64,000 nt of DNA, taken from positions 5,094,925 through 5,158,924 of the forward strand of contig JASGHG010000001.1 in NCBI GenBank assembly GCA_047602425.1, in the 5' to 3' direction. Position 1 is the stretch's first letter, and every line of letters begins with the position of its first letter. A model generated the notes under the pieces. It did not search any database. It was not told the origin of the DNA and saw only the letters and a list, made by a program, of their open reading frames with translations. Positions 1 to 64,000 of this stretch are shown here, piece by piece. Both the position numbers and the translations under genes were made by a program. Source of the stretch: Nibricoccus sp. Lineage in GTDB: Bacteria > Verrucomicrobiota > Verrucomicrobiia > Opitutales > Opitutaceae.

Positions 1-1101
1 TACATTGCGCCTGCGTTTGCCTGCAATGCCATCGCAGCCTTTATTTCGCCCTTGCTCGTCGGTTCCCTGGCTGACCGAGGATTTCCTCCTGTCAAGTTGT
101 TGCGGATTCTATTCTGGCTGTCGGGCATCATGCTCGGGTTCACGTTTACGGCGATTGACCGAGGTTGGGGCGGCGGGACGCTGCTTGTGGGCATGCAATT
201 GCACGCGCTTTGTTTCAGTCCGACATCGAGCCTCGTCACAACCATCGCGATGGCTGAACTGCGGCGACCCTCGGAAGAATATGGCCCGCTTCGCATGTGG
301 GGTACGCTCGGCTGGATCGCAGCAGGCTGGATTGTAAGCTGGGTGCTCGCGGCCGACGCCTCGCCTCTGTCCGGCTACGTCGCGGCGGGAACGGTTTTTC
401 TGCTGGGCTTCGCGACGTACTCGATGCCGGTGCAAAAAGCAGGCGTCGCGGGCGGCGCGCGCAACTGGAAGGAACTGCTCGGCCTCGACGCGCTCCAGCT
501 TTTGAGGCATCCGGACCATCGTACGATTTTGTTGACGGTGACTTTGTTCGGCATACCGATGGCGGCATTTTATCCTTACACACCGTTGCACCTCCGTGAA
601 ATGGGTTTTGACCATCCCTCGGCCACCATGTCGCTCGGTCAGCCCACCGAAGTCGCCGGACTGCTCCTGCTGGCTGCCCTCACAAAACGCATTCGCTTGA
701 AATGGGTGCTGCTCGGCGGACTGCTTTTTGGCATAATTCGTTACGGATTGTTCGCGTTGAACACCTCAACCGGGCTGCTCGTCGGCATCGCCCTGCACGG
801 CGCCTGCTACACCTTCTACAACATCACCGCGCAAATCTATCTTGCCGAACGCGTCGATCCGTTGATGAAGGCCCGCGCACAGGCACTGTTTGCAATGCTC
901 ACGGGCGGCGTGAGCAATCTATGCGGCTACCTTGGAACAGGATTTTTGTTCCAAATAACCAGTTCGTCAGCGGGTCCGCGCTGGCCGCTCTATTGGTCTC
1001 TGCTTTGCGCGGCGGCCATTGCGGTGACCACTTACTTTTTCCTCAATTACCACGGCGTTGGCCATGGATTCTTCCGACGCACAGCAGCGTCGAAAGACTG
1101 A
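1..1101 (+). CDS. MFS transporter, nucleoside:H+ symporter-like (5' partial)
   Basis: Frame 1 is open from base 1. Many TM segments; motifs GSLADR and YGPLRMWGTLGW typical of NupG/XapB-like MFS. Confidence 0.8.
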   Translation, partial: YIAPAFACNAIAAFISPLLVGSLADRGFPPVKLLRILFWLSGIMLGFTFTAIDRGWGGGTLLVGMQLHALCFSPTSSLVTTIAMAELRRPSEEYGPLRMWGTLGWIAAGWIVSWVLAADASPLSGYVAAGTVFLLGFATYSMPVQKAGVAGGARNWKELLGLDALQLLRHPDHRTILLTVTLFGIPMAAFYPYTPLHLREMGFDHPSATMSLGQPTEVAGLLLLAALTKRIRLKWVLLGGLLFGIIRYGLFALNTSTGLLVGIALHGACYTFYNITAQIYLAERVDPLMKARAQALFAMLTGGVSNLCGYLGTGFLFQITSSSAGPRWPLYWSLLCAAAIAVTTYFFLNYHGVGHGFFRRTAASKD

Positions 1102-1116
1102 AGCCCGTCGCGCCGC

Positions 1117-2872
1117 TCAGCGTTTTTTCGCGAAGTGCGCCTGAATTTCGGCCAGTGAACGCGTGTTGAATATGTTTTCCTTGCGCAACCAGCCTTTGCG
1201 AGCGGCGTTCACCCCAGCCTCGACAAAGCAAAGCCCCCCGGTTTCGTGTGCATCGGGATTGATCGCGCAAAGCAATCCCCGCCCGGCGGCGCGCCGCCAA
1301 ACACGCCAGTCCATGTCCAGGCGCGAGGGGTTGGCGTTGAGCTCAATGATGACGTTGTTGGCCAGCGCGGCGTCGATGATCTTGCCGGTATTAACTTGAT
1401 AGCCCTCGCGGCGCAACAAGAGACGACCTGTCAGATGGCCGAGCATTGTCGTGTGAGGATTCTCGATCGCACGAATGATGCGGGCTGTCATCGTTGTCTC
1501 ATCTTGCGTGAGCGCGTTGTGCACCGAAGCAACCACGTAATCGAGTTGGGCCAGCGTGGCGTCGTCAAAGTCGAGGCGACCGTCGGCGAGAATATCGCAT
1601 TCGGTGCCGGTAAAAACGTGCGTTCGAAAGCGGCCGGATTGGTTAAGCGCTCGGATTTCGCCAACCTGCTTTGCCAGGCGATCCTCACTCAAACCGTTAG
1701 CCTGAAAACTGCCTTTCGAGTGATCCGCGATTCCCAAATAATCCCAGCCAAGCGTTTCGGCGGACCGCGACCATTTCGTTGAGCGTGTTTCGTCCGTCTG
1801 ACGCGGTCGTGTGGTTGTGGAAGGCCCCGCGCAAATCGCGCAATTCGACCAACGCTTGCAGCGGACCTTTCTCAGCCTCTTCGATCTCACCCATGCCCTC
1901 GCGCAGCTCTGGCGGAATAAACTTCAAGCCGAGGGCGGCAAACAATTCCTCTTCGTTCGCCGCAGGCAGACTCGCCTGACGGCTCGCCTTGTCCTTCGCG
2001 GTTCCCTCCCCTTCCGCCGGCACCAGGCCCCATTCGCTCATGCTGAGTCCCCGGGCCAGCGCACGCTGACGCATCTGGACGTTGTGGTCCTTCGAACCGG
2101 TAAAATGATGCAGCGCAAAAACAAACTGCTCCAAAGGAACAATGCGCAAGTCGGCCTGCAAGCCGCTTTCGTAGCGCGCGCTCGCCTTGGTTTCACCCTT
2201 CGCCGTGACCTCCTGCACGCCAGGCCGGTTGACAAACCACTCGACGATCGGGGCTACCTCCGTCGCCGCGACGATAAAGTCGAGGTCGCCGACGGTCTCC
2301 ATCTTGCGGCGCAAGCTGCCGGCATGTTCGGCGCGCTGCACTTGCGGCAACGCGCGCAGCCCGCTGAGAATCGGCGAGGCCACTTCATGGGCGTCCCACC
2401 AAAGATGGCGCTTGCTGTAAGCCTCGCGGTTTTTGATGCCGGCCAGAAGTTTCTCCTGAGTCTTCACGCCGAAGCCTTCCAACTCGGCCACGCGGCCTTC
2501 TTCGCATGCCTTCGTCAACGCGGCGATGCTGTCGATGCCAAGCTTGCTGTTGAGCGCCTTGATTTTTTTTGCGCCGAGACTGGGAATTTCCAGCATTTCC
2601 ACCAAGCCGGGCGGCACCGATGCGCAAAGTTCGTCATAAAATTTCAACTTACCGGTTTGGTGAAGTTCGGTGATTTTTTTCACCAACGCCTCGCCGATAC
2701 CCTTCATAGACGCCAACCGGTCTTCGGCGATAATTTTGCCGAGGTCTTCCTCAAGACTTTCGAGGGCGCGCGCGCCAGTCTGATAAGCACGGATCTTGAA
2801 CGGATTTTCGCCTTTTAGGTCCAGCAGCAGGGCAATCTCGTTCAACACGTCGGCAATTTCGTTTTTGTTCAC
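1117..2872 (-). pseudogene. polX: DNA polymerase X / PHP 3'-5' exonuclease, frameshifted near 1765
   Basis: ORF 1697..2899 has the PolX core (GSLRR, VGDLD, HFTGSK) up to [12 protein letters not shown] 1117..1890 continues the PHP domain (IADHS, ASVH, INPDAH). One extra base in GTC GCG G TCC GCC. Confidence 0.85.
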
Positions 2873-2967
2873 GAGCGCAAACATAACGCACGTCGCCAAA
2901 ACGCGAAACTTTTTTCCTTATCTTCACGGGCAAATTCAGCCAATCTCCCCGCAATCGCTTTCTCCCC

Positions 2968-3375
2968 GTGTCATTTATTTACGAACGCACCATCCATTTC
3001 GCCGATACCGACGCCGCCGGCGTGGTCTATTTTCCCAACTACCTCTCGATCTGCCACGAAGCCTACGAGGAGGCGATTGCCGCCAGTGGAATCAAGGCAC
3101 GGGCTTTCTTTTCCGAACAAAATCTCATGCTGCCGGTTTCTAAAAGTTCGGCCGATTACCTGCGACCGCTTTATTGCGGCGACAAGGTGCGCGTGACGCT
3201 CAAACCGTCGCTGCTCACCGAAAATTCCTACGCGATCGAATACGAAATGATTCGCGTCAGCAGCACTTTAAAATTAGCTGCGACCGTTCGCACCGCCCAC
3301 GTCTGCATCAACACCAGCACCCGCGAACGCACGCCACTCCCCGCAGATCTGCTGGCTTGGATTCAAAGAGGCTGA
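2968..3375 (+). CDS. Hot-dog thioesterase, probable 1,4-dihydroxy-2-naphthoyl-CoA hydrolase
   Basis: FADTDAAGVVYF motif; adjacent to menE/menC. Confidence 0.75.
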   Translation: MSFIYERTIHFADTDAAGVVYFPNYLSICHEAYEEAIAASGIKARAFFSEQNLMLPVSKSSADYLRPLYCGDKVRVTLKPSLLTENSYAIEYEMIRVSSTLKLAATVRTAHVCINTSTRERTPLPADLLAWIQRG

Positions 3376-4544
3376 CGGAGCGCCGCTTCGCTGAGCATCT
3401 GACGATTTAGTTTTCCCTGGGCATTGCGCGGCCAGGGTGCAACGACCACGAATCGCTTGGGACGCTTGTAGGGAGCCAGCGTTTCCAGCGCCTTTTCAAT
3501 TTTTGCCCGATCCAAATTGCGCGCACGCTGAGGAAAACACGCCACCACTGCACTGCCCCATTCACGATCCGGCATGCCGACAACCGCCACATCGTCAAAC
3601 TCGCCGCTCGCCCGCAGCGCGTCTTCGACTTCGGACGGATGCACTTTTTTTCCGCCTGTGATGATCACCGCATCGCGACGTCCCAAAATTATCAGTCGAC
3701 CCCGATCATCAAACCGCCCCAAGTCTTCCGTCACCAGCATCTGCTCCGAATTCGCGCCAGGCCAGTACCCGTGAAAAACACTTCCACCCCGAATGCGCAC
3801 CAGTCCTGTTTCCCCTCGCGGTAAAATGGCTCCGCTATTCTCGTCCAGGATCTCCACTTGTGCATGGATCATTGGCTGACCGCACGAACGGTCGCCGTGC
3901 AAAAAATCCTCCGGCGTTTGCGCGGCGATCATTGCCGCCGTCTCGGTCATTCCATAACAAATCGCCACCGGCACGCGGGCTTCCGCCGCCATGCCAGCCA
4001 GCTCCGGCCAAAGCGGACCGCCGCCGATAAAGACCGCACGAAAATCCCGCAAGCGAGCCGCCGCTTCCGCATTGACCAGAAGCCGGTGGAGTTGGGTCGG
4101 CACGAGCGACAAAAACCACCCGGCATCGTTTTTTGGCAACACAGGCCACTCCCCTGCCTCCAGTTGCCTCCAGGACCACGGCACATGCTGTCCGCCGGTC
4201 TCCGCACAACGGATACGCGCCATCAGCCCGCTCACGTGGTGGGCAGGTAAAACATCGAGCGCGTTCACCGTCGCAACACCGTGGTGCGAACAAAAGCCCC
4301 GCACCGCCGCGCCGACCGTGTGTTCATCATGACGGGCAAAACGCATCTCACCGCTCGTGCCCCCCGTGGGAAGGCACAGCCAGCCTGCGTCATCGGACAA
4401 CTGCTGTGCCTTTTTTGAGGTTAGCGTCGCGAGTTTTTCGCGTTCGGAATCGCCAAGCGCGGGATCGCGGACAAAAAGAAATTCATCGAGCGCGACCGCG
4501 CAGCCCGTCGCGAGAACGAGTTTTCTTAACTCAATGCGTTCCAT
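3363..4544 (-). CDS. menE: o-succinylbenzoate-CoA ligase
   Basis: AMP-binding motifs TGGTSG, YGMTET, TEDLG, GRRD; coupled to menC. Confidence 0.85.
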   Translation of the reverse strand: MERIELRKLVLATGCAVALDEFLFVRDPALGDSEREKLATLTSKKAQQLSDDAGWLCLPTGGTSGEMRFARHDEHTVGAAVRGFCSHHGVATVNALDVLPAHHVSGLMARIRCAETGGQHVPWSWRQLEAGEWPVLPKNDAGWFLSLVPTQLHRLLVNAEAAARLRDFRAVFIGGGPLWPELAGMAAEARVPVAICYGMTETAAMIAAQTPEDFLHGDRSCGQPMIHAQVEILDENSGAILPRGETGLVRIRGGSVFHGYWPGANSEQMLVTEDLGRFDDRGRLIILGRRDAVIITGGKKVHPSEVEDALRASGEFDDVAVVGMPDREWGSAVVACFPQRARNLDRAKIEKALETLAPYKRPKRFVVVAPWPRNAQGKLNRQMLSEAALRQPL

Positions 4545-5560
4545 ACCGCCTCCTCATTGATGCTCAAAACATCCTGCGCGCGGATGAATGGCGCCTGATA
4601 TGGCCCATCGAACCGACTGTCCTCAAACAATGGCCACACACCAAAACCGAGCGCGCGCGATTCGCCGCCAAATGAAAAGGCCAGCCGAAGCGCGGCCTTT
4701 GCGCCAACTGCCGTCTCCAGTGCGGAGGAAAAAACCACAGCGGCTTTGGCTTTTTCGAGTCGCTCTATCGTTGCCCGCGCTTCGCCCAACAAAACCGGTT
4801 TGATGACAAATATTCCCGGCCAGCCGCGTTCCACCCAGCGCGAGACGTCGCCCGAGCTGACTAGCGATTCATCGAGCGCAATTGGCGTTGGATAATCGTG
4901 CGCCAGACCCAAAAGCGTGTCGTCCACCCGGGCCGTGTCTTGCGATGTCGTCGCATGGCAGGGTTGCTCGATGAATTCCACCGGCCGGTCCGCGCAGCGT
5001 TCAAGCCAGCGTTCAGCTTTCCGGCGATCCCACGCACCATTGGCGTCGAGCCTCAATTTGGCTCCGTCGGGTAGTTTAGCTAAAAGATCGTCGAGCATCG
5101 CCAGTTCGTCGGCGAGATCGCCCACGCCGACTTTCCATTTGAAGACACGAAAGCCTGCCTCGGCTTTGGGCTCGATTTGCGCCAAGGCAGCACGCCCAGC
5201 CGATAATAAGGCCGCGACCGGTAACGCTTTCTTGCCCTCAAGCGATGGTTCGGTCGACTGTTGCAACGCCGCCGACAAGGCATATCGCAAGCAAATGCAG
5301 CGCTCGGGCAGCGCAGCCGGAGCCGTTTCGCCGATTTCCGCGCCGAGTTCCCGGCAGACCGTCTCAGCTTCATCCACGCTTTCGGTGCCAAACCAGGGAA
5401 TAGGAGCAACCTCGGCCAACGATGCCACGCCCGCGGCGTTTTCCAGCCGCAGTAAAAGCCCTTCGCGCTCCGTCCAGAGCCCATGCGCGGTTCTGACCGG
5501 TTGTCGAAACGGCAATTTGTATCGGCGATAGGCAAAGCGAAACATCACCTCACCAGACAA
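4526..5560 (-). CDS. menC: o-succinylbenzoate synthase
   Basis: Enolase-superfamily motifs FKWKVG, RLDANG, FIEQP, ALDES. Confidence 0.85.
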   Translation of the reverse strand: MSGEVMFRFAYRRYKLPFRQPVRTAHGLWTEREGLLLRLENAAGVASLAEVAPIPWFGTESVDEAETVCRELGAEIGETAPAALPERCICLRYALSAALQQSTEPSLEGKKALPVAALLSAGRAALAQIEPKAEAGFRVFKWKVGVGDLADELAMLDDLLAKLPDGAKLRLDANGAWDRRKAERWLERCADRPVEFIEQPCHATTSQDTARVDDTLLGLAHDYPTPIALDESLVSSGDVSRWVERGWPGIFVIKPVLLGEARATIERLEKAKAAVVFSSALETAVGAKAALRLAFSFGGESRALGFGVWPLFEDSRFDGPYQAPFIRAQDVLSINEEAVWNALS

Positions 5561-5599
5561 CGCGCCGAAGTCTCCTTGGCAAGAGCCACCGCGAGGGAA

Positions 5600-6271
5600 T
5601 CAAAACGGCGCGCGGGTGAGGGCGCCCTTGTAGCTGCCAAGTTCCTCAGCGAGGCGTTTCAATTTCTCCGCGCTCTTAATGCCAGGAACGCTCTCCACCC
5701 CGCTGTTAACGTCGATCAACCGGGCGCCTGTTTCCATCAAAGCGTGCACAATATTATCGGGGGTGAGGCCGCCAGCGAGGATCCAATTGATCCGCGGATA
5801 TTCCTTGCTCAGACGCGTGAACGCGGGCCAGTCGCCTACGTGCCCCGTGCCACCGTAGGTCCCGGCGCGATAGGTGTCGAACAAAATGGTACCGGCAAGC
5901 GCGTAAAGCGCCGGCGTCAGGCCTCCGCCGGGCGGCACGCGAGGGGCCAGCCAGAGTTTTTCCGGTGAAACCGCGCGCGCCCAGGTTTCGATCGTCGCCA
6001 AAGGAGTGGTGTGCGGAAAATGAAACTGGAAAAAATCGAAGCCAAGCGGCTTGATCGCCTCCAACTCCTCAGAAGTTGGTTCGACCATCACGGCAACCTT
6101 CGCCTTGAGCGGCAAATGAGCCATCATCGTGCGATACGATTCCACCGAGATGTAGCGCGGCGATTTCGGATAGAAGATAAAACCGAGATAATCCGCGCCT
6201 ATCCCCACCGCCAGCGCGGCATCCGTCTGGGAGGTAAGCCCGCAAACTTTGAAACGGATGCCGTTGATCAT
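5600..6271 (-). CDS. trpF: Phosphoribosylanthranilate isomerase
   Basis: KVCGLT, LAGGLTPDN, DVNSGVESVPGIK. Confidence 0.95.
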   Translation of the reverse strand: MINGIRFKVCGLTSQTDAALAVGIGADYLGFIFYPKSPRYISVESYRTMMAHLPLKAKVAVMVEPTSEELEAIKPLGFDFFQFHFPHTTPLATIETWARAVSPEKLWLAPRVPPGGGLTPALYALAGTILFDTYRAGTYGGTGHVGDWPAFTRLSKEYPRINWILAGGLTPDNIVHALMETGARLIDVNSGVESVPGIKSAEKLKRLAEELGSYKGALTRAPF

Positions 6272-6275
6272 GCGC

Positions 6276-7370
6276 TTAGAAGGAATTGACCGAGGCGATG
6301 ACGTGGTCGACTTGCGCGTCCGTCAACTCGGGGAAGATCGGCAGGCTCACGCAATTGGCCGCGGCTTTTTCCGCGACGGGCATCGAACCGGCGGCATAGC
6401 CGAGGTCGGCGTAACATTTTTGTCGATGGAGCGGCACTGGATAGATGAGATCGGTGCCGACCTCCAATTTACCCAAGTGTTCCCGCAGCGCGTCGCGGCG
6501 CGGGTGACGAATCGTAAACTGGTGAAACACGCTCTGCCCATAGTCGGGCTGCGTTGGCAGAACGGTCTCCGCCAGTTTGATGCCCGCAAGATAACGCCGG
6601 GCGATGGCCTGACGACGCGCGGTCCACGTCGCGAGATGGGGAAGTTTCACGTTGAGCAGTGCGCCTTGGAAACCGTCCATGCGGAAGTTGCCGCCCACGA
6701 TGTCGTGATAGTAGCGGCGATCCGAACCGTGAACGCGGATATGACGCGCCGTGGTGGCAAGGTCTTCGCGACGCGACGTAAGCGCACCGCCTTCGCCACA
6801 ACCGCCGAGATTTTTTGTCGGATAAAAGCTAAACGTACCGACATCGCCAAGCAGACCAACCGGTGTGCCTTTGTACTTCGCGCCAATCGCCTGGGCGCAG
6901 TCCTCGATGACGAATAGATTGTGCTTTTTGGCGATAGCCATGATTTCGTCCATCCGGGCGGGTTGCCCAAAAAGATGCACGACGACGATGCCCTTGGTGC
7001 GCGGCGTGATGGCGGCGTCGAGTTTGTCCGGATCGAGGTTGAAAGTCCCCTCTTCGACATCGACGAACTTCGGCGTCGCCCGCACGTAGCTGATGCCCCA
7101 CGCCGACGAGATAAAGGTGAACGGCGGCACGATCACTTCGTCGCCCGGGCCGAAACCCGCGATCATGCACGCAACATGAAGCGGCGACGTGCCGCTGTTG
7201 AATCCGAGCGCACGTGGATAACCGAGCGTGCTGGCAAAATTTTTCTCGAAGTCCTCCACGTCCTTCCCGAGGCAAAAGCGGTTCGCGTCATACGTCGCGG
7301 TCAATGCGTTCAGCGCTTGTTCGCGCAGAGCTTTGTGTTGCAGGGAAAGGTCGAGAAACGGGACTTTCAT
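6276..7370 (-). CDS. DegT/DnrJ/EryC1/StrS aminotransferase
   Basis: IEDCAQA and FSFYPTKNLG; start taken at MKVPFLDL. Confidence 0.92.
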   Translation of the reverse strand: MKVPFLDLSLQHKALREQALNALTATYDANRFCLGKDVEDFEKNFASTLGYPRALGFNSGTSPLHVACMIAGFGPGDEVIVPPFTFISSAWGISYVRATPKFVDVEEGTFNLDPDKLDAAITPRTKGIVVVHLFGQPARMDEIMAIAKKHNLFVIEDCAQAIGAKYKGTPVGLLGDVGTFSFYPTKNLGGCGEGGALTSRREDLATTARHIRVHGSDRRYYHDIVGGNFRMDGFQGALLNVKLPHLATWTARRQAIARRYLAGIKLAETVLPTQPDYGQSVFHQFTIRHPRRDALREHLGKLEVGTDLIYPVPLHRQKCYADLGYAAGSMPVAEKAAANCVSLPIFPELTDAQVDHVIASVNSF

Positions 7371-7457
7371 GGAATCGCGTACTACTCCGCCAAATTTTCG
7401 CGCCAAGGGAAAGGTTCATTTTTATTCCCTTGCGGACATGCCATCGCAACACGGCAC

Positions 7458-7490
7458 AAAAAAAGCCCCCGGCTGAACTGGGCCGGGGGC
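7458..7490 (-). terminator. Intrinsic terminator
   Basis: Minus strand GCCCCCGGC...GCCGGGGGC followed by T7, just downstream of ORF 7511..7816. Confidence 0.8.
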
Positions 7491-7510
7491 GAAACACTCA
7501 CCTAATTCTA

Positions 7511-7816
7511 TCAGGAAAGATGTTCGGAGCAGGACATCTCAAGTTCGGCGATCACATAGGACCGAAGCCACGGCGGAGCGTCAGCCGGGTCCGGCGCAAA
7601 TGCGTCGTCTTCGTAGAGAAAACTTACGAATTGCTGCGCTGCATCCTCAGGAGACAAGTCCTCGGGGATGTAGACTGCGGCATGGGAAGCTTGCTCAAGT
7701 TCTTTCAACAACGACCACACAGCGGTAACAGCAGGGGCCTGTACCGTCGTGTGTCTGGATTGGATCAGCGCGCTCTGAACGTGATCGATGAATCGCTCAG
7801 CTTTCGTTTTCATCAT
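7511..7816 (-). CDS. Hypothetical protein
   Basis: 101-aa ORF with AAGGAG SD and its own terminator. Confidence 0.7.
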   Translation of the reverse strand: MMKTKAERFIDHVQSALIQSRHTTVQAPAVTAVWSLLKELEQASHAAVYIPEDLSPEDAAQQFVSFLYEDDAFAPDPADAPPWLRSYVIAELEMSCSEHLS

Positions 7817-8002
7817 GTCTCCTTCGCGTGACGTTTTTTGGGGGTTGCCTTTTTCGCTGACGGGGCTGGCTGGAGATACCCACTAACTGACGGGGATGAA
7901 ACCCTATTACCTGGCCCGTTTTGGGCAAGCCTGCAGGCGTCTTTCGCGAAAGATTTTTCGTGCCGATCGTTGGCGCACACCAGGCGTGGCGCGAATGTCG
8001 CG

Positions 8003-9238
8003 TCAACGCATTAATCCGTGCACCAGCCGGTCGTCGCCGTCGTTGCGCGCGGGTTGCAAACGAGCTGCAGCACAAAGCAAATTGTAGATATGAATATTCT
8101 CGGCAGCAGCGATCACGCGGCCATCCTTTTGAAACGCCGGTCCATGAACAATCAAGATTCCGTGCATGTCACGCTGCGCAGGATCATAGCCGTGCTCCCC
8201 TTTCATGTACTTGTCCTTCTTTGAGTTAAACCAACTCGTACTCACGACATGCCAGCCGGGGTCCGGTAAAATCCAAACCGGCGGATAGCGGGGATTGTCA
8301 TCCACATGGAGGTGCGCCGGCAGATTTTCTTTGCGAAACACGTGGGCCTGCGGCGGCAATTTCGAAAGCTTTTGCAGGAGCCCTTCGACGTCGCCGGCGA
8401 GCGGACGCAAGCCCATCACCGGTCCGTCGAAATCGATCTGCACCGTGGTTAAATCCAGATAATCGTCCAACTTGATGGCTCGCTCCCGCCCGGTGCCCGT
8501 CATGCCGTGGTCCGAAACGACGACAAGATTAAGCGCGATGTTTTCATTCTTCGCACGCTCCAGCAGTTCGCCGATCCGCCCATCAATGAGTTTGATGGCT
8601 GCCGCCAGCTCGGGCGAATCCGGCCCGGCGTTGTGACCAACCGTATTGGTTTCCTCAAAATAAAACGTGATCACCGCGGGTCGTTCCCGCGCCGGTAATT
8701 TCAACCAGCCGAAAAGTTCGTCGAGTCGTGTTTGAAACGGCACTGAATAGTCGAACGGCTTCCAAAAGGTCGGCCTCATTCCGGCGATTTCGGCCTCGGA
8801 GCCGGGCCAGAAGGAGCACGCTGAGGCCCGACCTTGGCGCACCGCCGTGACCCAGACCGGCTCACCGCCCCACCAGCGACCGTCCCTGGCCGATGCCGGC
8901 TGGTTATAGTGAAAAAAGCGGCCGTTTGTTGGATCAAAGAAACGGTTGTTTACGATGCCGTGGTGCGACGGCCTCAGCCCGGTGACGATTGAATAATGAT
9001 TCGCAAAGGTATTGCTCGGGAAACCCGGAATCAGCGCCTGCGCACTTGCGCCCTCGCGCCTTAACCGGCGTAGATTCGGCGTTTCGGCCGGATATTTTTC
9101 GCAATAGTCCCAGCGAAACGCATCCAGCGAAATAAGGAGCACCGGAGCCACATGCGCAGGCCGCTCCGGGCGACGTCCGCAGACGCAACCGGCCACCCAC
9201 AAAGCGGCAAAAAGAAAAAAACAGTAGCGAAAAAACAC
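8003..9238 (-). CDS. Type I nucleotide pyrophosphatase/phosphodiesterase (alkaline phosphatase superfamily), exported
   Basis: ISLDAFR, FPSNTFANH, VSDHG, GEHGY; N-terminal signal. Confidence 0.9.
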   Translation of the reverse strand: MFFRYCFFLFAALWVAGCVCGRRPERPAHVAPVLLISLDAFRWDYCEKYPAETPNLRRLRREGASAQALIPGFPSNTFANHYSIVTGLRPSHHGIVNNRFFDPTNGRFFHYNQPASARDGRWWGGEPVWVTAVRQGRASACSFWPGSEAEIAGMRPTFWKPFDYSVPFQTRLDELFGWLKLPARERPAVITFYFEETNTVGHNAGPDSPELAAAIKLIDGRIGELLERAKNENIALNLVVVSDHGMTGTGRERAIKLDDYLDLTTVQIDFDGPVMGLRPLAGDVEGLLQKLSKLPPQAHVFRKENLPAHLHVDDNPRYPPVWILPDPGWHVVSTSWFNSKKDKYMKGEHGYDPAQRDMHGILIVHGPAFQKDGRVIAAAENIHIYNLLCAAARLQPARNDGDDRLVHGLMR

Positions 9239-9283
9239 GCTCTCAGGCTTCGAATCTTCGGGCCGCGACGCAAAACATTAACG

Positions 9284-9317
9284 AAAAAGCCCCTGTCTCT
9301 TTTTGGTGACAGGGGCT
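9284..9317 (-). terminator. Intrinsic terminator of acs
   Basis: AGCCCCTGTC...GACAGGGGCT stem plus T-run on the minus strand. Confidence 0.8.
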
Positions 9318-9341
9318 CGCAAGAATCTTGGATTGCCGCGC

Positions 9342-11339
9342 TTATTCGTCTTGAGCCTGAAGGCTCGCCACGACCGTGAAATCCTCGAGCGTCGTGGTGT
9401 CGCCCTTGATTTCGCCGCCGGTGGCAATCTCCTTGAGAATGCGGCGCATGATTTTTCCACTGCGGGTTTTTGGCAGACCCGACGCGAAACGGACTTGGTC
9501 GGGCTTCGCGAGCGATCCGATTTCCTTGCCCACGTGGCTGCGCAGTTCCTCTTTCAAATCATCGCTGGCCGTTTGACCGGATTTCAATGTCACGAAAACC
9601 ACGAGCGACTGGCCTTTCAGATCGTCGGGTTTGCCGACGGCGGCCGCCTCGGCCACTGCGGGATGCGAGACCAGCGCGCTTTCCACCTCGGCCGTACCGA
9701 TGCGGTGACCGGAGACGTTGAGCACGTCGTCGATGCGGCCAACGATCCAGAAATAGCCGTCCTTGTCCTGCCGCGCGCCGTCGCCGGTGAAGTAGATGCC
9801 CGGAAATTCGCCGAAGTACGTTTTTTGGAAGCGTTCGTCGTCGCCCCAGAGCGTGCGCAGCATCGAAGGCCAGGGCTTGGTGATCACGAGCTTGCCGCCG
9901 CTGTTGCGCGGCACTTCCTTGCCCTTGTCATCCACAACCTTCGCGGACACACCAAAGAACGGCAGCGTACCCGAGCCGGGCTTGAGTGGAGTCACACCGG
10001 GCAACGGCGTGATCATGATCGAACCCGTTTCCGTCTGCCACCAAGTGTCGACGATCGGGCAACGCTTTTTGCCGATCATTTTGTGGTACCACATCCAGGC
10101 TTCCGGATTGATCGGTTCGCCAACCGAACCAAGCAAACGCAGCGAATTCAGATGATGCCGCAGCACATACTGGTCGCCCCAGCGCATGAACGCGCGGATC
10201 GCCGTCGGTGCCGTATAGAGAATGGTTATGCCATGGCGATCGATCATCTGCCAGAAACGATCCGGGCCCGGCTGGTTCGGCGCGCCTTCGTAGAGGAAGA
10301 CGGTCGCGCCATTGCTCATCAGTCCGTAAACGACATAGCTGTGACCGGTGATCCAGCCGATGTCGGCGGAGCAGAAGTAACGATCGTTTTCCTTGAGATC
10401 GAAAACGTAATGCGAACTCAGTTTCGCCCCGAGCAAATAACCAGCGCTCGTATGCATAACGCCCTTCGGCTTCCCTGTGCTGCCGCTGGTGTAGAGAATG
10501 AAGAGTGGATGCTCGGAATCGAAGGCTTTTGGCTCATGGGTGTTGGGTGCGCCCTCCCAAGCCTCGCGCCACCAAACGTCACGGCCTTCCTTCATCGTCA
10601 CGGCGTTGCCGCAACGTTTGACCACGATTACCGATTGCACGCTCGGCGCGCCCTCGACGGCTTTGTCGACATTGGCTTTGAGCTCGATGATTTTGCCCCG
10701 GCGCCAACTGCCGTCGGCGGTGATGACGAGCTTGGCTTTGCAATCGTTGATGCGATCCTTGAGCGCCTCGGGACTGAAACCGCCAAACACCACTGTATGG
10801 ATGGCGCCAATACGCGCGCAGGCCAGCATGGCGATGACAGCCTCGGGTATCATCGGCATGTACAAGGCCACGCGGTCGCCCGCGCCGAGTCCCATGTTTT
10901 CAAAAATGTGCGCCAAGCGACAGACGTGGAAATGCAGTTGTTTGTAGGTAATCGTGCGGACGTCGCCCGGCTCGCCCTCGAAAATAATTGCCGCTTTGTT
11001 CTCACGCGGTGTGCCGATATGGCGATCAAGACAGTTTTCTGAAACGTTTAACTTCCCGCCCACGAACCACTTGGCATGTGGAGCCTCCCACTTCAAAACA
11101 GTCCGAAACGGCTTGCGCCAGACCAAGTGTTCCTTCGCTTGGCGGGCCCAAAATGTTTCTGGGCTATTGACAGACTCGGCATACATCTTCTTATAAACCG
11201 CATAACTCCCAAGGTTTGCTTGGCGTTGAAACTCGGCCGATGGCCTGAACACCCGTTTTTCACGGGATACTGAAGTTATCGTTTGGTCTGTCACGTTCAT
11301 GTTGAATTTAGGGGTTAAAGAATAACTGCTCGCATTCAT
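9342..11339 (-). CDS. acs: Acetyl-CoA synthetase (exact start uncertain)
   Basis: [31 protein letters not shown]. Confidence 0.97.
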
Positions 11340-11409
11340 TTGCGGCTCTTATCCCTATCCGAGTTTTTCCGACTTGCGTTAGCATATAGACAATCTTCTG
11401 CCCGTTATT

Positions 11410-12615
11410 ATGGAAACTAATCCAACCCCCGCGCCCGCTGTGCCTTCCGCTAATCCTGCGGTTGCCACGCCGGCTCCTGCTGCTCCCGCGCCTGCACCCG
11501 AAAACGTGATCCGTGTCGAAGGCATCCTCGACATCGACACTCAAAAAGGCGGCAACGGCCAGCTGCTCGACCCCACCCGCTCGGGCAAACGCCGCCCTAC
11601 CGATACTTTTGTGCCTAAGGAACTGATCCGCCGTTTCAAGCTGCGCTCCGGAAACATGATTACCGGCACCGCTTATCCGGCCGAGGGCCGTTTCCCCAAT
11701 CCAAAGATGAAATTCATCGAGAAAGTCGATGGCATCGATATCGACGAACGTCGCAAGATGTTTGATTTCAATGCGCTCACGACCGTCTCGCCCGACAAGA
11801 TGCTCAAGATGGAGCTCAAGGACGGACGCCTCACGACGCGCGCGGTCGACCTTTTCTGCCCCATCGGCAAAGGCACTCGCGGCCTCATCGTCGCACCGCC
11901 TCGTACCGGCAAAACCACGCTCTTGCGCGACATGGCGCTCGGCGTGTTGGAAAACAATCCGGAATGTCACGTCGTCATTCTGCTCGTCGACGAACGTCCT
12001 GAGGAAGTCACCGATTTCAAACGCAGCGTTCCCGCCGAAATCTGGGCCTCGTCCAACGACGAACAGATCGAGAACCATCTTCGCATCGCCGATCTCTGTA
12101 TTGAGCGTTGCAAACGGCTCGTCGAAACCGGCAAGCACGTCGTCCTTTTCCTCGATTCGATCACTCGTCTCGCCCGCGCGCATAACACTGCTCGCAATTC
12201 CGGCCGCACCGGCTCTGGCGGTCTCGATGTCCGTGCCCTTGAAAAACCGCGTCAGCTCTTCGCCGCCGCGCGCAATACCGAGGAAGCCGGCTCGCTCACC
12301 ATCGTGGCTTCCGTGCTCGTCGAAACCGGCAGCCGCATGGACGATGTAATTTTCCAGGAGTTCAAAGGCACCGGCAACATGGAGCTCGTGCTCGACCGCA
12401 AGTGCGCCGAAATGCGCCTCTGGCCCGCGATCAACATCGCTTCGTCCGGCACGCGTAAAGAAGAACTCCTCATCGACGCCACGAAACTCGAGGGCATTCA
12501 TTTCTTCCGTCGCGCTTTGGTCCAAACGAGGATTGAGGAAGCCACCGAGACGATGATCACGCGTCTCTCGAAGACGAAGACCAACGACGAGTTCCTAAAA
12601 CTCATCGCGCGCTGA
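11410..12615 (+). CDS. rho: Transcription termination factor Rho (short form)
   Basis: [46 protein letters not shown]. Confidence 0.95.
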
Positions 12616-12651
12616 ACTCAATCGCGCCGCACGCGCGTTTTCCGTTTCACG

Positions 12652-13014
12652 ATGCGAAAGTTATTCAACAGCTTTCGCTTCGCCTTCGCCGGGTTCGCCT
12701 ATTTGCTGCGCACCCAGCGCAATGCTCGCATTCATTCGCTCGCGGCTCTTTTTGTCGTTGGCGCCGGTTTGTATTTCAATGTCGCACGCACGGACTGGGC
12801 CTGGCTGATTGCCGCCATCGCATGGGTTTTCGCCGCCGAAGCACTGAACACGGCAATCGAAATTCTCGCTGACCGTGTCACGACCGAACTCGACGAAAAA
12901 ATCCGCCACGCCAAAGATGTTTCCGCCGCAGCGGTTTTGATTTCAGCCGTGGGCGCAGTTGGCGTCGGCGTGGCGATTCTCGGCCCGTATTGCCTGCGTT
13001 TACTCGCCCAATAG
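12652..13014 (+). CDS. dgkA: Diacylglycerol/undecaprenol kinase family
   Basis: EALNTAIE and AKDVSAAAVL motifs; 120 aa, membrane. Confidence 0.85.
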   Translation: MRKLFNSFRFAFAGFAYLLRTQRNARIHSLAALFVVGAGLYFNVARTDWAWLIAAIAWVFAAEALNTAIEILADRVTTELDEKIRHAKDVSAAAVLISAVGAVGVGVAILGPYCLRLLAQ

Positions 13015-13055
13015 ACGATTCTTCCGACGAGGAAACGCCAACGAGCGAGCGCCGG

Positions 13056-13793
13056 TTAGAGATGCCAGCCCAAGTAGAGATTGGCCTCAAACGAGTTTAC
13101 GCCGACCGTCTCCGCCGATCGCGTGGCCCATGGAGACGACGGAATTTTCATCTTTAAGGATGTGTACGTGCAGGTGAATCCGATGGAAAAATTATTGGAG
13201 ATCTTTTTGTCGATACCGATTAGGACGGCAGGAGTCATTTTACTCTCAGATTCCTCCGCGTAGGTATTCGACCGATACAAAAGCGCCGGATTAACGACAG
13301 CGCCGCTCATATAAATAGATTCAAAATGAGAGGAGATTTTGCTCTTCGTGACACCCGCCCCGAAAATGATCCGGCTGTCGTCGGAGACAGCATGCGTATA
13401 AACCGGCATGAGCGAGATCGTGGTGGGTTTGTAGACAAGCGCGTGACGTTGATATTTGTCCGGACCGCTTCCCGTTGCCCAAACCACGTCAGGGTATTCC
13501 GGAAATGCCATTTCCACTTCGCCCTTGCCAAATTTCGCGTAGGAAATCTGAAGGCTCCAATTTTCGGTGAAGTTGTAGCCCGCCGTGAGCCGGGCCACGC
13601 TCACGTTCGAACGTCTGCCCCTCGCATTCAAAACTTCGCCATTCGCCGCGACTGCCACGGGATTGGTCACCGAAAAAGGGCTGACATGCAACACCGAGAT
13701 GCCGCCGCCCGCCGTGACATATGGGCCGACTTTTTGTCCAAAAACCGGGGTGGAAAAAACAACGACTACCGCCAACAAACTTGTGAATTTCAT
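13056..13793 (-). CDS. Outer-membrane beta-barrel protein (OmpA-like TM domain)
   Basis: Signal peptide, AGYNFTENWSLQISY, C-terminal LYLGWHL. Confidence 0.7.
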   Translation of the reverse strand: MKFTSLLAVVVVFSTPVFGQKVGPYVTAGGGISVLHVSPFSVTNPVAVAANGEVLNARGRRSNVSVARLTAGYNFTENWSLQISYAKFGKGEVEMAFPEYPDVVWATGSGPDKYQRHALVYKPTTISLMPVYTHAVSDDSRIIFGAGVTKSKISSHFESIYMSGAVVNPALLYRSNTYAEESESKMTPAVLIGIDKKISNNFSIGFTCTYTSLKMKIPSSPWATRSAETVGVNSFEANLYLGWHL

Positions 13794-13897
13794 AAAATGA
13801 AAGCTTCGTCGGAGATGCAAAAAACTAACTCATTAAGCAACCCAAAAGCCGGATGTGTGCGTATTTATTGATCCAGGTTGATGAATGGGTACCCAAT

Positions 13898-13921
13898 TCT
13901 TACGTGCTTTTGCACGTAAGA
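13898..13921. promoter_or_regulatory. Perfect palindrome, candidate operator
   Basis: TCTTACGTGC-tttt-GCACGTAAGA about 105 bp upstream of the beta-barrel gene. Confidence 0.4.
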
Positions 13922-14502
13922 TTGTTGAAGGACCGGAGCCAGCGGATGACGCAAATTCGAGCCGATAGCTGACGGTTCGTCAAAAATCGTTTCTCGTCAC
14001 CATGAGCCCATCGCGCCGCTAGAGCGCGTACAATAAAACTGTAGCCGTAAATCGGTGTTATGCACCGAGCTGTCTTCGGAGGGGCGCAGTCTTGCTGCGC
14101 CCTTTCTGTGGCAAAGCCAAACCGGCCGCAGCAAGACTGCGCCCCTCCGCCTTTTCTTCATTGAAACAAAGCAGATGGACGTTTCCAGGGTCCCGAGACG
14201 CCAACTAAAGGCATCGCTTGGGCGTGGCCGCCGGATAGGCCTGAGCTCATTATGCTGAGCTTGGTTTAGGACTTTCACTCCAGTTCGCGAAGAATGACAT
14301 GGAAACCATTGGCTCGACGAGTGCCTGAGCGGTTATCGAGCCTCCCTGCCACCAGAAAACGTGCTCATTTAGCACGTCCCAAAAATAAGACTGTCTGCCA
14401 CCGCTAAGACTTTTCACAAATTCCATCTTGCGCCGCAGGGATAAACCCTGACACAACTTACCTTCCGCTGCGCGCGCGGTGCGCCAGCACTAGACCAAAT
14501 AC

Positions 14503-16263
14503 ATGCATAGTTTTTCCGAGCAATGTCTCGACATGGCCCGCTCGATGTTGGGCCACAATCTGGACTCCATTCAGCCTGACGGTACCATCCTTCCTGCCCC
14601 TGGCGAACAACCCCGCCCCGACGAACCCGGCCACGCAGCCTTCGCCCTCGGCGAATTTTACCGCGCCACCGGCGAATCCAGCCTTAAAGGCTTCGACCTG
14701 ATCGACCTCGCCGCGCGCACCATCACCGCGCAGATGTTCACCGAGCCCGCCGCCGAAAACGGCCTCGCGTACGCCTCGCTCGGCCTCCTCGCCTTTGGTC
14801 CTTCCAAGGAACGCAATCCTGTCTGGGAACGCCTCGTCGACGAAACCCGCCAGCGTATCGACAAACAGCTTCTCCACCGCAGCGATTACGACAACCACTG
14901 GCAGGCCTTCAACGTCGCCAAGGCCGTCGCCCGTTTCTCGTTCGGTCTTTCCAAAAAGGATGAAACGTCGCGCCTCATTGAACGCATGTGCGATCGCATC
15001 GACCAAACCAGTTCCAACGGTTTCTTTGACGACTCCACCACCGGCTTCGGCGGAAATTTCAATCTCTATGGCGTGATGAGCTTCGTTTTCATCCGCTCCG
15101 CCCTCCAGCTTCACGCCAACAGCGGCGTCCGCGACCGCAAGCTCCCCACCCTCCGCACCTACGCCGAGAAGTACATCAAGATGATGCCTGACTTGGTTCG
15201 CGCCGATGGTTTGGGTTGGGCCTTTGGCCGCGCCGCCGGCGCCTACGGCCAGATGCACTGCATCAGTCTGATTCTCCAAGGTCTCCGCGACGGCTGGATC
15301 GCCGATGATCAAAAGCCGAAATACTACGACATCCTCCGCCGCCTGTTCGTATTTTTCTACCAAACTTACCTCGATCAGGAACACGGCTTCCTCGATCTTC
15401 GCGACGACGAACGCACTGCCTACGGTCACCACACGACCCGCATGGCCAACTTCGACGCCGCCCGCTACCTCTGCCAGTGGTCGCGTCTCGCAAAGACCGT
15501 GCAGATGCCCGCCGGCATGCCGAAAATCGAAGCGCCTCGCACCACCGGCCGCTTCGTCATTTTCGACAAATCGAATCGCAAGGAACAAGGCCTCTTCCTC
15601 TATCGCTGCGCCGAAAGCGGTCTGCACGCGCAGATTCCTCTCATCAGCTCCGGCCCGACGCTCGTCGCCGACTCGCTGCCCTTCCCTCATTGCCCCGGCG
15701 TCTTCGATTGGCCGAATAACATTTACGCGCCCGTGATGATTCCCGAACTCACCTTCGGCGAACACGTCACCATCCCCGCCTTCTACGGCAAGAACTGCGT
15801 CACTGGCCTTGGGCTGCGCAATAGTTTCTATTTCCGCTACGAACAGCCCGAGCTCATCGACACGAAGGAAGAAATCGTGAAGAACCTCGGCAGCGTGAAG
15901 GTTCAGTGGAATTTCGCCGGCAACAAGATCAGCGCCGAATTCGCCTATACCGTAAAGCAACAGGTGGAGCTCACCAAGTTCCGCTACATGATCGCCATTG
16001 CCGCGCCGCATTCGAAATACCATGTCGGCGGCGCGCTCGCGCTCGGTCCTCAAGGCCATCGTTGCACGGTGCAAAAGGACGATTTCCAAGCCACCTGGCA
16101 GGAAACCGAAGTCGTCAGTGCCGATCCAACGTACCGCACCAATTACGGCAAGATTCACTACTTGCAGTACCTCGTGCGCGATCATCCGCTGATCATGCGT
16201 CCCGGCCAGACTTATCGCCTCGCCGTCAACTTCGAACCCGAAGTCACGCACGTCGATGGTTGA
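14503..16263 (+). CDS. Hypothetical protein, 586 aa
   Basis: Long ORF with host-like C-ending codons; no motif I can name. Confidence 0.85.
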   Translation: MHSFSEQCLDMARSMLGHNLDSIQPDGTILPAPGEQPRPDEPGHAAFALGEFYRATGESSLKGFDLIDLAARTITAQMFTEPAAENGLAYASLGLLAFGPSKERNPVWERLVDETRQRIDKQLLHRSDYDNHWQAFNVAKAVARFSFGLSKKDETSRLIERMCDRIDQTSSNGFFDDSTTGFGGNFNLYGVMSFVFIRSALQLHANSGVRDRKLPTLRTYAEKYIKMMPDLVRADGLGWAFGRAAGAYGQMHCISLILQGLRDGWIADDQKPKYYDILRRLFVFFYQTYLDQEHGFLDLRDDERTAYGHHTTRMANFDAARYLCQWSRLAKTVQMPAGMPKIEAPRTTGRFVIFDKSNRKEQGLFLYRCAESGLHAQIPLISSGPTLVADSLPFPHCPGVFDWPNNIYAPVMIPELTFGEHVTIPAFYGKNCVTGLGLRNSFYFRYEQPELIDTKEEIVKNLGSVKVQWNFAGNKISAEFAYTVKQQVELTKFRYMIAIAAPHSKYHVGGALALGPQGHRCTVQKDDFQATWQETEVVSADPTYRTNYGKIHYLQYLVRDHPLIMRPGQTYRLAVNFEPEVTHVDG

Positions 16264-16381
16264 GCGCTCACGCGCACAGCCAGTTTAAGCGGAAAGTTTA
16301 AGTTGAAGGAAACGTAACTGCTCCCGCACGTGACCCGCACTCCAACTTAAACTTCGACTTACAACTTCAACTATTCGAGCG

Positions 16382-17143
16382 ATGCTCTCGCGAAGAATCA
16401 TTCCCTGCCTCGACGTCACCAAAGGCCGCGTCGTCAAAGGTGTGAAGTTCCAGGAACTTCGCGACGCCGGTGATCCCGTCGAATGCGCCAAAGCCTATGA
16501 CGCCCAAGGCGCGGACGAACTCGTTTTCCTCGATATTACCGCCTCCAGCGATGGCCGCGACATCATGCACGACGTCGTCGCTCGCACCGCCGAGCAATGC
16601 TTCATGCCCCTCACCGTCGGCGGCGGTCTGCGCTCCGTCGACGACATCGAGGCCATGCTGAAAAGCGGCGCCGACAAAGTCTCGCTCAATACCGCCGCGA
16701 TCAAGAATCCGCAGCTCATCGCTGACGCTTCCCGCCGGTTCGGCAACCAGTGCATCGTGGTCGCAATCGACGCCAAGCGCGAACCCGACGGCAAATCCTG
16801 GCGTGTCTACACCCACGGCGGACGCAATCCCACCGAACTCGACGCCGTCAAATGGGCCGCCCAAGCCGTCTCGCTCGGCGCCGGCGAAATTCTTCTCACG
16901 TCGATGGACTGCGACGGCATGCTCACCGGCTACGACGTCGCCCTCACCCGTGCCGTTAGTGACGCAGTAACCGTTCCAGTCATCGCCAGTGGCGGCGCCG
17001 GCAAAATGGAACACTTCGCCACCGTGCTCGACGAAGGCCGGGCCAGTGCCGTCCTCGCCGCCAGCCTCTTCCATTTCGGCACGTTCACGATCCCGCAGGT
17101 GAAAGATTATCTGTCGAACCACGGGGTACCGGTAAGACGGTAG
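16382..17143 (+). CDS. hisF: Imidazole glycerol phosphate synthase cyclase subunit
   Basis: [32 protein letters not shown]. Confidence 0.98.
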
Positions 17144-17162
17144 TTGAAAAAGGCGGTTACGA

Positions 17163-17486
17163 ATGAGAAAATCCGCCCTAATTCTAGTCTGTGTCGCCCT
17201 CGGAGTAATCTCTTTCATAGGAAGCCGAAAGCTAGAATACTCAAGAGCAGCAAGCCCCGATGGTGCCTTCGTCGCTATCGCAGAATATAGAGCATTCCGT
17301 TCATGGATGCCCATAGGTGTAGGCAGTAGTGGCGATAAATCTGGCTACATAAAAATCCTCTCAAAAGAAGGCAGAAATATCACCCAAGCTTCTTTGCCTC
17401 AGGTTTCGATGATCGACGACTTAAAGTGGACAAATGAAGAGGTTTCTATTGTCGGTATCGGCTCGTGGAAACTCAGTTCGCGATAG
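17163..17486 (+). CDS. Hypothetical exported protein, AT-rich
   Basis: 107-aa ORF with hydrophobic N-terminus; lower GC than neighbours. Confidence 0.6.
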   Translation: MRKSALILVCVALGVISFIGSRKLEYSRAASPDGAFVAIAEYRAFRSWMPIGVGSSGDKSGYIKILSKEGRNITQASLPQVSMIDDLKWTNEEVSIVGIGSWKLSSR

Positions 17487-17507
17487 ATATTCGATTTAGG
17501 CCTGCCC

Positions 17508-17888
17508 TCACCGCCGCCCGAACCCCCACGAGAATGCCAACTTAAACTTCTCGTTACCGCCAACGCGCACGCCGGCATACATTGTTTCGGCCATGCCGGT
17601 TTCATTGAGCAGCTTTGCCACGTCGATCATCAGCTCCGCGTCGGCAATCAGGCGCGCGACATCTTCGCCGGGATAACCACACCAATATTTTAGGTCGTGG
17701 AGAAAACCCGCCGGGTAAATGCTAACGCCTTTCCATTCGTTAACCCAGCCCGTGCAACCGTCGCTCTTGAAGGGACGTTTCGGCGGATCGCGTTCGATCT
17801 TTTTCCACAGCTCGACCAACCCGTAGTGTTCGCAGATCGCCTTGATTTCCGGAAGTGTCACTTCTTGACCGATGGGTGGGAGGTTCAT
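17508..17888 (-). CDS. Hypothetical protein with DGC..HD..Y..AD motif (phospholipase A2/DUF1353-like)
   Basis: SDGCTG, LHDLKYWCG, ADAEL, MYAGVRVGG, WGFG. Confidence 0.6.
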   Translation of the reverse strand: MNLPPIGQEVTLPEIKAICEHYGLVELWKKIERDPPKRPFKSDGCTGWVNEWKGVSIYPAGFLHDLKYWCGYPGEDVARLIADAELMIDVAKLLNETGMAETMYAGVRVGGNEKFKLAFSWGFGRR

Positions 17889-18028
17889 AACAGAATTCGG
17901 AGATTACATGAGTTTCCTAAGTTGCGCCACATCATAATCTCCCACAATACACGCGATGCATGTGAGTCGCTCAAAGTTCAGCGTTGAGCGCGCCCGTCTT
18001 CCTCCCTTTACTCCGCACTTCCCACAAC

Positions 18029-18529
18029 ATGCAGCAATTGCACGCCTACTGGCGCATGGAATACATCGCCGCGCCACGCCTTCCTGAAAGCAAACGTCCT
18101 TTCACCGATTTGCCCGCTCTCGGCGACGACCGCGCCGCTCTCATCGTTCATCGCACAAAACTTTCGTACCTGATTCTCAATCGCTTTCCCTATAATCCAG
18201 GTCACTTGCTCGCGATTCCGTTCCGCGAGGTGCCCGACATCGAAGACCTCACCCCCGAGGAGAACGCCGACCTTTTCGCCATCATTACATTCGCCAAACG
18301 TCTCCTGCGCACGGCGCTCAAGGCCGATGGTTTCAACATCGGCTTCAATCTCGGCACCGCCTCCGGTGGCAGTATCGCCCACTTGCATGGCCACATCGTT
18401 CCGCGCTGGCATGGCGACAACAACTTCATGCCCGTCCTCGGACAGACGCGCGTCCTCCCCGAATGTCTCGAAACCACTTGGGAGAAACTCGCCGCAGAAG
18501 CAAAAAAACTCACTAACGCCAAAGCCTGA
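18029..18529 (+). CDS. HIT family hydrolase
   Basis: LNRFPYNPGH and HLHGHIVPRW histidine triad. Confidence 0.92.
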   Translation: MQQLHAYWRMEYIAAPRLPESKRPFTDLPALGDDRAALIVHRTKLSYLILNRFPYNPGHLLAIPFREVPDIEDLTPEENADLFAIITFAKRLLRTALKADGFNIGFNLGTASGGSIAHLHGHIVPRWHGDNNFMPVLGQTRVLPECLETTWEKLAAEAKKLTNAKA

Positions 18530-18589
18530 CGCATCGCGCGGGCCTCAACTTAAACTTCACGCTTCAACTGCGATTCCATCGCCGAACCC

Positions 18590-19564
18590 GTGCCCTCGAA
18601 AACGCTGCGTTTCCCCAGTCCGCGCCACCTCCACCAGCTCTACGCCGGTCGGGAGGACACGCTGGCCTACGCCGAACAACAGCTTAGCGTAAAGCTCGTC
18701 ACTCGCGAAGACTGGCTCAAGGTCGATGGTCCCGACACCGCCATCGCCAATGTCGAAGCGCTTTTCGGCTTTCTCAATGACGCACGGACCCAGGGCGTCG
18801 CCATTCGCCCCCAGGACTTTCACCGTTTCGTCGACCTGATTGCCCGCGGTCAGATCGAACAGCTCCGCGCGCTCTTTGGCGAACCACTCGTTATCTCCAC
18901 GCAGCGCAAGACCATTGTCCCGAAAACGCTCGGACAAAAACTCTATCTCCAATCCATTCAAAAAAACCCGGTGGTCTTCGGTATCGGTCCGGCCGGCACC
19001 GGCAAAACCTATCTCGCGATGGCGGCGGCCGTTTCCGCGCTGCTAAAAAACGAGGTTCAGCGCATTGTCCTCACCCGCCCCGCCGTCGAAGCCGGCGAAG
19101 CCCTCGGTTTCCTTCCCGGCGATCTTCGAGAAAAAATTCTTCCCTATCTGCGGCCGCTTTACGATGCGATGCATGACATGCTCGACGCCGAGGATGTCTC
19201 CCGCTTGACCGAAAAAGGCGTGATCGAAATCGCTCCGCTCGCCTACATGCGCGGCCGTACGCTGAGCAACGCTTTCATCGTGCTCGACGAAGCTCAGAAT
19301 ACCACGCCCGAGCAAATGATGATGTTCCTCACCCGCCTCGGCGAAGACTCCCGCATGGTCGTCACCGGCGATGTCACGCAAATCGACCTGCCTCGTTCAA
19401 AATCCTCCGGACTTCTCGAAGTCCAGCGTATCCTCAACAACATTCCCGGCATCGAATTTCACCTCCTTAGCGGTGCAGATGTCGTTCGTCATCCGCTTGT
19501 TCTAAAGATTATCGACGCCTATGAACGTTACAAATATCCGATGGGCGAAGACGCGAAATCCTGA
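18590..19564 (+). CDS. phoH: PhoH-family ATPase (YbeZ-like)
   Basis: GPAGTGKT, RPAVEAGE, AYMRGRT, DEAQN. Confidence 0.93.
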   Translation: MPSKTLRFPSPRHLHQLYAGREDTLAYAEQQLSVKLVTREDWLKVDGPDTAIANVEALFGFLNDARTQGVAIRPQDFHRFVDLIARGQIEQLRALFGEPLVISTQRKTIVPKTLGQKLYLQSIQKNPVVFGIGPAGTGKTYLAMAAAVSALLKNEVQRIVLTRPAVEAGEALGFLPGDLREKILPYLRPLYDAMHDMLDAEDVSRLTEKGVIEIAPLAYMRGRTLSNAFIVLDEAQNTTPEQMMMFLTRLGEDSRMVVTGDVTQIDLPRSKSSGLLEVQRILNNIPGIEFHLLSGADVVRHPLVLKIIDAYERYKYPMGEDAKS

Positions 19565-19618
19565 TCTTTTCACGCCAAGCTGGACTTCTTTGGTAGAATA
19601 ACCGACCGCGACACCCAC

Positions 19619-22060
19619 ATGTCCCTCCTTTCACGACTTCAGAGTCTGGCCCGACTCAAGCCTTCACCGCCGCGGCGCAAGACAGCCCAAGTCTCCGGCA
19701 CCATGGAGTTTCTCGAGACCAGCCGTCTCGTGGCCGGCTTTATCTTCGTCGTCACTGTCGCGGCGATCGTGCTCATCAGCTTCGTTGGCGTAAATACCGC
19801 CAGCCTGCCCGTTTTGCCGAACCAATACGCCACCGTCCGCATCGTGGCCAGTGCGCCTTTCAGCTACGAAAGCCTCGAGAAAAAACGCGTCGCGCTCGAC
19901 CAGCTCAAAAACCGCGTTCCTCCTGTCTACCGGATCGAGCTCGAACCTTTGCACCAGTTCGAAACGCATTTGCGCGAACTTCTCGGCCAGCTCGAAAAAA
20001 TCGAGTCCGAATATCCCGCCGCCAACGTTCCCTCGATCCCCCGCCAAAATGCGTTGGCCGAACTCTCCGAATCCTTCAACGCCCGGGGCGGCTACCGCAC
20101 CAGCCCCGAAGATATTTCCGCGCTGCTCGCCGCCGGCGATGCCAAAGCCCGCTTCAACCTTGTCGAAAACGGCCTCGTTGCCCTCCGCGAAATCTACGCT
20201 CAAGGCGTCCAGGACGAACGCATCCTCGGAAACAATTCCGCGGCCGGTGCAGCGTCCACGTTCACCGTTTTCCAGGTTAAAAAACCCAGCGGCGAAATTG
20301 CTCAGCGCTCCGTCCAATCGCTGGAGGACGCCCTGACCTTTCTGCGCATCAACCTCGCCGCCGAAGGTAACGGCCGCGAAACCGCCCTCGCCCTGTTTCG
20401 CATTTTCCGCAATGGCGTGAAGCCGAACCTTTCCTATGATGGAAATGCCACGCGCGCCGCGCAAAATGACGCCGTCAAGAACTTCAAACCCATCACCGTC
20501 AGCGTCGATCAAGGCCAGACCATCATCGAACCCGGCACCCGCGTCACCGCCGAGCAATACGAAATGCTCGAAGCCCACCGCGCCTACGTGCTGGAACACA
20601 AGGACACGCCTTTCAACGAGGGACTTCAGCTCTTCGGCCGCATCCTCCTCGTGCTCGCGATGGTCATGGCCAGCGCCATCTACATCCGCATGGAGGACCA
20701 CGAAACCCTCCAAAGCAACGGACGCCTCGGCCTGCTCGCCCTCGTTGTCATCATCAATCTTGCGCTCGTTCGTTTCACTTACTGGCTCGGCGGTCTCACA
20801 TATTTCATGAGCGATACGACGGCGACCTCGCTTCTGCCCTACTGCGCGCCCACCGCGCTCGCCGCCATCATTGTCGCCATCCTGATCGACACGGGTTCGG
20901 CCATGTCGATGGCGCTCTTTATTTCGATTTTCACCAGCATCATTTACGGCCAGCGCGTCGATCTGCTCGTCCTCACTTTCCTGGCATCGATGGTTGCCAT
21001 CTCCAGCTGCCGTCAGATCCGCCGCCGCGGCAAAATCGTCAGTGCCGCCGGTCTCGGAGGTCTCACCGTCGCCGTTTTTGCCCTGCTGATTGGCTTTATC
21101 GATCAGTTCCCCTTCCTCACAATCGTCAAACAGATGATAGCAGGCCTCTCCACCGGCCTCGCCACTGGCGTGATCGTGGCCGGTTTGCTGCCCGTGCTCG
21201 AAGCCCTTTTCAAACGCACGACGGACATCACGCTGCTAGAGCTCACTGATTTCAACCATCCGATGCTCCGGCTCATGCAGATGGAGGCGCCCGGCACCTA
21301 CCATCATTCGCTCGTCGTCGCCCAGCTTTCTGAAAACGCCGCCAACGCCATCGGTGCCAATCCGCTCGTCGCTCGTGTTTGCGCCATGTTTCACGACATC
21401 GGCAAAACCAAGAAGCCCGAATACTTCACCGAAAATCAGCGCGACCGCCTCAACCCCCACGACGAAAACAATCCGTCTCTTTCCGCGCTCATCATCAAGG
21501 CCCATGTGAAGGACGGCGTCGATCTCGCCCTGAAGCACAAGCTCCCGCGCATGGTGATCGATGTCATCCAACAACACCACGGCACCACGCTGATCCGGTA
21601 TTTTTTCCAACGCGCCCTTCAGGAAAAACGCACCTCTTCCAACCTCGGTCAAGCCAACCCTGCGATTCTGCGCGTTCCCGCACCAGCCTCAACCGACAAT
21701 CGCGATTCGCTCAGCGGCAATACCGCTCCCGGTCTCGATCCGGTGCGCCCGTGCGAGACGACCTATCGCTACGACGGTCCTCGCCCTCAATTCAAGGAAA
21801 GCGCCATCATCCACCTTGCGGACGCCGTGGAAGCCGCCTCGCGCTCCATGCGCAAGGTGACGCCGCAACACTTGGGCGAACTTATCGACCAGGTTTTCCA
21901 TGAACGCATCGAAGACGGCCAGTTGGAGGAGGCGCCCATCACGTTCGAGGAGCTCAGCAAAATCAAAAGCAGCTTCACCTTCACGCTGCTCAATATGCTC
22001 CACTCCCGCGTAAGTTACGCGCCGCCTGAGGAAGCAGCCAAAGCCCAGCCCGCAAGCTGA
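19619..22060 (+). CDS. 7TM-HD phosphohydrolase (PgpH/YqfF-like)
   Basis: Extracellular domain, TM bundle, APGTYHHS, FHDIGK, QHHGT; typical neighbour of phoH. Confidence 0.9.
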   Translation: MSLLSRLQSLARLKPSPPRRKTAQVSGTMEFLETSRLVAGFIFVVTVAAIVLISFVGVNTASLPVLPNQYATVRIVASAPFSYESLEKKRVALDQLKNRVPPVYRIELEPLHQFETHLRELLGQLEKIESEYPAANVPSIPRQNALAELSESFNARGGYRTSPEDISALLAAGDAKARFNLVENGLVALREIYAQGVQDERILGNNSAAGAASTFTVFQVKKPSGEIAQRSVQSLEDALTFLRINLAAEGNGRETALALFRIFRNGVKPNLSYDGNATRAAQNDAVKNFKPITVSVDQGQTIIEPGTRVTAEQYEMLEAHRAYVLEHKDTPFNEGLQLFGRILLVLAMVMASAIYIRMEDHETLQSNGRLGLLALVVIINLALVRFTYWLGGLTYFMSDTTATSLLPYCAPTALAAIIVAILIDTGSAMSMALFISIFTSIIYGQRVDLLVLTFLASMVAISSCRQIRRRGKIVSAAGLGGLTVAVFALLIGFIDQFPFLTIVKQMIAGLSTGLATGVIVAGLLPVLEALFKRTTDITLLELTDFNHPMLRLMQMEAPGTYHHSLVVAQLSENAANAIGANPLVARVCAMFHDIGKTKKPEYFTENQRDRLNPHDENNPSLSALIIKAHVKDGVDLALKHKLPRMVIDVIQQHHGTTLIRYFFQRALQEKRTSSNLGQANPAILRVPAPASTDNRDSLSGNTAPGLDPVRPCETTYRYDGPRPQFKESAIIHLADAVEAASRSMRKVTPQHLGELIDQVFHERIEDGQLEEAPITFEELSKIKSSFTFTLLNMLHSRVSYAPPEEAAKAQPAS

Positions 22061-22098
22061 AGCCGCGAACCATTTCGAACCAGCCAGCCGCGAAGACC

Positions 22099-22443
22099 GT
22101 GATAAAGAAACTGCCCGGCGCAAAATTGCTCTTCGTCGCCGGACTGTTGTTTCTAAGCGCATGTTCGTCTCCAATTGCTTAAGGACCTGCGCAAAGAACA
22201 TCGAACGACTTGCTCCCGGGAAAATGTATCGACTGCAGCAGACCCGGCAACGGTTCCTGCCGCAGTTGCGGCGGCAGCGGACGTCGTGAATGTTCCACAT
22301 GCCATGGTTCCGGCAGGCGCACGTCAGCAAATGGCGAAGATCGCACCTGCTCAACCTGCAACGGAAGTGGTTGGTCAAAGTGTTATTCCTGCGAAGGGAG
22401 TGGTAGTTGTAGTTCGTGCGGAGGCAGCGGCACAAGTCGATAG
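22099..22443 (+). pseudogene. Lipoprotein with DnaJ-type CxxCxGxG zinc-finger repeats, in-frame TAA at 22180-22182
   Basis: GTG 22099 reads MIKKLPGAKLLFVAGLLFLSAC (lipobox) SSPIA*GPAQ..., in frame with the Cys-rich ORF 22210..22443. Confidence 0.65.
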
Positions 22444-22555
22444 CCGTCGGTGCAGACGATCTGGAACGTGCGGGGAATTCGGCCCTCGCCGAGATACGCT
22501 GTTGGCCTCACTATACGATTGATGACGATCATAAATCTGCCAACGTAGTGAAGAC

Positions 22556-23338
22556 ATGCGCGTCCCGCTCCACATTGTCGAAGCCCGTCGAGAACGCTTG
22601 CGTGAACTGATTCGCCGCGACGGCTTCCTACCCCTGGCCGATATCTGCCAACACTTCGAAATCTCTGAAGCCACTGCACGGCGCGACCTCGCGGCCATCG
22701 AGGCCGACGGCCATATCACGAGGACCTATGGAGGCGCCCTGGCCGACTACAACAGCTCCTTTGCCTCGCTCGGCGAGCGAACCAAGCGCGCCCGCTCCGC
22801 CAAGTCGCGCATCGCGCGCGCAGCCATCCGCCTTGTACCGCTTTCCGGAACCATTTTTCTCGACGCCGGCACCACCACGCTGGCCTTGGGCCGGCTGCTC
22901 ACACGCCGTAAAAATCACTCGATCACCGTCGTCACCAACAGTCTTGCCGTTGCATCGGTCCTCGGCGGCGCGCCAGGTATTTCGTTGCATCTTCTGGGAG
23001 GCATTTTCCTCAATCGGCAGGCCACGCTCTTCGGCGAACACGCTGTCACCGCACTATCCGGCTGGAAAATCGACGCCGCCTTTCTTGGCGCCGAGGCCAT
23101 GAACGCCGAGGGCATTTGGAATTCTCACGAAGAAGTGGTTCGGCTGCAGCGCGCCGTCCTCAAGAAAGCCTCCCGGGCCTATTTCTGTATCGACGCCACC
23201 AAGCTCAACCGCAGCACGCCCCACCGCGTCGCCGCGTGGGACGAGGAATTTCGACTGATCAGCGACACTTCGCTCGACGAGTTGCGCACCGCCGAAATTG
23301 CGATTCCCGAAACCCGATTGATCAACCCCGTAAACTAA
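22556..23338 (+). CDS. DeoR/GlpR family transcriptional regulator
   Basis: SEATARRDL HTH, FLDAGTT, VTNSL. Confidence 0.93.
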   Translation: MRVPLHIVEARRERLRELIRRDGFLPLADICQHFEISEATARRDLAAIEADGHITRTYGGALADYNSSFASLGERTKRARSAKSRIARAAIRLVPLSGTIFLDAGTTTLALGRLLTRRKNHSITVVTNSLAVASVLGGAPGISLHLLGGIFLNRQATLFGEHAVTALSGWKIDAAFLGAEAMNAEGIWNSHEEVVRLQRAVLKKASRAYFCIDATKLNRSTPHRVAAWDEEFRLISDTSLDELRTAEIAIPETRLINPVN

Positions 23339-23405
23339 GCATTTTAAACCGTCGCAGCGGACCGGAGTTTTTTCCGACAAAACGCGACCTCAAACCTCTT
23401 TTCTC

Positions 23406-24689
23406 ATGGACAACTATTGGCTCCACCCTCGCGAGGAACTCGTCGCCACCATGCAGCGGATTTACCGCTATCGCATGACCACCACCTCAGGTGGTAATCT
23501 TTCCATTCTCGATCCTGACGGCAGCATCTGGATAACTCCGTCGCGCGTCGACAAGGGCGCCCTTACGCCGAATGACATCGTGCGCGTCCACGCCAACGGT
23601 AAACGCGAAGGCGCCCACCCTCCGTCGTCCGAATTCCCCTTCCACGCGGAAATCTACCGCCGTCGCCCGGACATCAAGGCCATCGTGCATGCCCATCCCG
23701 GCGCGCTGGTCGCTTTCTCCATTTGTCGCCAGATTCCGGATACACGCGTGCAATCGCACGTCCACGAAGTCTGCCGCAAGATCGCCCTCGCACCCTACGC
23801 CTGCCCTGGCACCCAGGCCCTCGGCGACAATATCGCAGCCACCTTCGCCGCGGGCGCCGACTGCGTGCTTCTCGAAAACCACGGCGTCGTCATCGGCGGT
23901 CGCGACCTGCGTGAGGCCTTCCAGCGTTTTGAAACACTCGAGTTCGCTGCACAAACCCTCATCCGCGCCGCCCAGCTTGGTTCTCTTCAGGTGTTGCCAC
24001 CCGACGCCCTCGCCGTCGACACCGCTCCCAAATTCACCGACCTTCCGCCCGCCGAACCCAGCAACGAGGAAAAGGACTTGCGCGGTCAAATCTGTCGCTT
24101 CCTCCACCGCGCTTATCAACAGCGCCTGCTCATCAGTACCGCCGGCGCTTTTTCCGCCCGCACCGCCAAGGACGAATTTGTCATCACACCGCGCCGCCGC
24201 GACCGCCTCGAAGTCCAACCCGCCGGCCTCGTCCGGGTTCGTGGCAACGCCTGCACCGCGAGCCGCCAGCCCAGCCGCGCCGCCAAGCTTCACGCAGAAA
24301 TTTACGCGCGTCACCCCGAAATCGGCGCGATCATCAATGCCCAGCCCGCGCACGCGTCCGCCTTCTGCATGACTGCCGCGCCGCTCAGCACCCGAACCAT
24401 TCCTGAGAGCTACGTCGTCCTCAACGACGCACCACGCCTCCCGTTCCTCCGCATCGTCGAGGATGCCGCTCAGATCGCAGCCGCCCTTTCCATTCCCAAG
24501 ACTCCTGTCGTGCTCATCGCCAACGAAGGCGCTGTCGTCGTCGGCCGGAATCTGCTCGAAGCCTTTGACCGGCTCGAAGTGCTCGAGGCCACTTCGGAAG
24601 CGTTGCTCCTCGCCCGCCCTCTCGGCCCGCTCGTTCCCATGCCCGAGTCTGCGATCAACGAGCTTCGCCAGGTTTTCAAGCTGCCCTAA
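23406..24689 (+). CDS. Class II aldolase/adducin protein, two tandem domains
   Basis: GGNLS, PSSE, IVHAHP, LENHG in domain 1; degenerate repeat in domain 2. Confidence 0.9.
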   Translation: MDNYWLHPREELVATMQRIYRYRMTTTSGGNLSILDPDGSIWITPSRVDKGALTPNDIVRVHANGKREGAHPPSSEFPFHAEIYRRRPDIKAIVHAHPGALVAFSICRQIPDTRVQSHVHEVCRKIALAPYACPGTQALGDNIAATFAAGADCVLLENHGVVIGGRDLREAFQRFETLEFAAQTLIRAAQLGSLQVLPPDALAVDTAPKFTDLPPAEPSNEEKDLRGQICRFLHRAYQQRLLISTAGAFSARTAKDEFVITPRRRDRLEVQPAGLVRVRGNACTASRQPSRAAKLHAEIYARHPEIGAIINAQPAHASAFCMTAAPLSTRTIPESYVVLNDAPRLPFLRIVEDAAQIAAALSIPKTPVVLIANEGAVVVGRNLLEAFDRLEVLEATSEALLLARPLGPLVPMPESAINELRQVFKLP

Positions 24690-24977
24690 AACGCCAGTCG
24701 CAGCCGTTCGCGCTTCTTCTTCGAAAGCGAACTCATTGCCAAACCACGCCTTCCCCCCACAAAGTTCGTCATCCATTAGATGACAACCGGTTTTGCTCCT
24801 CGCATCGCAGCCAGCGCGAAAAAGCCAGTGGGCCTCGCCAAAAACGCCGCCACGACGCGATTCCGGCGGTTTTTAGGCGGGTTCTTGGTAAATCCTGCGT
24901 AAAAGCATAGGCTTGCGCGTGTCGTTCATCGCCAACAGGATGTCTGTCCGTTTTCTTACCTCAATAAAGGCCCAACC

Positions 24978-26075
24978 ATGAGCGACGACCAGAAAAACTA
25001 CGACATGAACGACCTGCTTGAGCTGGTCGTCGACCAAAACGCTTCCGACCTTCATTGTCAGGTGGGCCAGCCGCCGACACTGCGCATCAGCGGCTCCATG
25101 CTGCCGATCGAAGGACCCGATCTCACGCCTTTCGATACCGAAAAGCTGATGCTGTCCATAACCCCAGACCATCACCAGCAGCAGGTGAAGCTCAATGGTG
25201 GCGCCGACTTCGGTTTCGCCTTCGCCGACAAAGCCCGTTTCCGCGTCAGCGTGCTCAAGGCCAAGGGCAGCTACGGCATGGTTCTCCGCCAGATCCCCAA
25301 TCGTCTCTTTAGCCTCCGCGACATCGGTCTGCCCGACAAGATCAAGGAACTCCTCTTCCGTCCCCGCGGCCTCGTCCTCGTGACGGGACCAACCGGTTCG
25401 GGTAAGTCGACCACCCTCGCGTCGATGATCAACTATCTCAATGAAAACCGGGACGGCCACATCATCACCATCGAGGACCCGATTGAGTATTTCCACCCGC
25501 ACAAAAAATGCATCGTCACCCAGCGCGAAATCGGCGTCGACGTGCCTAACTTCGCCGAGGCCATCCGCCGTGCGCTCCGTCAGGACCCCGATGTCATTCT
25601 TGTCGGTGAAATGCGCGACCTCGAAACCATCGAGGCGGCCATCGCCGCGGCCGAAACCGGTCACTTGGTCTTCGCCACGTTGCACACCAACGGCGCCGCC
25701 AAGACCATCGATCGTATCGTCGACGCCTTCCCCGCCTCCACCAAGGAACTCATCCGCACCCAGCTCGCGTCGTCTCTGCAAGCCGTCATTTCACAAACGC
25801 TCTGCAAAAAGATCGGTGGTGGGCGTATCGCAGCCTTCGAGATCATGATTTCGACGACCTCGATTCAGTCGTTGATCCGCGAAAACAAAACCTTCCGTAT
25901 CACCTCCGACATCCAGACAGGTGCCGCACAAGGCATGATCACCCTCGATGCCCACCTCACCAGCCTCTACAACCGTGAGCTCATCACTGCGGACGAAGCG
26001 GTTGAGAAAGCCCAGGACCCGGTCGGCATGCGCGAAAAGCTCTCCAACGCTGGCGCGAAACTCCGTCCGCTATAA
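24978..26075 (+). CDS. pilT: Type IV pilus retraction ATPase
   Basis: [33 protein letters not shown]. Confidence 0.93.
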
Positions 26076-26101
26076 ACAAACAACTTTAGCTTATCGACAA
26101 A

Positions 26102-26133
26102 GCCCGGGCCACAAACCCGGGCCTTTTCTTTTT
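26102..26133 (+). terminator. Intrinsic terminator of pilT
   Basis: GCCCGGG-ccacaaa-CCCGGGC followed by a T-rich tail. Confidence 0.8.
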
Positions 26134-26146
26134 CAAATTCTCCCAA

Positions 26147-26881
26147 TCAGCCTGTTTTCCTTCCAACGACGAAAACCGAGCTGCCACACGGCATCCGCAA
26201 TCCAAAACGCATCCACGAGAATTCAAGCCAGGCGAGAAAGCCGAAAACACGCTCCACCACAGGTGAGTACAATTTCACGTCGCTGGTGGGATTTTTCGGG
26301 GGATAGACTTTCCTCCGCAACGCAATCAACGGGAGCGCCGGAAAATTCGCATAACTTGAGAATTCTACCTCCAGTCCCGCTGACCGGAAAAGTCGGGCGA
26401 GCTCTGACCTCGTATAGCGATGCTTCGTCTCACAGGTGGTGTCGTGATAGGACCACAACCACATGTAAGCGGGAACATTGACTACGACCAGGCCGCCAGA
26501 TCGCACACAGCGTGCAAACTCGCGCAGCGCTTTTTCGGGTTCCTCCACCTGGCAAACCACATCCGCCGAAACAATCGCGTCAAAAGCGTCGTCGCCAAAA
26601 GGCAGCGCCGTGATCGATCCTTCCAATACTTCCAATGCCGTTCGCGATTTGGCCAGCGCGCAGGCCTGCGGCATGAAGTCGATGCCCGTAAGCAACCATT
26701 CACGGTTTGCAGTCGCCAGCGTTTTCATCAATCCGCCGGTACCGCAACCAGCGTCAAGGATACAGGCCGGACCGGATCGCAGCCGCCGCGCAAGAAAGTG
26801 TCCGATCCGCCGGTGCAGCGCGTGGAAGTACCACATCCGGTCTTCGGTCTCCGCGAGTTTGCGATATTCGTCGTGTTGCAT
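26147..26881 (-). CDS. Class I SAM-dependent methyltransferase
   Basis: ILDAGCGTG, LPFGDDAFD. Confidence 0.9.
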   Translation of the reverse strand: MQHDEYRKLAETEDRMWYFHALHRRIGHFLARRLRSGPACILDAGCGTGGLMKTLATANREWLLTGIDFMPQACALAKSRTALEVLEGSITALPFGDDAFDAIVSADVVCQVEEPEKALREFARCVRSGGLVVVNVPAYMWLWSYHDTTCETKHRYTRSELARLFRSAGLEVEFSSYANFPALPLIALRRKVYPPKNPTSDVKLYSPVVERVFGFLAWLEFSWMRFGLRMPCGSSVFVVGRKTG

Positions 26882-26990
26882 TCGCGCAGCAGTTTTATTT
26901 CCCACCCGTGACGATCAATGCAAAACTTGCCATGGCGGCCGCACTGCGCATTACGAAACCATGCGATTGATGGATTGGTTATCAAATTCG

Positions 26991-27962
26991 ATGGGTCTTT
27001 TTCTGCGCTACATCCTGTCGCTCGCCGTCATCGCCTGGCTCATCTGGCAGCTCAAAAATCTCGATTGGCAGCATTGGAGATTGATCGACGTCAGGCTGCT
27101 GGCGCCAGCCGCGGTTCTGGCGCTCGCGGCTTACTCTCTCCAAGCCTGGCGTTGGTTGGCCCTCCTGCGTGCGCTCGGCATCAAGTCCCCGGCGCGCTGG
27201 GTCCACGGCGTGTTCTGGATCGGTACCTTCTATAATTCCTTTCTTCCCAGCGGCGTCGCAGGCGATGCCGTGCGCCTTGCCTATCTCTGGAAGAACGATC
27301 CAGAGCGCAAGGCGCTCGGCGCCACCAGCCTGCTTTTGGATCGGCTCATTGGTTTTGGCGCGCTCTTCGTCCTGGCGGCCGTGGCCCTGGGCTTGCACAC
27401 TGTTTCGGGCCAGCCGTCCAGCGTGACTGGCATGCGATCTCTTCTCGTGGCAAGCACGTGCACGTGTGTGCTTCTTGTGTTATCGGTTTGGAGCGTGCTC
27501 AAGACACGTTGGTGGGAGCCCATTTCGGCCCGTGTGCTCGGCGCGAATCGCGCTCGCAGACTGCACGACGCAACCGTCGCCTTGGGCCAAAAACGTGGCA
27601 AACTCGGGCTGGCGGTCGCTTTAAGCTTCGCAGTCTGGTTGATGGATTTTCTTTCGTTGTTCCTCCTTGCGCGAAGCGTGGGCCTCGATGTCAGCTGGCT
27701 GACAATTTCCATCGCCGCATCCGCAGCCTACGTCACCGCCATTTTACCAGTGAGCGTCGGCGGCCACGGCCTGAGAGAAGGTACATTGGTGGGCATGCTG
27801 ACTCTTCTGACCGGCGGACAGGCCGCGGTGGAAAGCACGTCATTGCTCGCCCTCCTTTTTTTAGTTCTTACCCTTTGTTCAAGCCTGGTGGGAGGATTTG
27901 TCTACCTCGGTTTTATGCTGACCGGCTGGTCTTCCGTGACACCAACAGAGGCCCGGTCGTAA
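26991..27962 (+). CDS. Lysylphosphatidylglycerol synthase TM-domain (flippase-like) protein; start may be 26961
   Basis: AWRW, FLPSGVAGD, LDRLIG, PVSVGGHGLREG. Confidence 0.85.
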   Translation: MGLFLRYILSLAVIAWLIWQLKNLDWQHWRLIDVRLLAPAAVLALAAYSLQAWRWLALLRALGIKSPARWVHGVFWIGTFYNSFLPSGVAGDAVRLAYLWKNDPERKALGATSLLLDRLIGFGALFVLAAVALGLHTVSGQPSSVTGMRSLLVASTCTCVLLVLSVWSVLKTRWWEPISARVLGANRARRLHDATVALGQKRGKLGLAVALSFAVWLMDFLSLFLLARSVGLDVSWLTISIAASAAYVTAILPVSVGGHGLREGTLVGMLTLLTGGQAAVESTSLLALLFLVLTLCSSLVGGFVYLGFMLTGWSSVTPTEARS

Positions 27963-27972
27963 AGAACCAGAC

Positions 27973-28911
27973 TCAGCGGCTTCGGACGGTTTCCCGGACA
28001 ATCGCTTGCGGACGTTGGTTGATGGTGAGAAACATGCGGCCCAAGTACTCGCCGATCACGCCGAGCATAACTAATTGCACACCGGAAAAGATCAATAACG
28101 CCGCCATCAGCATCCCCCAGCCTGCTTCCGGGCCTTGATCTGTCAGCCACCAGTAAACCACCACGCCGAGGCCAGCCACACCCGCAGCCGCCATGCATAG
28201 TCCCAGGACCGTCGCGATGCGCAGCGGCATTACGGAGAAATTGATGAACGTGCTCGCCCAGAGCCGCACGAGCTTACGCAGGGTGTAACCGCTCGCACCG
28301 GCATGTCGTTCTTCATGGCGCACGGCGAGCGATCCGATCCTCTGCGTCGCCTGAAGCAATAACCCGTCGATGTAGGGAAACGGTCCGGTGTTGGCCGTCG
28401 CCGCCTTTGCCACCAGTGCATTCACGCAACGAAAACTCGACAGATAGAAGCCTGCGGGTTTCTCCAGCGCCCAGTCGGTCATGCGATTGGTGAACCAGCT
28501 ACCCACATTGCGCCAGAGCGAATGCTTTTTGTCATCGTAGTGCCCGTAGACGACGTCGAGCCCGGCTTCGACCGCGTGCGCCCAAAGGCGAAGCGCTTCT
28601 TCCGGCGGATTTTGACCGTCGTCATCGAGATTTACGAAATGCAGACCATGTGCATGCCGCCAACCCGTGAGGACCGCATTGTGTTCGCCAAAATTGCGTG
28701 CGTGTTCGACGTAAACGATCGGCACGCGCGCTTCGTTTATAAGTTCGCGGCAAACCGCCGCCGTGGCATCGCGGCTGCCGTCGTTGACCAAGATTATTTC
28801 GTGCCCTCCCGCCACCGCCAGCTGCTCAAGCGCCTTCACCAGCGGACGAATCGTCTCCGCGCTGTTATACAACGGAACGACGAAGCTTAGGGCGGGTTGC
28901 GGGTTGCTCAT
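27973..28911 (-). CDS. GT2 polyprenol-phosphate glycosyltransferase (ArnC/GtrB-like)
   Basis: VVPLYN, VNDGSRD, RNFGEHNA, LDDDGQNPP, two C-terminal TMs. Confidence 0.9.
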   Translation of the reverse strand: MSNPQPALSFVVPLYNSAETIRPLVKALEQLAVAGGHEIILVNDGSRDATAAVCRELINEARVPIVYVEHARNFGEHNAVLTGWRHAHGLHFVNLDDDGQNPPEEALRLWAHAVEAGLDVVYGHYDDKKHSLWRNVGSWFTNRMTDWALEKPAGFYLSSFRCVNALVAKAATANTGPFPYIDGLLLQATQRIGSLAVRHEERHAGASGYTLRKLVRLWASTFINFSVMPLRIATVLGLCMAAAGVAGLGVVVYWWLTDQGPEAGWGMLMAALLIFSGVQLVMLGVIGEYLGRMFLTINQRPQAIVRETVRSR

Positions 28912-28922
28912 GTCGGTTGGTT

Positions 28923-30008
28923 CTAACGAAGAATCTCGTCGCACACTCTGTCAACGTCGGCGATGCTCAGCGCCGGGTGACATGGCAGGCAGAGAACCTC
29001 GTCGCAGGTCCGCTCCGTTTCTGACAACGAGAGCGTCGCATCGGCAAAAGCCGACTGGCGGTGCACCGGCACCGGATAAAGCACGCCACAACTTATCCCC
29101 CGCTCCAACAATTCGCTTCGCAGCGCCTCGCGCTTCTTTGTGCGCACGGTGAACTGATGGAAAACGTGCGTTTGGCCCGCAACAATTTCCGGCAAGCGCA
29201 GGCCGGAATTTTTCAGTCGCCCGAGATACCGGTCGGCCAGCTCACGCCTCTTCGCGTTTTCCGCATCGAGGTACTTCAACTTTACCCGCAAAATGGCAGC
29301 CTGCAGTTCATCAAGTCGCGAATTGCGGCCGGGAATTTCAGAAACATAACGCTCGCGCCAGCCATATTGCCGAAGCTGACGAACCTTCGCCGCGAGCTTT
29401 TCGTCGCGCACATAAACCGCGCCGCCATCGCCAAGCGCGCCGAGGTTTTTCGTCGGATAAAAACTAAACGCCGCCGCATCGCCAAAGGTGCCCACCTTCC
29501 GCCCTCCAAAGGCGGCTCCGTGAGCCTGGGCGCAATCCTCGACCACTTTCGCCCCCGCCTTCGTCGCCGCCAAGACAATCGCCGGCATGTCCGCCGGTTG
29601 ACCGTACAAATGCACAGGGACAACCGCCTTGATCGTCGGTGTTTTCTCGAAGGCCGCGCCCAGTGCCGCCGGCGACATCGTCATCGAGGCGGGATCGATT
29701 TCGACAAAAATCGGTTTTGCCCCGATCTGCTCGATTGCGGAAACGGTTGCGGTGACTGTGTTGGCCACGGTCGCAACCGCGTCGCCGGCCTTCACGCCGA
29801 GAGCGCGCAGGGCGAGTTCTATCGCCTCCGTGCCGTTGGCCACGCCGACTGTATAACCACCGCCCTGATACACAGAAAACTCTTTTTCAAACGCCTCCAC
29901 CTCCGGCCCCAGAATATAATGCCCGCTGCTGAGTACGCGCTCGATTGCCATGCGGATTTCGTCGGCGTGAGCCAGAAAGTTGGCCTTGGGATCGGCGGGA
30001 AGCAGCAT
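28923..30008 (-). CDS. DegT/DnrJ/EryC1/StrS aminotransferase
   Basis: VEDCAQAHGA, FSFYPTKNLGALGDGG, NSRLDELQAA. Confidence 0.93.
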   Translation of the reverse strand: MLLPADPKANFLAHADEIRMAIERVLSSGHYILGPEVEAFEKEFSVYQGGGYTVGVANGTEAIELALRALGVKAGDAVATVANTVTATVSAIEQIGAKPIFVEIDPASMTMSPAALGAAFEKTPTIKAVVPVHLYGQPADMPAIVLAATKAGAKVVEDCAQAHGAAFGGRKVGTFGDAAAFSFYPTKNLGALGDGGAVYVRDEKLAAKVRQLRQYGWRERYVSEIPGRNSRLDELQAAILRVKLKYLDAENAKRRELADRYLGRLKNSGLRLPEIVAGQTHVFHQFTVRTKKREALRSELLERGISCGVLYPVPVHRQSAFADATLSLSETERTCDEVLCLPCHPALSIADVDRVCDEILR

Positions 30009-30016
30009 GGCTTGGG

Positions 30017-31018
30017 TCAGAGATAATGCCGCAATTCCTTGCGGTAAAATGCGAGGGTTTTCGTCAAAGCCGAGCTCAGCGTCGTGCGTGGACGCCAGCC
30101 GAGTTTTTTGGCAATGAGGCGGTAATCCGCGTAAAAATCGCCAATATCGATTTTCTTCCGGTCGCCGGGGAATGTTTTCAGGGCGATTGCGCCGGAACCG
30201 TTGGCCGCAACGAGCATTTCGGCGAGTTGTGCCAGATTGACTGGTTCGGTGCCGCCGACATTGAAGATTTCTCCCAAAGCTTCCGGTCGCGTCGCAGCAA
30301 GCAGAAATGCGTCAACTGCGTCGTCGACGTAGGTAAAATCGCGCAATTGTTCGCCGCCCCAGACTTCGAGCGGTTCGTCGCTCAGAATCTTTTTGATCCA
30401 CACGCCGACAAAGGTCTGCCGCGCATCCTTCACGCGCATGCGAGGTCCGATCGTGTTCGTCAGGCGCAGCACCGTGCTGCGAATGCCGTGCACGCGATGA
30501 TACAGCAGGTGGTACGATTCCCCGGCGAGTTTGTTGATACCGTTCACGTCGACGGGGCGAAGCGGATGCTTTTCGTCGACCGGCAGGTAATCGGGCTTGC
30601 CGTAAATCTGGCGCGTACTGGCAAAAACAATACGGATCCCCGGATTATGCAGGCGGCAGGCTTCGAGGATCGAAAGCTGGGCGCGCGCATTGATTTCCAA
30701 GTCCGTTTGCGGATCACTCATCGAGTCCATGTGACTCGTCTGGCCAGCCAGGTTAAAAAGAAAATCCTGATCGCGCACAAAAACCGGCAGACTATGCGCG
30801 TCGCGCACGTCGGAGATATTGATGCGGACTTTGGCTTCCAGGCCGGAGAGATTGCGCAGACTGCCGCCGTATTCGGGAATGAGCGAATCGACCACCGTCA
30901 CATCGGCACCCAGTTTCACCAGGGAACGAACAAGATTGGATCCGATAAAGCCCAAGCCTCCGGTAACGAGCACACGTCTGCCGCGGAAAGCCGACTTGGG
31001 TACGGAGGATGTTGCCAT
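30017..31018 (-). CDS. NAD-dependent epimerase/dehydratase
   Basis: VTGGLGFIGS, QLRDFTYVDD. Confidence 0.92.
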   Translation of the reverse strand: MATSSVPKSAFRGRRVLVTGGLGFIGSNLVRSLVKLGADVTVVDSLIPEYGGSLRNLSGLEAKVRINISDVRDAHSLPVFVRDQDFLFNLAGQTSHMDSMSDPQTDLEINARAQLSILEACRLHNPGIRIVFASTRQIYGKPDYLPVDEKHPLRPVDVNGINKLAGESYHLLYHRVHGIRSTVLRLTNTIGPRMRVKDARQTFVGVWIKKILSDEPLEVWGGEQLRDFTYVDDAVDAFLLAATRPEALGEIFNVGGTEPVNLAQLAEMLVAANGSGAIALKTFPGDRKKIDIGDFYADYRLIAKKLGWRPRTTLSSALTKTLAFYRKELRHYL

Positions 31019-31089
31019 GTGCCAAAAGCCGAATCCAGAACGCCTGCGAAATCAAGCCATTGCTCGGAACATCAAAGGTGATTCCGCAA

Positions 31090-33285
31090 TCACTCGACCC
31101 GACCCAAAACCTTCAGATCGATGCCATCGATGGCAAATGTCACCGGACGTTTCGACCGACCGCCGACAAAATCCTGCGGATAAGTCGTGCTGAACTCGAC
31201 CACCGTTTCGCCCGGCGACAACACAAGATTGTTTTTGGCCCAACGTTGTGGCTCGGCATAGACGTTCAACGCGTCCAGTCGTTCGTTGCCGAAACGGATG
31301 GCAAGGTCGCGTTTATTCAGCGAACGCAGTTGCATCGCCAGCGAGACACGCAGCGGCACCGGCTGCGGGTTTTTGAGCATCACTTTTGCAATCGCGTCCG
31401 CCGCCCAGCGTGTGCGTGGTGCACGGCGCGGATCGTCACGCAGCGTCTCGATCCAGCCATAATCGAGTCGCGCCTCCAAATAACACGGACTGCTTCGCCG
31501 CAGCAGTGTGTATCCATTCGCCGGATGCAAGCTGTCGCCTGCCGGCAGATCGTAACGAAAAAAGTCGCCCAGCAAATCCCACTCGCCTTTTAGCGCCGTC
31601 GCTCCACGTCCTTCGTAGCTGTGGATTTCGAAATACTGGTTTTTGCGCAAAAGCAGCGCATTCGCCCAAAGACGCACCCACCCTTCTTCCAGTCGCATGT
31701 TCACTGACCCGACTTCAGGCATTTGCTCGATCCGGCTAAGCGCAATCGTTTCTTTTTCCACCACGAGCGGTGGATCGATCAGCCGGTAGAACAACCGCCA
31801 TTCACCGGCAAAATTTACGAAGAATACGATGGCCAGCCCGCCGGCCACCGCCCATCGCTTAACGCCACCTCGAAGCCAGCCCTCGTCGCCCCACGCGCAG
31901 AAAGCCGCCAGCAGCCCGGGATAAAATACCGCGAAGAGTTTGTAGGCCTGATAGCTCGTCGGATCGCCTCCGGATAAGGCCTTATATTGAAGCCAACCAT
32001 AACCGGCCAGAATCGGTAACGCCACCGCCACTGCCGTCCAACCCCCTTCGCGGTTGCGCCGTGTTTTTAGCCACCACGCCCCCAGAACTAGCAATGCCAC
32101 ACCCGCCGCCAGCGGTACGCGCAGGCCCGTGGCGTAGCCGGTCAGCCAGGGCCCGCTGATAAAGCCAAGCCAGCCTTCCGGCGTGAGACCGGCGATCGCC
32201 CAACCGTAACCGTGATTGAAAAGCGTTAAGCGTTCGATCACGCCGGCTAAACGCTCGAAATAAAATAATCCGGACAGCACCAGCAGCGTCAACATGACGA
32301 CCAGCCAGCGGCCCAGTTTCGCCCACAACCCATGCGCCAGCGCCAAACCGCCCACGACTGCAACCGCGGGTATGAGCGCTACGATGATGATGAAATTGTA
32401 ACCTCCAAAAACCAGCCCGTAACCGACAAACAACAGTCCAGCCCAACGCCACTTCGAAGCCCACGAAGCGCCTTCGCGCCATATCGCCAATCCGCACCAG
32501 GTCAGCAGGGCAATGGCATTGGCCGCGACGATTTGCGCCGGCGAAACCTGGAACACGGCATACCAGTTGATTGGGCTAAACGCGTAGATCGCCGTGACGG
32601 CCAGGCTCGGCCACGAACGATACCGCAGTCCGGCCCGCGCGAGCCAGAATACCATTGGCAGCGTCGCCGTCAGCAGGACGATTGTCATCAGCCCCGTCAG
32701 TTCATGAGGTTTCAGGCCGAGAATACTGCCGTTCAGCGCTATCAGCGCCGAGGGGGTGAAATGATTCGTACGCAGCCAGTAATCGAAAAAGTTGTCCACC
32801 ACGCCGACGGAAACCGTCTCCGCTTGTCCCATGAAACCAGTTCGGTCGTTGCAAGAAAACTCCTGAAACACCCGCGCGCCCGCACCATAGTCGCACGCGT
32901 CCAGACTGCCGATCGATACCGTCGTCAATCCACGGCCACTCATCGCAAACGGCAGCAGCATTACCGCCAGTTGCACGGCCATCAGGGCTCCCACCGGCCA
33001 GAAGATCGTTCGGCCGCCATGCAATTTATCTTTTCGCAAACGCCACCAAGCCACTAGCGCCAAAAGCGCCGGCAATGTGAGCGCGGCGCGTCCATAGACG
33101 TTCGTGCCAGCCAACCCCGAATGCGCACCAACCCAGACAGCCAGCGACTGCAAAGCCACGCCCGACGGCATGGCAAAGATCCACGCAAAACGGCGGTAAC
33201 GCCTCGGCGTTGCCAAGAATGCCAGTCCGGCACCCCAAACGAGGAAACCAGCCAGCAAAAGAAAACCTGTGAAAAAATACGTCAT
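31090..33285 (-). CDS. Large polytopic membrane protein, possible GT-C glycosyltransferase
   Basis: Many TM segments plus a soluble C-terminal domain; beside GT2 and flippase genes. Confidence 0.6.
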   Translation of the reverse strand: MTYFFTGFLLLAGFLVWGAGLAFLATPRRYRRFAWIFAMPSGVALQSLAVWVGAHSGLAGTNVYGRAALTLPALLALVAWWRLRKDKLHGGRTIFWPVGALMAVQLAVMLLPFAMSGRGLTTVSIGSLDACDYGAGARVFQEFSCNDRTGFMGQAETVSVGVVDNFFDYWLRTNHFTPSALIALNGSILGLKPHELTGLMTIVLLTATLPMVFWLARAGLRYRSWPSLAVTAIYAFSPINWYAVFQVSPAQIVAANAIALLTWCGLAIWREGASWASKWRWAGLLFVGYGLVFGGYNFIIIVALIPAVAVVGGLALAHGLWAKLGRWLVVMLTLLVLSGLFYFERLAGVIERLTLFNHGYGWAIAGLTPEGWLGFISGPWLTGYATGLRVPLAAGVALLVLGAWWLKTRRNREGGWTAVAVALPILAGYGWLQYKALSGGDPTSYQAYKLFAVFYPGLLAAFCAWGDEGWLRGGVKRWAVAGGLAIVFFVNFAGEWRLFYRLIDPPLVVEKETIALSRIEQMPEVGSVNMRLEEGWVRLWANALLLRKNQYFEIHSYEGRGATALKGEWDLLGDFFRYDLPAGDSLHPANGYTLLRRSSPCYLEARLDYGWIETLRDDPRRAPRTRWAADAIAKVMLKNPQPVPLRVSLAMQLRSLNKRDLAIRFGNERLDALNVYAEPQRWAKNNLVLSPGETVVEFSTTYPQDFVGGRSKRPVTFAIDGIDLKVLGRVE

Positions 33286-33429
33286 GCGCGGAACACGGCA
33301 CGCCGGGGCGCGCCAAATCGCTGGCGGCTACTTTTGTTTGGTTAGCTCGGGAAGCAAGAGCCGAGCGTGGTCCGCTGGTTTTTTGACTCGCGTGTTTCCC
33401 AACACGGCGAATCTTACAAAACCAAGCTC

Positions 33430-34626
33430 ATGGTCCTGTTCGACGCATCGCATACCAGCCACACCCGCGCCCAAACCGGCGTCCAGCGCGTCGTGCGCGC
33501 GATGCTCGCGGCCCTGAGCCAACGCGAATCGATCGAGCCCGTTTGCTTCGATCCGCACCAATCCGCCTGGCGGTCACTGCAACGTTGGGAAATGGAAAAT
33601 CTTTCCAACCACACAGGCGCGGGCTCGGCCCATCGCAGCGCCAACTGGCCGCTAAGCGTGCGCTTTGCAGGTTATGCGCGCCGAATTTTTAACGCCCGCT
33701 CGCTTTGTCCGGAAGGCAGCGCGCTGATCGTGCCGGAAATTTTCTCCGCCAAAACCGCCCGCGCCTACCCTACCCTTTTCCAAAAAATCCGAGGCCCGCG
33801 CATCGCCATTTTTCACGATGCTGTGGCCTTGCAGTTGCCGGAGTTCACTCCCGCCAAAACTGTCGCGCGCTTTCCAGCCTACTTGCACGAACTGCTCGCC
33901 TTCGACGGCATCGCTGCTGTGTCCGAAGATTCACGACAATGTTTGTTGAACTTCTGGCGCTGGGCCGGCGTTCCCAACGCACCGCCCGTCGTCAAGTTGG
34001 CCAATGCCGTCGGCACTCAGCGTGAACTCGCCGGACTTCGCGCGCTGAACGCCCAACCCGCCAAGCCGTCCCCGACGCCCACGATTCTCTGCGTCGGTTC
34101 GCTCGAAGGACGCAAAAACCACCTCGCCCTGCTCGATGCCTGCGAGCAACTGTGGTCGGAAAATCTCGCGTTCGAGCTCCGCTTGATTGGCCTGGCTCAT
34201 CCGCAAACCGGCCGCGCCGCCTTGGAAAAAATCGCCTCGCTCCGCGCCGCGGGCCGGCCCCTCCACCACGATGGGCCGGTCGACAATGCCACGCTTCACG
34301 AAGCCTACGCGTCCTGCGCTTTCACGGTTTACCCGTCGCTGCTGGAAGGTTTCGGACTGCCCGTGCAAGAGAGTCTCGCACATGGCAAGCCCTGCATTTG
34401 CTCCAGCCGAGGCGCCATCGGCGAATCCGCGGCCGAGGGAGGCTGCCTGACACTGGATCGCCTCGATGCGCGCTCGCTGGCTGGCGCCGTCCGTCAATGG
34501 CTTACCACGCCCCAACTGCTTGCCACCGCCACGACCGACGCCTGCGCTCGCGAGTTCAGAACGTGGGAAACCCACGCCGACGAACTCATCTGCTGGTTGC
34601 GCGAATTACCCCGACGCAGTGTGTAG
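33430..34626 (+). CDS. Glycosyltransferase family 4
   Basis: VGSLEGRKN, YPSLLEGFGLPVQES. Confidence 0.9.
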   Translation: MVLFDASHTSHTRAQTGVQRVVRAMLAALSQRESIEPVCFDPHQSAWRSLQRWEMENLSNHTGAGSAHRSANWPLSVRFAGYARRIFNARSLCPEGSALIVPEIFSAKTARAYPTLFQKIRGPRIAIFHDAVALQLPEFTPAKTVARFPAYLHELLAFDGIAAVSEDSRQCLLNFWRWAGVPNAPPVVKLANAVGTQRELAGLRALNAQPAKPSPTPTILCVGSLEGRKNHLALLDACEQLWSENLAFELRLIGLAHPQTGRAALEKIASLRAAGRPLHHDGPVDNATLHEAYASCAFTVYPSLLEGFGLPVQESLAHGKPCICSSRGAIGESAAEGGCLTLDRLDARSLAGAVRQWLTTPQLLATATTDACAREFRTWETHADELICWLRELPRRSV

Positions 34627-34764
34627 CTTTAACGTTGCCTTGAGATGGAGCGCATTGTCCTCAAGCGCTTGCATACCCCCAGGTTGATTGCGCAAGCCCA
34701 TGATGAGCCCACGAAATTTCCACTTTCATTCCCTGGTCCGAGTTCGCTAGCCTACACGGCTTAC

Positions 34765-35961
34765 ATGGCCTTTTCCCTTTTTTCGAAAAAACGAAATCCG
34801 ATCGTGGAGCGCTGCGTCGACGACTACGCGACGAAGATGCGCCTGAAATACGCGCCATATTACATCGCCATGGAGGCGCAGCAGGGCACCAACATCCGCC
34901 TCGACGGCCGCGACATGATCATGCTCGCGAGCAACGACTACCTCGGACTTTCCTTCCATCCAAAGGTTATTGAAGCCGGCCGCGCCGCCATGCTCAAGTG
35001 GGGCTCCAGTCCGACCGGCGCCCGCATCTCCAACGGCTCGCGCGCATATCACCTCGAACTCGAAGAAAAACTCGCGCAGTTCCTCGGCCGCGAAGCCTGC
35101 CACGTTCACGCCGCCGGCTATCTTTCCTGCATGTCCGCCGTCGGGGCCTTCGCGCAAAAAGGCGACGTCGTTCTCGCCGATAAAAACATCCACTCCTGCC
35201 TCTGGGATGGCATTCGCCTCTCGATGGCCACAGTCGAGCGTTTTCTGCACAATGATCCGGTCGATCTCCGCGAAATCGCCGCCACCATCGACCCCAAAGC
35301 GGCCAAAATGCTCGTGATGGAAGGCGTCTATTCGATGGAGGGCCACATCGCCAAACTTCCCGAAATCATCGCCATCGCCGAACAACACCACTGCTTCACC
35401 GTCCTCGACGACGCGCACGGTTTCGGCGTGCTCGGCAAACAGGGCCGCGGCACCGTCGATCACTTCGGCCTCAACGACAAAGTCGACGTCCTTTGCGGCT
35501 CCCTCTCGAAATCCCTCGGCAGCACCGGCGGCTTTGTCGCCGCTTCACGCGACTTGATCGAGTACCTCCGCTCCCACTCGAAACAGACAATTTTCAGCGC
35601 CGCGCTCAGCCCGGGCCAGGCCGCGGCCGCACTCGCCTCGCTCGAACTCATGCAGACCGAGCCCCAGCACCTCGAGCGTCTTTGGAAAAACACCAAACGC
35701 TACCGCGACATGCTGCACAGCCTCGGGCTCGACACGTGGGAAAGCGAAACGCCCGCCATTCCGATCATCCTCGGTTCAAAGGAACGCGTTTACCTCTTCT
35801 GGAAAGCCCTGCTCGACCAAGGCGTCTTCACCGTCATGTCCATCGCCCCTGCCGTGCCACCCGGCAAGGATCTCATCCGCACCGCCATCTCCGCCATGCA
35901 CACCGACGAACAAATCGACCGCATCGGCGACGCCATGGCCTACGCGCTGAAGAAACTTTGA
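34765..35961 (+). CDS. Alpha-oxoamine synthase (class II PLP), serine palmitoyltransferase-like
   Basis: ASNDYLGL, EGVYSMEG, DDAHGFG, GSLSKSLG; PYY...ISNG features recall Bacteroidota Spt. Confidence 0.75.
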   Translation: MAFSLFSKKRNPIVERCVDDYATKMRLKYAPYYIAMEAQQGTNIRLDGRDMIMLASNDYLGLSFHPKVIEAGRAAMLKWGSSPTGARISNGSRAYHLELEEKLAQFLGREACHVHAAGYLSCMSAVGAFAQKGDVVLADKNIHSCLWDGIRLSMATVERFLHNDPVDLREIAATIDPKAAKMLVMEGVYSMEGHIAKLPEIIAIAEQHHCFTVLDDAHGFGVLGKQGRGTVDHFGLNDKVDVLCGSLSKSLGSTGGFVAASRDLIEYLRSHSKQTIFSAALSPGQAAAALASLELMQTEPQHLERLWKNTKRYRDMLHSLGLDTWESETPAIPIILGSKERVYLFWKALLDQGVFTVMSIAPAVPPGKDLIRTAISAMHTDEQIDRIGDAMAYALKKL

Positions 35962-36053
35962 GCAGCTTCGCGCGCGTGTCGTTTGATCGTCAATCAAGGT
36001 TGACGAACCACCAAACACCTTCCCTAAACCCCAAATCCTGACTCTTTTTTGGA

Positions 36054-36106
36054 CCTCGCAGCCGGCGTGACGAGCATAGGCGTTGTGCTCTAGCGCCTGG
36101 TTCGGC
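36054..36106 (-). other. attC19, truncated (only the R''/L'' half remains)
   Basis: ggcgtgacgagcataggcgttgtgctctagcgcctggtt matches attC10; no L'/R' half. Confidence 0.8.
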
Positions 36107-36110
36107 CTGT

Positions 36111-36586
36111 TTAGTCCCACCATAGGTGAATTCCGTTGTGCTTCTTGATGTACGGACTGATCTCGCCGTCATCGTCCATCATCGGTTCTACGCTAGAAAG
36201 GCTTTCCGCCAAAATTTCCAGCAATTCGTCGGTGACGGGCTTCGAAAACTTCGCCTTCAGGCCGGCGCCGTCAGCAAATATGGGATCAGCGGATTGGCGG
36301 CGTCGGCTTCGGAAACCTCCGAATATACACTGTCCGGCTCGCTTCCATCTTGTGATCCAACTTCAAAAGTCTCGATGACATACCGCACGCCTCGCTTGGG
36401 AACTAGATAAAGGCCGTATCCTTCGTCGCCGACGACACCACAGACACAATAGAAACTCTTGGCCAAAGCGTCCTTTTGCATCGCTAAAGCCTTCTTTTCG
36501 ACGACATCGGCGTCCTCACCTCCACCTGCGACAAACCAACCATCATAATCGTCAAGAGGTTCAAACGTAGTATTTTTGATTTTCAT
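36111..36586 (-). pseudogene. Cassette 19, DUF4253-like protein, frameshift near 36277
   Basis: Restoring one T in TAT TT GCT extends the frame to ...IHLWWD*, ending at the attC. Confidence 0.65.
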
Positions 36587-36780
36587 GATTTTGCCGAACG
36601 TTTTAGATCTGCCGCGACTACGGCTGGCGCGGCTCCTGCGCAGCAGGAGACGTGACGGACGTAGGCGTTGGCAGTATGCTACTAATAGGCGGATGAGGTA
36701 ACATAAGGGGCGGCCCCGGCACGGACTAGACGGTGACAAGCACGTAACCGGCACTCCTTAGCCGGAGCCGCAATCTAACC

Positions 36781-38046
36781 ATGATAACGAACAAAGCACT
36801 TAATGGCAGAACGCACTCCGGGCAACCGGAAACTCGCTGGGATATCGCCGTCGACGTCGGGCAAAAAGCACTGGACTGGTACGGTGAACTCGGGGCCCAG
36901 GCGCACCAAGGCCATATCGCCAATCGCAATGAGGCCATCCTCTCATGGCTGGAACAACTCAACACCCACGCCCGCCAGCACGGCCTTGGCGGCGTGCGCA
37001 TCCTCTGCGAACCCACCGGCGGATACGAACGGCGCCTGCTGCGCGCGGCCCGCCAACTCGGCTGCGCCACCGCTCTGGTCAACGGCGAAGCCGTCCACCA
37101 GATGCAAGTGGTCGAGAACAACGATACCGGCAAAAGCGACATCAAAGATCCCCGCACGATTTTACTATTGGCCAAGTGGAACAAAACCCTGACCGATCGT
37201 CCCCTCCAAGGCGAGTGGCTGCTCCTGCGCGAACTCAACGCCCGCTACGACCGGCTCGAACGCGACTCCACCCGCTGTAAAAACAGGATTCATAAACTGC
37301 TCCTCTCGCTCTTCCCCGAATTGAGCTTTAAAAACGACTGGCTCTTCGAAGGCCGCGCCGCCCAAGCCACGATCGCACTCTACGGCCTGAACGCCGCCGC
37401 GATCCTCGCCGACGGCCTGGAACGCTGCACCGCCAAACTGCGCAACCACCACGTTGGCCCAAAGACCATCCAGCGACTCTTTGCCGATGCCCAGCGCTGC
37501 GCCCTGATCGACTCCGACCCCGACTGGCTGGCCCTGCTCGCCGAGGACCTGCGCGCCCTCTTTGCCGAACTCACCGTGCTGCGCACCCGCCGAACCAACA
37601 CCCGCCAGCAAATGATCGCCCTGGTCGAACGCCTGCGCGCCCGCGGCGCCACCCGCCTGCAAGCCCATCCCGACCTGATCAGCCCCTTCATGCTCGCCCG
37701 TGTCCTCGCCGAGACCGGACCGCTCCGGGACTTTGCCCACGTGCGCCAACTCTGGCGCTACGGCGGGCTCAACCTGCGGCCCCGCCAAAGCGGCACCATG
37801 CAAGGCCAACTCCGCCAAGCCAAACGCGGCCGCGCCCGCCTGCGCCACGTCCTCGCCCAAGCCGTCCTCAAACGCGTCGTGCACGGACAACTCTACGGGC
37901 AATACTACCACGCCAAACGCGACACCGGCATGTGCGGCGGCAAAGCCATGACCGCGGTCGCCCGCAAGTTCCTCAAACTGCTCCACGGCCTTGAACGCTC
38001 GCCCCAACCCTTCGACCCGAAGCGCGTTTTCCGCTCCGCCGCCTAA
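36781..38046 (+). CDS. IS110 DEDD recombinase/transposase
   Basis: AVDVG, CEPTG, KSDIKD (DEDD); GLNLRPRQSG catalytic Ser. Confidence 0.95.
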   Translation: MITNKALNGRTHSGQPETRWDIAVDVGQKALDWYGELGAQAHQGHIANRNEAILSWLEQLNTHARQHGLGGVRILCEPTGGYERRLLRAARQLGCATALVNGEAVHQMQVVENNDTGKSDIKDPRTILLLAKWNKTLTDRPLQGEWLLLRELNARYDRLERDSTRCKNRIHKLLLSLFPELSFKNDWLFEGRAAQATIALYGLNAAAILADGLERCTAKLRNHHVGPKTIQRLFADAQRCALIDSDPDWLALLAEDLRALFAELTVLRTRRTNTRQQMIALVERLRARGATRLQAHPDLISPFMLARVLAETGPLRDFAHVRQLWRYGGLNLRPRQSGTMQGQLRQAKRGRARLRHVLAQAVLKRVVHGQLYGQYYHAKRDTGMCGGKAMTAVARKFLKLLHGLERSPQPFDPKRVFRSAA

Positions 38047-38090
38047 ACCACTTCCTTGATCTATTTTAGCCGACATTAACTTTTGCTTTT

Positions 38091-38264
38091 CCGGGAAACC
38101 CGCCGCTTGAGGGCCACCAGCCGTTCCGCACAGCCTCGCTGATGCTCAACTGTATGTTTTAAAGCCCCGACGGCGGGCCTCCCGGTCTTACCGCCCTTTA
38201 AGTATCGTCCGGGCCAGCCCGCCAAAGCTGGACCAACTCATGGAGATCGTCGCGGAGGACCGGG
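38091..38264 (+). ncRNA. Predicted bridge RNA/seekRNA of IS-A copy 1
   Basis: Two stem/internal-loop/stem modules with guides matching the attC target and the IS ends. Confidence 0.75.
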
Positions 38265-38474
38265 CTCCTGGTTAAAGCGCCAAAACCATATCCATCTCAT
38301 GTAACCAAAACCACCTGCTACATCCTGCCCCCGGGGCTCGTACTCCGACGAGCTGGAGGCCCATTCTCGGACTCGCCCCTCCCCCCCCCTGACGGCAAAA
38401 TCAAACTTACCCCTTGATTTTACCTAAAGGGGAGCGGCTGGTTCGGCCTCATTTTATTCCTGGCATATGATAGT

Positions 38475-38780
38475 TCATAGAAACCAGCTTCTGACGCGTC
38501 CTCTAGAAATCGCTTCAGCCAGCCATAAATCTCTCATGCAAGCGGCCAAAACTGTAGATATAGCTAGGCCGATCACGCATCCCAAAAGTCGTTCAAGTCC
38601 AATTCCCAATGAAAAACCACCCGCTAAAAAAAGCCTGAGATTGTAGAAGACTACAAAGATAGTTAGGCTAATGATTATCGCTACAACCGAAGAAAGAAAA
38701 AGACGCGCGGCTTTTGGATAGGATCGCGCAATTCTATCGAACTTCTCTCGGTGCAACCGTTCTTCGTCTTCCTTCGTCAT
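38475..38780 (-). CDS. Cassette 18, small membrane protein
   Basis: MTKEDEERL..., two hydrophobic segments, between attC sites. Confidence 0.75.
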   Translation of the reverse strand: MTKEDEERLHREKFDRIARSYPKAARLFLSSVVAIIISLTIFVVFYNLRLFLAGGFSLGIGLERLLGCVIGLAISTVLAACMRDLWLAEAISRGRVRSWFL

Positions 38781-38789
38781 GGTTTGCTT

Positions 38790-38876
38790 GCCGAACGTCA
38801 GAGGTGAGCCAACGGCGCCGGTGGCGTCGCCGAAGGAGGAGGGTTTATAGCCGTTGGCTCTGACGCCTTGTTCGGC
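38790..38876 (-). other. attC17
   Basis: GCCGAAC...GTTCGGC with imperfect internal inverted repeat. Confidence 0.9.
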
Positions 38877-39279
38877 TCTTTTTTTCTGCCTGAGTGCCTC
38901 GCAGATCGCAGAAAACGACGCCCAAGTTCGACCAAAACGCCGTCTTTTCTGCACTTACCCACTTGAGTGACGGAGCAGTGCTGTCGAAACGCATCGACAC
39001 ACCTTGGACTTCGACATCCACAAATTGACCGTCGGTTTTCTTCGCTCGGCAAATCTGTAACCGTTGCCGAGTGATTCCAGCAGCGGCAGCACTCGCCGCA
39101 AATAGGCCAATTCCAAATCCGATCACGAGCGCGGCGAAGGTATGGGAAGCGTCAGATAAGCACACACCAACGAATATCACCGCGAGGCACATGTAATGCC
39201 GACGTTTGTGGTGGGCCATAACCAACTTCTCAAACGCGTTGGCTAAGTAACCAAGTTCTGGATTTGGCGAAGGTGTCAT
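38845..39279 (-). CDS. Cassette 17, membrane protein; stop lies inside attC
   Basis: MTPSPNPELG..., two TMs. Confidence 0.7.
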   Translation of the reverse strand: MTPSPNPELGYLANAFEKLVMAHHKRRHYMCLAVIFVGVCLSDASHTFAALVIGFGIGLFAASAAAAGITRQRLQICRAKKTDGQFVDVEVQGVSMRFDSTAPSLKWVSAEKTAFWSNLGVVFCDLRGTQAEKKSRTRRQSQRL

Positions 39280-39285
39280 AAAATT

Positions 39286-39384
39286 GCCGAACGTTACAGG
39301 TGAGCCACGCCTGTGGCCGGCGCGACCGCTGCCCCGCAGCGGGCGTGACGGACATAGGCGTTGTGCTCTAGCGCCTGGTTGGGC
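39286..39384 (-). other. attC16
   Basis: GCCCAAC...GTTCGGC. Confidence 0.9.
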
Positions 39385-39394
39385 GTCTTCATAA

Positions 39395-39781
39395 TCATTC
39401 AATAACAATTTTTGTAGCGCCAGCGTGCTGTGCCGCAAAATAAAATAATGCCGGTGCAAAACCACGTAGAAACGCCCTTAAATCAGGATCGATAGAAATC
39501 CGCATTTTGATCGGGCCTAGGCACAAGCTGCCTGTCATCTCACGAACACCGAATCGCATCATAGCTTCTAGGATATCAAACGAATTTTCGCCACGGCTGA
39601 CGTCTTCGAAAATACGGGCTACTTCGTTAACGTCGCCTTGCATCGGGGCGTCGCCAACGGCCAGGACCTTCATCTCACGCGATAGATACACCACTGGCTG
39701 AAATCGATAGGTCTTCGCTCCGTCGGAAAAGCAAAACTCCCGCTTCGATGCTGATAGATGGATGGACAGAAAAAGCTTCAT
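39395..39781 (-). CDS. Cassette 16, protein resembling the N-terminal half of MreB (YjaA-like)
   Basis: QPVV...KVLAVG, FDILEAMMRF, AAQHAGATKIVIE. Confidence 0.6.
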   Translation of the reverse strand: MKLFLSIHLSASKREFCFSDGAKTYRFQPVVYLSREMKVLAVGDAPMQGDVNEVARIFEDVSRGENSFDILEAMMRFGVREMTGSLCLGPIKMRISIDPDLRAFLRGFAPALFYFAAQHAGATKIVIE

Positions 39782-39789
39782 CGTATTTT

Positions 39790-39876
39790 GCCCAACGCTA
39801 AAAGTCAGACAACGGCGCCCCACGCGTCGTCGAAGAGGGAGGCGTCATAGCCGTTGTCTGTACTGCCTGGTTGGCC
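39790..39876 (-). other. attC15
   Basis: GGCCAAC...GTTGGGC. Confidence 0.9.
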
Positions 39877-39881
39877 GGTCT

Positions 39882-40349
39882 TCATTCTTCTTTGTAGATA
39901 CGGGTGAAATTCGCGAACTCCGTGCCTGCCAAATCTGCTGCCACGACTTTTGCGGCGATATCGAAATCAACGACGAAACAACAAGTCTCCATCGTCCCGC
40001 TGCCGATGCTGCCGCCGTCACAATGTCCGAGACCAGTCCACCCCAAGGTCTCGCCCATTCGTTCCTCAAGCCGGTGGCGCTTATCTAGGTCTTCGGGCGT
40101 ACCCATGCCGTCGATGGCATATTCAATCATCAACGTGTCCAGGTCATCGATCTCCTGAAATCCTTCTTTCTTCTTCTCGGCGATCTGCGCCGTGACGGTC
40201 TTCTCAGCCGACCGGAACAATGAGCCGCGAACGGTCTCGCTCTTTCCGCGGTCACCCGCTCGCCCCCAGTGAACGGTATGCTCACCCTTGTTCTCCCACG
40301 TCTCCCAATACTCGATTCCGTCGGGATTCCTGCGATAGAGTTTAATCAT
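39882..40349 (-). CDS. Cassette 15, WGR-like domain protein
   Basis: YWETW...VHWGRAG...KKKEGF; C-terminal GHCDGGSIGSGTME. Confidence 0.7.
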   Translation of the reverse strand: MIKLYRRNPDGIEYWETWENKGEHTVHWGRAGDRGKSETVRGSLFRSAEKTVTAQIAEKKKEGFQEIDDLDTLMIEYAIDGMGTPEDLDKRHRLEERMGETLGWTGLGHCDGGSIGSGTMETCCFVVDFDIAAKVVAADLAGTEFANFTRIYKEE

Positions 40350-40542
40350 GATCTTTTGGCCAACGTTTCAGGTCAGCCATGCCGTACTGGCGAGCCGAGA
40401 AAAACAGAAACTGGACGAGCATAGGCATTGCGCTGTATGCTACTAATAGGCGGATGAGATAACATAAGGAAGCGGCCCCGGCATGGACTGGACGGAGACA
40501 AGCACGTAACCGGCACTCCTTAGCCGGAGCCGCAATCTAACA

Positions 40543-41808
40543 ATGATAACGAACAAAGCACTTAATGGCAGAACGCACTCCGGGCAACCGGAAACTCGCT
40601 GGGATATCGCCGTCGACGTCGGGCAAAAAGCACTGGACTGGTACGGTGAACTCGGGGCCCAGGCGCACCAAGGCCATATCGCCAATCGCAATGAGGCCAT
40701 CCTCTCGTGGCTGGAACAACTCAACACCCACGCCCGCCAGCACGGCCTTGGCGGCGTGCGCATCCTCTGCGAACCCACCGGCGGATACGAACGGCGCCTG
40801 CTGCGCGCGGCCCGCCAACTCGGCTGCGCCACCGCTCTGGTCAACGGCGAAGCCGTCCACCAGATGCAAGTGGTCGAGAACAACGATACCGGCAAAAGCG
40901 ACATCAAAGATCCCCGCACGATTTTACTATTGGCCAAGTGGAACAAAACCCTGACCGATCGTCCCCTCCAAGGCGAGTGGCTGCTCCTGCGCGAACTCAA
41001 CGCCCGCTACGACCGGCTCGAACGCGACTCCACCCGCTGTAAAAACAGGATTCATAAACTGCTCCTCTCGCTCTTCCCCGAATTGAGCTTTAAAAACGAC
41101 TGGCTCTTCGAAGGCCGCGCCGCCCAAGCCACGATCGCACTCTACGGCCTGAACGCCGCCGCGATCCTCGCCGACGGCCTGGAACACTGCACCGCCAAAC
41201 TGCGCAACCACCACGTTGGCCCAAAGACCATCCAGCGACTCTTTGCCGATGCCCAGCGCTGCGCCCTGATCGACTCCGACCCCGACTGGCTGGCCCTGCT
41301 CGCCGAGGACCTGCGCGCCCTCTTTGCCGAACTCACCGTGCTGCGCACCCGCCGAACCAACACCCGCCAGCAAATGATCGCCCTGGTCGAACGCCTGCGC
41401 GCCCGCGGCGCCACCCGCCTGCAAGCCCATCCCGACCTGATCAGCCCCTTCATGCTCGCCCGTGTCCTCGCCGAGACCGGACCGCTCCGGGACTTTGCCC
41501 ACGTGCGCCAACTCTGGCGCTACGGCGGGCTCAACCTGCGGCCCCGCCAAAGCGGCACCATGCAAGGCCAACTCCGCCAAGCCAAACGCGGCCGCGCCCG
41601 CCTGCGCCACGTCCTCGCCCAAGCCGTCCTCAAACGCGTCGTGCACGGACAACTCTACGGGCAATACTACCACGCCAAACGCGACACCGGCATGTGCGGC
41701 GGCAAAGCCATGACCGCGGTCGCCCGCAAGTTCCTCAAACTGCTCCACGGCCTGGAACGCTCGCCCCAACCCTTCGACCCGAAGCGCGTTTTCCGCTCCG
41801 CCGCCTAA
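40543..41808 (+). CDS. IS110 DEDD recombinase/transposase
   Basis: One amino-acid difference from copy 1 (LEHC vs LERC). Confidence 0.95.
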   Translation: MITNKALNGRTHSGQPETRWDIAVDVGQKALDWYGELGAQAHQGHIANRNEAILSWLEQLNTHARQHGLGGVRILCEPTGGYERRLLRAARQLGCATALVNGEAVHQMQVVENNDTGKSDIKDPRTILLLAKWNKTLTDRPLQGEWLLLRELNARYDRLERDSTRCKNRIHKLLLSLFPELSFKNDWLFEGRAAQATIALYGLNAAAILADGLEHCTAKLRNHHVGPKTIQRLFADAQRCALIDSDPDWLALLAEDLRALFAELTVLRTRRTNTRQQMIALVERLRARGATRLQAHPDLISPFMLARVLAETGPLRDFAHVRQLWRYGGLNLRPRQSGTMQGQLRQAKRGRARLRHVLAQAVLKRVVHGQLYGQYYHAKRDTGMCGGKAMTAVARKFLKLLHGLERSPQPFDPKRVFRSAA

Positions 41809-41852
41809 ACCACTTCCTTGATCTATTTTAGCCGACATTAACTTTTGCTTTT

Positions 41853-42026
41853 CCGGGAAACCCGCCGCTTGAGGGCCACCAGGCGTTCCGCACAGCCTCG
41901 CTGATGCTCAACTGTATGTTTTAAAGCCCCGACGGCGGGCCTCCCGGTCTTACCGCCCTTTAAGTATCGTCCGGGCCAGCCCTCAAAAGCTGGACCAACT
42001 CATGGGGATCGTCGCGGAGGACCGGG
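41853..42026 (+). ncRNA. Predicted bridge RNA of IS-A copy 2
   Basis: Guides ACCAGGCGTT 41878-87, CTGTAT 41912-17, TAAGTATCGT 41961-70, GGGGAT 42004-09. Confidence 0.75.
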
Positions 42027-42180
42027 CTCCTGGTTAAAGCGCCAAAACCATATCCATCTCATGTAACCAAAACCACCTGCTACATCCTGCCCCCGGGGCT
42101 CGTCCTCCGACGAGCTGGAGGCCCATTCTCGGACTCGCCCCTCTCCCCCCTGACTGCAAAATCAAACTTACCCCTTGATT

Positions 42181-42573
42181 TTACCTAAAGGGGAGCGCCT
42201 GGTTAGGCGTATTTTCAAAATGCCCTAAATATACCGTCAACGGTCCGCTGCCAGACGTGATGACGATTGTTTGGTGCTCGTCTTCCAATACTTCGCGCGT
42301 GCCATCAGATTCAACTTTCAAGCCAACTTCTGTCTTCTCGCAGCCGGAGATAATAAACACGAATTTCCCTTCCGAACTTTGCTTGAGAAAGTCGCGCACC
42401 ACTTCTTGGTCTCGGCAACACTGTCTGATTTCTTTCTCTGTCAGTGGGCCGACAAACGGCCTACCATTTGCAACTTCTTTGGCTACCCGCACACGAGCAG
42501 CTTCCGCTCTTTCTTTCTGACTCAATCCGCACGCCGACAAGAGCACGCAAAGTAACAAGATAAGCCGGATCAT
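42181..42573 (-). CDS. Cassette 14, lipoprotein; stop now supplied by the IS-A end
   Basis: MIRLILLLCVLLSAC lipobox. Confidence 0.75.
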   Translation of the reverse strand: MIRLILLLCVLLSACGLSQKERAEAARVRVAKEVANGRPFVGPLTEKEIRQCCRDQEVVRDFLKQSSEGKFVFIISGCEKTEVGLKVESDGTREVLEDEHQTIVITSGSGPLTVYLGHFENTPNQALPFR

Positions 42574-42738
42574 ATTTGGCCTAGACACTATAGCTGCGTG
42601 CGCGACGCAGGCGTTAAAATAGACGAAGGTGCTTGTCCCCTGGAACGCGGGTTACTCCGGGTTGCCCTGGAGCCTATCCGCAAGGAGGAAGGAGTCGTGT
42701 TAGCAACCACCAAAACCACCTGGAAAGGAGACAAGCAC

Positions 42739-43851
42739 ATGAAAACGACAGATAAATATATTGGGTTAGATGTCCACAAAGATACGATCACGGTAGCCAT
42801 CGCCGAAGGCGTCCGTCTGGGCGAAGTTCGCCAGTACGGGAAGATCTCGAACGACCTGCATTCGTTGGAAAAACTCCTGCCCCGCCTCGGCGGCGAAAAA
42901 GTCCGGCTGCACTTTGTTTACGAAGCCGGTCCGACCGGCTTTGTGATCCACCGCTGGCTCTTGAAGCGCAACATCGATTCCATCGTGGTCGCACCTTCGA
43001 AGACCCCCACCGAAAAAGGCGGGCGTCAAAAGACCGACCGGCGCGATGCCGAACAACTCGCCAGGTTGCACCGAGCCGGCGAGCTCAAGGCCATCCACGT
43101 GCCCGACGAACTCGACGAAGCCATCCGCGATCTCACCCGGGCTCGCTCCGACGCGGTCGACGATCTGCGCCGGGCCAAGCAACGCCTCAAATCCTTCCTC
43201 CTGCGCCACGGTTACAAGTACCAGGGGAAGGCCGACTGGTCCGACGCTCACCGACGTTACCTCAGGGAACTGGTTTTGCCCATCGCTTCGCAAAAAGCCG
43301 TGCTCGAGGAATGCCTCATGGCCATCACCGATGCGACCCACCGCCTCCAGCGCTTCGACGACCTGATCGCCGCCCAGGTGCCCCAGTGGCGCATGTACCC
43401 GGCGGTCCAGGCGCTCATGTGCCTGCGCGGCTTCCAACTGACCGCTGCCACGATCCTCGTCGCCGAACTTGGCGATGTAAGAAGGTTCGAGCACCCCCGC
43501 CACCTCATGGGCTACCTCGGCCTCGTGCCCAAAGAGCAAACCACCGGCGAGAGTCGCCATCTGGGCTCCATCACCAAGGCCGGCAACTGCCACGCCCGTT
43601 GGATCCTGATCGAAGCGGTGCAATCGAGCTTCCTGCCGCCCAAAGTCTCCTCGCCGTTGTCCACCCGCCAGCAAGGACAACCCAAGCTCTACCGCGACCT
43701 CGCCTGGAAAACCCAGGTCCGCTTGTATAAACGGGGACGACATCTGCTCAGTCGCGGCCTGATGAAGCAAAAGATCATCGTCGCCCTCGCACGTGAACTT
43801 TCCGGCTTCGTCTGGGATCTGCTCCGACAGGTGCCGGAGCCCAAAAACTGA
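42739..43851 (+). CDS. IS110 DEDD recombinase/transposase (second type)
   Basis: IGLDVHKD, YEAGPTG, KTDRRDA, YLGLVPKEQTTG, ITKAGN; AAGGAG SD. Confidence 0.95.
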   Translation: MKTTDKYIGLDVHKDTITVAIAEGVRLGEVRQYGKISNDLHSLEKLLPRLGGEKVRLHFVYEAGPTGFVIHRWLLKRNIDSIVVAPSKTPTEKGGRQKTDRRDAEQLARLHRAGELKAIHVPDELDEAIRDLTRARSDAVDDLRRAKQRLKSFLLRHGYKYQGKADWSDAHRRYLRELVLPIASQKAVLEECLMAITDATHRLQRFDDLIAAQVPQWRMYPAVQALMCLRGFQLTAATILVAELGDVRRFEHPRHLMGYLGLVPKEQTTGESRHLGSITKAGNCHARWILIEAVQSSFLPPKVSSPLSTRQQGQPKLYRDLAWKTQVRLYKRGRHLLSRGLMKQKIIVALARELSGFVWDLLRQVPEPKN

Positions 43852-43935
43852 ACAAGACCGATTGCTTAGCACTATGATTTAGTTCTTTGTCAGAGCCGTC
43901 CAACAGGGCGGCAGTTGTCAGGGACCGGGCACCGA

Positions 43936-44054
43936 GCCCATGCACGTTAACGTTACGAGCAACGACGACCCCGCGTCACCGTCACGCTCGAGCCTAGAGT
44001 CTGCGGGCAAGACGCACCATTGTCTGGTCGGTACCCGATCCACGAATATCAGCT
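43936..44054 (+). ncRNA. Predicted bridge RNA of IS-B (3'-truncated)
   Basis: Target loop GTTAACGTTA / GCCTAG around a cgagc:gctcg stem; donor loop CATTGTCTG / ATATCAG. Confidence 0.65.
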
Positions 44055-44337
44055 CGACCAACCGACCCTCGCGCTCCCAAAGATGAATGCCGATCTTCTG
44101 TCCATCACGAGTCAAACCGATGTGATCGGCGATTTGATACTTCGGCTCTTTCTTCTTTTGCGGCTCGGGCTCAAACATGACCGTCGGGCATTTGCCGCAA
44201 CCGCAGCGGGCTAAAACATGAAGCGCATCGACTTCACTCGAGCGCGAGGAATCAACGTCCGCAAGAAGTCGTACGACTATCGCCCGCTCTTCTTTCGTGA
44301 GCTCTCTGTCGGCGGGAATGCTATACGGGAAACTCAT
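44050..44337 (-). pseudogene. Cassette 13, 3'-truncated ORF (CGCGKCPT motif) fused to IS-B sequence
   Basis: ATG follows an R' box; after GRLVEL the frame runs into IS-B non-coding DNA to 43918; attC missing. Confidence 0.65.
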
Positions 44338-44527
44338 CTTATTTTGCCCAACGATCTCTGGTCAGCCACGCCGAGCTGGCGACTCGAAATTTGAAACGGA
44401 CCCCGTCGAGGCGTTGCGCTGTATGCTACTAATAGGCGGATGAGGTAACATAAGGGGCGGCCCCGGCACGGACTAGACGGTGACAAGCACGTAACCGGCA
44501 CTCCTTAGCCGGAGCCGCAATCTAACC

Positions 44528-45793
44528 ATGATAACGAACAAAGCACTTAATGGCAGAACGCACTCCGGGCAACCGGAAACTCGCTGGGATATCGCCGTCG
44601 ACGTTGGGCAAAAAGCACTGGACTGGTACGGTGAACTCGGGGCCCAGGCGCACCAAGGCCATATCGCCAATCGCAATGAGGCCATCCTCTCATGGCTGGA
44701 ACAACTCAACACCCACGCCCGCCAGCACGGCCTTGGCGGCGTGCGCATCCTCTGCGAACCCACCGGCGGATACGAACGGCGCCTGCTGCGCGCGGCCCGC
44801 CAACTCGGCTGCGCCACCGCCTTGGTCAACGGCGAAGCCGTCCACCAGATGCAAGTGGTCGAGAACAACGATACCGGCAAAAGCGACATCAAAGATCCCC
44901 GCACGATTTTACTATTGGCCAAATGGAACAAAACCCTGACCGATCGTCCCCTCCAAGGCGAGTGGCTGCTCCTGCGCGAACTCAACGCCCGCTACGACCG
45001 GCTCGAACGCGACTCCACCCGCTGTAAAAACAGGATTCATAAACTGCTCCTCTCGCTCTTCCCCGAATTGAGCTTTAAAAACGACTGGCTCTTCGAAGGC
45101 CGCGCCGCCCAAGCCACGATCGCACTCTACGGCCTGAACGCCGCCGCGATCCTCGCCGACGGCCTGGAACGCTGCACCGCCAAACTGCGCAACCACCACG
45201 TTGGCCCAAAGACCATCCAGCGACTCTTCGCCGACGCCCAGCGCTGCGCCCTGATCGACTCCGACCCCGACTGGCTGGCCCTGCTCGCCGAGGACCTGCG
45301 CGCCCTCTTTGCCGAACTCACCGTGCTGCGCACCCGCCGAACCAACACCCGCCAGCAAATGATCGCCCTGGTCGAACGCCTGCGCGCCCGCGGCGCCACC
45401 CGCCTGCAAGCCCATCCCGACCTGATCAGCCCCTTCATGCTCGCCCGTGTCCTCGCCGAGACCGGACCGCTCCGGGACTTTGCCCACGTGCGCCAACTCT
45501 GGCGCTACGGCGGGCTCAACCTGCGGCCCCGCCAAAGCGGCACCATGCAAGGCCAACTCCGCCAAGCCAAACGCGGCCGCGCCCGCCTGCGCCACGTCCT
45601 CGCCCAAGCCGTCCTCAAACGCGTCGTGCACGGACAACTCTACGGGCAATACTACCACGCCAAACGCGACACCGGCATGTGCGGCGGCAAAGCCATGACC
45701 GCGGTCGCCCGCAAGTTCCTCAAACTGCTCCACGGCCTTGAACGCTCGCCCCAACCCTTCGACCCGAAGCGCGTTTTCCGCTCCGCCGCCTAA
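44528..45793 (+). CDS. IS110 DEDD recombinase/transposase
   Basis: Protein matches copy 1. Confidence 0.95.
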   Translation: MITNKALNGRTHSGQPETRWDIAVDVGQKALDWYGELGAQAHQGHIANRNEAILSWLEQLNTHARQHGLGGVRILCEPTGGYERRLLRAARQLGCATALVNGEAVHQMQVVENNDTGKSDIKDPRTILLLAKWNKTLTDRPLQGEWLLLRELNARYDRLERDSTRCKNRIHKLLLSLFPELSFKNDWLFEGRAAQATIALYGLNAAAILADGLERCTAKLRNHHVGPKTIQRLFADAQRCALIDSDPDWLALLAEDLRALFAELTVLRTRRTNTRQQMIALVERLRARGATRLQAHPDLISPFMLARVLAETGPLRDFAHVRQLWRYGGLNLRPRQSGTMQGQLRQAKRGRARLRHVLAQAVLKRVVHGQLYGQYYHAKRDTGMCGGKAMTAVARKFLKLLHGLERSPQPFDPKRVFRSAA

Positions 45794-45837
45794 ACCACTT
45801 CCTTGATCTATTTTAGCCGACATTAACTTTTGCTTTT

Positions 45838-46011
45838 CCGGGAAACCCGCCGCTTGAGGGCCACCAGCCGTTCCGCACAGCCTCGCTGATGCTCAACTGT
45901 ATGTTTTAAAGCCCCGACGGCGGGCCTCCCGGTCTTACCGCCCTTTAAGTATCGTCCGGGCCAGCCCTCAAAAGCTGGACCAACTCATGGGGATCGTCGC
46001 GGAGGACCGGG
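45838..46011 (+). ncRNA. Predicted bridge RNA of IS-A copy 3
   Basis: Guides ACCAGCCGTT 45863-72 and GGGGAT 45989-94. Confidence 0.75.
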
Positions 46012-46201
46012 CTCCTGGTTAAAGCGCCAAAACCATATCCATCTCATGTAACCAAAACCACCTGCTACATCCTGCCCCCCGGGGCTCGTCCTCCGACGAG
46101 CTGGAGGCCCATTCTCGGACTCGCCCCTCTCCCCCCTGACGGCAAAATCAAACTTACCCCTTGATTTTACCTAAAGGGGAGCGCCTGGTTGGGCTCCGTT
46201 T

Positions 46202-46495
46202 TCATTCCTGTGAGAAAACCTTTTTAAACCAATACGCTTCAGGAGCACAAAACCATGACCGATTTCTTTCCGTAACGAAAGGCGCAAGCTGGCGTAAATC
46301 GACCTCGTAGCGAAAAAACAGGCCCAGCAACTCGCGAAGCGCTTTGTCTGATAATCGTGAGGCGACGGACAAAAACAAATCTGACCCGCGACCTTCAATC
46401 TTCTTCACGGCGGCAATCTTCTTCAACGCATCAAAGAACATCTCTTCGTCGAGCTGCGAGTAGAACGACATTTCGTGGCACTTAAGGACGGTCAT
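46202..46495 (-). CDS. Cassette 12, hypothetical protein
   Basis: 97-aa ORF filling the inter-attC space. Confidence 0.8.
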   Translation of the reverse strand: MTVLKCHEMSFYSQLDEEMFFDALKKIAAVKKIEGRGSDLFLSVASRLSDKALRELLGLFFRYEVDLRQLAPFVTERNRSWFCAPEAYWFKKVFSQE

Positions 46496-46502
46496 TTATT
46501 TT

Positions 46503-46596
46503 GCCCAACGTTACAGGTCAGCCACGCCGTACTGGCGGGCAGGGATTAAAAGGACGGACGTAGTCATAGGCGTTGCGCTGTAGCGACTGGTTAGCC
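46503..46596 (-). other. attC11 (duplicate of attC7)
   Basis: GGCTAAC...GTTGGGC. Confidence 0.9.
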
Positions 46597-46600
46597 CTCT

Positions 46601-46912
46601 TCAATACGCGCCTCCTTTTGGCACGCGACCTTCGCTATCGGGAAACTTTCCTGAGGCAATCGTCTTCGCTTTATGTGGGAACGGATAAACGTCGATTGCG
46701 TCACCAGGCCGCACTTCCTTCTTCAAGTACTCTTCGAACATCTCGAAATCGTAAAATGCGAGCGGCGTCGGCGCGCGGCCACCATAGTAATGCCAATGCT
46801 CAACCGCGATATTGCCAACATCGTCAAGGTGCTTCCGCACGGCCTCCAAATTTCCGTGGCTGAGAATATTCTCTCCGTCCGTGCTCCAGACTGGTTGAGT
46901 ACCGTGCGTCAT
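46601..46912 (-). CDS. Cassette 11, hypothetical protein (duplicate of cassette 7)
   Basis: MTHGTQPVW...PKGGAY. Confidence 0.8.
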   Translation of the reverse strand: MTHGTQPVWSTDGENILSHGNLEAVRKHLDDVGNIAVEHWHYYGGRAPTPLAFYDFEMFEEYLKKEVRPGDAIDVYPFPHKAKTIASGKFPDSEGRVPKGGAY

Positions 46913-46920
46913 CTTATTTT

Positions 46921-47019
46921 GGCTAACGTTATAGGTGAGCCACGCCTGTGCTCGGCGCGACGGCTGCTCCGCAGCTGGCGTGACGAGCATAGGCGTTGTG
47001 CTCTAGCGCCTGGTTAGCC
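46921..47019 (-). other. attC10 (duplicate of attC6)
   Basis: GGCTAAC...GTTAGCC. Confidence 0.9.
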
Positions 47020-47349
47020 TCCGTTTTCATCTGTCGAAAGCTCACTAACGGGAATGCATCGCGATGAATACACGATTCGATATCGGGCTCCGATTTCCTC
47101 GGCCAACGCCAAACAAAGCCGCCGGCCTTCAGTATCGAATCTTTCTTCCTCTTCGGCGGACCAACTCGTAGCAGCTGGATCACTGACGTTGAGATGTGAA
47201 TCGTACGTAGCCGACCAATTTTCGAGCGCCTGAGCTAAGCGATCAGAAACCCCAAGCTCGCGTGGCTCAATATTTCCAGGCGGCCCCTCATGACGCCAAA
47301 TCGGCCAGCAACCATAATCGGCCATGAGCTTGAGCGCAGGTTTCGGCAT
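47014..47349 (-). CDS. Cassette 10, hypothetical protein (duplicate of cassette 6)
   Basis: LMADYGCWPIW; stop inside the R'' box. Confidence 0.8.
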   Translation of the reverse strand: MPKPALKLMADYGCWPIWRHEGPPGNIEPRELGVSDRLAQALENWSATYDSHLNVSDPAATSWSAEEEERFDTEGRRLCLALAEEIGARYRIVYSSRCIPVSELSTDENGG

Positions 47350-47359
47350 ATTTCTCTTC

Positions 47360-47458
47360 GGCTAACGTTAACGGTGAGCCATGACTATGGCCGGCATGAC
47401 TCGTGCCTCGCACGAGGCATGACGGACATAGGCATTGCGCTCTAGCAGCTGGTTCGGC
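47360..47458 (-). other. attC9 (duplicate of attC2)
   Basis: GCCGAAC...GTTAGCC. Confidence 0.9.
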
Positions 47459-47462
47459 GTCT

Positions 47463-47837
47463 TCATGACCATATCTTCCACCATGGTTTCTTCGGTGCGC
47501 CAAAAATATGGCATGTCGCGATGCGCGCTTCGGGCGGCAAATCAGCGCTAGCGAAGGGCAAAATGTCCATGAAAGTGCCAGTAGGCAGAAGGAGCTTCAT
47601 CTTACTAATGAGATCCTGCATTACTTCCGGAATTTCTTCTCTACCGCCTACGCCCACGACAAGCACTTGGCGCGCTTCGGCATCACCCTCGATATAAGTC
47701 TGCGGAACGTAAGCTTCAAAAATACCGGGGACCTGCGCGACGACCTGTCCAAGGGCGTCCATCTGTACCTCAGGCATCGGCTTCGATGGCGCACCAAAAA
47801 ACATCTTAGCTCCGACGGGAAGTGTTCGCTCACTCAT
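47463..47837 (-). CDS. Cassette 9, SseB C-terminal-like protein (duplicate of cassette 2)
   Basis: FGAPSKP...PGIFEAY...VLVVG...MDILP; KKPWWKIW tail. Confidence 0.7.
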   Translation of the reverse strand: MSERTLPVGAKMFFGAPSKPMPEVQMDALGQVVAQVPGIFEAYVPQTYIEGDAEARQVLVVGVGGREEIPEVMQDLISKMKLLLPTGTFMDILPFASADLPPEARIATCHIFGAPKKPWWKIWS

Positions 47838-47842
47838 ATTTT

Positions 47843-47941
47843 GCCGAACGTTACAGGTGTGCCGCGCCTGTGGCCGGCGCGACCGGTGCGCCAGCAGCGG
47901 GCGTGACGGACATAGGCGTTGGCACTAGCGCCTGGTTCGCC
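47843..47941 (-). other. attC8
   Basis: GGCGAAC...GTTCGGC. Confidence 0.9.
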
Positions 47942-48384
47942 GGTTTAAGAAGTTCTCGCTCCACACTCATCCCATCATCTTTTTCTTTGGAATCTAACAG
48001 ATAAACAACAGCCACTTTACTCAGTCCAAAACTCGAAATATCCAGTTCGAATATCTGCCCGACGCGATACGGCTCGATTTTCGATCCACCTGGCGCGCTC
48101 GCAACAAATATATGCCATTTCTTTCCTTTATAGTCGGCAGGAGATAGCACTTCGAACTCCAAACGGTCATAGAGCTTCTTGGCTTCTTCGCCGTAGGAAC
48201 TAACCGCCTTATATTCCAGCTGACCTCCGACAATCTTTACGATCAACTTCCGATTTTCCTTTTCACCCGTATTCGCAAGCTTAGCGAAATCGACCTCGGG
48301 AGTCACAGCTTCTGCTTGGTCTGAGGCCGTGAGCAAACCGGAAGACAGAAAACTGACAACAAGAACCAAGGATAGAATCTTCAT
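47851..48384 (-). CDS. Cassette 8, exported protein reading through nearly all of attC8
   Basis: Signal peptide; C-terminus NQALVPT...AAHL is attC-encoded. Confidence 0.8.
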   Translation of the reverse strand: MKILSLVLVVSFLSSGLLTASDQAEAVTPEVDFAKLANTGEKENRKLIVKIVGGQLEYKAVSSYGEEAKKLYDRLEFEVLSPADYKGKKWHIFVASAPGGSKIEPYRVGQIFELDISSFGLSKVAVVYLLDSKEKDDGMSVERELLKPANQALVPTPMSVTPAAGAPVAPATGAAHL

Positions 48385-48389
48385 TTTTT

Positions 48390-48483
48390 GGCGAACGTTA
48401 CAGGTCAGCCACGCCGTACTGGCGGGCAGGGATTAAAAGGACGGACGTAGTCATAGGCGTTGCGCTGTAGCGACTGGTTAGCC
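48390..48483 (-). other. attC7
   Basis: GGCTAAC...GTTCGCC. Confidence 0.9.
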
Positions 48484-48487
48484 CTCT

Positions 48488-48799
48488 TCAATACGCGCCT
48501 CCTTTTGGCACGCGACCTTCGCTATCGGGAAACTTTCCTGAGGCAATCGTCTTCGCTTTATGTGGGAACGGATAAACGTCGATTGCGTCACCAGGCCGCA
48601 CTTCCTTCTTCAAGTACTCTTCGAACATCTCGAAATCGTAAAATGCGAGCGGCGTCGGCGCGCGGTCACCATAGTAATGCCAATGCTCAACCGCGATATT
48701 GCCAACATCGTCAAGGTGCTTCCGCACGGCCTCCAAATTTCCGTGGCTGAGAATATTCTCTCCGTCCGTGCTCCAGACTGGTTGAGTACCGTGCGTCAT
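48488..48799 (-). CDS. Cassette 7, hypothetical protein
   Basis: One amino-acid difference (D/G) from cassette 11. Confidence 0.8.
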   Translation of the reverse strand: MTHGTQPVWSTDGENILSHGNLEAVRKHLDDVGNIAVEHWHYYGDRAPTPLAFYDFEMFEEYLKKEVRPGDAIDVYPFPHKAKTIASGKFPDSEGRVPKGGAY

Positions 48800-48807
48800 C
48801 TTATTTT

Positions 48808-48906
48808 GGCTAACGTTATAGGTGAGCCACGCCTGTGCTCGGCGCGACGGCTGCTCCGCAGCTGGCGTGACGAGCATAGGCGTTGTGCTCTAGCGCCTGG
48901 TTAGCC
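48808..48906 (-). other. attC6
   Basis: GGCTAAC...GTTAGCC. Confidence 0.9.
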
Positions 48907-49236
48907 TCCGTTTTCATCTGTCGAAAGCTCACTAACGGGAATGCATCGCGATGAATACACGATTCGATATCGGGCTCCGATTTCCTCGGCCAACGCCAAA
49001 CAAAGCCGCCGGCCTTCAGTATCGAATCTTTCTTCCTCTTCGGCGGACCAACTCGTAGCAGCTGGATCACTGACGTTGAGATGTGAATCGTACGTAGCCG
49101 ACCAATTTTCGAGCGCCTGAGCTAAGCGATCAGAAACCCCAAGCTCGCGTGGCTCAATATTTCCAGGCGGCCCCTCATGACGCCAAATCGGCCAGCAACC
49201 ATAATCGGCCATGAGCTTGAGCGCAGGTTTCGGCAT
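48901..49236 (-). CDS. Cassette 6, hypothetical protein
   Basis: Same protein as cassette 10. Confidence 0.8.
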   Translation of the reverse strand: MPKPALKLMADYGCWPIWRHEGPPGNIEPRELGVSDRLAQALENWSATYDSHLNVSDPAATSWSAEEEERFDTEGRRLCLALAEEIGARYRIVYSSRCIPVSELSTDENGG

Positions 49237-49246
49237 ATTTCTCTTC

Positions 49247-49333
49247 GGCTAACGTCAAAGGTGAGCCAACGGCGCCAGCGACGCTGCCGCAGCAGGAGGG
49301 ATTATAGCCGTTGGCTCTGACGCCTTGTTCGGC
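49247..49333 (-). other. attC5
   Basis: GCCGAAC...GTTAGCC; same subtype as attC17. Confidence 0.9.
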
Positions 49334-49360
49334 CTTTTCTTTCTCGGTGTGCAAATCATT

Positions 49361-49735
49361 TCAGCGTTCTCCATCTTTTCGCTCATCAGGCCACGCCTCG
49401 CCCATAACGCGGCCCATCCAGTCGTAGTAGAGCTGAGTGTCGAATGGCTCCACGGGCAACTCTCGACCATTCTTCGTGAGACGATAGCCGTCGATCATCA
49501 TACGATCATGGAGAAAGACCAACGAATCATGAATGCCGCCTTCTCTCGCATGCTCGACGAGTTTCGCGATCGCTTCTCTGTCTTTATCTTTCAGCCCGGC
49601 GCACAGGGAAGATAGCCGCTCAAATTCGGGCGTAGCGGGGAAAGCGCACTTTCTAACCCAACCAGCCATCACGCCAGCACGAACCTTCACCAGTCCATCA
49701 ATCAGCGATTTGTAATCTTCAAGAGGCGTAGGCAT
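49361..49735 (-). CDS. Cassette 5, hypothetical protein (DUF6547-like)
   Basis: YKSLIDGLV, GGIHDSL, YDWMGR...WP; family name from recall. Confidence 0.7.
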   Translation of the reverse strand: MPTPLEDYKSLIDGLVKVRAGVMAGWVRKCAFPATPEFERLSSLCAGLKDKDREAIAKLVEHAREGGIHDSLVFLHDRMMIDGYRLTKNGRELPVEPFDTQLYYDWMGRVMGEAWPDERKDGER

Positions 49736-49744
49736 ACAATTTTT

Positions 49745-49838
49745 GCCGAACGTTACAGGTCAGCCACGCCGTACCAGCGGGCAGGAATAAACAGAAACCG
49801 GATGATCATAGGCGTTGCGCTGTAGCGGCTGGTTCGGC
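49745..49838 (-). other. attC4
   Basis: GCCGAAC...GTTCGGC. Confidence 0.9.
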
Positions 49839-49841
49839 CAC

Positions 49842-50099
49842 TTAACTCGTGTATTTCATGTAACCTCGAAATATCCAAATGAATCCGACAACAAGCGGGC
49901 CCCAGAAAAAGAGCGCCGGGCCACCGTTTTCTGCAGCTGACTGAGTGGTGACTATTGTCACGATCCCACCGCACACCATTAGAACAGCTCCGCCAATCAT
50001 GTCGTTCCGCCCAGACCGCTTCTTTGCCTTTGCTTTTGCCAGAAGCGCTTCGTCTTCACTTACGCCTTCGTTTCTTATTTTGTCCATGTAATCAGCCAT
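49842..50099 (-). CDS. Cassette 4, small two-TM protein
   Basis: 85-aa ORF between attC sites. Confidence 0.75.
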   Translation of the reverse strand: MADYMDKIRNEGVSEDEALLAKAKAKKRSGRNDMIGGAVLMVCGGIVTIVTTQSAAENGGPALFFWGPLVVGFIWIFRGYMKYTS

Positions 50100-50128
50100 A
50101 GTAGTTCCTTAGTGAAAAATTATCTTTT

Positions 50129-50227
50129 GCCGAACGTCAAAGGTGAGCCACGACTATGGCCGGCGCGACAGCTGCCCCGCAGCTGGCGTGACGGACATAG
50201 ACGTTGCGCTCTAACGCCTGGTTAGCC
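50129..50227 (-). other. attC3
   Basis: GGCTAAC...GTTCGGC. Confidence 0.9.
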
Positions 50228-50529
50228 TCTGTATCCATTGGCTCTCGCAATTACGAAGACACTAGCTACATAAATGACCGAGCCGATCATTGCTGAAAGC
50301 ACTGCCCTACGCCCTTGCTTTGCCTTGTCCAGCGTCGCATACAACCCAGCATGCGAAGCCAAATATGCTGGCGCGGCACCATCAACGGATACACTACTGG
50401 ACCAGTATCCCAAGATCCACCGCCTTGACTCCTCGAGCCAGCGAGTGCGCTGAGAACAAACCATGCGCTCACCAAGCTAAGAAGCGCGCCGGTCAAAAAC
50501 GATGTGGTCCAGATAGCGAGAGCTTTCAT
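50222..50529 (-). pseudogene. Cassette 3, membrane protein, probable frameshift near 50375
   Basis: ORF 50287..50529 has the start and ORF 50222..50464 ends in the R'' box; joining gives one ~100-aa hydrophobic protein. Confidence 0.55.
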
Positions 50530-50531
50530 TT

Positions 50532-50630
50532 GGCTAACGTTAACGGTGAGCCATGACTATGGCCGGCATGACTCGTGCCTCGCACGAGGCATGACGGACA
50601 TAGGCATTGCGCTCTAGCAGCTGGTTCGGC
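50532..50630 (-). other. attC2
   Basis: GCCGAAC...GTTAGCC. Confidence 0.9.
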
Positions 50631-50634
50631 GTCT

Positions 50635-51009
50635 TCATGACCATATCTTCCACCATGGTTTCTTCGGTGCGCCAAAAATATGGCATGTCGCGATGCGCGC
50701 TTCGGGCGGCAAATCAGCGCTAGCGAAGGGCAAAATGTCCATGAAAGTGCCAGTAGGCAGAAGGAGCTTCATCTTACTAATGAGATCCTGCATTACTTCC
50801 GGAATTTCTTCTCTACCGCCTACGCCCACGACAAGCACTTGGCGCGCTTCGGCATCACCCTCGATATAAGTCTGCGGAACGTAAGCTTCAAAAATACCGG
50901 GGACCTGCGCGACGACCTGTCCAAGGGCGTCCATCTGTACCTCAGGCATCGGCTTCGATGGCGCACCAAAAAACATCTTAGCTCCGACGGGAAGTGTTCG
51001 CTCACTCAT
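50635..51009 (-). CDS. Cassette 2, SseB C-terminal-like protein
   Basis: Same protein as cassette 9. Confidence 0.7.
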   Translation of the reverse strand: MSERTLPVGAKMFFGAPSKPMPEVQMDALGQVVAQVPGIFEAYVPQTYIEGDAEARQVLVVGVGGREEIPEVMQDLISKMKLLLPTGTFMDILPFASADLPPEARIATCHIFGAPKKPWWKIWS

Positions 51010-51014
51010 ATTTT

Positions 51015-51118
51015 GCCGAACGATGAAGCTCAGACACCCCGCTGGCGACGTCCGAACACGATGGACTTCTCAGATTTCACTGCGCGTCACCGGGGTTGTC
51101 TGTAGCGCCTGGTTCGGC
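51015..51118 (-). other. attC1
   Basis: GCCGAAC...GTTCGGC. Confidence 0.9.
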
Positions 51119-51568
51119 TGCCTTCTTTTCCTCTTCCTCGGATAGCATGCGAAGATCATTCAGATAGAGGCGTCGCCTCAGTCCACCTATGCCGAGCTGC
51201 TCATGAAGGTAGGATTGCTTCACCAGGAGCGACCAAGACGTGCTGATCTGGGTTAGTGGATGTGCTTCCGGAAATGACTGATAGCTGAAGATGCGAAGAA
51301 GCTTCCCGTTCATATTCACTGGGTCGCTGATCTCGACAGTCGCAACAAAGTGCTTCCGCTTTGCCGCTTGGGGAGCAAACGACACCGTCTCCTCTCCTTC
51401 CCCATAGTCGCGCACGGTGACCTTCAGCAGCCAGTCGCGCTCGTCGCCGGCTGCAGGCGGAGGAAGACCGTCCGGCGAGGCGTGCGCCAATTGACCTGCG
51501 AAAGCTAGGGACACCACCCAAGCGACGAGCATCACCTGGGCGACGATTGACCGGACGGCTGATTTCAT
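51077..51568 (-). CDS. Cassette 1, exported hypothetical protein; stop inside attC1
   Basis: Signal peptide ending AHA; first ORF after attI. Confidence 0.8.
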   Translation of the reverse strand: MKSAVRSIVAQVMLVAWVVSLAFAGQLAHASPDGLPPPAAGDERDWLLKVTVRDYGEGEETVSFAPQAAKRKHFVATVEISDPVNMNGKLLRIFSYQSFPEAHPLTQISTSWSLLVKQSYLHEQLGIGGLRRRLYLNDLRMLSEEEEKKAAEPGATDNPGDAQ

Positions 51569-51577
51569 AGCTGTATT

Positions 51578-51604
51578 GCCGAACGTTGTGTAGTCGGAAA
51601 TGGT
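51578..51604 (-). other. attI site (crossover G|TT at 51584/51583)
   Basis: Minus strand tttccgactacacaac-GTTCGGC: an R box with no attC hairpin, ~95 bp from the intI start. Confidence 0.8.
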
Positions 51605-51679
51605 TAAGGAATTTTTGCCTTAAAGGCAGGAAAACCGGAAAATGGTGGACTTTTTGAGCAAGGGGTTTGTGTTGAGATC

Positions 51680-53074
51680 ATGAGCACGGAGGAAATCATT
51701 TTAAAACCCAAGGACGCGGTGCGGCGGTTGTTGACGGCGGCTGGCGTGAATGTTCCCGACAAGGAGGCTTATTGGCTGGGCTTCCATATGGAACGATTTG
51801 TGAATCATACGCGCAGGCATGGCGAGCTTTTAGACCTCCCGACCGCTTCGGAAAATTATTTGATTCACTTTCGAGGCAATGTCCCGGTTCCAGAAGCCTG
51901 GCAGATTACCCAAGTGAAACAGGCGTTGGAATTGTTTGCGAGGGGCACCGAGGGTTGGCGCTGGGTGGAAGCGAAAGAATCAGAATATGCCACTAATAAT
52001 GTGGCTGGTCCAAGTGGCTGGGTTTTGCGCTACCGCATTAAGGCCAGTGGTTCGAGCCGGGTGATCGCCGCGGGCGTGAGCGCGGTTTCTCCCGATGGAG
52101 CACCAGCGCAGTTGGCGGACTGGATGGACAGGCTGCAGCGGGCAGTTCGGGTGAGTCATTATTCGATCAGGACGGAGAGATCTTATTTGGAGCTGGTACG
52201 CCGGTTTTTGTTATATACGGGACCGGTTTCAGAGAAGGCCCTGGGAGACGTGCAGGTGAAACGATTTTTGGAGCATTTGGCTTTGGAGCGGTTGGTAGCG
52301 GCGAGCACCCAGAATCAGGCGTTTTCGGCAATTTTGTTTTTCTTCAAACGGGTGCTTGGGCGGGACCTGGGCGACATGAGCGGCACTTTGCGCGCCAAAC
52401 GCGGGCGGCAACTGCCGGTGGTTTTAGCGAAGGAAGAGGTCGGGCGTCTGCTGGCGATGTCCGAGGGCACCACCGGTCTGATGTTGCGGCTCATTTATGG
52501 CACGGGGTTGCGCTTGATGGAGTGCATCCGTCTGCGGGTTAAGGAAATCGATTTCAAGCGACGCATGCTGCTGGTCCGTGCCGGCAAGGGCAACAAGGAC
52601 CGCATGGTGATGTTGCCCGAGGCTTTGGCGGAAATTTTGCAGCAGCATTTTGAACGGTTGCGGATTTTATGGGAGCAGGACAGGGCCGCTAATGTCGCAG
52701 GTGTGTGGCTACCCGGCGCTCTGGAATCGAAGTATCCCAACGCAGGAAAAGAGTTTGGCTGGCAATGGGTTTTTCCGGCCCGAGATTTGTCGGTGGATCC
52801 TCGTTCGGGCCTTATTCGCCGGCACCACGTGCACGACAATACCCTGCACAAAGCGGTGAAAATCGCAGCGCAGCGGGCGGGGATAGTGGCAGCGGTCAGC
52901 GTGCATACGCTAAGGCATTCGTTTGCGACGCATCTGCTGGAAGCAGGTACGGACATTCGTACGGTACAGGAGTTGCTCGGACACTCTCACGTGGAAACGA
53001 CACAGATCTATACGCATGTGATGCAGAAGCCGGGGCTGGGAGTGAAGAGCCCGCTGGATGCGTTGGTTGGTTAA
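51680..53074 (+). CDS. intI: Integron integrase with N-terminal extension
   Basis: YGTGLR, GKGNKDR, IntI-specific KYPNAGKEFGWQWVFPA...RRHH, HTLRHSFATH, LGH, TQIYTHV. Confidence 0.97.
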   Translation: MSTEEIILKPKDAVRRLLTAAGVNVPDKEAYWLGFHMERFVNHTRRHGELLDLPTASENYLIHFRGNVPVPEAWQITQVKQALELFARGTEGWRWVEAKESEYATNNVAGPSGWVLRYRIKASGSSRVIAAGVSAVSPDGAPAQLADWMDRLQRAVRVSHYSIRTERSYLELVRRFLLYTGPVSEKALGDVQVKRFLEHLALERLVAASTQNQAFSAILFFFKRVLGRDLGDMSGTLRAKRGRQLPVVLAKEEVGRLLAMSEGTTGLMLRLIYGTGLRLMECIRLRVKEIDFKRRMLLVRAGKGNKDRMVMLPEALAEILQQHFERLRILWEQDRAANVAGVWLPGALESKYPNAGKEFGWQWVFPARDLSVDPRSGLIRRHHVHDNTLHKAVKIAAQRAGIVAAVSVHTLRHSFATHLLEAGTDIRTVQELLGHSHVETTQIYTHVMQKPGLGVKSPLDALVG

Positions 53075-53491
53075 TGGCGGAGGCGCGAGCGCCAGAGCGG
53101 TTCGACCGGGATGCCTCGGCCTGCTTTGTGGTGAAGGCTTCGCCCGGTCGCTTCGGGAAACGAAGGCGACACGGTGAGCAGGCGGAGTTGATGCGGCATG
53201 GCGCGGCTAAGGCAGGGCGAATGGCAGCAACGCGCGGTGATCGGGCGCGCGCAGAATTTCGCGGCGGGGTTTTACCTCGACAAAACAGCTGGAAAAATTG
53301 TCCTCCATCAGGGTCGCTAAAGGCATACTTGGGTGTGGCGGTTGGGCAAGGCAAATGCAGGGCCGTGTGGAGAATTTAGCTTGCACAAGTCGGGGCGGTT
53401 CCGGAGATGAGGTACGGATCTACATCGGGCTCCGCAGGATGAGAAACCGGCGCTTCCGGGTGTCTCCTACCCTCCAACCAAACGACGATCC

Positions 53492-54535
53492 TCAGACTAG
53501 TTTGCCCAAGATGGCTTTTGCCGAATCGGCCCATACCGGCAAAGGCCGGGTCCTTGCCTGGCTGGCGAGGTCGCGATAAAACGGCTCGTCGGTGAAAAGT
53601 TTGCGCAGGGCTGCAGACCATTGTTGAGCGTCGTTCATACGCACCGGGAGGCAACCTCCCCCGCCTGTGTTTTCCAGCAAAACGGGCAGGTCGCTGCACA
53701 CACAGGGCACACCTTGCCACAACGCTTCCAGGAGCGGCAGGCCGCAACCTTCGGCGATGGTGGGAAAAACGTTGGCGCGCACGGTCGCGTAGAGGCGCGC
53801 CATCGTGGCGTCGTCTGCCGCTTCGTGGAAATGCAAACAACGCCATTTCTTCTGCATCGTTTTTATCCTATCGACGAACGGCCGGCCAAAATGCGGATTC
53901 ACGCGGCCGACAATGTGCAGATCGAAAACCAGGTTCTCGGACCAAAGCCGTTCGCAGACGTCGAGGAGAAATAGCTGGTTCTTGCGCGGCTCAAGAATGC
54001 CCACGCAGAGCAGGCCGGAACGGTTCGGCTCGACCTCACCCGTCACACGAGGCTGGCCGGAGAAATCGGAACCCAACGGAATCGTCGTGACCGTCGCGCG
54101 CGGCTCAACTCCCTGCCACCGCCAAAACTCCACCAGCTCGGTCTTGCTCGCCTCCGAATCAGCCAGGACGTGATCGAACTCGGCGAGCATTTTCATGTAT
54201 TCCGGCTGCCGGGCGACGCTCTGCGGCCAGGTCTGGTGCGGCATTTTCAGCGGAATAGCGTCATGAAAAATTGCGGCCAGTTTGCAGCGGCGCTCACGGA
54301 TGAATTTCCACATTCCGGGGCATTCCGCTTCGCTGAACAATTCGGCCGTGAACCACCAGTCATCCGGTTGCGGGCGAAAATCGGCCGCCGCCACCGCGGG
54401 TCCGACGCCCGGCGTGATGAGCGACACCTGACGCACCGCGTCGCCGAATTCCTGCGCGAGGCGGTTACTAACGCGCGTGAGGCCGGAGCGCTGCTTCGCG
54501 TTTTTGGTGCGACTGAGATCGAAGTGGATCGTCAT
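53492..54535 (-). CDS. Glycosyltransferase family 4 (paralogue of 33430..34626)
   Basis: AIFHDAIPL, VGILEPRKN, EGCGLPLLEA. Confidence 0.9.
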   Translation of the reverse strand: MTIHFDLSRTKNAKQRSGLTRVSNRLAQEFGDAVRQVSLITPGVGPAVAAADFRPQPDDWWFTAELFSEAECPGMWKFIRERRCKLAAIFHDAIPLKMPHQTWPQSVARQPEYMKMLAEFDHVLADSEASKTELVEFWRWQGVEPRATVTTIPLGSDFSGQPRVTGEVEPNRSGLLCVGILEPRKNQLFLLDVCERLWSENLVFDLHIVGRVNPHFGRPFVDRIKTMQKKWRCLHFHEAADDATMARLYATVRANVFPTIAEGCGLPLLEALWQGVPCVCSDLPVLLENTGGGGCLPVRMNDAQQWSAALRKLFTDEPFYRDLASQARTRPLPVWADSAKAILGKLV

Positions 54536-54584
54536 AACGACAGGGAGATATCCCCAATTTTCGATTCTGAATCAAGAAAGGGTA

Positions 54585-54721
54585 AACCGCTAATTTGCGC
54601 TAATTGTCGCTAAGGGGCGGAATTGCAGCGAGGAACACAAGGAAATGCCTCTCGGCTCGCAGGCGGCAGGTTTTGTTTTTGGGAATTTCAAATTAGCGGA
54701 TATTAGCGAAAATTAGCGGTT
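54585..54721. repeat. 137-bp element with 29-bp inverted arms built of 10-bp-periodic CGCTAA
   Basis: 54585-54613 vs reverse complement of 54693-54721: 25/29 identical. Confidence 0.7.
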
Positions 54722-55947
54722 CCAACTACGGTCTTGATTTCCGCAGCGGCCTCCTGAAACAGCGCGTGCAGGCGCGCGGCGTTTTTGTGTGCGTCGAAAT
54801 TCTCCTCCACCCAGGCGCGGGCATTCGCCTGTAGTCGTTCGGCCAATACGTCGTCGGTTGCGAGTCGCCGCAGCGCGGTTTCCCACGCTGCTCCATCGGT
54901 GACTTCCGCAACAAGTCCGGTCAACTCGTGGGAAATCGCCTCGGTGGTGGCCGCGGCCGGCGATGTCACCACCATTGTGCCCGCCGCCATCGCCTCGGGG
55001 ATGACGTTTGGCAGACCGTCGCGGTCGCCGCTCGGCGCAATCACGCCCGTATGCACCAAAACATCGGCCCAGGCCAGTTGATCCCAGACCTCGCCAAGCG
55101 AAAGGTGGCCAGTCAGCATAACCCACTCGCCAAGGCCAAATTCGGCGATCATCTTTTCGAGCTGCGGACGCAACGGGCCGTCACCGACAATGCGGGCCTG
55201 AAAGGCGAAACCGCTTCGCTTCAGCCGGGCGTAAATTTTCAACTGGTGATCGAGCCCTTTCTTTTCCACCAACCGCGCCACACAGACAATCAGCAGCGGC
55301 ATGCGGTCGGGACGCAGTTCCTTACGCTTTGGAAAACGATCCAGACCGCGGCGGATGACATGAACCTTTTCGCCATCGATCCCACGCTCGACCAGCGAAG
55401 CGCGCGCCATCGAAGTTGAAGTGTGCACAAAGCGGGCATCGGCCAGTTTTTCGTTCAGCCACCAGTCACCGCCATGCTCGTAGATGTCGTAGGCATGGGC
55501 GGCCGCGCTGTAGCGATGGCCGTTAACACGAGCCAGGCACCAAGCGGCGGTGGCAGGCGCGCCACCCCAGGCGGCGTGAATCAGATCGGGCGGATTCTGG
55601 CGAAAGGTTCGGTAGTGCAGCGCGGCGAAACCGGCGCCGAGCATGTTCTCCCAAAAGTTTAGCCACGACGGCGCCTTTCGGGTGAAGAGGCCGCGCAAGA
55701 GCACGCTAAAGATATTCCAGTGCGCCGCGGCGACCCAAGGAATAACCCAGAATAATTCGAGCAGCCGCCATTTGTTGAATGTCGTCACTGGCAAACCCTG
55801 AAACTCCGGGCCTCCGCCCCACAGCGAATAAATTCGCAGGTTCGGCCCCTGCCCTTTCATGCCGGCGATTTCGCGTTGCAGAAAAGTCTCCGTCGACTTG
55901 GGGAAAGTCGTGAAAAGGTAGGCAATGGTTATGGGACGCTGTTTCAT
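54703..55947 (-). CDS. Glycosyltransferase family 4 (WcaL-like)
   Basis: FPKSTETF, AHAYDIY, ARLVEKKG, DRDGLPNVIPEAMA. Confidence 0.9.
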   Translation of the reverse strand: MKQRPITIAYLFTTFPKSTETFLQREIAGMKGQGPNLRIYSLWGGGPEFQGLPVTTFNKWRLLELFWVIPWVAAAHWNIFSVLLRGLFTRKAPSWLNFWENMLGAGFAALHYRTFRQNPPDLIHAAWGGAPATAAWCLARVNGHRYSAAAHAYDIYEHGGDWWLNEKLADARFVHTSTSMARASLVERGIDGEKVHVIRRGLDRFPKRKELRPDRMPLLIVCVARLVEKKGLDHQLKIYARLKRSGFAFQARIVGDGPLRPQLEKMIAEFGLGEWVMLTGHLSLGEVWDQLAWADVLVHTGVIAPSGDRDGLPNVIPEAMAAGTMVVTSPAAATTEAISHELTGLVAEVTDGAAWETALRRLATDDVLAERLQANARAWVEENFDAHKNAARLHALFQEAAAEIKTVVGTANFR

Positions 55948-55990
55948 ACCAAGCTGCATTCCAACGTGGAATAACACCGACGTTCGGTAG

Positions 55991-56074
55991 GTAGGGACGG
56001 ACCGCCGGGCCGTCCGGTTTTGCTCGAATCAAGTGCGGGGGACGATAGCGGACGACCCGGTGGGTCGTCCCTAC
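55991..56074. repeat. Inverted pair of GTAG-family REP sequences (REPIN-like)
   Basis: GTAGGGACGGACCGCCGGGCCGTCCG at 55991-56016 and inverted GTAGGGACGACCCACCGGGTCGTCCG at 56049-56074. Confidence 0.75.
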
Positions 56075-56113
56075 CCCTGGCACTTTTGCACCGTCGAGTT
56101 GGCATTGGCTTCA

Positions 56114-57313
56114 TCAGACCGGTGGGAATGGGAGCCGCTGCGGACGGGAACCGTTGTCGCCCCGCGCCAGGTTGACCAATTCCTCGATCACCAGGGTCGG
56201 ATCCTCCTCGTAGCGGAGCGTGAGGAAAAGACGGCGATAGTCGCGATACGCCGTCGGCTCGCTCATCCACTCGTTGAGCAAGCGGGCGAAGTTCGCCGCG
56301 TTCTCGACTTTTTCCGAACGGGCGCCGTTGCGGAAAAATTTCCAGGTGAGCGATTCCTGCGGCATGATTCCGCCAAAGGCATTGAAGACGATCGGACAGC
56401 GGAAATGCAGGGCCTTGGCACACGTGGTGGTGCCGCCGCGCGTGACGACGGCATCGCTGCATTGAAGGAGCAGATGGACGTTGTCGGAGTAACCTTCGAT
56501 GTAGCAATTAAACTCGGGATGCAGCGCGCGCCAGTGGAGCAGCTGGTGATAAACTTCCTTGTTGCGTCCGCAGATCACGATGGCCTGACAACGCGCGGCG
56601 TGAGGCAACAACGCGGGCAACAGTTCGAAGTGGTTGTTCGCGCCATTGCTGCCGGTCGCCAGAAATACGGTGAACAAGTCGCTCTTGAGTCCGAGTTTCT
56701 CGGTGAGGTATTGCGCGCGTTTGCCGTTGCTCAAAACCTCCAAATGGGAGCGCGGGTGCATCAAATGGCCGCGCACGATGATCTGCTCCGGACGCAGTCC
56801 TTTTTTAATCGCGAAATCGCGCGCGGTCGGCGTGCGGGCAATGTAGAGATCGACGGTTGGCTCTATCCAATTGATGCTGTAACCCCAACCGCCTGCGAAC
56901 TCCCCGCAATACGTCGCGCAACGCACCTTGTCGGCACCGAGGATTTTTCGAGCGAGCTGGAAATAGCCGCGGTTCAGGCAATCGTGCACGCTGAAAACCA
57001 GGTGCGGGCGGTATTCCTGCAGGACCTTGACGTAGTACTTGCGGCCGAATTTCACGCTCCGGCGGTTGAGCACGCTCAGGAGCTCGATAATGGCGTAGTA
57101 GCCCGTGTGTAGAATCGGGAGCCGGCGCTGGATCCAATTGTAGAGATTGACGCCGGTTCGGTTAACAGTGGACGATTTCTCCAGCATGTGCTCAATGCGA
57201 ACGTCGACCGCATGCCGATACAGCTGAAAGCACCATTCGGCAAAAGCTTCGGCCCGGGCGTCGTGTCCGCCACCGGTGCTGGAAGTAAGTACGAGGATGC
57301 GAATTTTGGACAT
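56114..57313 (-). CDS. MGDG synthase/UgtP-like glycolipid glycosyltransferase (GT28)
   Basis: STGGGH, VICGRN, VVTRGGTTT, MPQE. Confidence 0.85.
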   Translation of the reverse strand: MSKIRILVLTSSTGGGHDARAEAFAEWCFQLYRHAVDVRIEHMLEKSSTVNRTGVNLYNWIQRRLPILHTGYYAIIELLSVLNRRSVKFGRKYYVKVLQEYRPHLVFSVHDCLNRGYFQLARKILGADKVRCATYCGEFAGGWGYSINWIEPTVDLYIARTPTARDFAIKKGLRPEQIIVRGHLMHPRSHLEVLSNGKRAQYLTEKLGLKSDLFTVFLATGSNGANNHFELLPALLPHAARCQAIVICGRNKEVYHQLLHWRALHPEFNCYIEGYSDNVHLLLQCSDAVVTRGGTTTCAKALHFRCPIVFNAFGGIMPQESLTWKFFRNGARSEKVENAANFARLLNEWMSEPTAYRDYRRLFLTLRYEEDPTLVIEELVNLARGDNGSRPQRLPFPPV

Positions 57314-57316
57314 TTG

Positions 57317-58141
57317 TCAGCTGAAGTAGACAGACGTAAACCGACGACGGATTGTTGCAGGGATAAAGCGAACGAAGAACGGCGCGAGCCCGGCCTGAAA
57401 AAAAGAACCGCAGCGCACCGTGCCCGAACAACGACGCAGAAGCGCGCGACGCAAGGCGGCGGCCGCGGCCGCTGGCGCTGGCGCTTGGTTTAAGTTCTTT
57501 TCGAGCGCGGCCCACGCGCCGGCCAAACGCGCATCGCCCGTCGCAGCCGCGACAGCCGGGCGCATGGATTGGTTAAAGCCCGTGCGGAAATCGCCGGGAC
57601 GAAAATCGATCACGACCACGCCGGTGCCCCGGGTTTCCTGGATCAAGCTCTCGGAAAGCGCGGAAAGTCCGGCCTTGGCGATGTTATAGCCGCTCATGAA
57701 CGGCAGCGGGAAATCGGTCGCGAGAGAAGCGACGTTCACGAGGCAGCCGCTTTTGGCCGCCAGCATGCCGCGCAAGGCCGCGTGCGAAAGCCGTGCGGTC
57801 GTGCTCAGCAGAGCATCGAGCTGTTTTTGCCACGTAGAAAAATCCTCGACGGCAAAGGGGGCGAACACGCCGTAACCGGCGTTGTTGACGACCAAGTCGA
57901 AACCGCCAGCTGTGCGCGCAGCCGAGTCGAAAGCGGAAATTGCATCCTCGGGTTTTTCCAAGTCGAGCACGACCGGGTTGAACGCCGGGTTGCCGGTCAG
58001 TGGCGCCAACCGCGCGGCGTCTCGCGACGTGCCCCAGACGCGCACGCCTTCGGTCAACAGCATTTCCACAAAGGCCCGACCGAGGCCGGTTGAGGCTCCC
58101 GTGACAAAAGCCGTGCGATAGTATTGGGAAAGTTGCGCCAC
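57317..58141 (-). CDS. SDR oxidoreductase
   Basis: TGASTGLG, NNAG, YNIAK. Confidence 0.9.
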   Translation of the reverse strand: MAQLSQYYRTAFVTGASTGLGRAFVEMLLTEGVRVWGTSRDAARLAPLTGNPAFNPVVLDLEKPEDAISAFDSAARTAGGFDLVVNNAGYGVFAPFAVEDFSTWQKQLDALLSTTARLSHAALRGMLAAKSGCLVNVASLATDFPLPFMSGYNIAKAGLSALSESLIQETRGTGVVVIDFRPGDFRTGFNQSMRPAVAAATGDARLAGAWAALEKNLNQAPAPAAAAAALRRALLRRCSGTVRCGSFFQAGLAPFFVRFIPATIRRRFTSVYFS

Positions 58142-58144
58142 GTG

Positions 58145-59407
58145 TTACGGCACCCGGCGAAGCAAGAGGCTGACGTTCGCACCGCCAAAACCGCTGCTGT
58201 TGCTCATCATGACGTCGACCGTGCGTTGCTCGGTCTTGAGCGGGATGTTCAAATCGGCGCAGGCCGGATCGATGGTCGTGATGTTGGCCGAGCCCGGAAT
58301 AAAACCATCGCGCAGAGCCAAGGCACAGAAGCCAGTCTCCATCGCGCCGGCCAGCGAAAGCCCGTGGCCCGTGAGCGCCTTGGTGCTGCTGACAGCCGGG
58401 CGCGAGCCCGAAGGCGAAAACACCGCGCGGATCGCCTTCGCCTCGGAAATATCGCCAATCGGCGTGGAGGTGCCATGCGCGTTGATGTAGCCGACGTCGG
58501 CCGGGGTGAGCTTGGCCGAACGAAGTGCATGCTCCATGGCGGTGCGCAGACCGGTGCCTTCGGGATGGGAAATGGCGACGTTGTGACCGTCGGAGGCCTG
58601 ACCCCAACCAGCCAGTTCGCAATAAGGTTTCACGCCGCGGCGGGCGACTTCCTCCTCGCTTTCGAGCACGACGACCGTGCCGCCGCCCGTGCCGACAAAT
58701 CCGTCGCGCGCCGCATCGAACGGCCTCGAAGCTTTGTCGGGATCGGCTTGGAGGGACAACGCGCGCATGCCGGCGAACGGCAGCACGCTGTTGATGTTCA
58801 AATCTTCCGCGCCGACGACGAACATGCGTTTCTGGCGGCCGAGCGCGATTTCATCATAGGCAAAACCCATGCCATGCGCGGACGAGGCGCAGGCCGAGGA
58901 GAAGCCACAGGAAGCGCCCTTGATTTTGAAGTGCGCGACGAGGTTGAAATTCAACGTGCCGGCAATCGAGGCGACGATGCCCATCGGCGAGCAACGCATC
59001 ACACCGAGCGTATGCATGCGCTGCATCAAATGACCGAGCATGTGCGGCGAACCGCCCGACGAGGCATAGAGGCCAGTGTGGTCATTGGACCAATCGGCTT
59101 CAGTCAGCTTCGCATCTTCCAACGCCTGCAACATCGCGCAGTGGGCATAAAGCACATTGGAGCTCATGCTGCGGATGAGTTCGCGTTTGATGCTGTAGCG
59201 CGCGGGGTAAGTCCAATCTTCTGGATCGTAGGAGTCGGCTTCGAAGCCTTTTACCGTGGCAGCGACTTTGACCGGGATATCGGGCTTCTGAAAAGGCGGA
59301 TAGAGCACGATTCCGTGACGCAATTCGCGCAGGCTTTGCGTGACCGCAGGTGCGTCATTGCCAATGCTGGTGATAAATCCGAGTCCGGTGATGAAGACCT
59401 TGGGCAT
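58145..59407 (-). CDS. Beta-ketoacyl-ACP synthase (FabB/FabF type)
   Basis: SACASS, NAHGTST, KALTGH catalytic C-H-H. Confidence 0.93.
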   Translation of the reverse strand: MPKVFITGLGFITSIGNDAPAVTQSLRELRHGIVLYPPFQKPDIPVKVAATVKGFEADSYDPEDWTYPARYSIKRELIRSMSSNVLYAHCAMLQALEDAKLTEADWSNDHTGLYASSGGSPHMLGHLMQRMHTLGVMRCSPMGIVASIAGTLNFNLVAHFKIKGASCGFSSACASSAHGMGFAYDEIALGRQKRMFVVGAEDLNINSVLPFAGMRALSLQADPDKASRPFDAARDGFVGTGGGTVVVLESEEEVARRGVKPYCELAGWGQASDGHNVAISHPEGTGLRTAMEHALRSAKLTPADVGYINAHGTSTPIGDISEAKAIRAVFSPSGSRPAVSSTKALTGHGLSLAGAMETGFCALALRDGFIPGSANITTIDPACADLNIPLKTEQRTVDVMMSNSSGFGGANVSLLLRRVP

Positions 59408-59595
59408 CGATCGTTTGAAGGGATTTTAGAGAGCGAAATTGATGACAAACAAGTTGCGGCTCACTGCAAGCCTGCGTGTGCACACGAGTCGTTACGAAGC
59501 GATTTGGACACGAGGCAAACGCTGGCGTTCGTCGTTCAACGGTAAAACCCAACGTCGCCTCCGCCTCCTCCCGCGCATCGAATCGCTTCAGTGGT

Positions 59596-60585
59596 TCAAG
59601 GGGCGGCGGCCGGGGGCGGCGTTGTGGAAGCCGGAGCAGTCGGCACGGGCGCAGCAGGAGCAGCGGCCGATGGCGCCGCAGCTGCAGGAGCGGGCGTTGC
59701 GACTGGATCCATCATGCCATAGGTCAGCGTGATTTCCTCGGCGATGACGGCTTTTTCCTGACCCACACGGATCGAACCTTCGAACGTGGCGAGCGGCATT
59801 TTGGCGCGCTTGGGTTTGACCGTGAGCGAAAGCACATCGCCGGGTTTGCAGATCCGGTGACAGCGGACTCCCTCGCAGGACGTGAAGAAAATCGTCTTGG
59901 GGTCGACCACTTTACCTTCGTCGACCGGGATGACGCCTTCGAGCAAAGCGAGGACGGCAAGCTGACCGAGCGCCTCGATCATGATGGATGCTGGCATCAC
60001 GGGGTTGTCCTTAAAATGGCCTTGGAAGAAGAACTCCTGGCCCGAAATCTTGTACTTGCCGTGCGCAACCTGGTTGTTGACCGCAGCTTCGTTAAGGAAA
60101 AGGAAGGGCGGCTGGATCGGCATGACTGCGCCGATGTGCTCGATGGGCAGGTGGCGGGTAGGCTTTGGCGGTGGAATTCCCCGGGCCTTGCAATCGATGA
60201 AAATCTTAATGTCGCCCACCGTGCGGAGATGGCGGAGCTCCTCATTATTAATCTGCATCTGGAGCACGTCTTCGATGAGAATGACGATTTCCATCATGGT
60301 GAGCGAATCGATGCCGAGATCCTCGACCATGCGCAGATCGTCTTCGCCGGTGTGCAATTTTGGCCGGAGACTCGGCTCGACAAAGCGTTCGATCACACCA
60401 ATGGCGACGACAGGCACGTGCGTGACGTCCCGCGACTTGCGAAACTGCACAGCCGCTTCAACCGTAGCCGAGGAGCATCGCTTTAGCGTCTCCCGCAAGG
60501 TGTTTTCGTCTTCAGCCGTGAACGGCTTGGGAGCGTTGGTTATTTGGGCAGCAGGCCCGCCTTGAGGAATATCAGCTTCAGCCAT
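59596..60585 (-). CDS. Acyl carrier protein-FabZ/FabA dehydratase fusion
   Basis: LGIDSLTMME phosphopantetheine site; FQGHFKDNPVMPASIMIEALGQ. Confidence 0.88.
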   Translation of the reverse strand: MAEADIPQGGPAAQITNAPKPFTAEDENTLRETLKRCSSATVEAAVQFRKSRDVTHVPVVAIGVIERFVEPSLRPKLHTGEDDLRMVEDLGIDSLTMMEIVILIEDVLQMQINNEELRHLRTVGDIKIFIDCKARGIPPPKPTRHLPIEHIGAVMPIQPPFLFLNEAAVNNQVAHGKYKISGQEFFFQGHFKDNPVMPASIMIEALGQLAVLALLEGVIPVDEGKVVDPKTIFFTSCEGVRCHRICKPGDVLSLTVKPKRAKMPLATFEGSIRVGQEKAVIAEEITLTYGMMDPVATPAPAAAAPSAAAPAAPVPTAPASTTPPPAAAP

Positions 60586-60756
60586 GACGTGTGTTGGTTC
60601 AGTAAGTAATTCCCTACCCAGATGTAAACGCTATTTTACCCGTGGGCGGAGAGCGTAGGAGAATTTGGACAGCGGTTAACCAAATCTGTTACTTGCCGTC
60701 TCGAAACAAAGCTCCTTAGCTGGCCCCTCCTTTGAGAGCGAGTGGTTGATTCACGC

Positions 60757-61917
60757 ATGAGCGACGTCCCAACGCTAAATCCAGTCTTCCTCATAACCCA
60801 TGAATTTTATCCGAAACGGGGCGGCATCGCCACGTTCACGGAGGAAATTGCGCGGGCCACCGTGGGCCTCGGTTACCCCGTCGAAGTGTGGGCACAATCG
60901 GCTCCGCCGGAAAAAGAAAAACCCTGGCCCTTCAAATTACACCGCTTGCCCGTGAAGGGCACACACGATTTGTCCTGCCAACTCAAGCTCGCGCGCCAGC
61001 TCATCGCCGCGCGCCGACGTCTTCGTTACGCCACAGTCTATTTGCCCGAGCCCGGCCCGATGCTGGCGATGATGATGCTTCAGTTTTCCCACGCGTTCCG
61101 ACCGCACCGGCTCGTGCTGACTTTCCACGGTTCGGAGATTCTTAAATTTCATCGCAATCCCCTCACCCGCCTACTTACGCGCCGGTTGATCCGACATGCC
61201 TCGCGCATCAGCACACTCACGAATTATACGCATAAACTTCTTTTGACGCATTTCCCCGAAGCCTCGGGCAAAGCTTTTCTCACACCGGGCGCGTTGAGAT
61301 CGGACTTCGCGTTGGTCAACCACGCCAACCATGAGAAAAAGGAAAAGTTGGTGGTGCTCACCGTCGGCCGTTTGCATCCGCGCAAGGGTCAGCTGATCAC
61401 GCTGCACGCCTTGCAGGCGCTCGCTCCGCAATTTCGCAGCCGCATCGAATACTGGATCGTCGGCGGGTCGGCCAAAGGCAACTATGCGAAGCAACTTCGC
61501 CAGGCTGCGCGGGAATCGGATTTCACCGTGCGTTTCCTCGGCAATCTGCCTGACAGCGAACTCGACACGATGTACGACCGCGCCGATATCTTCGCCATGA
61601 CGAGCGTGGAACACGGCCACAGTATCGAGGGCTTTGGTCTCGTCTACCTCGAAGCCTCCGCCCACGGTCTGCCGGTTGTCGGCCACACGATCGGCGGCGT
61701 TGCCGAGGCCGTGATCGACGGCGTGACCGGCTTGCTCGTCCCGCCGAACCATCCTGCACAACTAACCGCCGCCTTCGAACGCCTGATCAGCGACCATCAT
61801 CTCCGCCAGCGCCTCGGCACCGCCGGGATCGACTGGGCCGGCCGCAATTGCTGGAAACAGTCCGCCAATCTCCTTTTCAACCCGGCCAACCTCGCCGTCA
61901 CGCCCGCGCCGTTCTAA
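60757..61917 (+). CDS. Glycosyltransferase family 4
   Basis: VGRLHPRKG, EGFGLVYLEA. Confidence 0.9.
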   Translation: MSDVPTLNPVFLITHEFYPKRGGIATFTEEIARATVGLGYPVEVWAQSAPPEKEKPWPFKLHRLPVKGTHDLSCQLKLARQLIAARRRLRYATVYLPEPGPMLAMMMLQFSHAFRPHRLVLTFHGSEILKFHRNPLTRLLTRRLIRHASRISTLTNYTHKLLLTHFPEASGKAFLTPGALRSDFALVNHANHEKKEKLVVLTVGRLHPRKGQLITLHALQALAPQFRSRIEYWIVGGSAKGNYAKQLRQAARESDFTVRFLGNLPDSELDTMYDRADIFAMTSVEHGHSIEGFGLVYLEASAHGLPVVGHTIGGVAEAVIDGVTGLLVPPNHPAQLTAAFERLISDHHLRQRLGTAGIDWAGRNCWKQSANLLFNPANLAVTPAPF

Positions 61918-61935
61918 AATCGCGCCGCAAAAACC

Positions 61936-62340
61936 ATGCTCCAATCCCGCACGCAGATCAACGTTCGCTACGCCGAAACCGACATGATGGGCATCGTCTA
62001 CCATGGCAGCTACCTGCCTTGGTTTGAAATTGGCCGAACCAATCTCCTCAAAGAATACGGCATACCCTATCGTCAGCTCGAAAAGGACGGCTACTTCCTT
62101 CCGGTGATCGAAGTGCAGGCTAAATACCACCGTCCGGCGGTTTACGACGATATGGTGACCGTCGTCACCACTCTGCGCGAGAAACCCGGCCTGCGCATCA
62201 ATCTCGAATACGAAATCCGCCGCGGAGATGAACTGCTCGTAACCGGTAAAACCTTCCACGCCTTTATCGACCGCGAGGGCCGTCCCGTACGCCCGCCGGT
62301 TTCGTTCACGGAAAAAATCACCGCGCTGTTCGCGGATTAA
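61936..62340 (+). CDS. YbgC/FadM acyl-CoA thioesterase
   Basis: VRYAETDMMGIVYH. Confidence 0.9.
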   Translation: MLQSRTQINVRYAETDMMGIVYHGSYLPWFEIGRTNLLKEYGIPYRQLEKDGYFLPVIEVQAKYHRPAVYDDMVTVVTTLREKPGLRINLEYEIRRGDELLVTGKTFHAFIDREGRPVRPPVSFTEKITALFAD

Positions 62341-63491
62341 GCAACGGTTTCCTGCTCGCAAGCATCGTACTCCGCAAGCACCTCGGGCGCCGTCTCGGCC
62401 GATCTCAGTGCCGCCAGCAATTCGCCCGCGCGTACCGGCCCGGCCAGCCGAAAAACCGCCCAGACCGCATGCGCCCGCACCACCGGCAACTCGTGTCCGG
62501 CGAGGCGAACCAACGCCTCCAGGCAATCGATCGCGCCCGCGTTTGCTGCGACAATACTGGCGTTGCGCAACACACCGGCGAGCTTCACGCGCTTGATCGC
62601 GGTGCCTTTGAAGACCGCCGCAAAACGCTCGGGCGTCAGCTCCAGCAATTCACGCAACGATAACCGCGCGAGGCCGTCCCGCGCCTCAAGCAAGACCCTG
62701 CGACCTTGTTGGGCAAAGCGGTTCCAAGGGCAAACCTCCAGGCACACGTCGCAACCGTAGATGTGCGTGCCGATCTTCCGGCGTAGCTCGCGGGGAATGA
62801 TTCCCCGGTTTTCGATGGTTTGATAGGAAATGCAAAGCCGTGCGTCGACCACGCCCGGTTGCGTGATGGCACCAGTCGGACACGCATCGATGCAGCGCGT
62901 GCATTTCCCGCAGAGCAAACCGATCTGTTCGCCATCGCCAACTTTGACGCGAACCGGCTCATCCGGTTCCAGGTCGGCCGTGGTCAGCACGGCGGCCAGA
63001 AACAGCCAGTTGCCGTGGCGGCGCGAAATCAGCATGCCGTTCTTCCCGATAAAACCCAGTCCGGCGCGCGCCGCCCAACCACGTTCCACCACCGGCCCGG
63101 TATCCACGTAGTAACGGTAATCCGTGCCGGCCAGGCCGCAGATTTCTTCCAGCGCACGGCCTGCGGCGACCAGCGCCGGTTTCAACGTGTCGTGATAATC
63201 CGAATACAGCGCATAACGCGCCCAGATCGGCTGGTCCGGCAATGGCGCCTCCGGCGCGCCCGGCCAGTAGTTCACGCCGAGCAACACCGCCGACCGCGCT
63301 CCGGGCAGAACCTGCCGCGGATCGAGACGTTTTTCGACCGAACGTTCCATCCACTGCATGTCGCCATGCATGCCCTGCCCCAGCCAGTCGCGTAGAAAAC
63401 GTCCTTCGACCGCGCCAAGCCGCACGAAGCGCACGTCATCAAATCCAAGCGCGAGCAAGCGCGCGCGCAACTCCTCGCGCGACGTATTCAT
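62337..63491 (-). CDS. queG: Epoxyqueuosine reductase
   Basis: YVDTGP, CGKCTRCIDACPT, CISY, GCDVCLEVCPWN. Confidence 0.95.
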   Translation of the reverse strand: MNTSREELRARLLALGFDDVRFVRLGAVEGRFLRDWLGQGMHGDMQWMERSVEKRLDPRQVLPGARSAVLLGVNYWPGAPEAPLPDQPIWARYALYSDYHDTLKPALVAAGRALEEICGLAGTDYRYYVDTGPVVERGWAARAGLGFIGKNGMLISRRHGNWLFLAAVLTTADLEPDEPVRVKVGDGEQIGLLCGKCTRCIDACPTGAITQPGVVDARLCISYQTIENRGIIPRELRRKIGTHIYGCDVCLEVCPWNRFAQQGRRVLLEARDGLARLSLRELLELTPERFAAVFKGTAIKRVKLAGVLRNASIVAANAGAIDCLEALVRLAGHELPVVRAHAVWAVFRLAGPVRAGELLAALRSAETAPEVLAEYDACEQETVA

Positions 63492-64000
63492 TTTTTGAAT
63501 TCAGCCGCCTCGCGACGATAGGCGCGAACGACGTGGGCAACGATATCGGTCAGCGGACGTCCATCGGTCAGAATCAAGGTGCCGGCGCGGCGATAAACCG
63601 GCTCGCGTTGGGCGTACAGGGCCTGGATGCGCTCCAGCGGATTTTCAACATTGAGGAGCGGGCGGTGCTTGCTGCCCTGCGTGCGCTTCAAAATCGTTTC
63701 CACCGAAGCATGCAGGCACATCACGATGCCCTTGGATTGCAGCAGTTCCAACATGCCGGGTTGCACAACCAATCCACCGCCACAAGCCACGATGCATTTT
63801 TCCGCCGGATGTCCTTGCTCGATAAACTCGCGTTCCATCGCACGAAACGCCGGCTCGCCCTGGGTCGCGAAAATTTCCGGGATCGGTTTGCCCGCCTTGC
63901 GTTCGATCTCGACGTCGCTATCGAGCAACTGAAAACCCATGCGTTGCGCCACGGCGCGGCCCACGGTCGTTTTGCCCGTGCCCATGAAGCCGACAAAATA
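63488..64000 (-). CDS. aroK: Shikimate kinase (5' partial)
   Basis: GFMGTGKT, GEPAFR, GGG, RPLL. Confidence 0.93.
   Translation of the reverse strand, partial: YFVGFMGTGKTTVGRAVAQRMGFQLLDSDVEIERKAGKPIPEIFATQGEPAFRAMEREFIEQGHPAEKCIVACGGGLVVQPGMLELLQSKGIVMCLHASVETILKRTQGSKHRPLLNVENPLERIQALYAQREPVYRRAGTLILTDGRPLTDIVAHVVRAYRREAAEFKK

Follow-up and report, generated by a model that had tools for sequence, protein, structure and literature searches.

The element and its context

Here we describe an insertion sequence, IS-A, three copies of which interrupt attC sites of an integron in the window, i.e., the whole stretch of 64,000 nucleotides from Nibricoccus sp. that was analysed. The host cassette array lies on the minus strand, at about 36000-51600, with the following features.

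36593..36676, minus strand: attC of copy 1, R' side, left of the IS, interrupted by IS-A
36677..38433, plus strand: IS-A copy 1, 1757 bp, the shared core A being assigned to its right end
36686..36689, plus strand: TAGG, left half of a short subterminal inverted repeat whose right half is CCTA, 38423-38426
36781..38046, plus strand: IS110 transposase of copy 1, 421 aa (Pfam PF01548 and PF02371; conserved residues; fold match to IS621/ISCro4)
38414..38419, plus strand: TTGATT, candidate -35 of a putative circle-junction promoter
38434..38447, minus strand: R'' side of the attC holding copy 1; 7 nt precede the core, which reads GTTCGGC on the plus strand
40358..40437, minus strand: left part of the attC interrupted by copy 2, the right part being 42195-42208
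40438..42194, plus strand: IS-A copy 2, 1757 bp
40543-41808 and 44528-45793, plus strand: the transposase gene in copies 2 and 3
44346..44423, minus strand: left part of the attC interrupted by copy 3, the right part being 46181-46194
44424..46180, plus strand: IS-A copy 3, 1757 bp
51680..53074, plus strand: integron integrase of the host array (TIGR02249, 418.7 bits; cutoff 265)

A sequence-only reading had proposed three 1757-bp copies at one attC base without duplication, in an IS1111-like layout devoid of clear subterminal repeats. The coordinates were confirmed and the pattern extends to the whole genome, where nine copies exist, 9/9 at the identical attC base (ctgtA|gcg or cagtA|gcg) and without duplication. 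The layout holds as well, long repeats being absent and the only repeat being the 4-nt TAGG/CCTA; among homologues, the longest subterminal match is 4-6 nt in 52/77 loci and 11 nt in one. The non-coding ends measure 104 bp on the left and 387 bp on the right (386 in copy 2), and the motif and outer-stem positions read in the right end (38116-25, 38150-56, 38199-208, 38099/38171, 38181/38256) were all recovered.

The transposase scores above the cutoffs for PF01548 (58.6 bits) and PF02371 (52 bits), and its score against NCBIfam NF033542 (110.5 bits) falls under the cutoff of 140, so it is a divergent member. The catalytic residues D25, E77, D120 and D123, together with S337-G338, are kept in 79-80 of 80 homologues, and the predicted fold, RuvC-coiled coil-Tnp, matches IS621/ISCro4 with a Foldseek E of 3e-12. 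Three features by which the IS110 family is recognized are found: a DEDD RuvC N-terminal domain with a C-terminal Tnp domain carrying the catalytic Ser, an oriented and specific target without duplication beyond a short core, and a structured non-coding end whose target and donor guides covary with DNA. Judged from these sequences, IS-A is very probably a recently active IS110-family element.

A predicted two-loop RNA in the right end

The right end carries the following predicted elements, all on the plus strand.

38082..38275: predicted bridge RNA, two stem-loop-stem modules (covariance-model match of 93 bits; consensus fold)
38099..38177: target-binding module, closed by an outer stem (38099-105 paired to 38171-77)
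38116..38125: guide 1, complementary to the core and the right arm of the target (5.53/9 matches against 3.72 permuted, n=60)
38150..38156: guide 2, CTGT for the left target arm, core A, handshake TG equal to the IS left end (4.25/6 against 2.50)
38181..38264: donor-binding module, closed by an outer stem (38181-89 paired to 38256-64)
38199..38208: guide 3, complementary to the left end of the IS (family 5.60/6 against 4.57, n=63)
38242..38249: guide 4, reading the right end of the IS and the core A, followed by bases that track the target family-wide (last three bases 1.00/0.98/0.98, n=65)

Covariation in 58 homologues bore out the fold: 33 of the 36 tested pairs are compensatory, changing on both sides, 94.4% of cells are paired in the consensus (0/500 shuffles; slid controls at most 43%), and the guides lie unpaired within its loops. 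Folded as a single sequence, IS-A gives no strong signal (z of -1.06 for the module and -2.12 for the whole right end), and guides 1 and 2 are partly paired. The two stem-loop modules that had been read from the sequence are supported by the consensus; the parallel CCG and CTCA(A/T) motifs assigned to them are not conserved in homologues. Throughout the genome the model finds nine matches, all inside IS-A copies and none as a solo RNA, and an Rfam search of 36000-52000 found no family. Altogether, the consensus fold supports the prediction that the right end of IS-A encodes a two-loop, bridge-type RNA.

Guides that follow the DNA

Each of the four guides covaries with the target or the IS ends across 75 homologue clusters (0/5000 permutations each, counts resting on the 60-65 clusters with the required flank), though these permutation counts overstate significance because the homologues are related. 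Cross-module controls lie at or under the null, and the homologues contain 10 right-end and 17 left-end types of donor guide pairs. The IS end anchors were written after the sequences had been viewed; a strict regular expression parsed 46 of 128 loci, and alignment was used in its place. In held-out loci, guide 2 matched 3-4 of 4 bases plus both handshake bases in 7/9, and guide 4 matched 3/3 in 8/9.

Within IS-A alone, 5000 shuffles of the right end reproduce guide 1 by chance in 2.7%, guide 2 in 1.5% and guide 4 in 4.1%; guide 3 is at chance level (54%), and all four jointly are never reproduced (0/5000). Guide 1 of copy 2 reads ACCAGGCG in place of ACCAGCCG, and guide 4 of copy 1 reads GGAGAT in place of GGGGAT, each in 1/9 copies; the copy 2 variant matches its own flank, GCGCCTGG.

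Several earlier assignments were refined by these data. The pairing of guide 1 with the target was upheld by its covariation in the family, and so was the general notion of an IS110-family recombinase with a bispecific right-end guide RNA aimed at attC, for which fold covariation, guide-DNA covariation and target use all speak. CTGTAT had been matched to the left flank: CTGTA does match it, but the T and the following G match the IS left end, where the target has G. The resemblance of guide 3 to the left end is real in the family, but cannot be told from chance in IS-A itself. Finally, GGGGAT had been equated with the circle junction; its right-end bases agree, while the post-core bases follow the target, family-wide, more than the junction.

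An apparent one-base core

The shared core base is A in 49/50 cases, and its neighbours are shared in 7/50 and 9/50. In guide 2, the two bases after the A follow the IS left end (0.89 and 0.94, against 0.51 and 0.47 permuted), and the third does not (0.19). In guide 4, the two post-core bases across the family agree better with the target (0.53, 0.57) than with the circle junction (0.22, 0.21), a modest signal, and in IS-A itself the first position matches the donor and not the target. The core-adjacent bases of both 3' guides thus read partner DNA, which points to handshake guides flanking a core of a single base. The handshake rule of IS621 predicts that such bases differ from the cognate DNA (PMC11208158), and they equal it in 1/50 and 0/50. 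From the aligned junctions, the IS-A clade would recombine via one shared base, at least apparently.

The most serious alternative is a conventional two-base core in which a mismatch is tolerated and always resolved to one strand, so that the single base is only apparent. IS621 indeed tolerates changes at the first core base, top-strand-only transfer has been reported for CazIS110-1 and IS621, and the first post-A base of IS-A guide 4 matches the donor. Nevertheless, the bases beside the A coincide no more often than by chance, and the guide 2 bases follow non-cognate DNA for exactly two positions, implying that a two-base handshake directly adjoins the A. We regard the two-base core as possible but distinctly the less likely account, and retain the one-base core.

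A natural right-end/left-end junction with one A was found in the homologous locus L152, where it forms TTGACT-17-TACTAT, a 9/12 promoter match; it may represent a tandem or an assembly loop instead of a circle. For IS-A no end-to-end junction was seen, and four DNA contig sets from sequencing runs gave partial cover and no joints. The -10 of the putative IS-A junction promoter is weak (TACTAA), and the -35 to -10 spacing of candidate junction promoters varies from 14 to 20 among homologues.

What directs IS-A to attC

The pattern CTGTA[AG]CGNCTGG occurs at 12 sites in the IS-free genome, 12/12 within attC matches, and seven are occupied. The clade homologues are likewise mostly in attC, with GTT at +8 in 46/60 clusters (an earlier, cruder end caller gave 61/87 with several rows mis-anchored). 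A strict free-fold test requiring a paired terminal AAC:GTT was without discrimination (11/41, against 11-14 for swapped flanks and 5/30 for controls), unlike its constrained version, which discriminated.

It could be argued that targeting is due mainly to the protein or to the attC hairpin, the guide matches being secondary, or that the target loop alone acts as a seekRNA beside a vestigial donor loop. Guide 1 averages only 5.5/9 matches, ISPpu10 reportedly needs sequence plus structure, a short target-only RNA suffices for ISEc11 (Siddiquee et al.), and CazIS110-1 is dominated by target-loop-only RNA. Against this, both donor guides covary almost perfectly with the IS ends, and in some members lacking the attC GTT the guides track their own flanks (8/10 by reading in locus L107), making either version very improbable. 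Guide-directed targeting is consequently preferred, although protein or attC structure may add specificity, since guide 3 of IS-A has one mismatch (5/6 in the family register) and the commonest guide 1 scores 8/9 at five of the nine occupied sites. The guides may be called programmable in so far as their natural covariation reflects it.

As a separate observation, a group IIC-attC intron lies 9 nt from an IS-A target base in this genome. Two further candidates were dropped: the transfer from one array to another of a block of two cassettes bounded on both sides by IS target points, a block whose left boundary in fact falls inside a cassette gene, and a reversed polarity of attC sites, whose apparent boundary is a group II intron.

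A distinct clade of the IS110 family

Bridge RNAs and attC-targeting IS1111 elements have already been published, and seekRNAs were demonstrated for ISKpn4 and ISPst6 of the IS1111-attC group (PMC11187229). In a quick tree of 72 rows, with ISKpn4 outside it and IS1111 represented by other references, the IS-A clade forms a branch with SH-aLRT 100, the IS1111 references form their own (99), and long-type IS110 proteins lie between. Tree and motif searches agree that IS-A belongs to a distinct IS110 clade, spread over many phyla, with proteins of about 420 aa and short inverted repeats, and not to the known IS1111-attC group, with which the comparison was made via those other references and motif searches only.

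With that group (ISKpn4, ISPst6, ISPa21, ISPa25) IS-A shares a DEDD transposase, a long downstream non-coding region with the top-strand guide before the bottom-strand guide, and attC insertion antisense to the cassettes without duplication, a likeness at the level of the attC site. It differs in its distant protein (421 aa against 330-350, about 340 in the attC group), in its 4-nt repeat where IS1111 elements carry subterminal repeats of 11-13 bp, 7 and 3 bp from the ends, in a full second loop reading both IS ends, and in hosts mostly outside Proteobacteria. That IS-A could be a divergent IS1111-attC member that lost its long repeats, attC targeting having then arisen once, would fit the target class, the antisense insertion close to the 5' end of attC (PMC3001079), the downstream non-coding region and the guide order of IS1111 seekRNAs (PMC11187229), but is highly improbable given the protein length, the separate branches, the short repeat, matches to five IS1111 references that are short and local (52-104 aa, best E 0.005), and the absence of clade motifs among the ISfinder transposases.

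Searches of ISfinder and the literature turned up no record of the clade. Sampled kin genomes gave no match (0/60 by protein, 0/400 by profile, 0/150 by RNA model), a pattern scan of viral contigs gave 0 matches, and a single-protein locus search of genome contigs found no relative, whereas an alignment-based search did recover them.

IS621 and ISCro4 (IS622) are like IS-A in the two internal-loop modules of its predicted RNA, with four guides and handshake bases, and in having short repeats near the ends; the putative junction promoter of IS-A would also have its counterpart there (PMC11208160, PMC11208158). Nevertheless, they share about 19% identity with IS-A, which has about 95 extra residues (421 aa against 315-330), and their RNA lies in the left end and their core is a CT dinucleotide, in contrast to a right-end RNA that is read opposite to the gene and an apparent one-base core with adjoining handshake. 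CazIS110-1, from another host group and with another target, is comparable in its RNA and possibly in mechanism: its RNA of about 170 nt has two loops described as pairing with integrated junctions (bioRxiv 10.1101/2025.10.25.684509), and its top-strand copy-out/paste-in would explain the strand-determined junctions of the IS-A clade. The nearest sequence neighbours are long IS110 transposases of the IS650/Bacillota type (24-30% identity in plasmids), sister in the tree and separated by a long branch (1.22), with no match to the RNA model in three such loci. Group IIC-attC introns, retroelements without a transposase, are unrelated and RNA-based, and home in on the strand and end of attC that IS-A also uses (PMC3001079).

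Proposed mechanism

Considering the observed anatomy, target use, RNA fold, guide covariation and one-base junction identity, we think it very probable that IS-A represents a distinct clade of IS110-family bridge recombinase elements, homing to integron attC sites with an apparent one-base core and handshake guides. The right end would be transcribed into an RNA of roughly 170-190 nt that binds the transposase as an RNP, whose first loop would read the attC target, about 9 nt in its right arm and 4-5 nt in its left, and whose second loop would read both IS ends. Viewed on the opposite strand, this would be the IS621 layout (left guide, then right guide), the invariant A corresponding to the T that the protein reads in the IS621 core. 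Here a single base would form the core, the next two guide bases pairing only with partner DNA after strand exchange; the choice of the transferred strand and the capacity of the guides for reprogramming are likewise putative. The element would exit as a circle, probably by copy-out, and its insertion point lies 7 bp within the R'' core, in antisense to the cassettes.

Implications

The IS-A clade is probably a second, independent IS110-family route to attC. The fuller proposition, that of an uncatalogued cross-phylum clade aimed at attC since its origin, independently of IS1111-attC, with guides retuned per host attC family and single-base recombination with the handshake adjoining the core, we regard as evenly balanced.

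Characterised bridge recombinases, a young genome-editing class, need a two-base core. If true, a one-base-core clade with natural handshake guides would widen the addressable sequence through a looser core constraint than that of IS621/ISCro4, and would offer both a test of the strand-exchange model and a natural library of attC-programmed guides, whose dozens of guide-target pairs make the rules directly testable. For integron biology, it would add a further independent attC parasite beside IS1111-attC elements and group IIC-attC introns. IS-A splits the R'' side from the remaining attC, so that cassettes should be locked in place; being present in repeated copies, it can also bring together halves from different attC sites.

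Insertion of IS-A in integron arrays

The three copies of IS-A, the IS110-family element whose right end carries a predicted two-loop bridge-type RNA, lie where a sequence-only reading of this DNA had placed them, together with every motif that it named. Their surroundings are as follows (window coordinates).

36677-38433, 40438-42194 and 44424-46180: IS-A copies 1 to 3, 1757 bp each
39882-40349, minus strand: cassette protein with a WGR domain
42598-43851, likely start 42739: IS-B, a second and unrelated IS110 element
46492-49268: two-cassette block repeated at 1887 bp
47357-47850 and 50529-51022: single cassette repeated at 3172 bp
51680-53074: integron integrase of the host array (TIGR02249)

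IS-B, present once in the genome, disrupts a cassette located between the second and third IS-A copies; it is 42% identical to ISEc45 and scores above the NCBIfam cutoff. Since the cassettes lie on the minus strand, IS-A is antisense to them.

The host genome contains nine IS-A copies of about 99% identity, and in 9/9 the insertion occupies the same attC base, 7 bp inside the R'' core, with one A on either side and no target duplication, in agreement with the sequence-only reading. After in silico removal of these copies, an attC profile scan of the genome gave 61 matches, and in 43 of these a site could be called. CTGTA, the left arm expected from guide 2, is found at 7/9 occupied vs 6/34 empty attC sites (Fisher p 0.0014), a comparison in which the caller put five empty rows in the wrong place and related sites are non-independent. 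The 5.1 Mb of the genome contain 12 instances of the motif CTGTA[AG]CGNCTGG, always within attC matches (12/12), and seven of these sites are occupied. A guide-1 variant present only in copy 2 fits the flank of that copy, a match that is suggestive only, because four other copies with the common guide 1 occupy the same flank.

Two copies in different arrays have identical left flanks, comprising half an attC and the next cassette (host contig G000:C1, 292785-293183 and 924317-924715), but different right flanks; therefore the two halves of one attC, on either side of the IS, differ in origin, which indicates that cassette parts have been reshuffled by recombination at or inside IS-A. In the copy at 289229, an IS3-type element (290760-292066; three genome copies, 3-bp ATC duplication) lies inside guide 3 and breaks the donor loop. 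The same contig carries a 1945-bp group II intron (924716-926660; GTGTG start, YADD reverse transcriptase), situated in an attC on the same strand, 9 nt away from the base that IS-A targets, and resembling group IIC-attC introns. It also carries a second integron integrase with its own array (919184-920230; 49.7% identity), and further attC clusters near 287-302 kb and 1.49, 4.13, 4.37 and 4.83 Mb have no integrase match.

A cross-phylum clade and its sites

A protein search returned 185 relatives at E 1e-20 or better, and an 80-sequence alignment used as query yielded 77 genome and 80 metagenome loci (31-80% identity), whose record titles name Verrucomicrobiota, Desulfobacterota, Nitrospirota, Marinimicrobia, Latescibacterota, Bacteroidota, Acidobacteriota and others. 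The RNA profile matched in 128/147 loci with downstream DNA; 114, including two window copies, were sufficiently complete for alignment and form 75 clusters at 90% identity.

With IS ends called from IS-internal motifs that were written once the sequences had been viewed, 46/60 clusters have the attC GTT beginning at +8 and 54/60 have it beginning between +7 and +9; in a count of GTT offsets, +8 accounts for 42/55 and any other offset for at most six. A constrained hairpin test found at least 10 arm pairs in 33/41 sites vs 25/84 control windows. A stricter free-fold test of attC-like hairpins at clade sites failed, and an integrase was found within the short flanks of three loci only. Most but not all members thus live in attC-like sites. 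At three loci (L107, L043 and L161) the right flank is devoid of the attC GTT, and the guides of L107 follow its new flank, possibly a natural retargeting away from attC. L020 carries a tandem duplication of the 3′ gene end together with the right end (2563, 2972).

The transposase of IS-A (421 aa) has both IS110 Pfam domains and an NCBIfam IS110 score of 110.5, under the cutoff of 140. Its predicted fold (pLDDT 85.9) resembles IS621 and ISCro4 (Foldseek E 3e-12, 19% identity); Nop5 complexes are also among the structural matches. In a quick tree, midpoint-rooted and lacking ISKpn4, the clade (SH-aLRT 100) stands on a long branch adjoining long IS110 proteins, separate from IS1111. Among 72,556 plasmids 166 records matched, the best 30 of the 166 at 24-30% identity.

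The predicted RNA and its guides

In the consensus fold of 58 homologues, each of the two modules has a stem-internal loop-stem form, and the four guides all lie in loops, unpaired. A test of 36 base pairs across the homologues finds 94.4% of cells paired and variation in both partners at 33 of the pairs; slid controls do not exceed 43%. The covariance model that the sequence-only reading had suggested recovers 15/16 held-out clade loci (12 at E < 1e-7), matches nothing in the host genome except the nine IS-A copies, and finds 0/11 other IS110/IS1111 loci; no Rfam family matches the IS-A RNA. The fold of IS-A as a single sequence is weaker than the consensus (z -1.06). A GA(U/G)GRYC-like motif, reminiscent of box C of C/D RNAs, precedes both target-loop guides (homologue alignment A2, columns 61-67 and 99-105). 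In many members, L033, L093, L097 and L109 among them, the stretch from the RNA to the right end contains an extra, variable GC-rich hairpin region (38290-38410 in IS-A) with GCTTCGC/GCTACGC-like loops and a REP- or attC-like look.

Guide/target covariation, proposed in the same reading as a check, was evaluated on the 90% clusters with 5000 permutations, kin being non-independent, and all four guides gave 0/5000. Guide 1 matches the right target arm at 5.53/9 vs 3.72 permuted, guide 2 the left target arm at 4.25/6 vs 2.50, and guide 3 the IS left end at 5.60/6 vs 4.57; the last three bases of guide 4 match the IS right end at 1.00, 0.98 and 0.98. Results stand at an 80% threshold, and wrong-module controls never exceed the null. 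Among nine held-out loci, guide 1 matches 7-8/9 in 6/9, guide 4 3/3 in 8/9, and guide 2 3-4/4 plus both next bases in 7/9, the remaining two being seemingly shifted by one column. In IS-A itself, the claim that four guides are readable holds jointly (0/5000 right-end shuffles), with guides 1, 2 and 4 each at 1.5-4%, but not for guide 3 alone, which is at chance (54%).

Handshake bases and core

The two bases of guide 2 that follow the invariant A track the IS left end (0.89, 0.94; the third is at null level, 0.19) rather than the target (0.27, 0.23), while those of guide 4 track the target (0.53, 0.57; 0/5000) above the donor (0.22, 0.21). Both equal the cognate DNA in 1/50 (guide 2) and 0/50 (guide 4) clusters. 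In IS621, as described in PMC11208158, strand exchange is driven by non-cognate and blocked by cognate handshake pairing; judged from their sequence, the post-A guide bases obey this rule. Read on the opposite strand, the guides fall in the IS621 order and the A turns into a T, which would correspond to the protein-read T9 of IS621. The IS621 handshake lies beyond a CT dinucleotide, whereas that of the IS-A clade touches a single base.

An A is present on both junctions in 49/50 clusters, with agreement at -1 in 7/50 and at +1 in 9/50, so that the core is apparently one base; a rival explanation is a two-base core with biased repair. One locus, L108, has A at the left junction and G at the right, a single case of the pattern that would follow if only one strand determined the junction. 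Top-strand transfer has been reported for CazIS110-1 and for IS621.

The analysis shows the anatomy of the element, its target, fold, covariation and junction identity. On the model of the IS110 literature, an IS-A circle would form, its junction promoter would transcribe gene and RNA, the RNP would pair the attC target with the joined IS ends, and one strand would be exchanged at the single base, the handshake helping. At L152, a natural end-to-end junction contains a single A and matches a promoter (TTGACT-17-TACTAT). The junction -10 is TACTAT in 35/56 clusters and weak in IS-A (TACTAA); promoter spacing varies across the clade.

Relation to known elements

IS1111 elements that target attC by means of a seekRNA (ISKpn4, ISPst6, ISPa25) are indeed in print, as the sequence-only reading had stated (PMC11187229), and IS-A would work in the same way. 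Its subterminal repeats, 4 nt (4-6 nt in 52/77 clade loci) against 11-13 in the IS1111-attC elements, bear out the earlier remark on the lack of clear ones, and its protein, at 421 aa, gives only short weak matches to five IS1111 references. By sequence, IS-A thus fails two defining tests of the IS1111-attC group, repeat length and protein. The downstream layout alone is not new, because PMC11187229 mentions, as exceptions, elements of the IS110 type that have such a region downstream.

In the available ISfinder transposase source data of PMC11187229, the motifs CEPTG and AETGP have no matches and KDP one unrelated match. Six clade motifs have none in the accessible PMC11208160 supplements, and by eye the 43 GKSD rows listed from its cluster table include nothing clade-like. 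Papers listed in searches on IS110/IS1111, bridge RNA, attC, integrons and single-nucleotide cores did not show the clade, and the available text of PMC5034289 holds nothing relevant. A 2026 preprint reduces 181,180 IS110-adjacent regions to 86 models; attC is unmentioned in its main text, and its supplements may contain the clade and one-base cores.

Altogether, an IS110 clade with a fully readable predicted right-end bridge RNA is real and well supported; spread across phyla and apparently uncatalogued, it has probably reached attC independently of the IS1111-attC elements.

Follow-up and report, generated by a model that had tools for sequence, protein, structure and literature searches.

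The described elements that come closest to the one reported here form the IS1111-attC group (ISKpn4, ISPst6, ISPa21, ISPa25, ISUnCu1), whose members enter the attC sites of integron cassettes at a fixed base and antisense to the cassettes, and encode a DEDD transposase (PMC11187229, PMC13604230, PMC3001079). Their inverted repeats are sub-terminal, and they have a 3' guide RNA in which the strand-complementary guide comes first (PMC11187229). Insertion near the 5' end of attC has been described (PMC3001079), and the target of ISKpn4 is L'' (PMC13604230 Table 1), as with ISUnCu1, an element named on a plasmid (PMC10232235). IS621 and ISCro4 use a two-loop RNA with target and donor guides that overlap at the core (PMC11208160, PMC13626964), and a bridge RNA was also predicted for ISCARN28 (PMC11208160). 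Group IIC-attC introns are likewise specialised on attC, where they use the bottom strand antisense to the cassettes, but they are retroelements of unrelated chemistry that enter at R'', the end opposite to the one studied here (PMC3001079, PMC7923331). Both the mechanism and attC-targeting RNA-guided elements are thus already published. The part that seems new is insertion in the R' box, for which no report concerning an IS110/IS1111 element was found in the mainly open-access literature searched.

The window, the whole stretch of 64 kb that was analyzed, forms the last 64 kb of a complete 5.16-Mb genome and contains a chromosomal integron. The integron integrase gene (51680-53074, plus strand) scored 419 bits against a cut-off of 265 in a profile search with TIGR02249; about 145 residues precede the first family match. 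The cassette array extends on the minus strand from about 51580 to 36010, with 14 intact attC in the window. Because the array lies on the minus strand, the plus strand shows each attC as its bottom strand, in the order R' (RYYYAAC), spacer, L', L'', R''. Some cassettes are duplicated near-identically (46499-47250 and 48386-49240; 47357-47840 and 50529-51010), a sign of recent rearrangement. On the chromosome (G000:C1) the attC model gave 47 matches in at least six clusters (including about 287-302 kb, 919-928 kb, 1.49 Mb, 4.13 Mb and 4.82 Mb) whereas the threshold used gave only two integron-integrase genes; an integrase thus seems to be lacking from several arrays.

Two kinds of insertion sequence, here called IS-A and IS-B, lie in the array. 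IS-B, at 42584-44053, is a 3'-truncated element of the IS110 superfamily. Its features and its surroundings are listed below.

42181-42573, minus strand: ORF P0003 of the downstream cassette, without a Pfam family; its ATG is 10 nt from the insertion point
42578-42583, plus strand: what remains of the attC R' box on the left (GGCCTA, bottom strand); its final A is common to target and element, and relatives have the same junction
42584-42600, plus strand: left end of IS-B, GACAC and the 12-bp sub-terminal inverted repeat TATAGCTGCGTG, with a matching right-hand repeat in intact relatives
42739-43851, plus strand: IS-B transposase/recombinase, 370 aa in an intact frame, with Pfam DEDD_Tnp_IS110 and Transposase_20
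43849-43878, plus strand: possible sigma-70 promoter TGAACA-18-TATGAT, a consensus match only (one found, shuffle mean 0.2), directly before the conserved RNA start
43882-44053, plus strand: what is left of the predicted bridge/seek RNA, its 5' half; the deletion took the outer stem's 3' arm and the part that closes the donor arm
43948-43955, plus strand: TAACGTTA, the right target guide; its complement comprises the shared A, the preceding base and the first 6 nt of attC past the cut
43991-43997, plus strand: left target guide AGCCTAG, the same sequence as the left flank GCCTA
44018-44025, plus strand: CATTGTCT, a weakly supported candidate for the right donor guide; of 21 rows, 12 show complementarity to left-end base 5, the window copy not among them
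44045-44052, plus strand: left donor guide AATATCAG, a copy of the right end TATATCA and the first left-end base
44050-44053, no strand: deletion junction; CAGC can be read as IS or cassette, and microhomology may have been involved
44054-44337, minus strand: 5' part of the upstream cassette ORF P0002, which is cut off after about 96 codons; its 3' end and attC are lost
44424-46180, plus strand: neighbouring IS-A copy (context), in the L'' arm of the next attC
51680-53074, plus strand: integron integrase (context), TIGR02249

The IS-B transposase combines a DEDD RuvC-like domain (D11, E62, D100, D103) with a Transposase_20 domain, in which Thr269 stands where IS621 and ISCro4 have the catalytic Ser, i.e. 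a TG form of the SG motif; this places IS-B in the IS110 superfamily. In agreement, the protein scored 241 bits with NF033542 (cut-off 140). Its named relatives come from Verrucomicrobiota and Opitutae, to which the host probably belongs too. IS1111-type ends are described as having inverted repeats of 11-13 bp, placed 7 nt from the left end and 3 nt from the right (PMC11187229); the left repeat of IS-B accords with this 7+3 spacing once the shared A is assigned to the left and ATAG is taken as the start of the repeat. No outward promoter was found at the left end of IS-B, and no family reached its gathering score in an Rfam scan of the window.

An earlier note on this DNA, made from the sequence alone, had named a set of motifs in IS-B, and they were recovered where it had placed them: the left junction GGCCTA|GACAC with its A at 42583, GTTAACGTTA at 43946-43955, a cgagc:gctcg stem (43956-43960 and 43986-43990), GCCTAG at 43992-43997, CATTGTCTG at 44018-44026 and ATATCAG at 44046-44052. 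The claimed identity of GTTAACGTTA to the minus strand of two attC was also seen: the sequence occurs three times in the window, in IS-B and on the minus strand of two intact attC (47363 and 50535), with a mean of 0.04 in shuffled sequence and none of 100 shuffles reaching three.

The right end of IS-B is absent. Nucleotide similarity to the closest relative, L042 (87% amino acid identity), extends from 42580 to exactly 44053, and 166 nt of the 3' end of L042 have no counterpart. Since truncation has removed the right end, ATATCAG is an internal, guide-like copy of that end, which fits the role that had been proposed for it. Beyond 44053 the cassette ORF P0002 is shortened as well, with about 96 codons left versus 120 and 123 aa in two homologues. 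One deletion, by our estimate of about 300-350 nt, would have taken the right end of IS-B together with the attC and the tail of the upstream gene. Without the donor end and half of the RNA outer stem IS-B is probably immobile, and the window copy appears to be dead. IS-B is single-copy, and a search of the whole same genome found no intact copy; as its right junction is lost, the insertion site is known from the left side only.

Relatives of IS-B were collected from genomes, metagenomes, viral contigs and plasmids. At 44% identity or above there were 130, of which 81 had a callable end pair and 49 were excluded, many because the contig stops. The close set consisted of 27 relatives with at least 60% protein identity and both ends, including five copies of one genome and two copies from one contig with the same right flank. 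The elements compared had no flank in common, apart from L140/L141 of one contig. This 15-kb metagenome contig has 4.2 kb in common between the two copies (the element and 3 kb of right flank) and different left sides, by duplication or as an assembly artefact.

The 27 close relatives have a left end G(A/G/C)CA(C/T) followed by the 12-bp repeat, and a right end made of the inverted repeat and TCA. Their sub-terminal repeats match at 8-12 of 12 positions in intact relatives, as in IS1111-type ends; the window copy has the left repeat only. The right junction reads ...CAGCTA(T/G)ATCA|ACG in 24 of the 27, the others being one TCG, one contig end and one different target. Of these relatives, 25 had a flank long enough for comparison with an attC covariance model (R1), which was built from 11 attC of the window and whose computed structure is without R-box pairs. 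In 23 of them the first base of the flank fell on position 6 of the model; the two exceptions are L083, which the model missed, and the retargeted L056. G008 has five identical copies, each in a different attC R' box, and in G083 nine of nine right ends are followed by ACG. The earlier note had predicted a right end ...ATATCA followed by ACGTT and the rest of attC, and would have taken intact copies outside R' boxes or with another end as evidence against its reading. The place of the junction was as predicted in these relatives, with L056 outside attC. The predicted letters hold for L042, which ends TATATCA, but most of the clade ends TAGATCA. Judged by these junctions, the element, antisense to the cassettes, enters R' at bottom-strand RYYYA|AC, and a single base separates the cut from the IntI crossover.

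A protein-independent scan of 401 genomes of the family with a right-end 13-mer gave 84 matches, of which 51 were followed by ACG and 3 by TCG (hand count); a reversed control pattern matched about 55 times (hand sum), which is sufficient to account for the remaining 30. The motif was present in 59 of the 401 genomes, in some by chance. TCG instead of ACG follows the right end in L042 (G003), G117:C52 and G129:C6, which turns the AAC triplet to ATC; these are junction errors or variant targets, and the left end of L042 is altered too. In L050/L193 (G334) the last 67 nt of the element stand as a tandem duplicate before attC. The right ends of L199 and L203 abut attC at places other than the R' cut; L203 was dropped as a case of retargeting to L'', being a right-end fragment without the right target guide. 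Three right ends in G381 (L204-L206) lie in repeated non-attC sequence.

Among the deeper relatives (44-60% identity) the ACG flank was found in 19 of 54. With an attC heuristic, 10 of 19 ACG-flank sites versus 0 of 29 other sites passed at p<0.05, but this heuristic is noisy (true attC controls 8.2-16.5, null 95th percentile 9.75). With only 10 of the 19 passing, we are less certain that members of the deep branches target R'.

An attC that has taken up the element shows, on its bottom strand, element...(G/T)ATCA followed by AC, spacer, L', L'' and R''. The terminal base of the element is A, so that neither the AAC triplet nor the attC hairpin is broken up; the triplet was counted as rebuilt in 27 of 27 junctions, with spacer, L', L'' and R'' still joined. 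As the insertions keep an almost complete attC, site-finding models would score the attC as intact and miss the insertion. On the top strand, 26 junctions have a hybrid box GTTGATC or GTTGATA, and GTTGATC fits GTTRRRY at six of seven positions. The expectation in the earlier note that insertion in R' would block IntI is thus doubtful and, as stated, not supported by the junctions, though pairing of the R boxes falls: R' and R'' pair at a mean of 5.8 of 7 positions before insertion (21 sites) and 4.0 of 7 after it (25 sites), and 7 of the 25 post-insertion sites have three R-box pairs versus 5-7 in the 14 intact window sites. With this drop, a partial loss of attC activity is possible.

How such insertions affect integron function is a matter with little experimental evidence (PMC11616780). 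Conserved attC sequence has been described as limited to AAC and GTT (PMC2727003), and crossover as taking place between A and C, with the triplet, the stem and the extrahelical bases as essential parts and the R box among the important regions (PMC7439510). Accordingly, the same element at the same site might still inactivate the attC, if GATC or TATC in place of RYYY weakened the R box enough to stop IntI and freeze both neighbouring cassettes. The loss of R-box pairs, the rank given to the R box and right-end relics at apparent array ends in G083 are all consistent with inactivation, whereas the rebuilt triplet, the restriction of conserved sequence to AAC and GTT, the retention of every part called essential and the six-of-seven fit of the hybrid box argue against it. 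We give inactivation a serious but somewhat less than even chance. Reduced rather than abolished IntI recombination, at a weaker and still working hybrid site, is what we expect by a slight balance of these observations.

Sequence proof of IntI using the hybrid site was not found in the junction comparison, the G083 relics or the G154 cassette. Two of the G083 relics have about 300 nt in common at 90% before different attC bodies, and the non-IS part of this stretch also occurs at three other places; G154 has a cassette with an IS-derived R', of which G154 contains no second copy. Further short relics (L209, L211, L191, L216, L221 and L222) consist of a right end that lacks a transposase and is still attached to an entire attC body; in the case of L216, a cassette within an array has about 28 nt of IS sequence as its R' end.

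The 3' non-coding regions of 22 intact relatives and the window copy were aligned from a conserved GTTCTTT. They fit a fold in which a long outer stem encloses two arms: first the target arm, which has an internal loop, then another one. In this fold 94.4% of cells were paired and 21 of 45 pairs had two-sided changes, and 0 of 500 shuffles were as high (slid controls about 40%), although the structure was derived from the same alignment in which the pairs were counted and the relatives are not independent, so that the permutation values overstate. The conserved two-arm structure, together with covariation of the right target guide and of the left donor guide, corresponds to a bridge/seek RNA. 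The long 3' non-coding region and the position of the strand-complementary target match 5' of the other match are those of IS1111-type elements, and IS1111 seekRNAs are described with this same order of target matches (PMC11187229).

The right target guides, which form the 5' side of the target loop, matched their own sites at 104 of 126 bases versus 86.7 after shuffling (0 of 50,000 shuffles as high), and still at 99 of 120 versus 88.2 (p=0.0002) without L056; matches per element were imperfect, at 4-6 of 6. The base preceding the shared A was matched by the guide in 14 of 19 (p=0.003). The left target guide, on the 3' side of that loop, equalled the left flank at 78 of 95 positions (19 elements), with weak covariation at its variable base (p=0.055). 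In 21 of 22, the left donor guide, which lies in the second arm, had the same T/G variant as the right end, so that the departure of the clade from the predicted end letters is accompanied by a matching change in the guide. For the other donor guide, the earlier note had pointed to CATTGTCTG. This proposal holds in so far as the candidate tracks left-end base 5, but complementarity was seen in 12 of 21 and not in the other nine, and L042 alone shares the TGTCT stretch. Of 51 elements in the 44-60% group, 44 contained their own target 5-mer versus 12 after shuffling. Within the clade, L056 (G119) has both guides changed, and its non-attC site fits the new right guide at five of six bases. L082 is another clade member with changed guides.

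In principle, targeting could be due to a protein that reads the folded attC hairpin, with the RNA matches being secondary. The guide matches are short and imperfect and yet nearly all close relatives lie in attC, and looser target patterns are common genome-wide (GCCNAACGTY has 153 matches in the genome of the window), as hairpin reading would allow. But the guide bases change with the target, up to the full switch in L056 to a site outside attC, the cut lies at the foot of the hairpin, and the stricter guide word is found mostly within arrays: 9 of 12 genome matches of G[GC]CTAACGTT coincide with attC-model matches. With so few occurrences of the guide word away from arrays, sequence by itself can account for the preference for attC, and we regard hairpin reading as improbable. 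In G008, KCCTAACGTY has 18 matches (control 65), most of them clustered and many beside IS copies. All 27 close relatives have a -35-like TTG at a distance of 22 nt from the right end, and this TTG could pair with CATTAT or CACTAT at 18-nt spacing across a circle junction.

The relation of IS-B to the IS1111-attC group was studied with ISUnCu1, which we take to be a member; this placement agrees with the shared L'' site and with by-eye inspection of the ISKpn4 sequence. In the sequence of its plasmid, the cut of ISUnCu1 lies in L'', six bases ahead of the R'' GTT, and R' is whole. Its transposase and that of IS-B have 27% identity over 128 aa and fall on separate branches of a quick tree (SH-aLRT 99 and 95). 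In the transposase phylogeny that had been proposed as a check, one clade of IS-B and IS1111-attC was rejected (AU p=0.00035, with ISUnCu1 as one representative, a quick tree and long outgroup branches). Notwithstanding the same class of host site, the antisense orientation, the sub-terminal repeats, the 3' RNA and the guide order, it is therefore most unlikely that IS-B is an ordinary IS1111-attC member with a shifted site, a placement that we rejected with this one tested representative on the tree and on the different cut site, since ISUnCu1 and ISKpn4 (PMC13604230 Table 1) cut L'' and leave R' whole.

The clade of IS-B thus lies in attC antisense to the cassettes like the IS1111-attC group, but in the R' box beside the crossover, where hairpin and AAC stay whole, whereas the group cuts L'' next to R'' and splits a stem arm. 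Nor does IS-B fall in the IS1111 family in the strict sense (330-350 aa, related over full length): its transposase of 370 aa is on another branch, apart from ISUnCu1 and IS5708, the two elements used for this comparison (IS1111 itself was outside the set). Among elements with names taken from plasmid annotations, the nearest are ISSfr2 (48.5%), ISSso6 (46%) and ISEc45 (42%), i.e. 42-49% identity over the whole protein on the same major tree branch; the ISCARN28 protein also resembles this branch by eye. An ISSfr2-like and an ISSso6-like element, the two examined, have the same end pattern and 3' non-coding region as IS-B, but their flanks are not attC. L071, L161, L162, L103 and kin (ISSfr2-like) repeatedly have the same GTGG... 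sequence at the right flank, which suggests that these members target or carry a conserved piece of another mobile element. In the quick tree, R' targeting was found in a 17-row subclade including IS-B (16 R'-type rows, SH-aLRT 100) and in several scattered lineages, so R' targeting would either be old in the ISSfr2/ISSso6 branch or have arisen more than once.

With IS621 and ISCro4 (PDB 8wt6, 9t56) the clade has the catalytic motif positions in common, as well as the two-loop RNA with overlapping guides. It differs from them in that the RNA is 3' of the gene, the guide order is reversed, the sub-terminal repeats are long and the nucleophile position holds Thr or Ser. In addition, only the A is common to both junctions; the preceding base is that of the target at the left junction and that of the donor at the right one (n=27 close relatives).

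IS-A (421 aa) is present at 36677, 40438 and 44424 of the window and at six other places in the genome. It scored 110 with NCBIfam IS110, against a cut-off of 140, and cuts the L'' arm at one base in all nine copies, about one base from the position used by ISUnCu1. No significant protein match was found between IS-A and IS-B (best E=0.02) or between IS-A and ISUnCu1. The earlier view that IS-A and IS-B are unrelated and use opposite ends of attC is borne out by these data, with IS-A in L'' and the IS-B clade in R'. As the lineages of IS-A, ISUnCu1 and IS-B are unrelated, three lineages use attC, two of them at L'' and one at R'.

Altogether, we consider it highly probable that IS-B is a member, probably dead, of an RNA-guided lineage of the IS110 superfamily which has IS1111-type ends and is specialised on the attC R' box. 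The ends, the site, the orientation and the covariation within the RNA fold and between guide and target can be read from the aligned elements of the lineage; from IS621 and ISKpn4 we infer that transcription, an RNP, a circle and strand exchange would be added to these. In intact members, the 3' non-coding region would give a two-loop bridge/seek RNA. Its target loop would present two short guides, the strand-complementary one first, which together span about 11-12 nt across R' and the spacer, and its donor loop would present the element's two ends, copied in joined form. The DEDD recombinase would excise or copy the element as a circle, and the circle would insert antisense to the cassettes at bottom-strand RYYYA|AC. 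The inserted element would become a 5' part of the downstream cassette and leave the hairpin of the upstream cassette whole. A later deletion in the window copy would have removed about 166 nt at its right end, along with the attC and the last part of the upstream gene.

In its prediction that the attC site should survive, the IS-B lineage differs from the known group. Going further, the branch may have evolved to enter integrons without disabling them, by rebuilding a working R' (GTTGATC), so that IntI moves the element as cassette cargo, and R' targeting may be ancestral to the ISSfr2/ISSso6 branch and later have been redirected by guide change; we offer this as a tentative and rather unlikely extension. 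If true, the integron integrase could excise members of the IS-B lineage, reorder them and spread them with the cassettes. Insertion sequences that target attC were previously known as one IS1111 group that splits the L'' arm, to which this array adds two further, unrelated lineages of the IS110 superfamily. By the count of genomes with its right-end motif given above, the lineage of IS-B is common in the bacterial family of the host, and it uses the opposite end of attC. RNA-guided recombinases have thus converged repeatedly on one host site, and the IS-B lineage offers natural guide/target pairs that change together.
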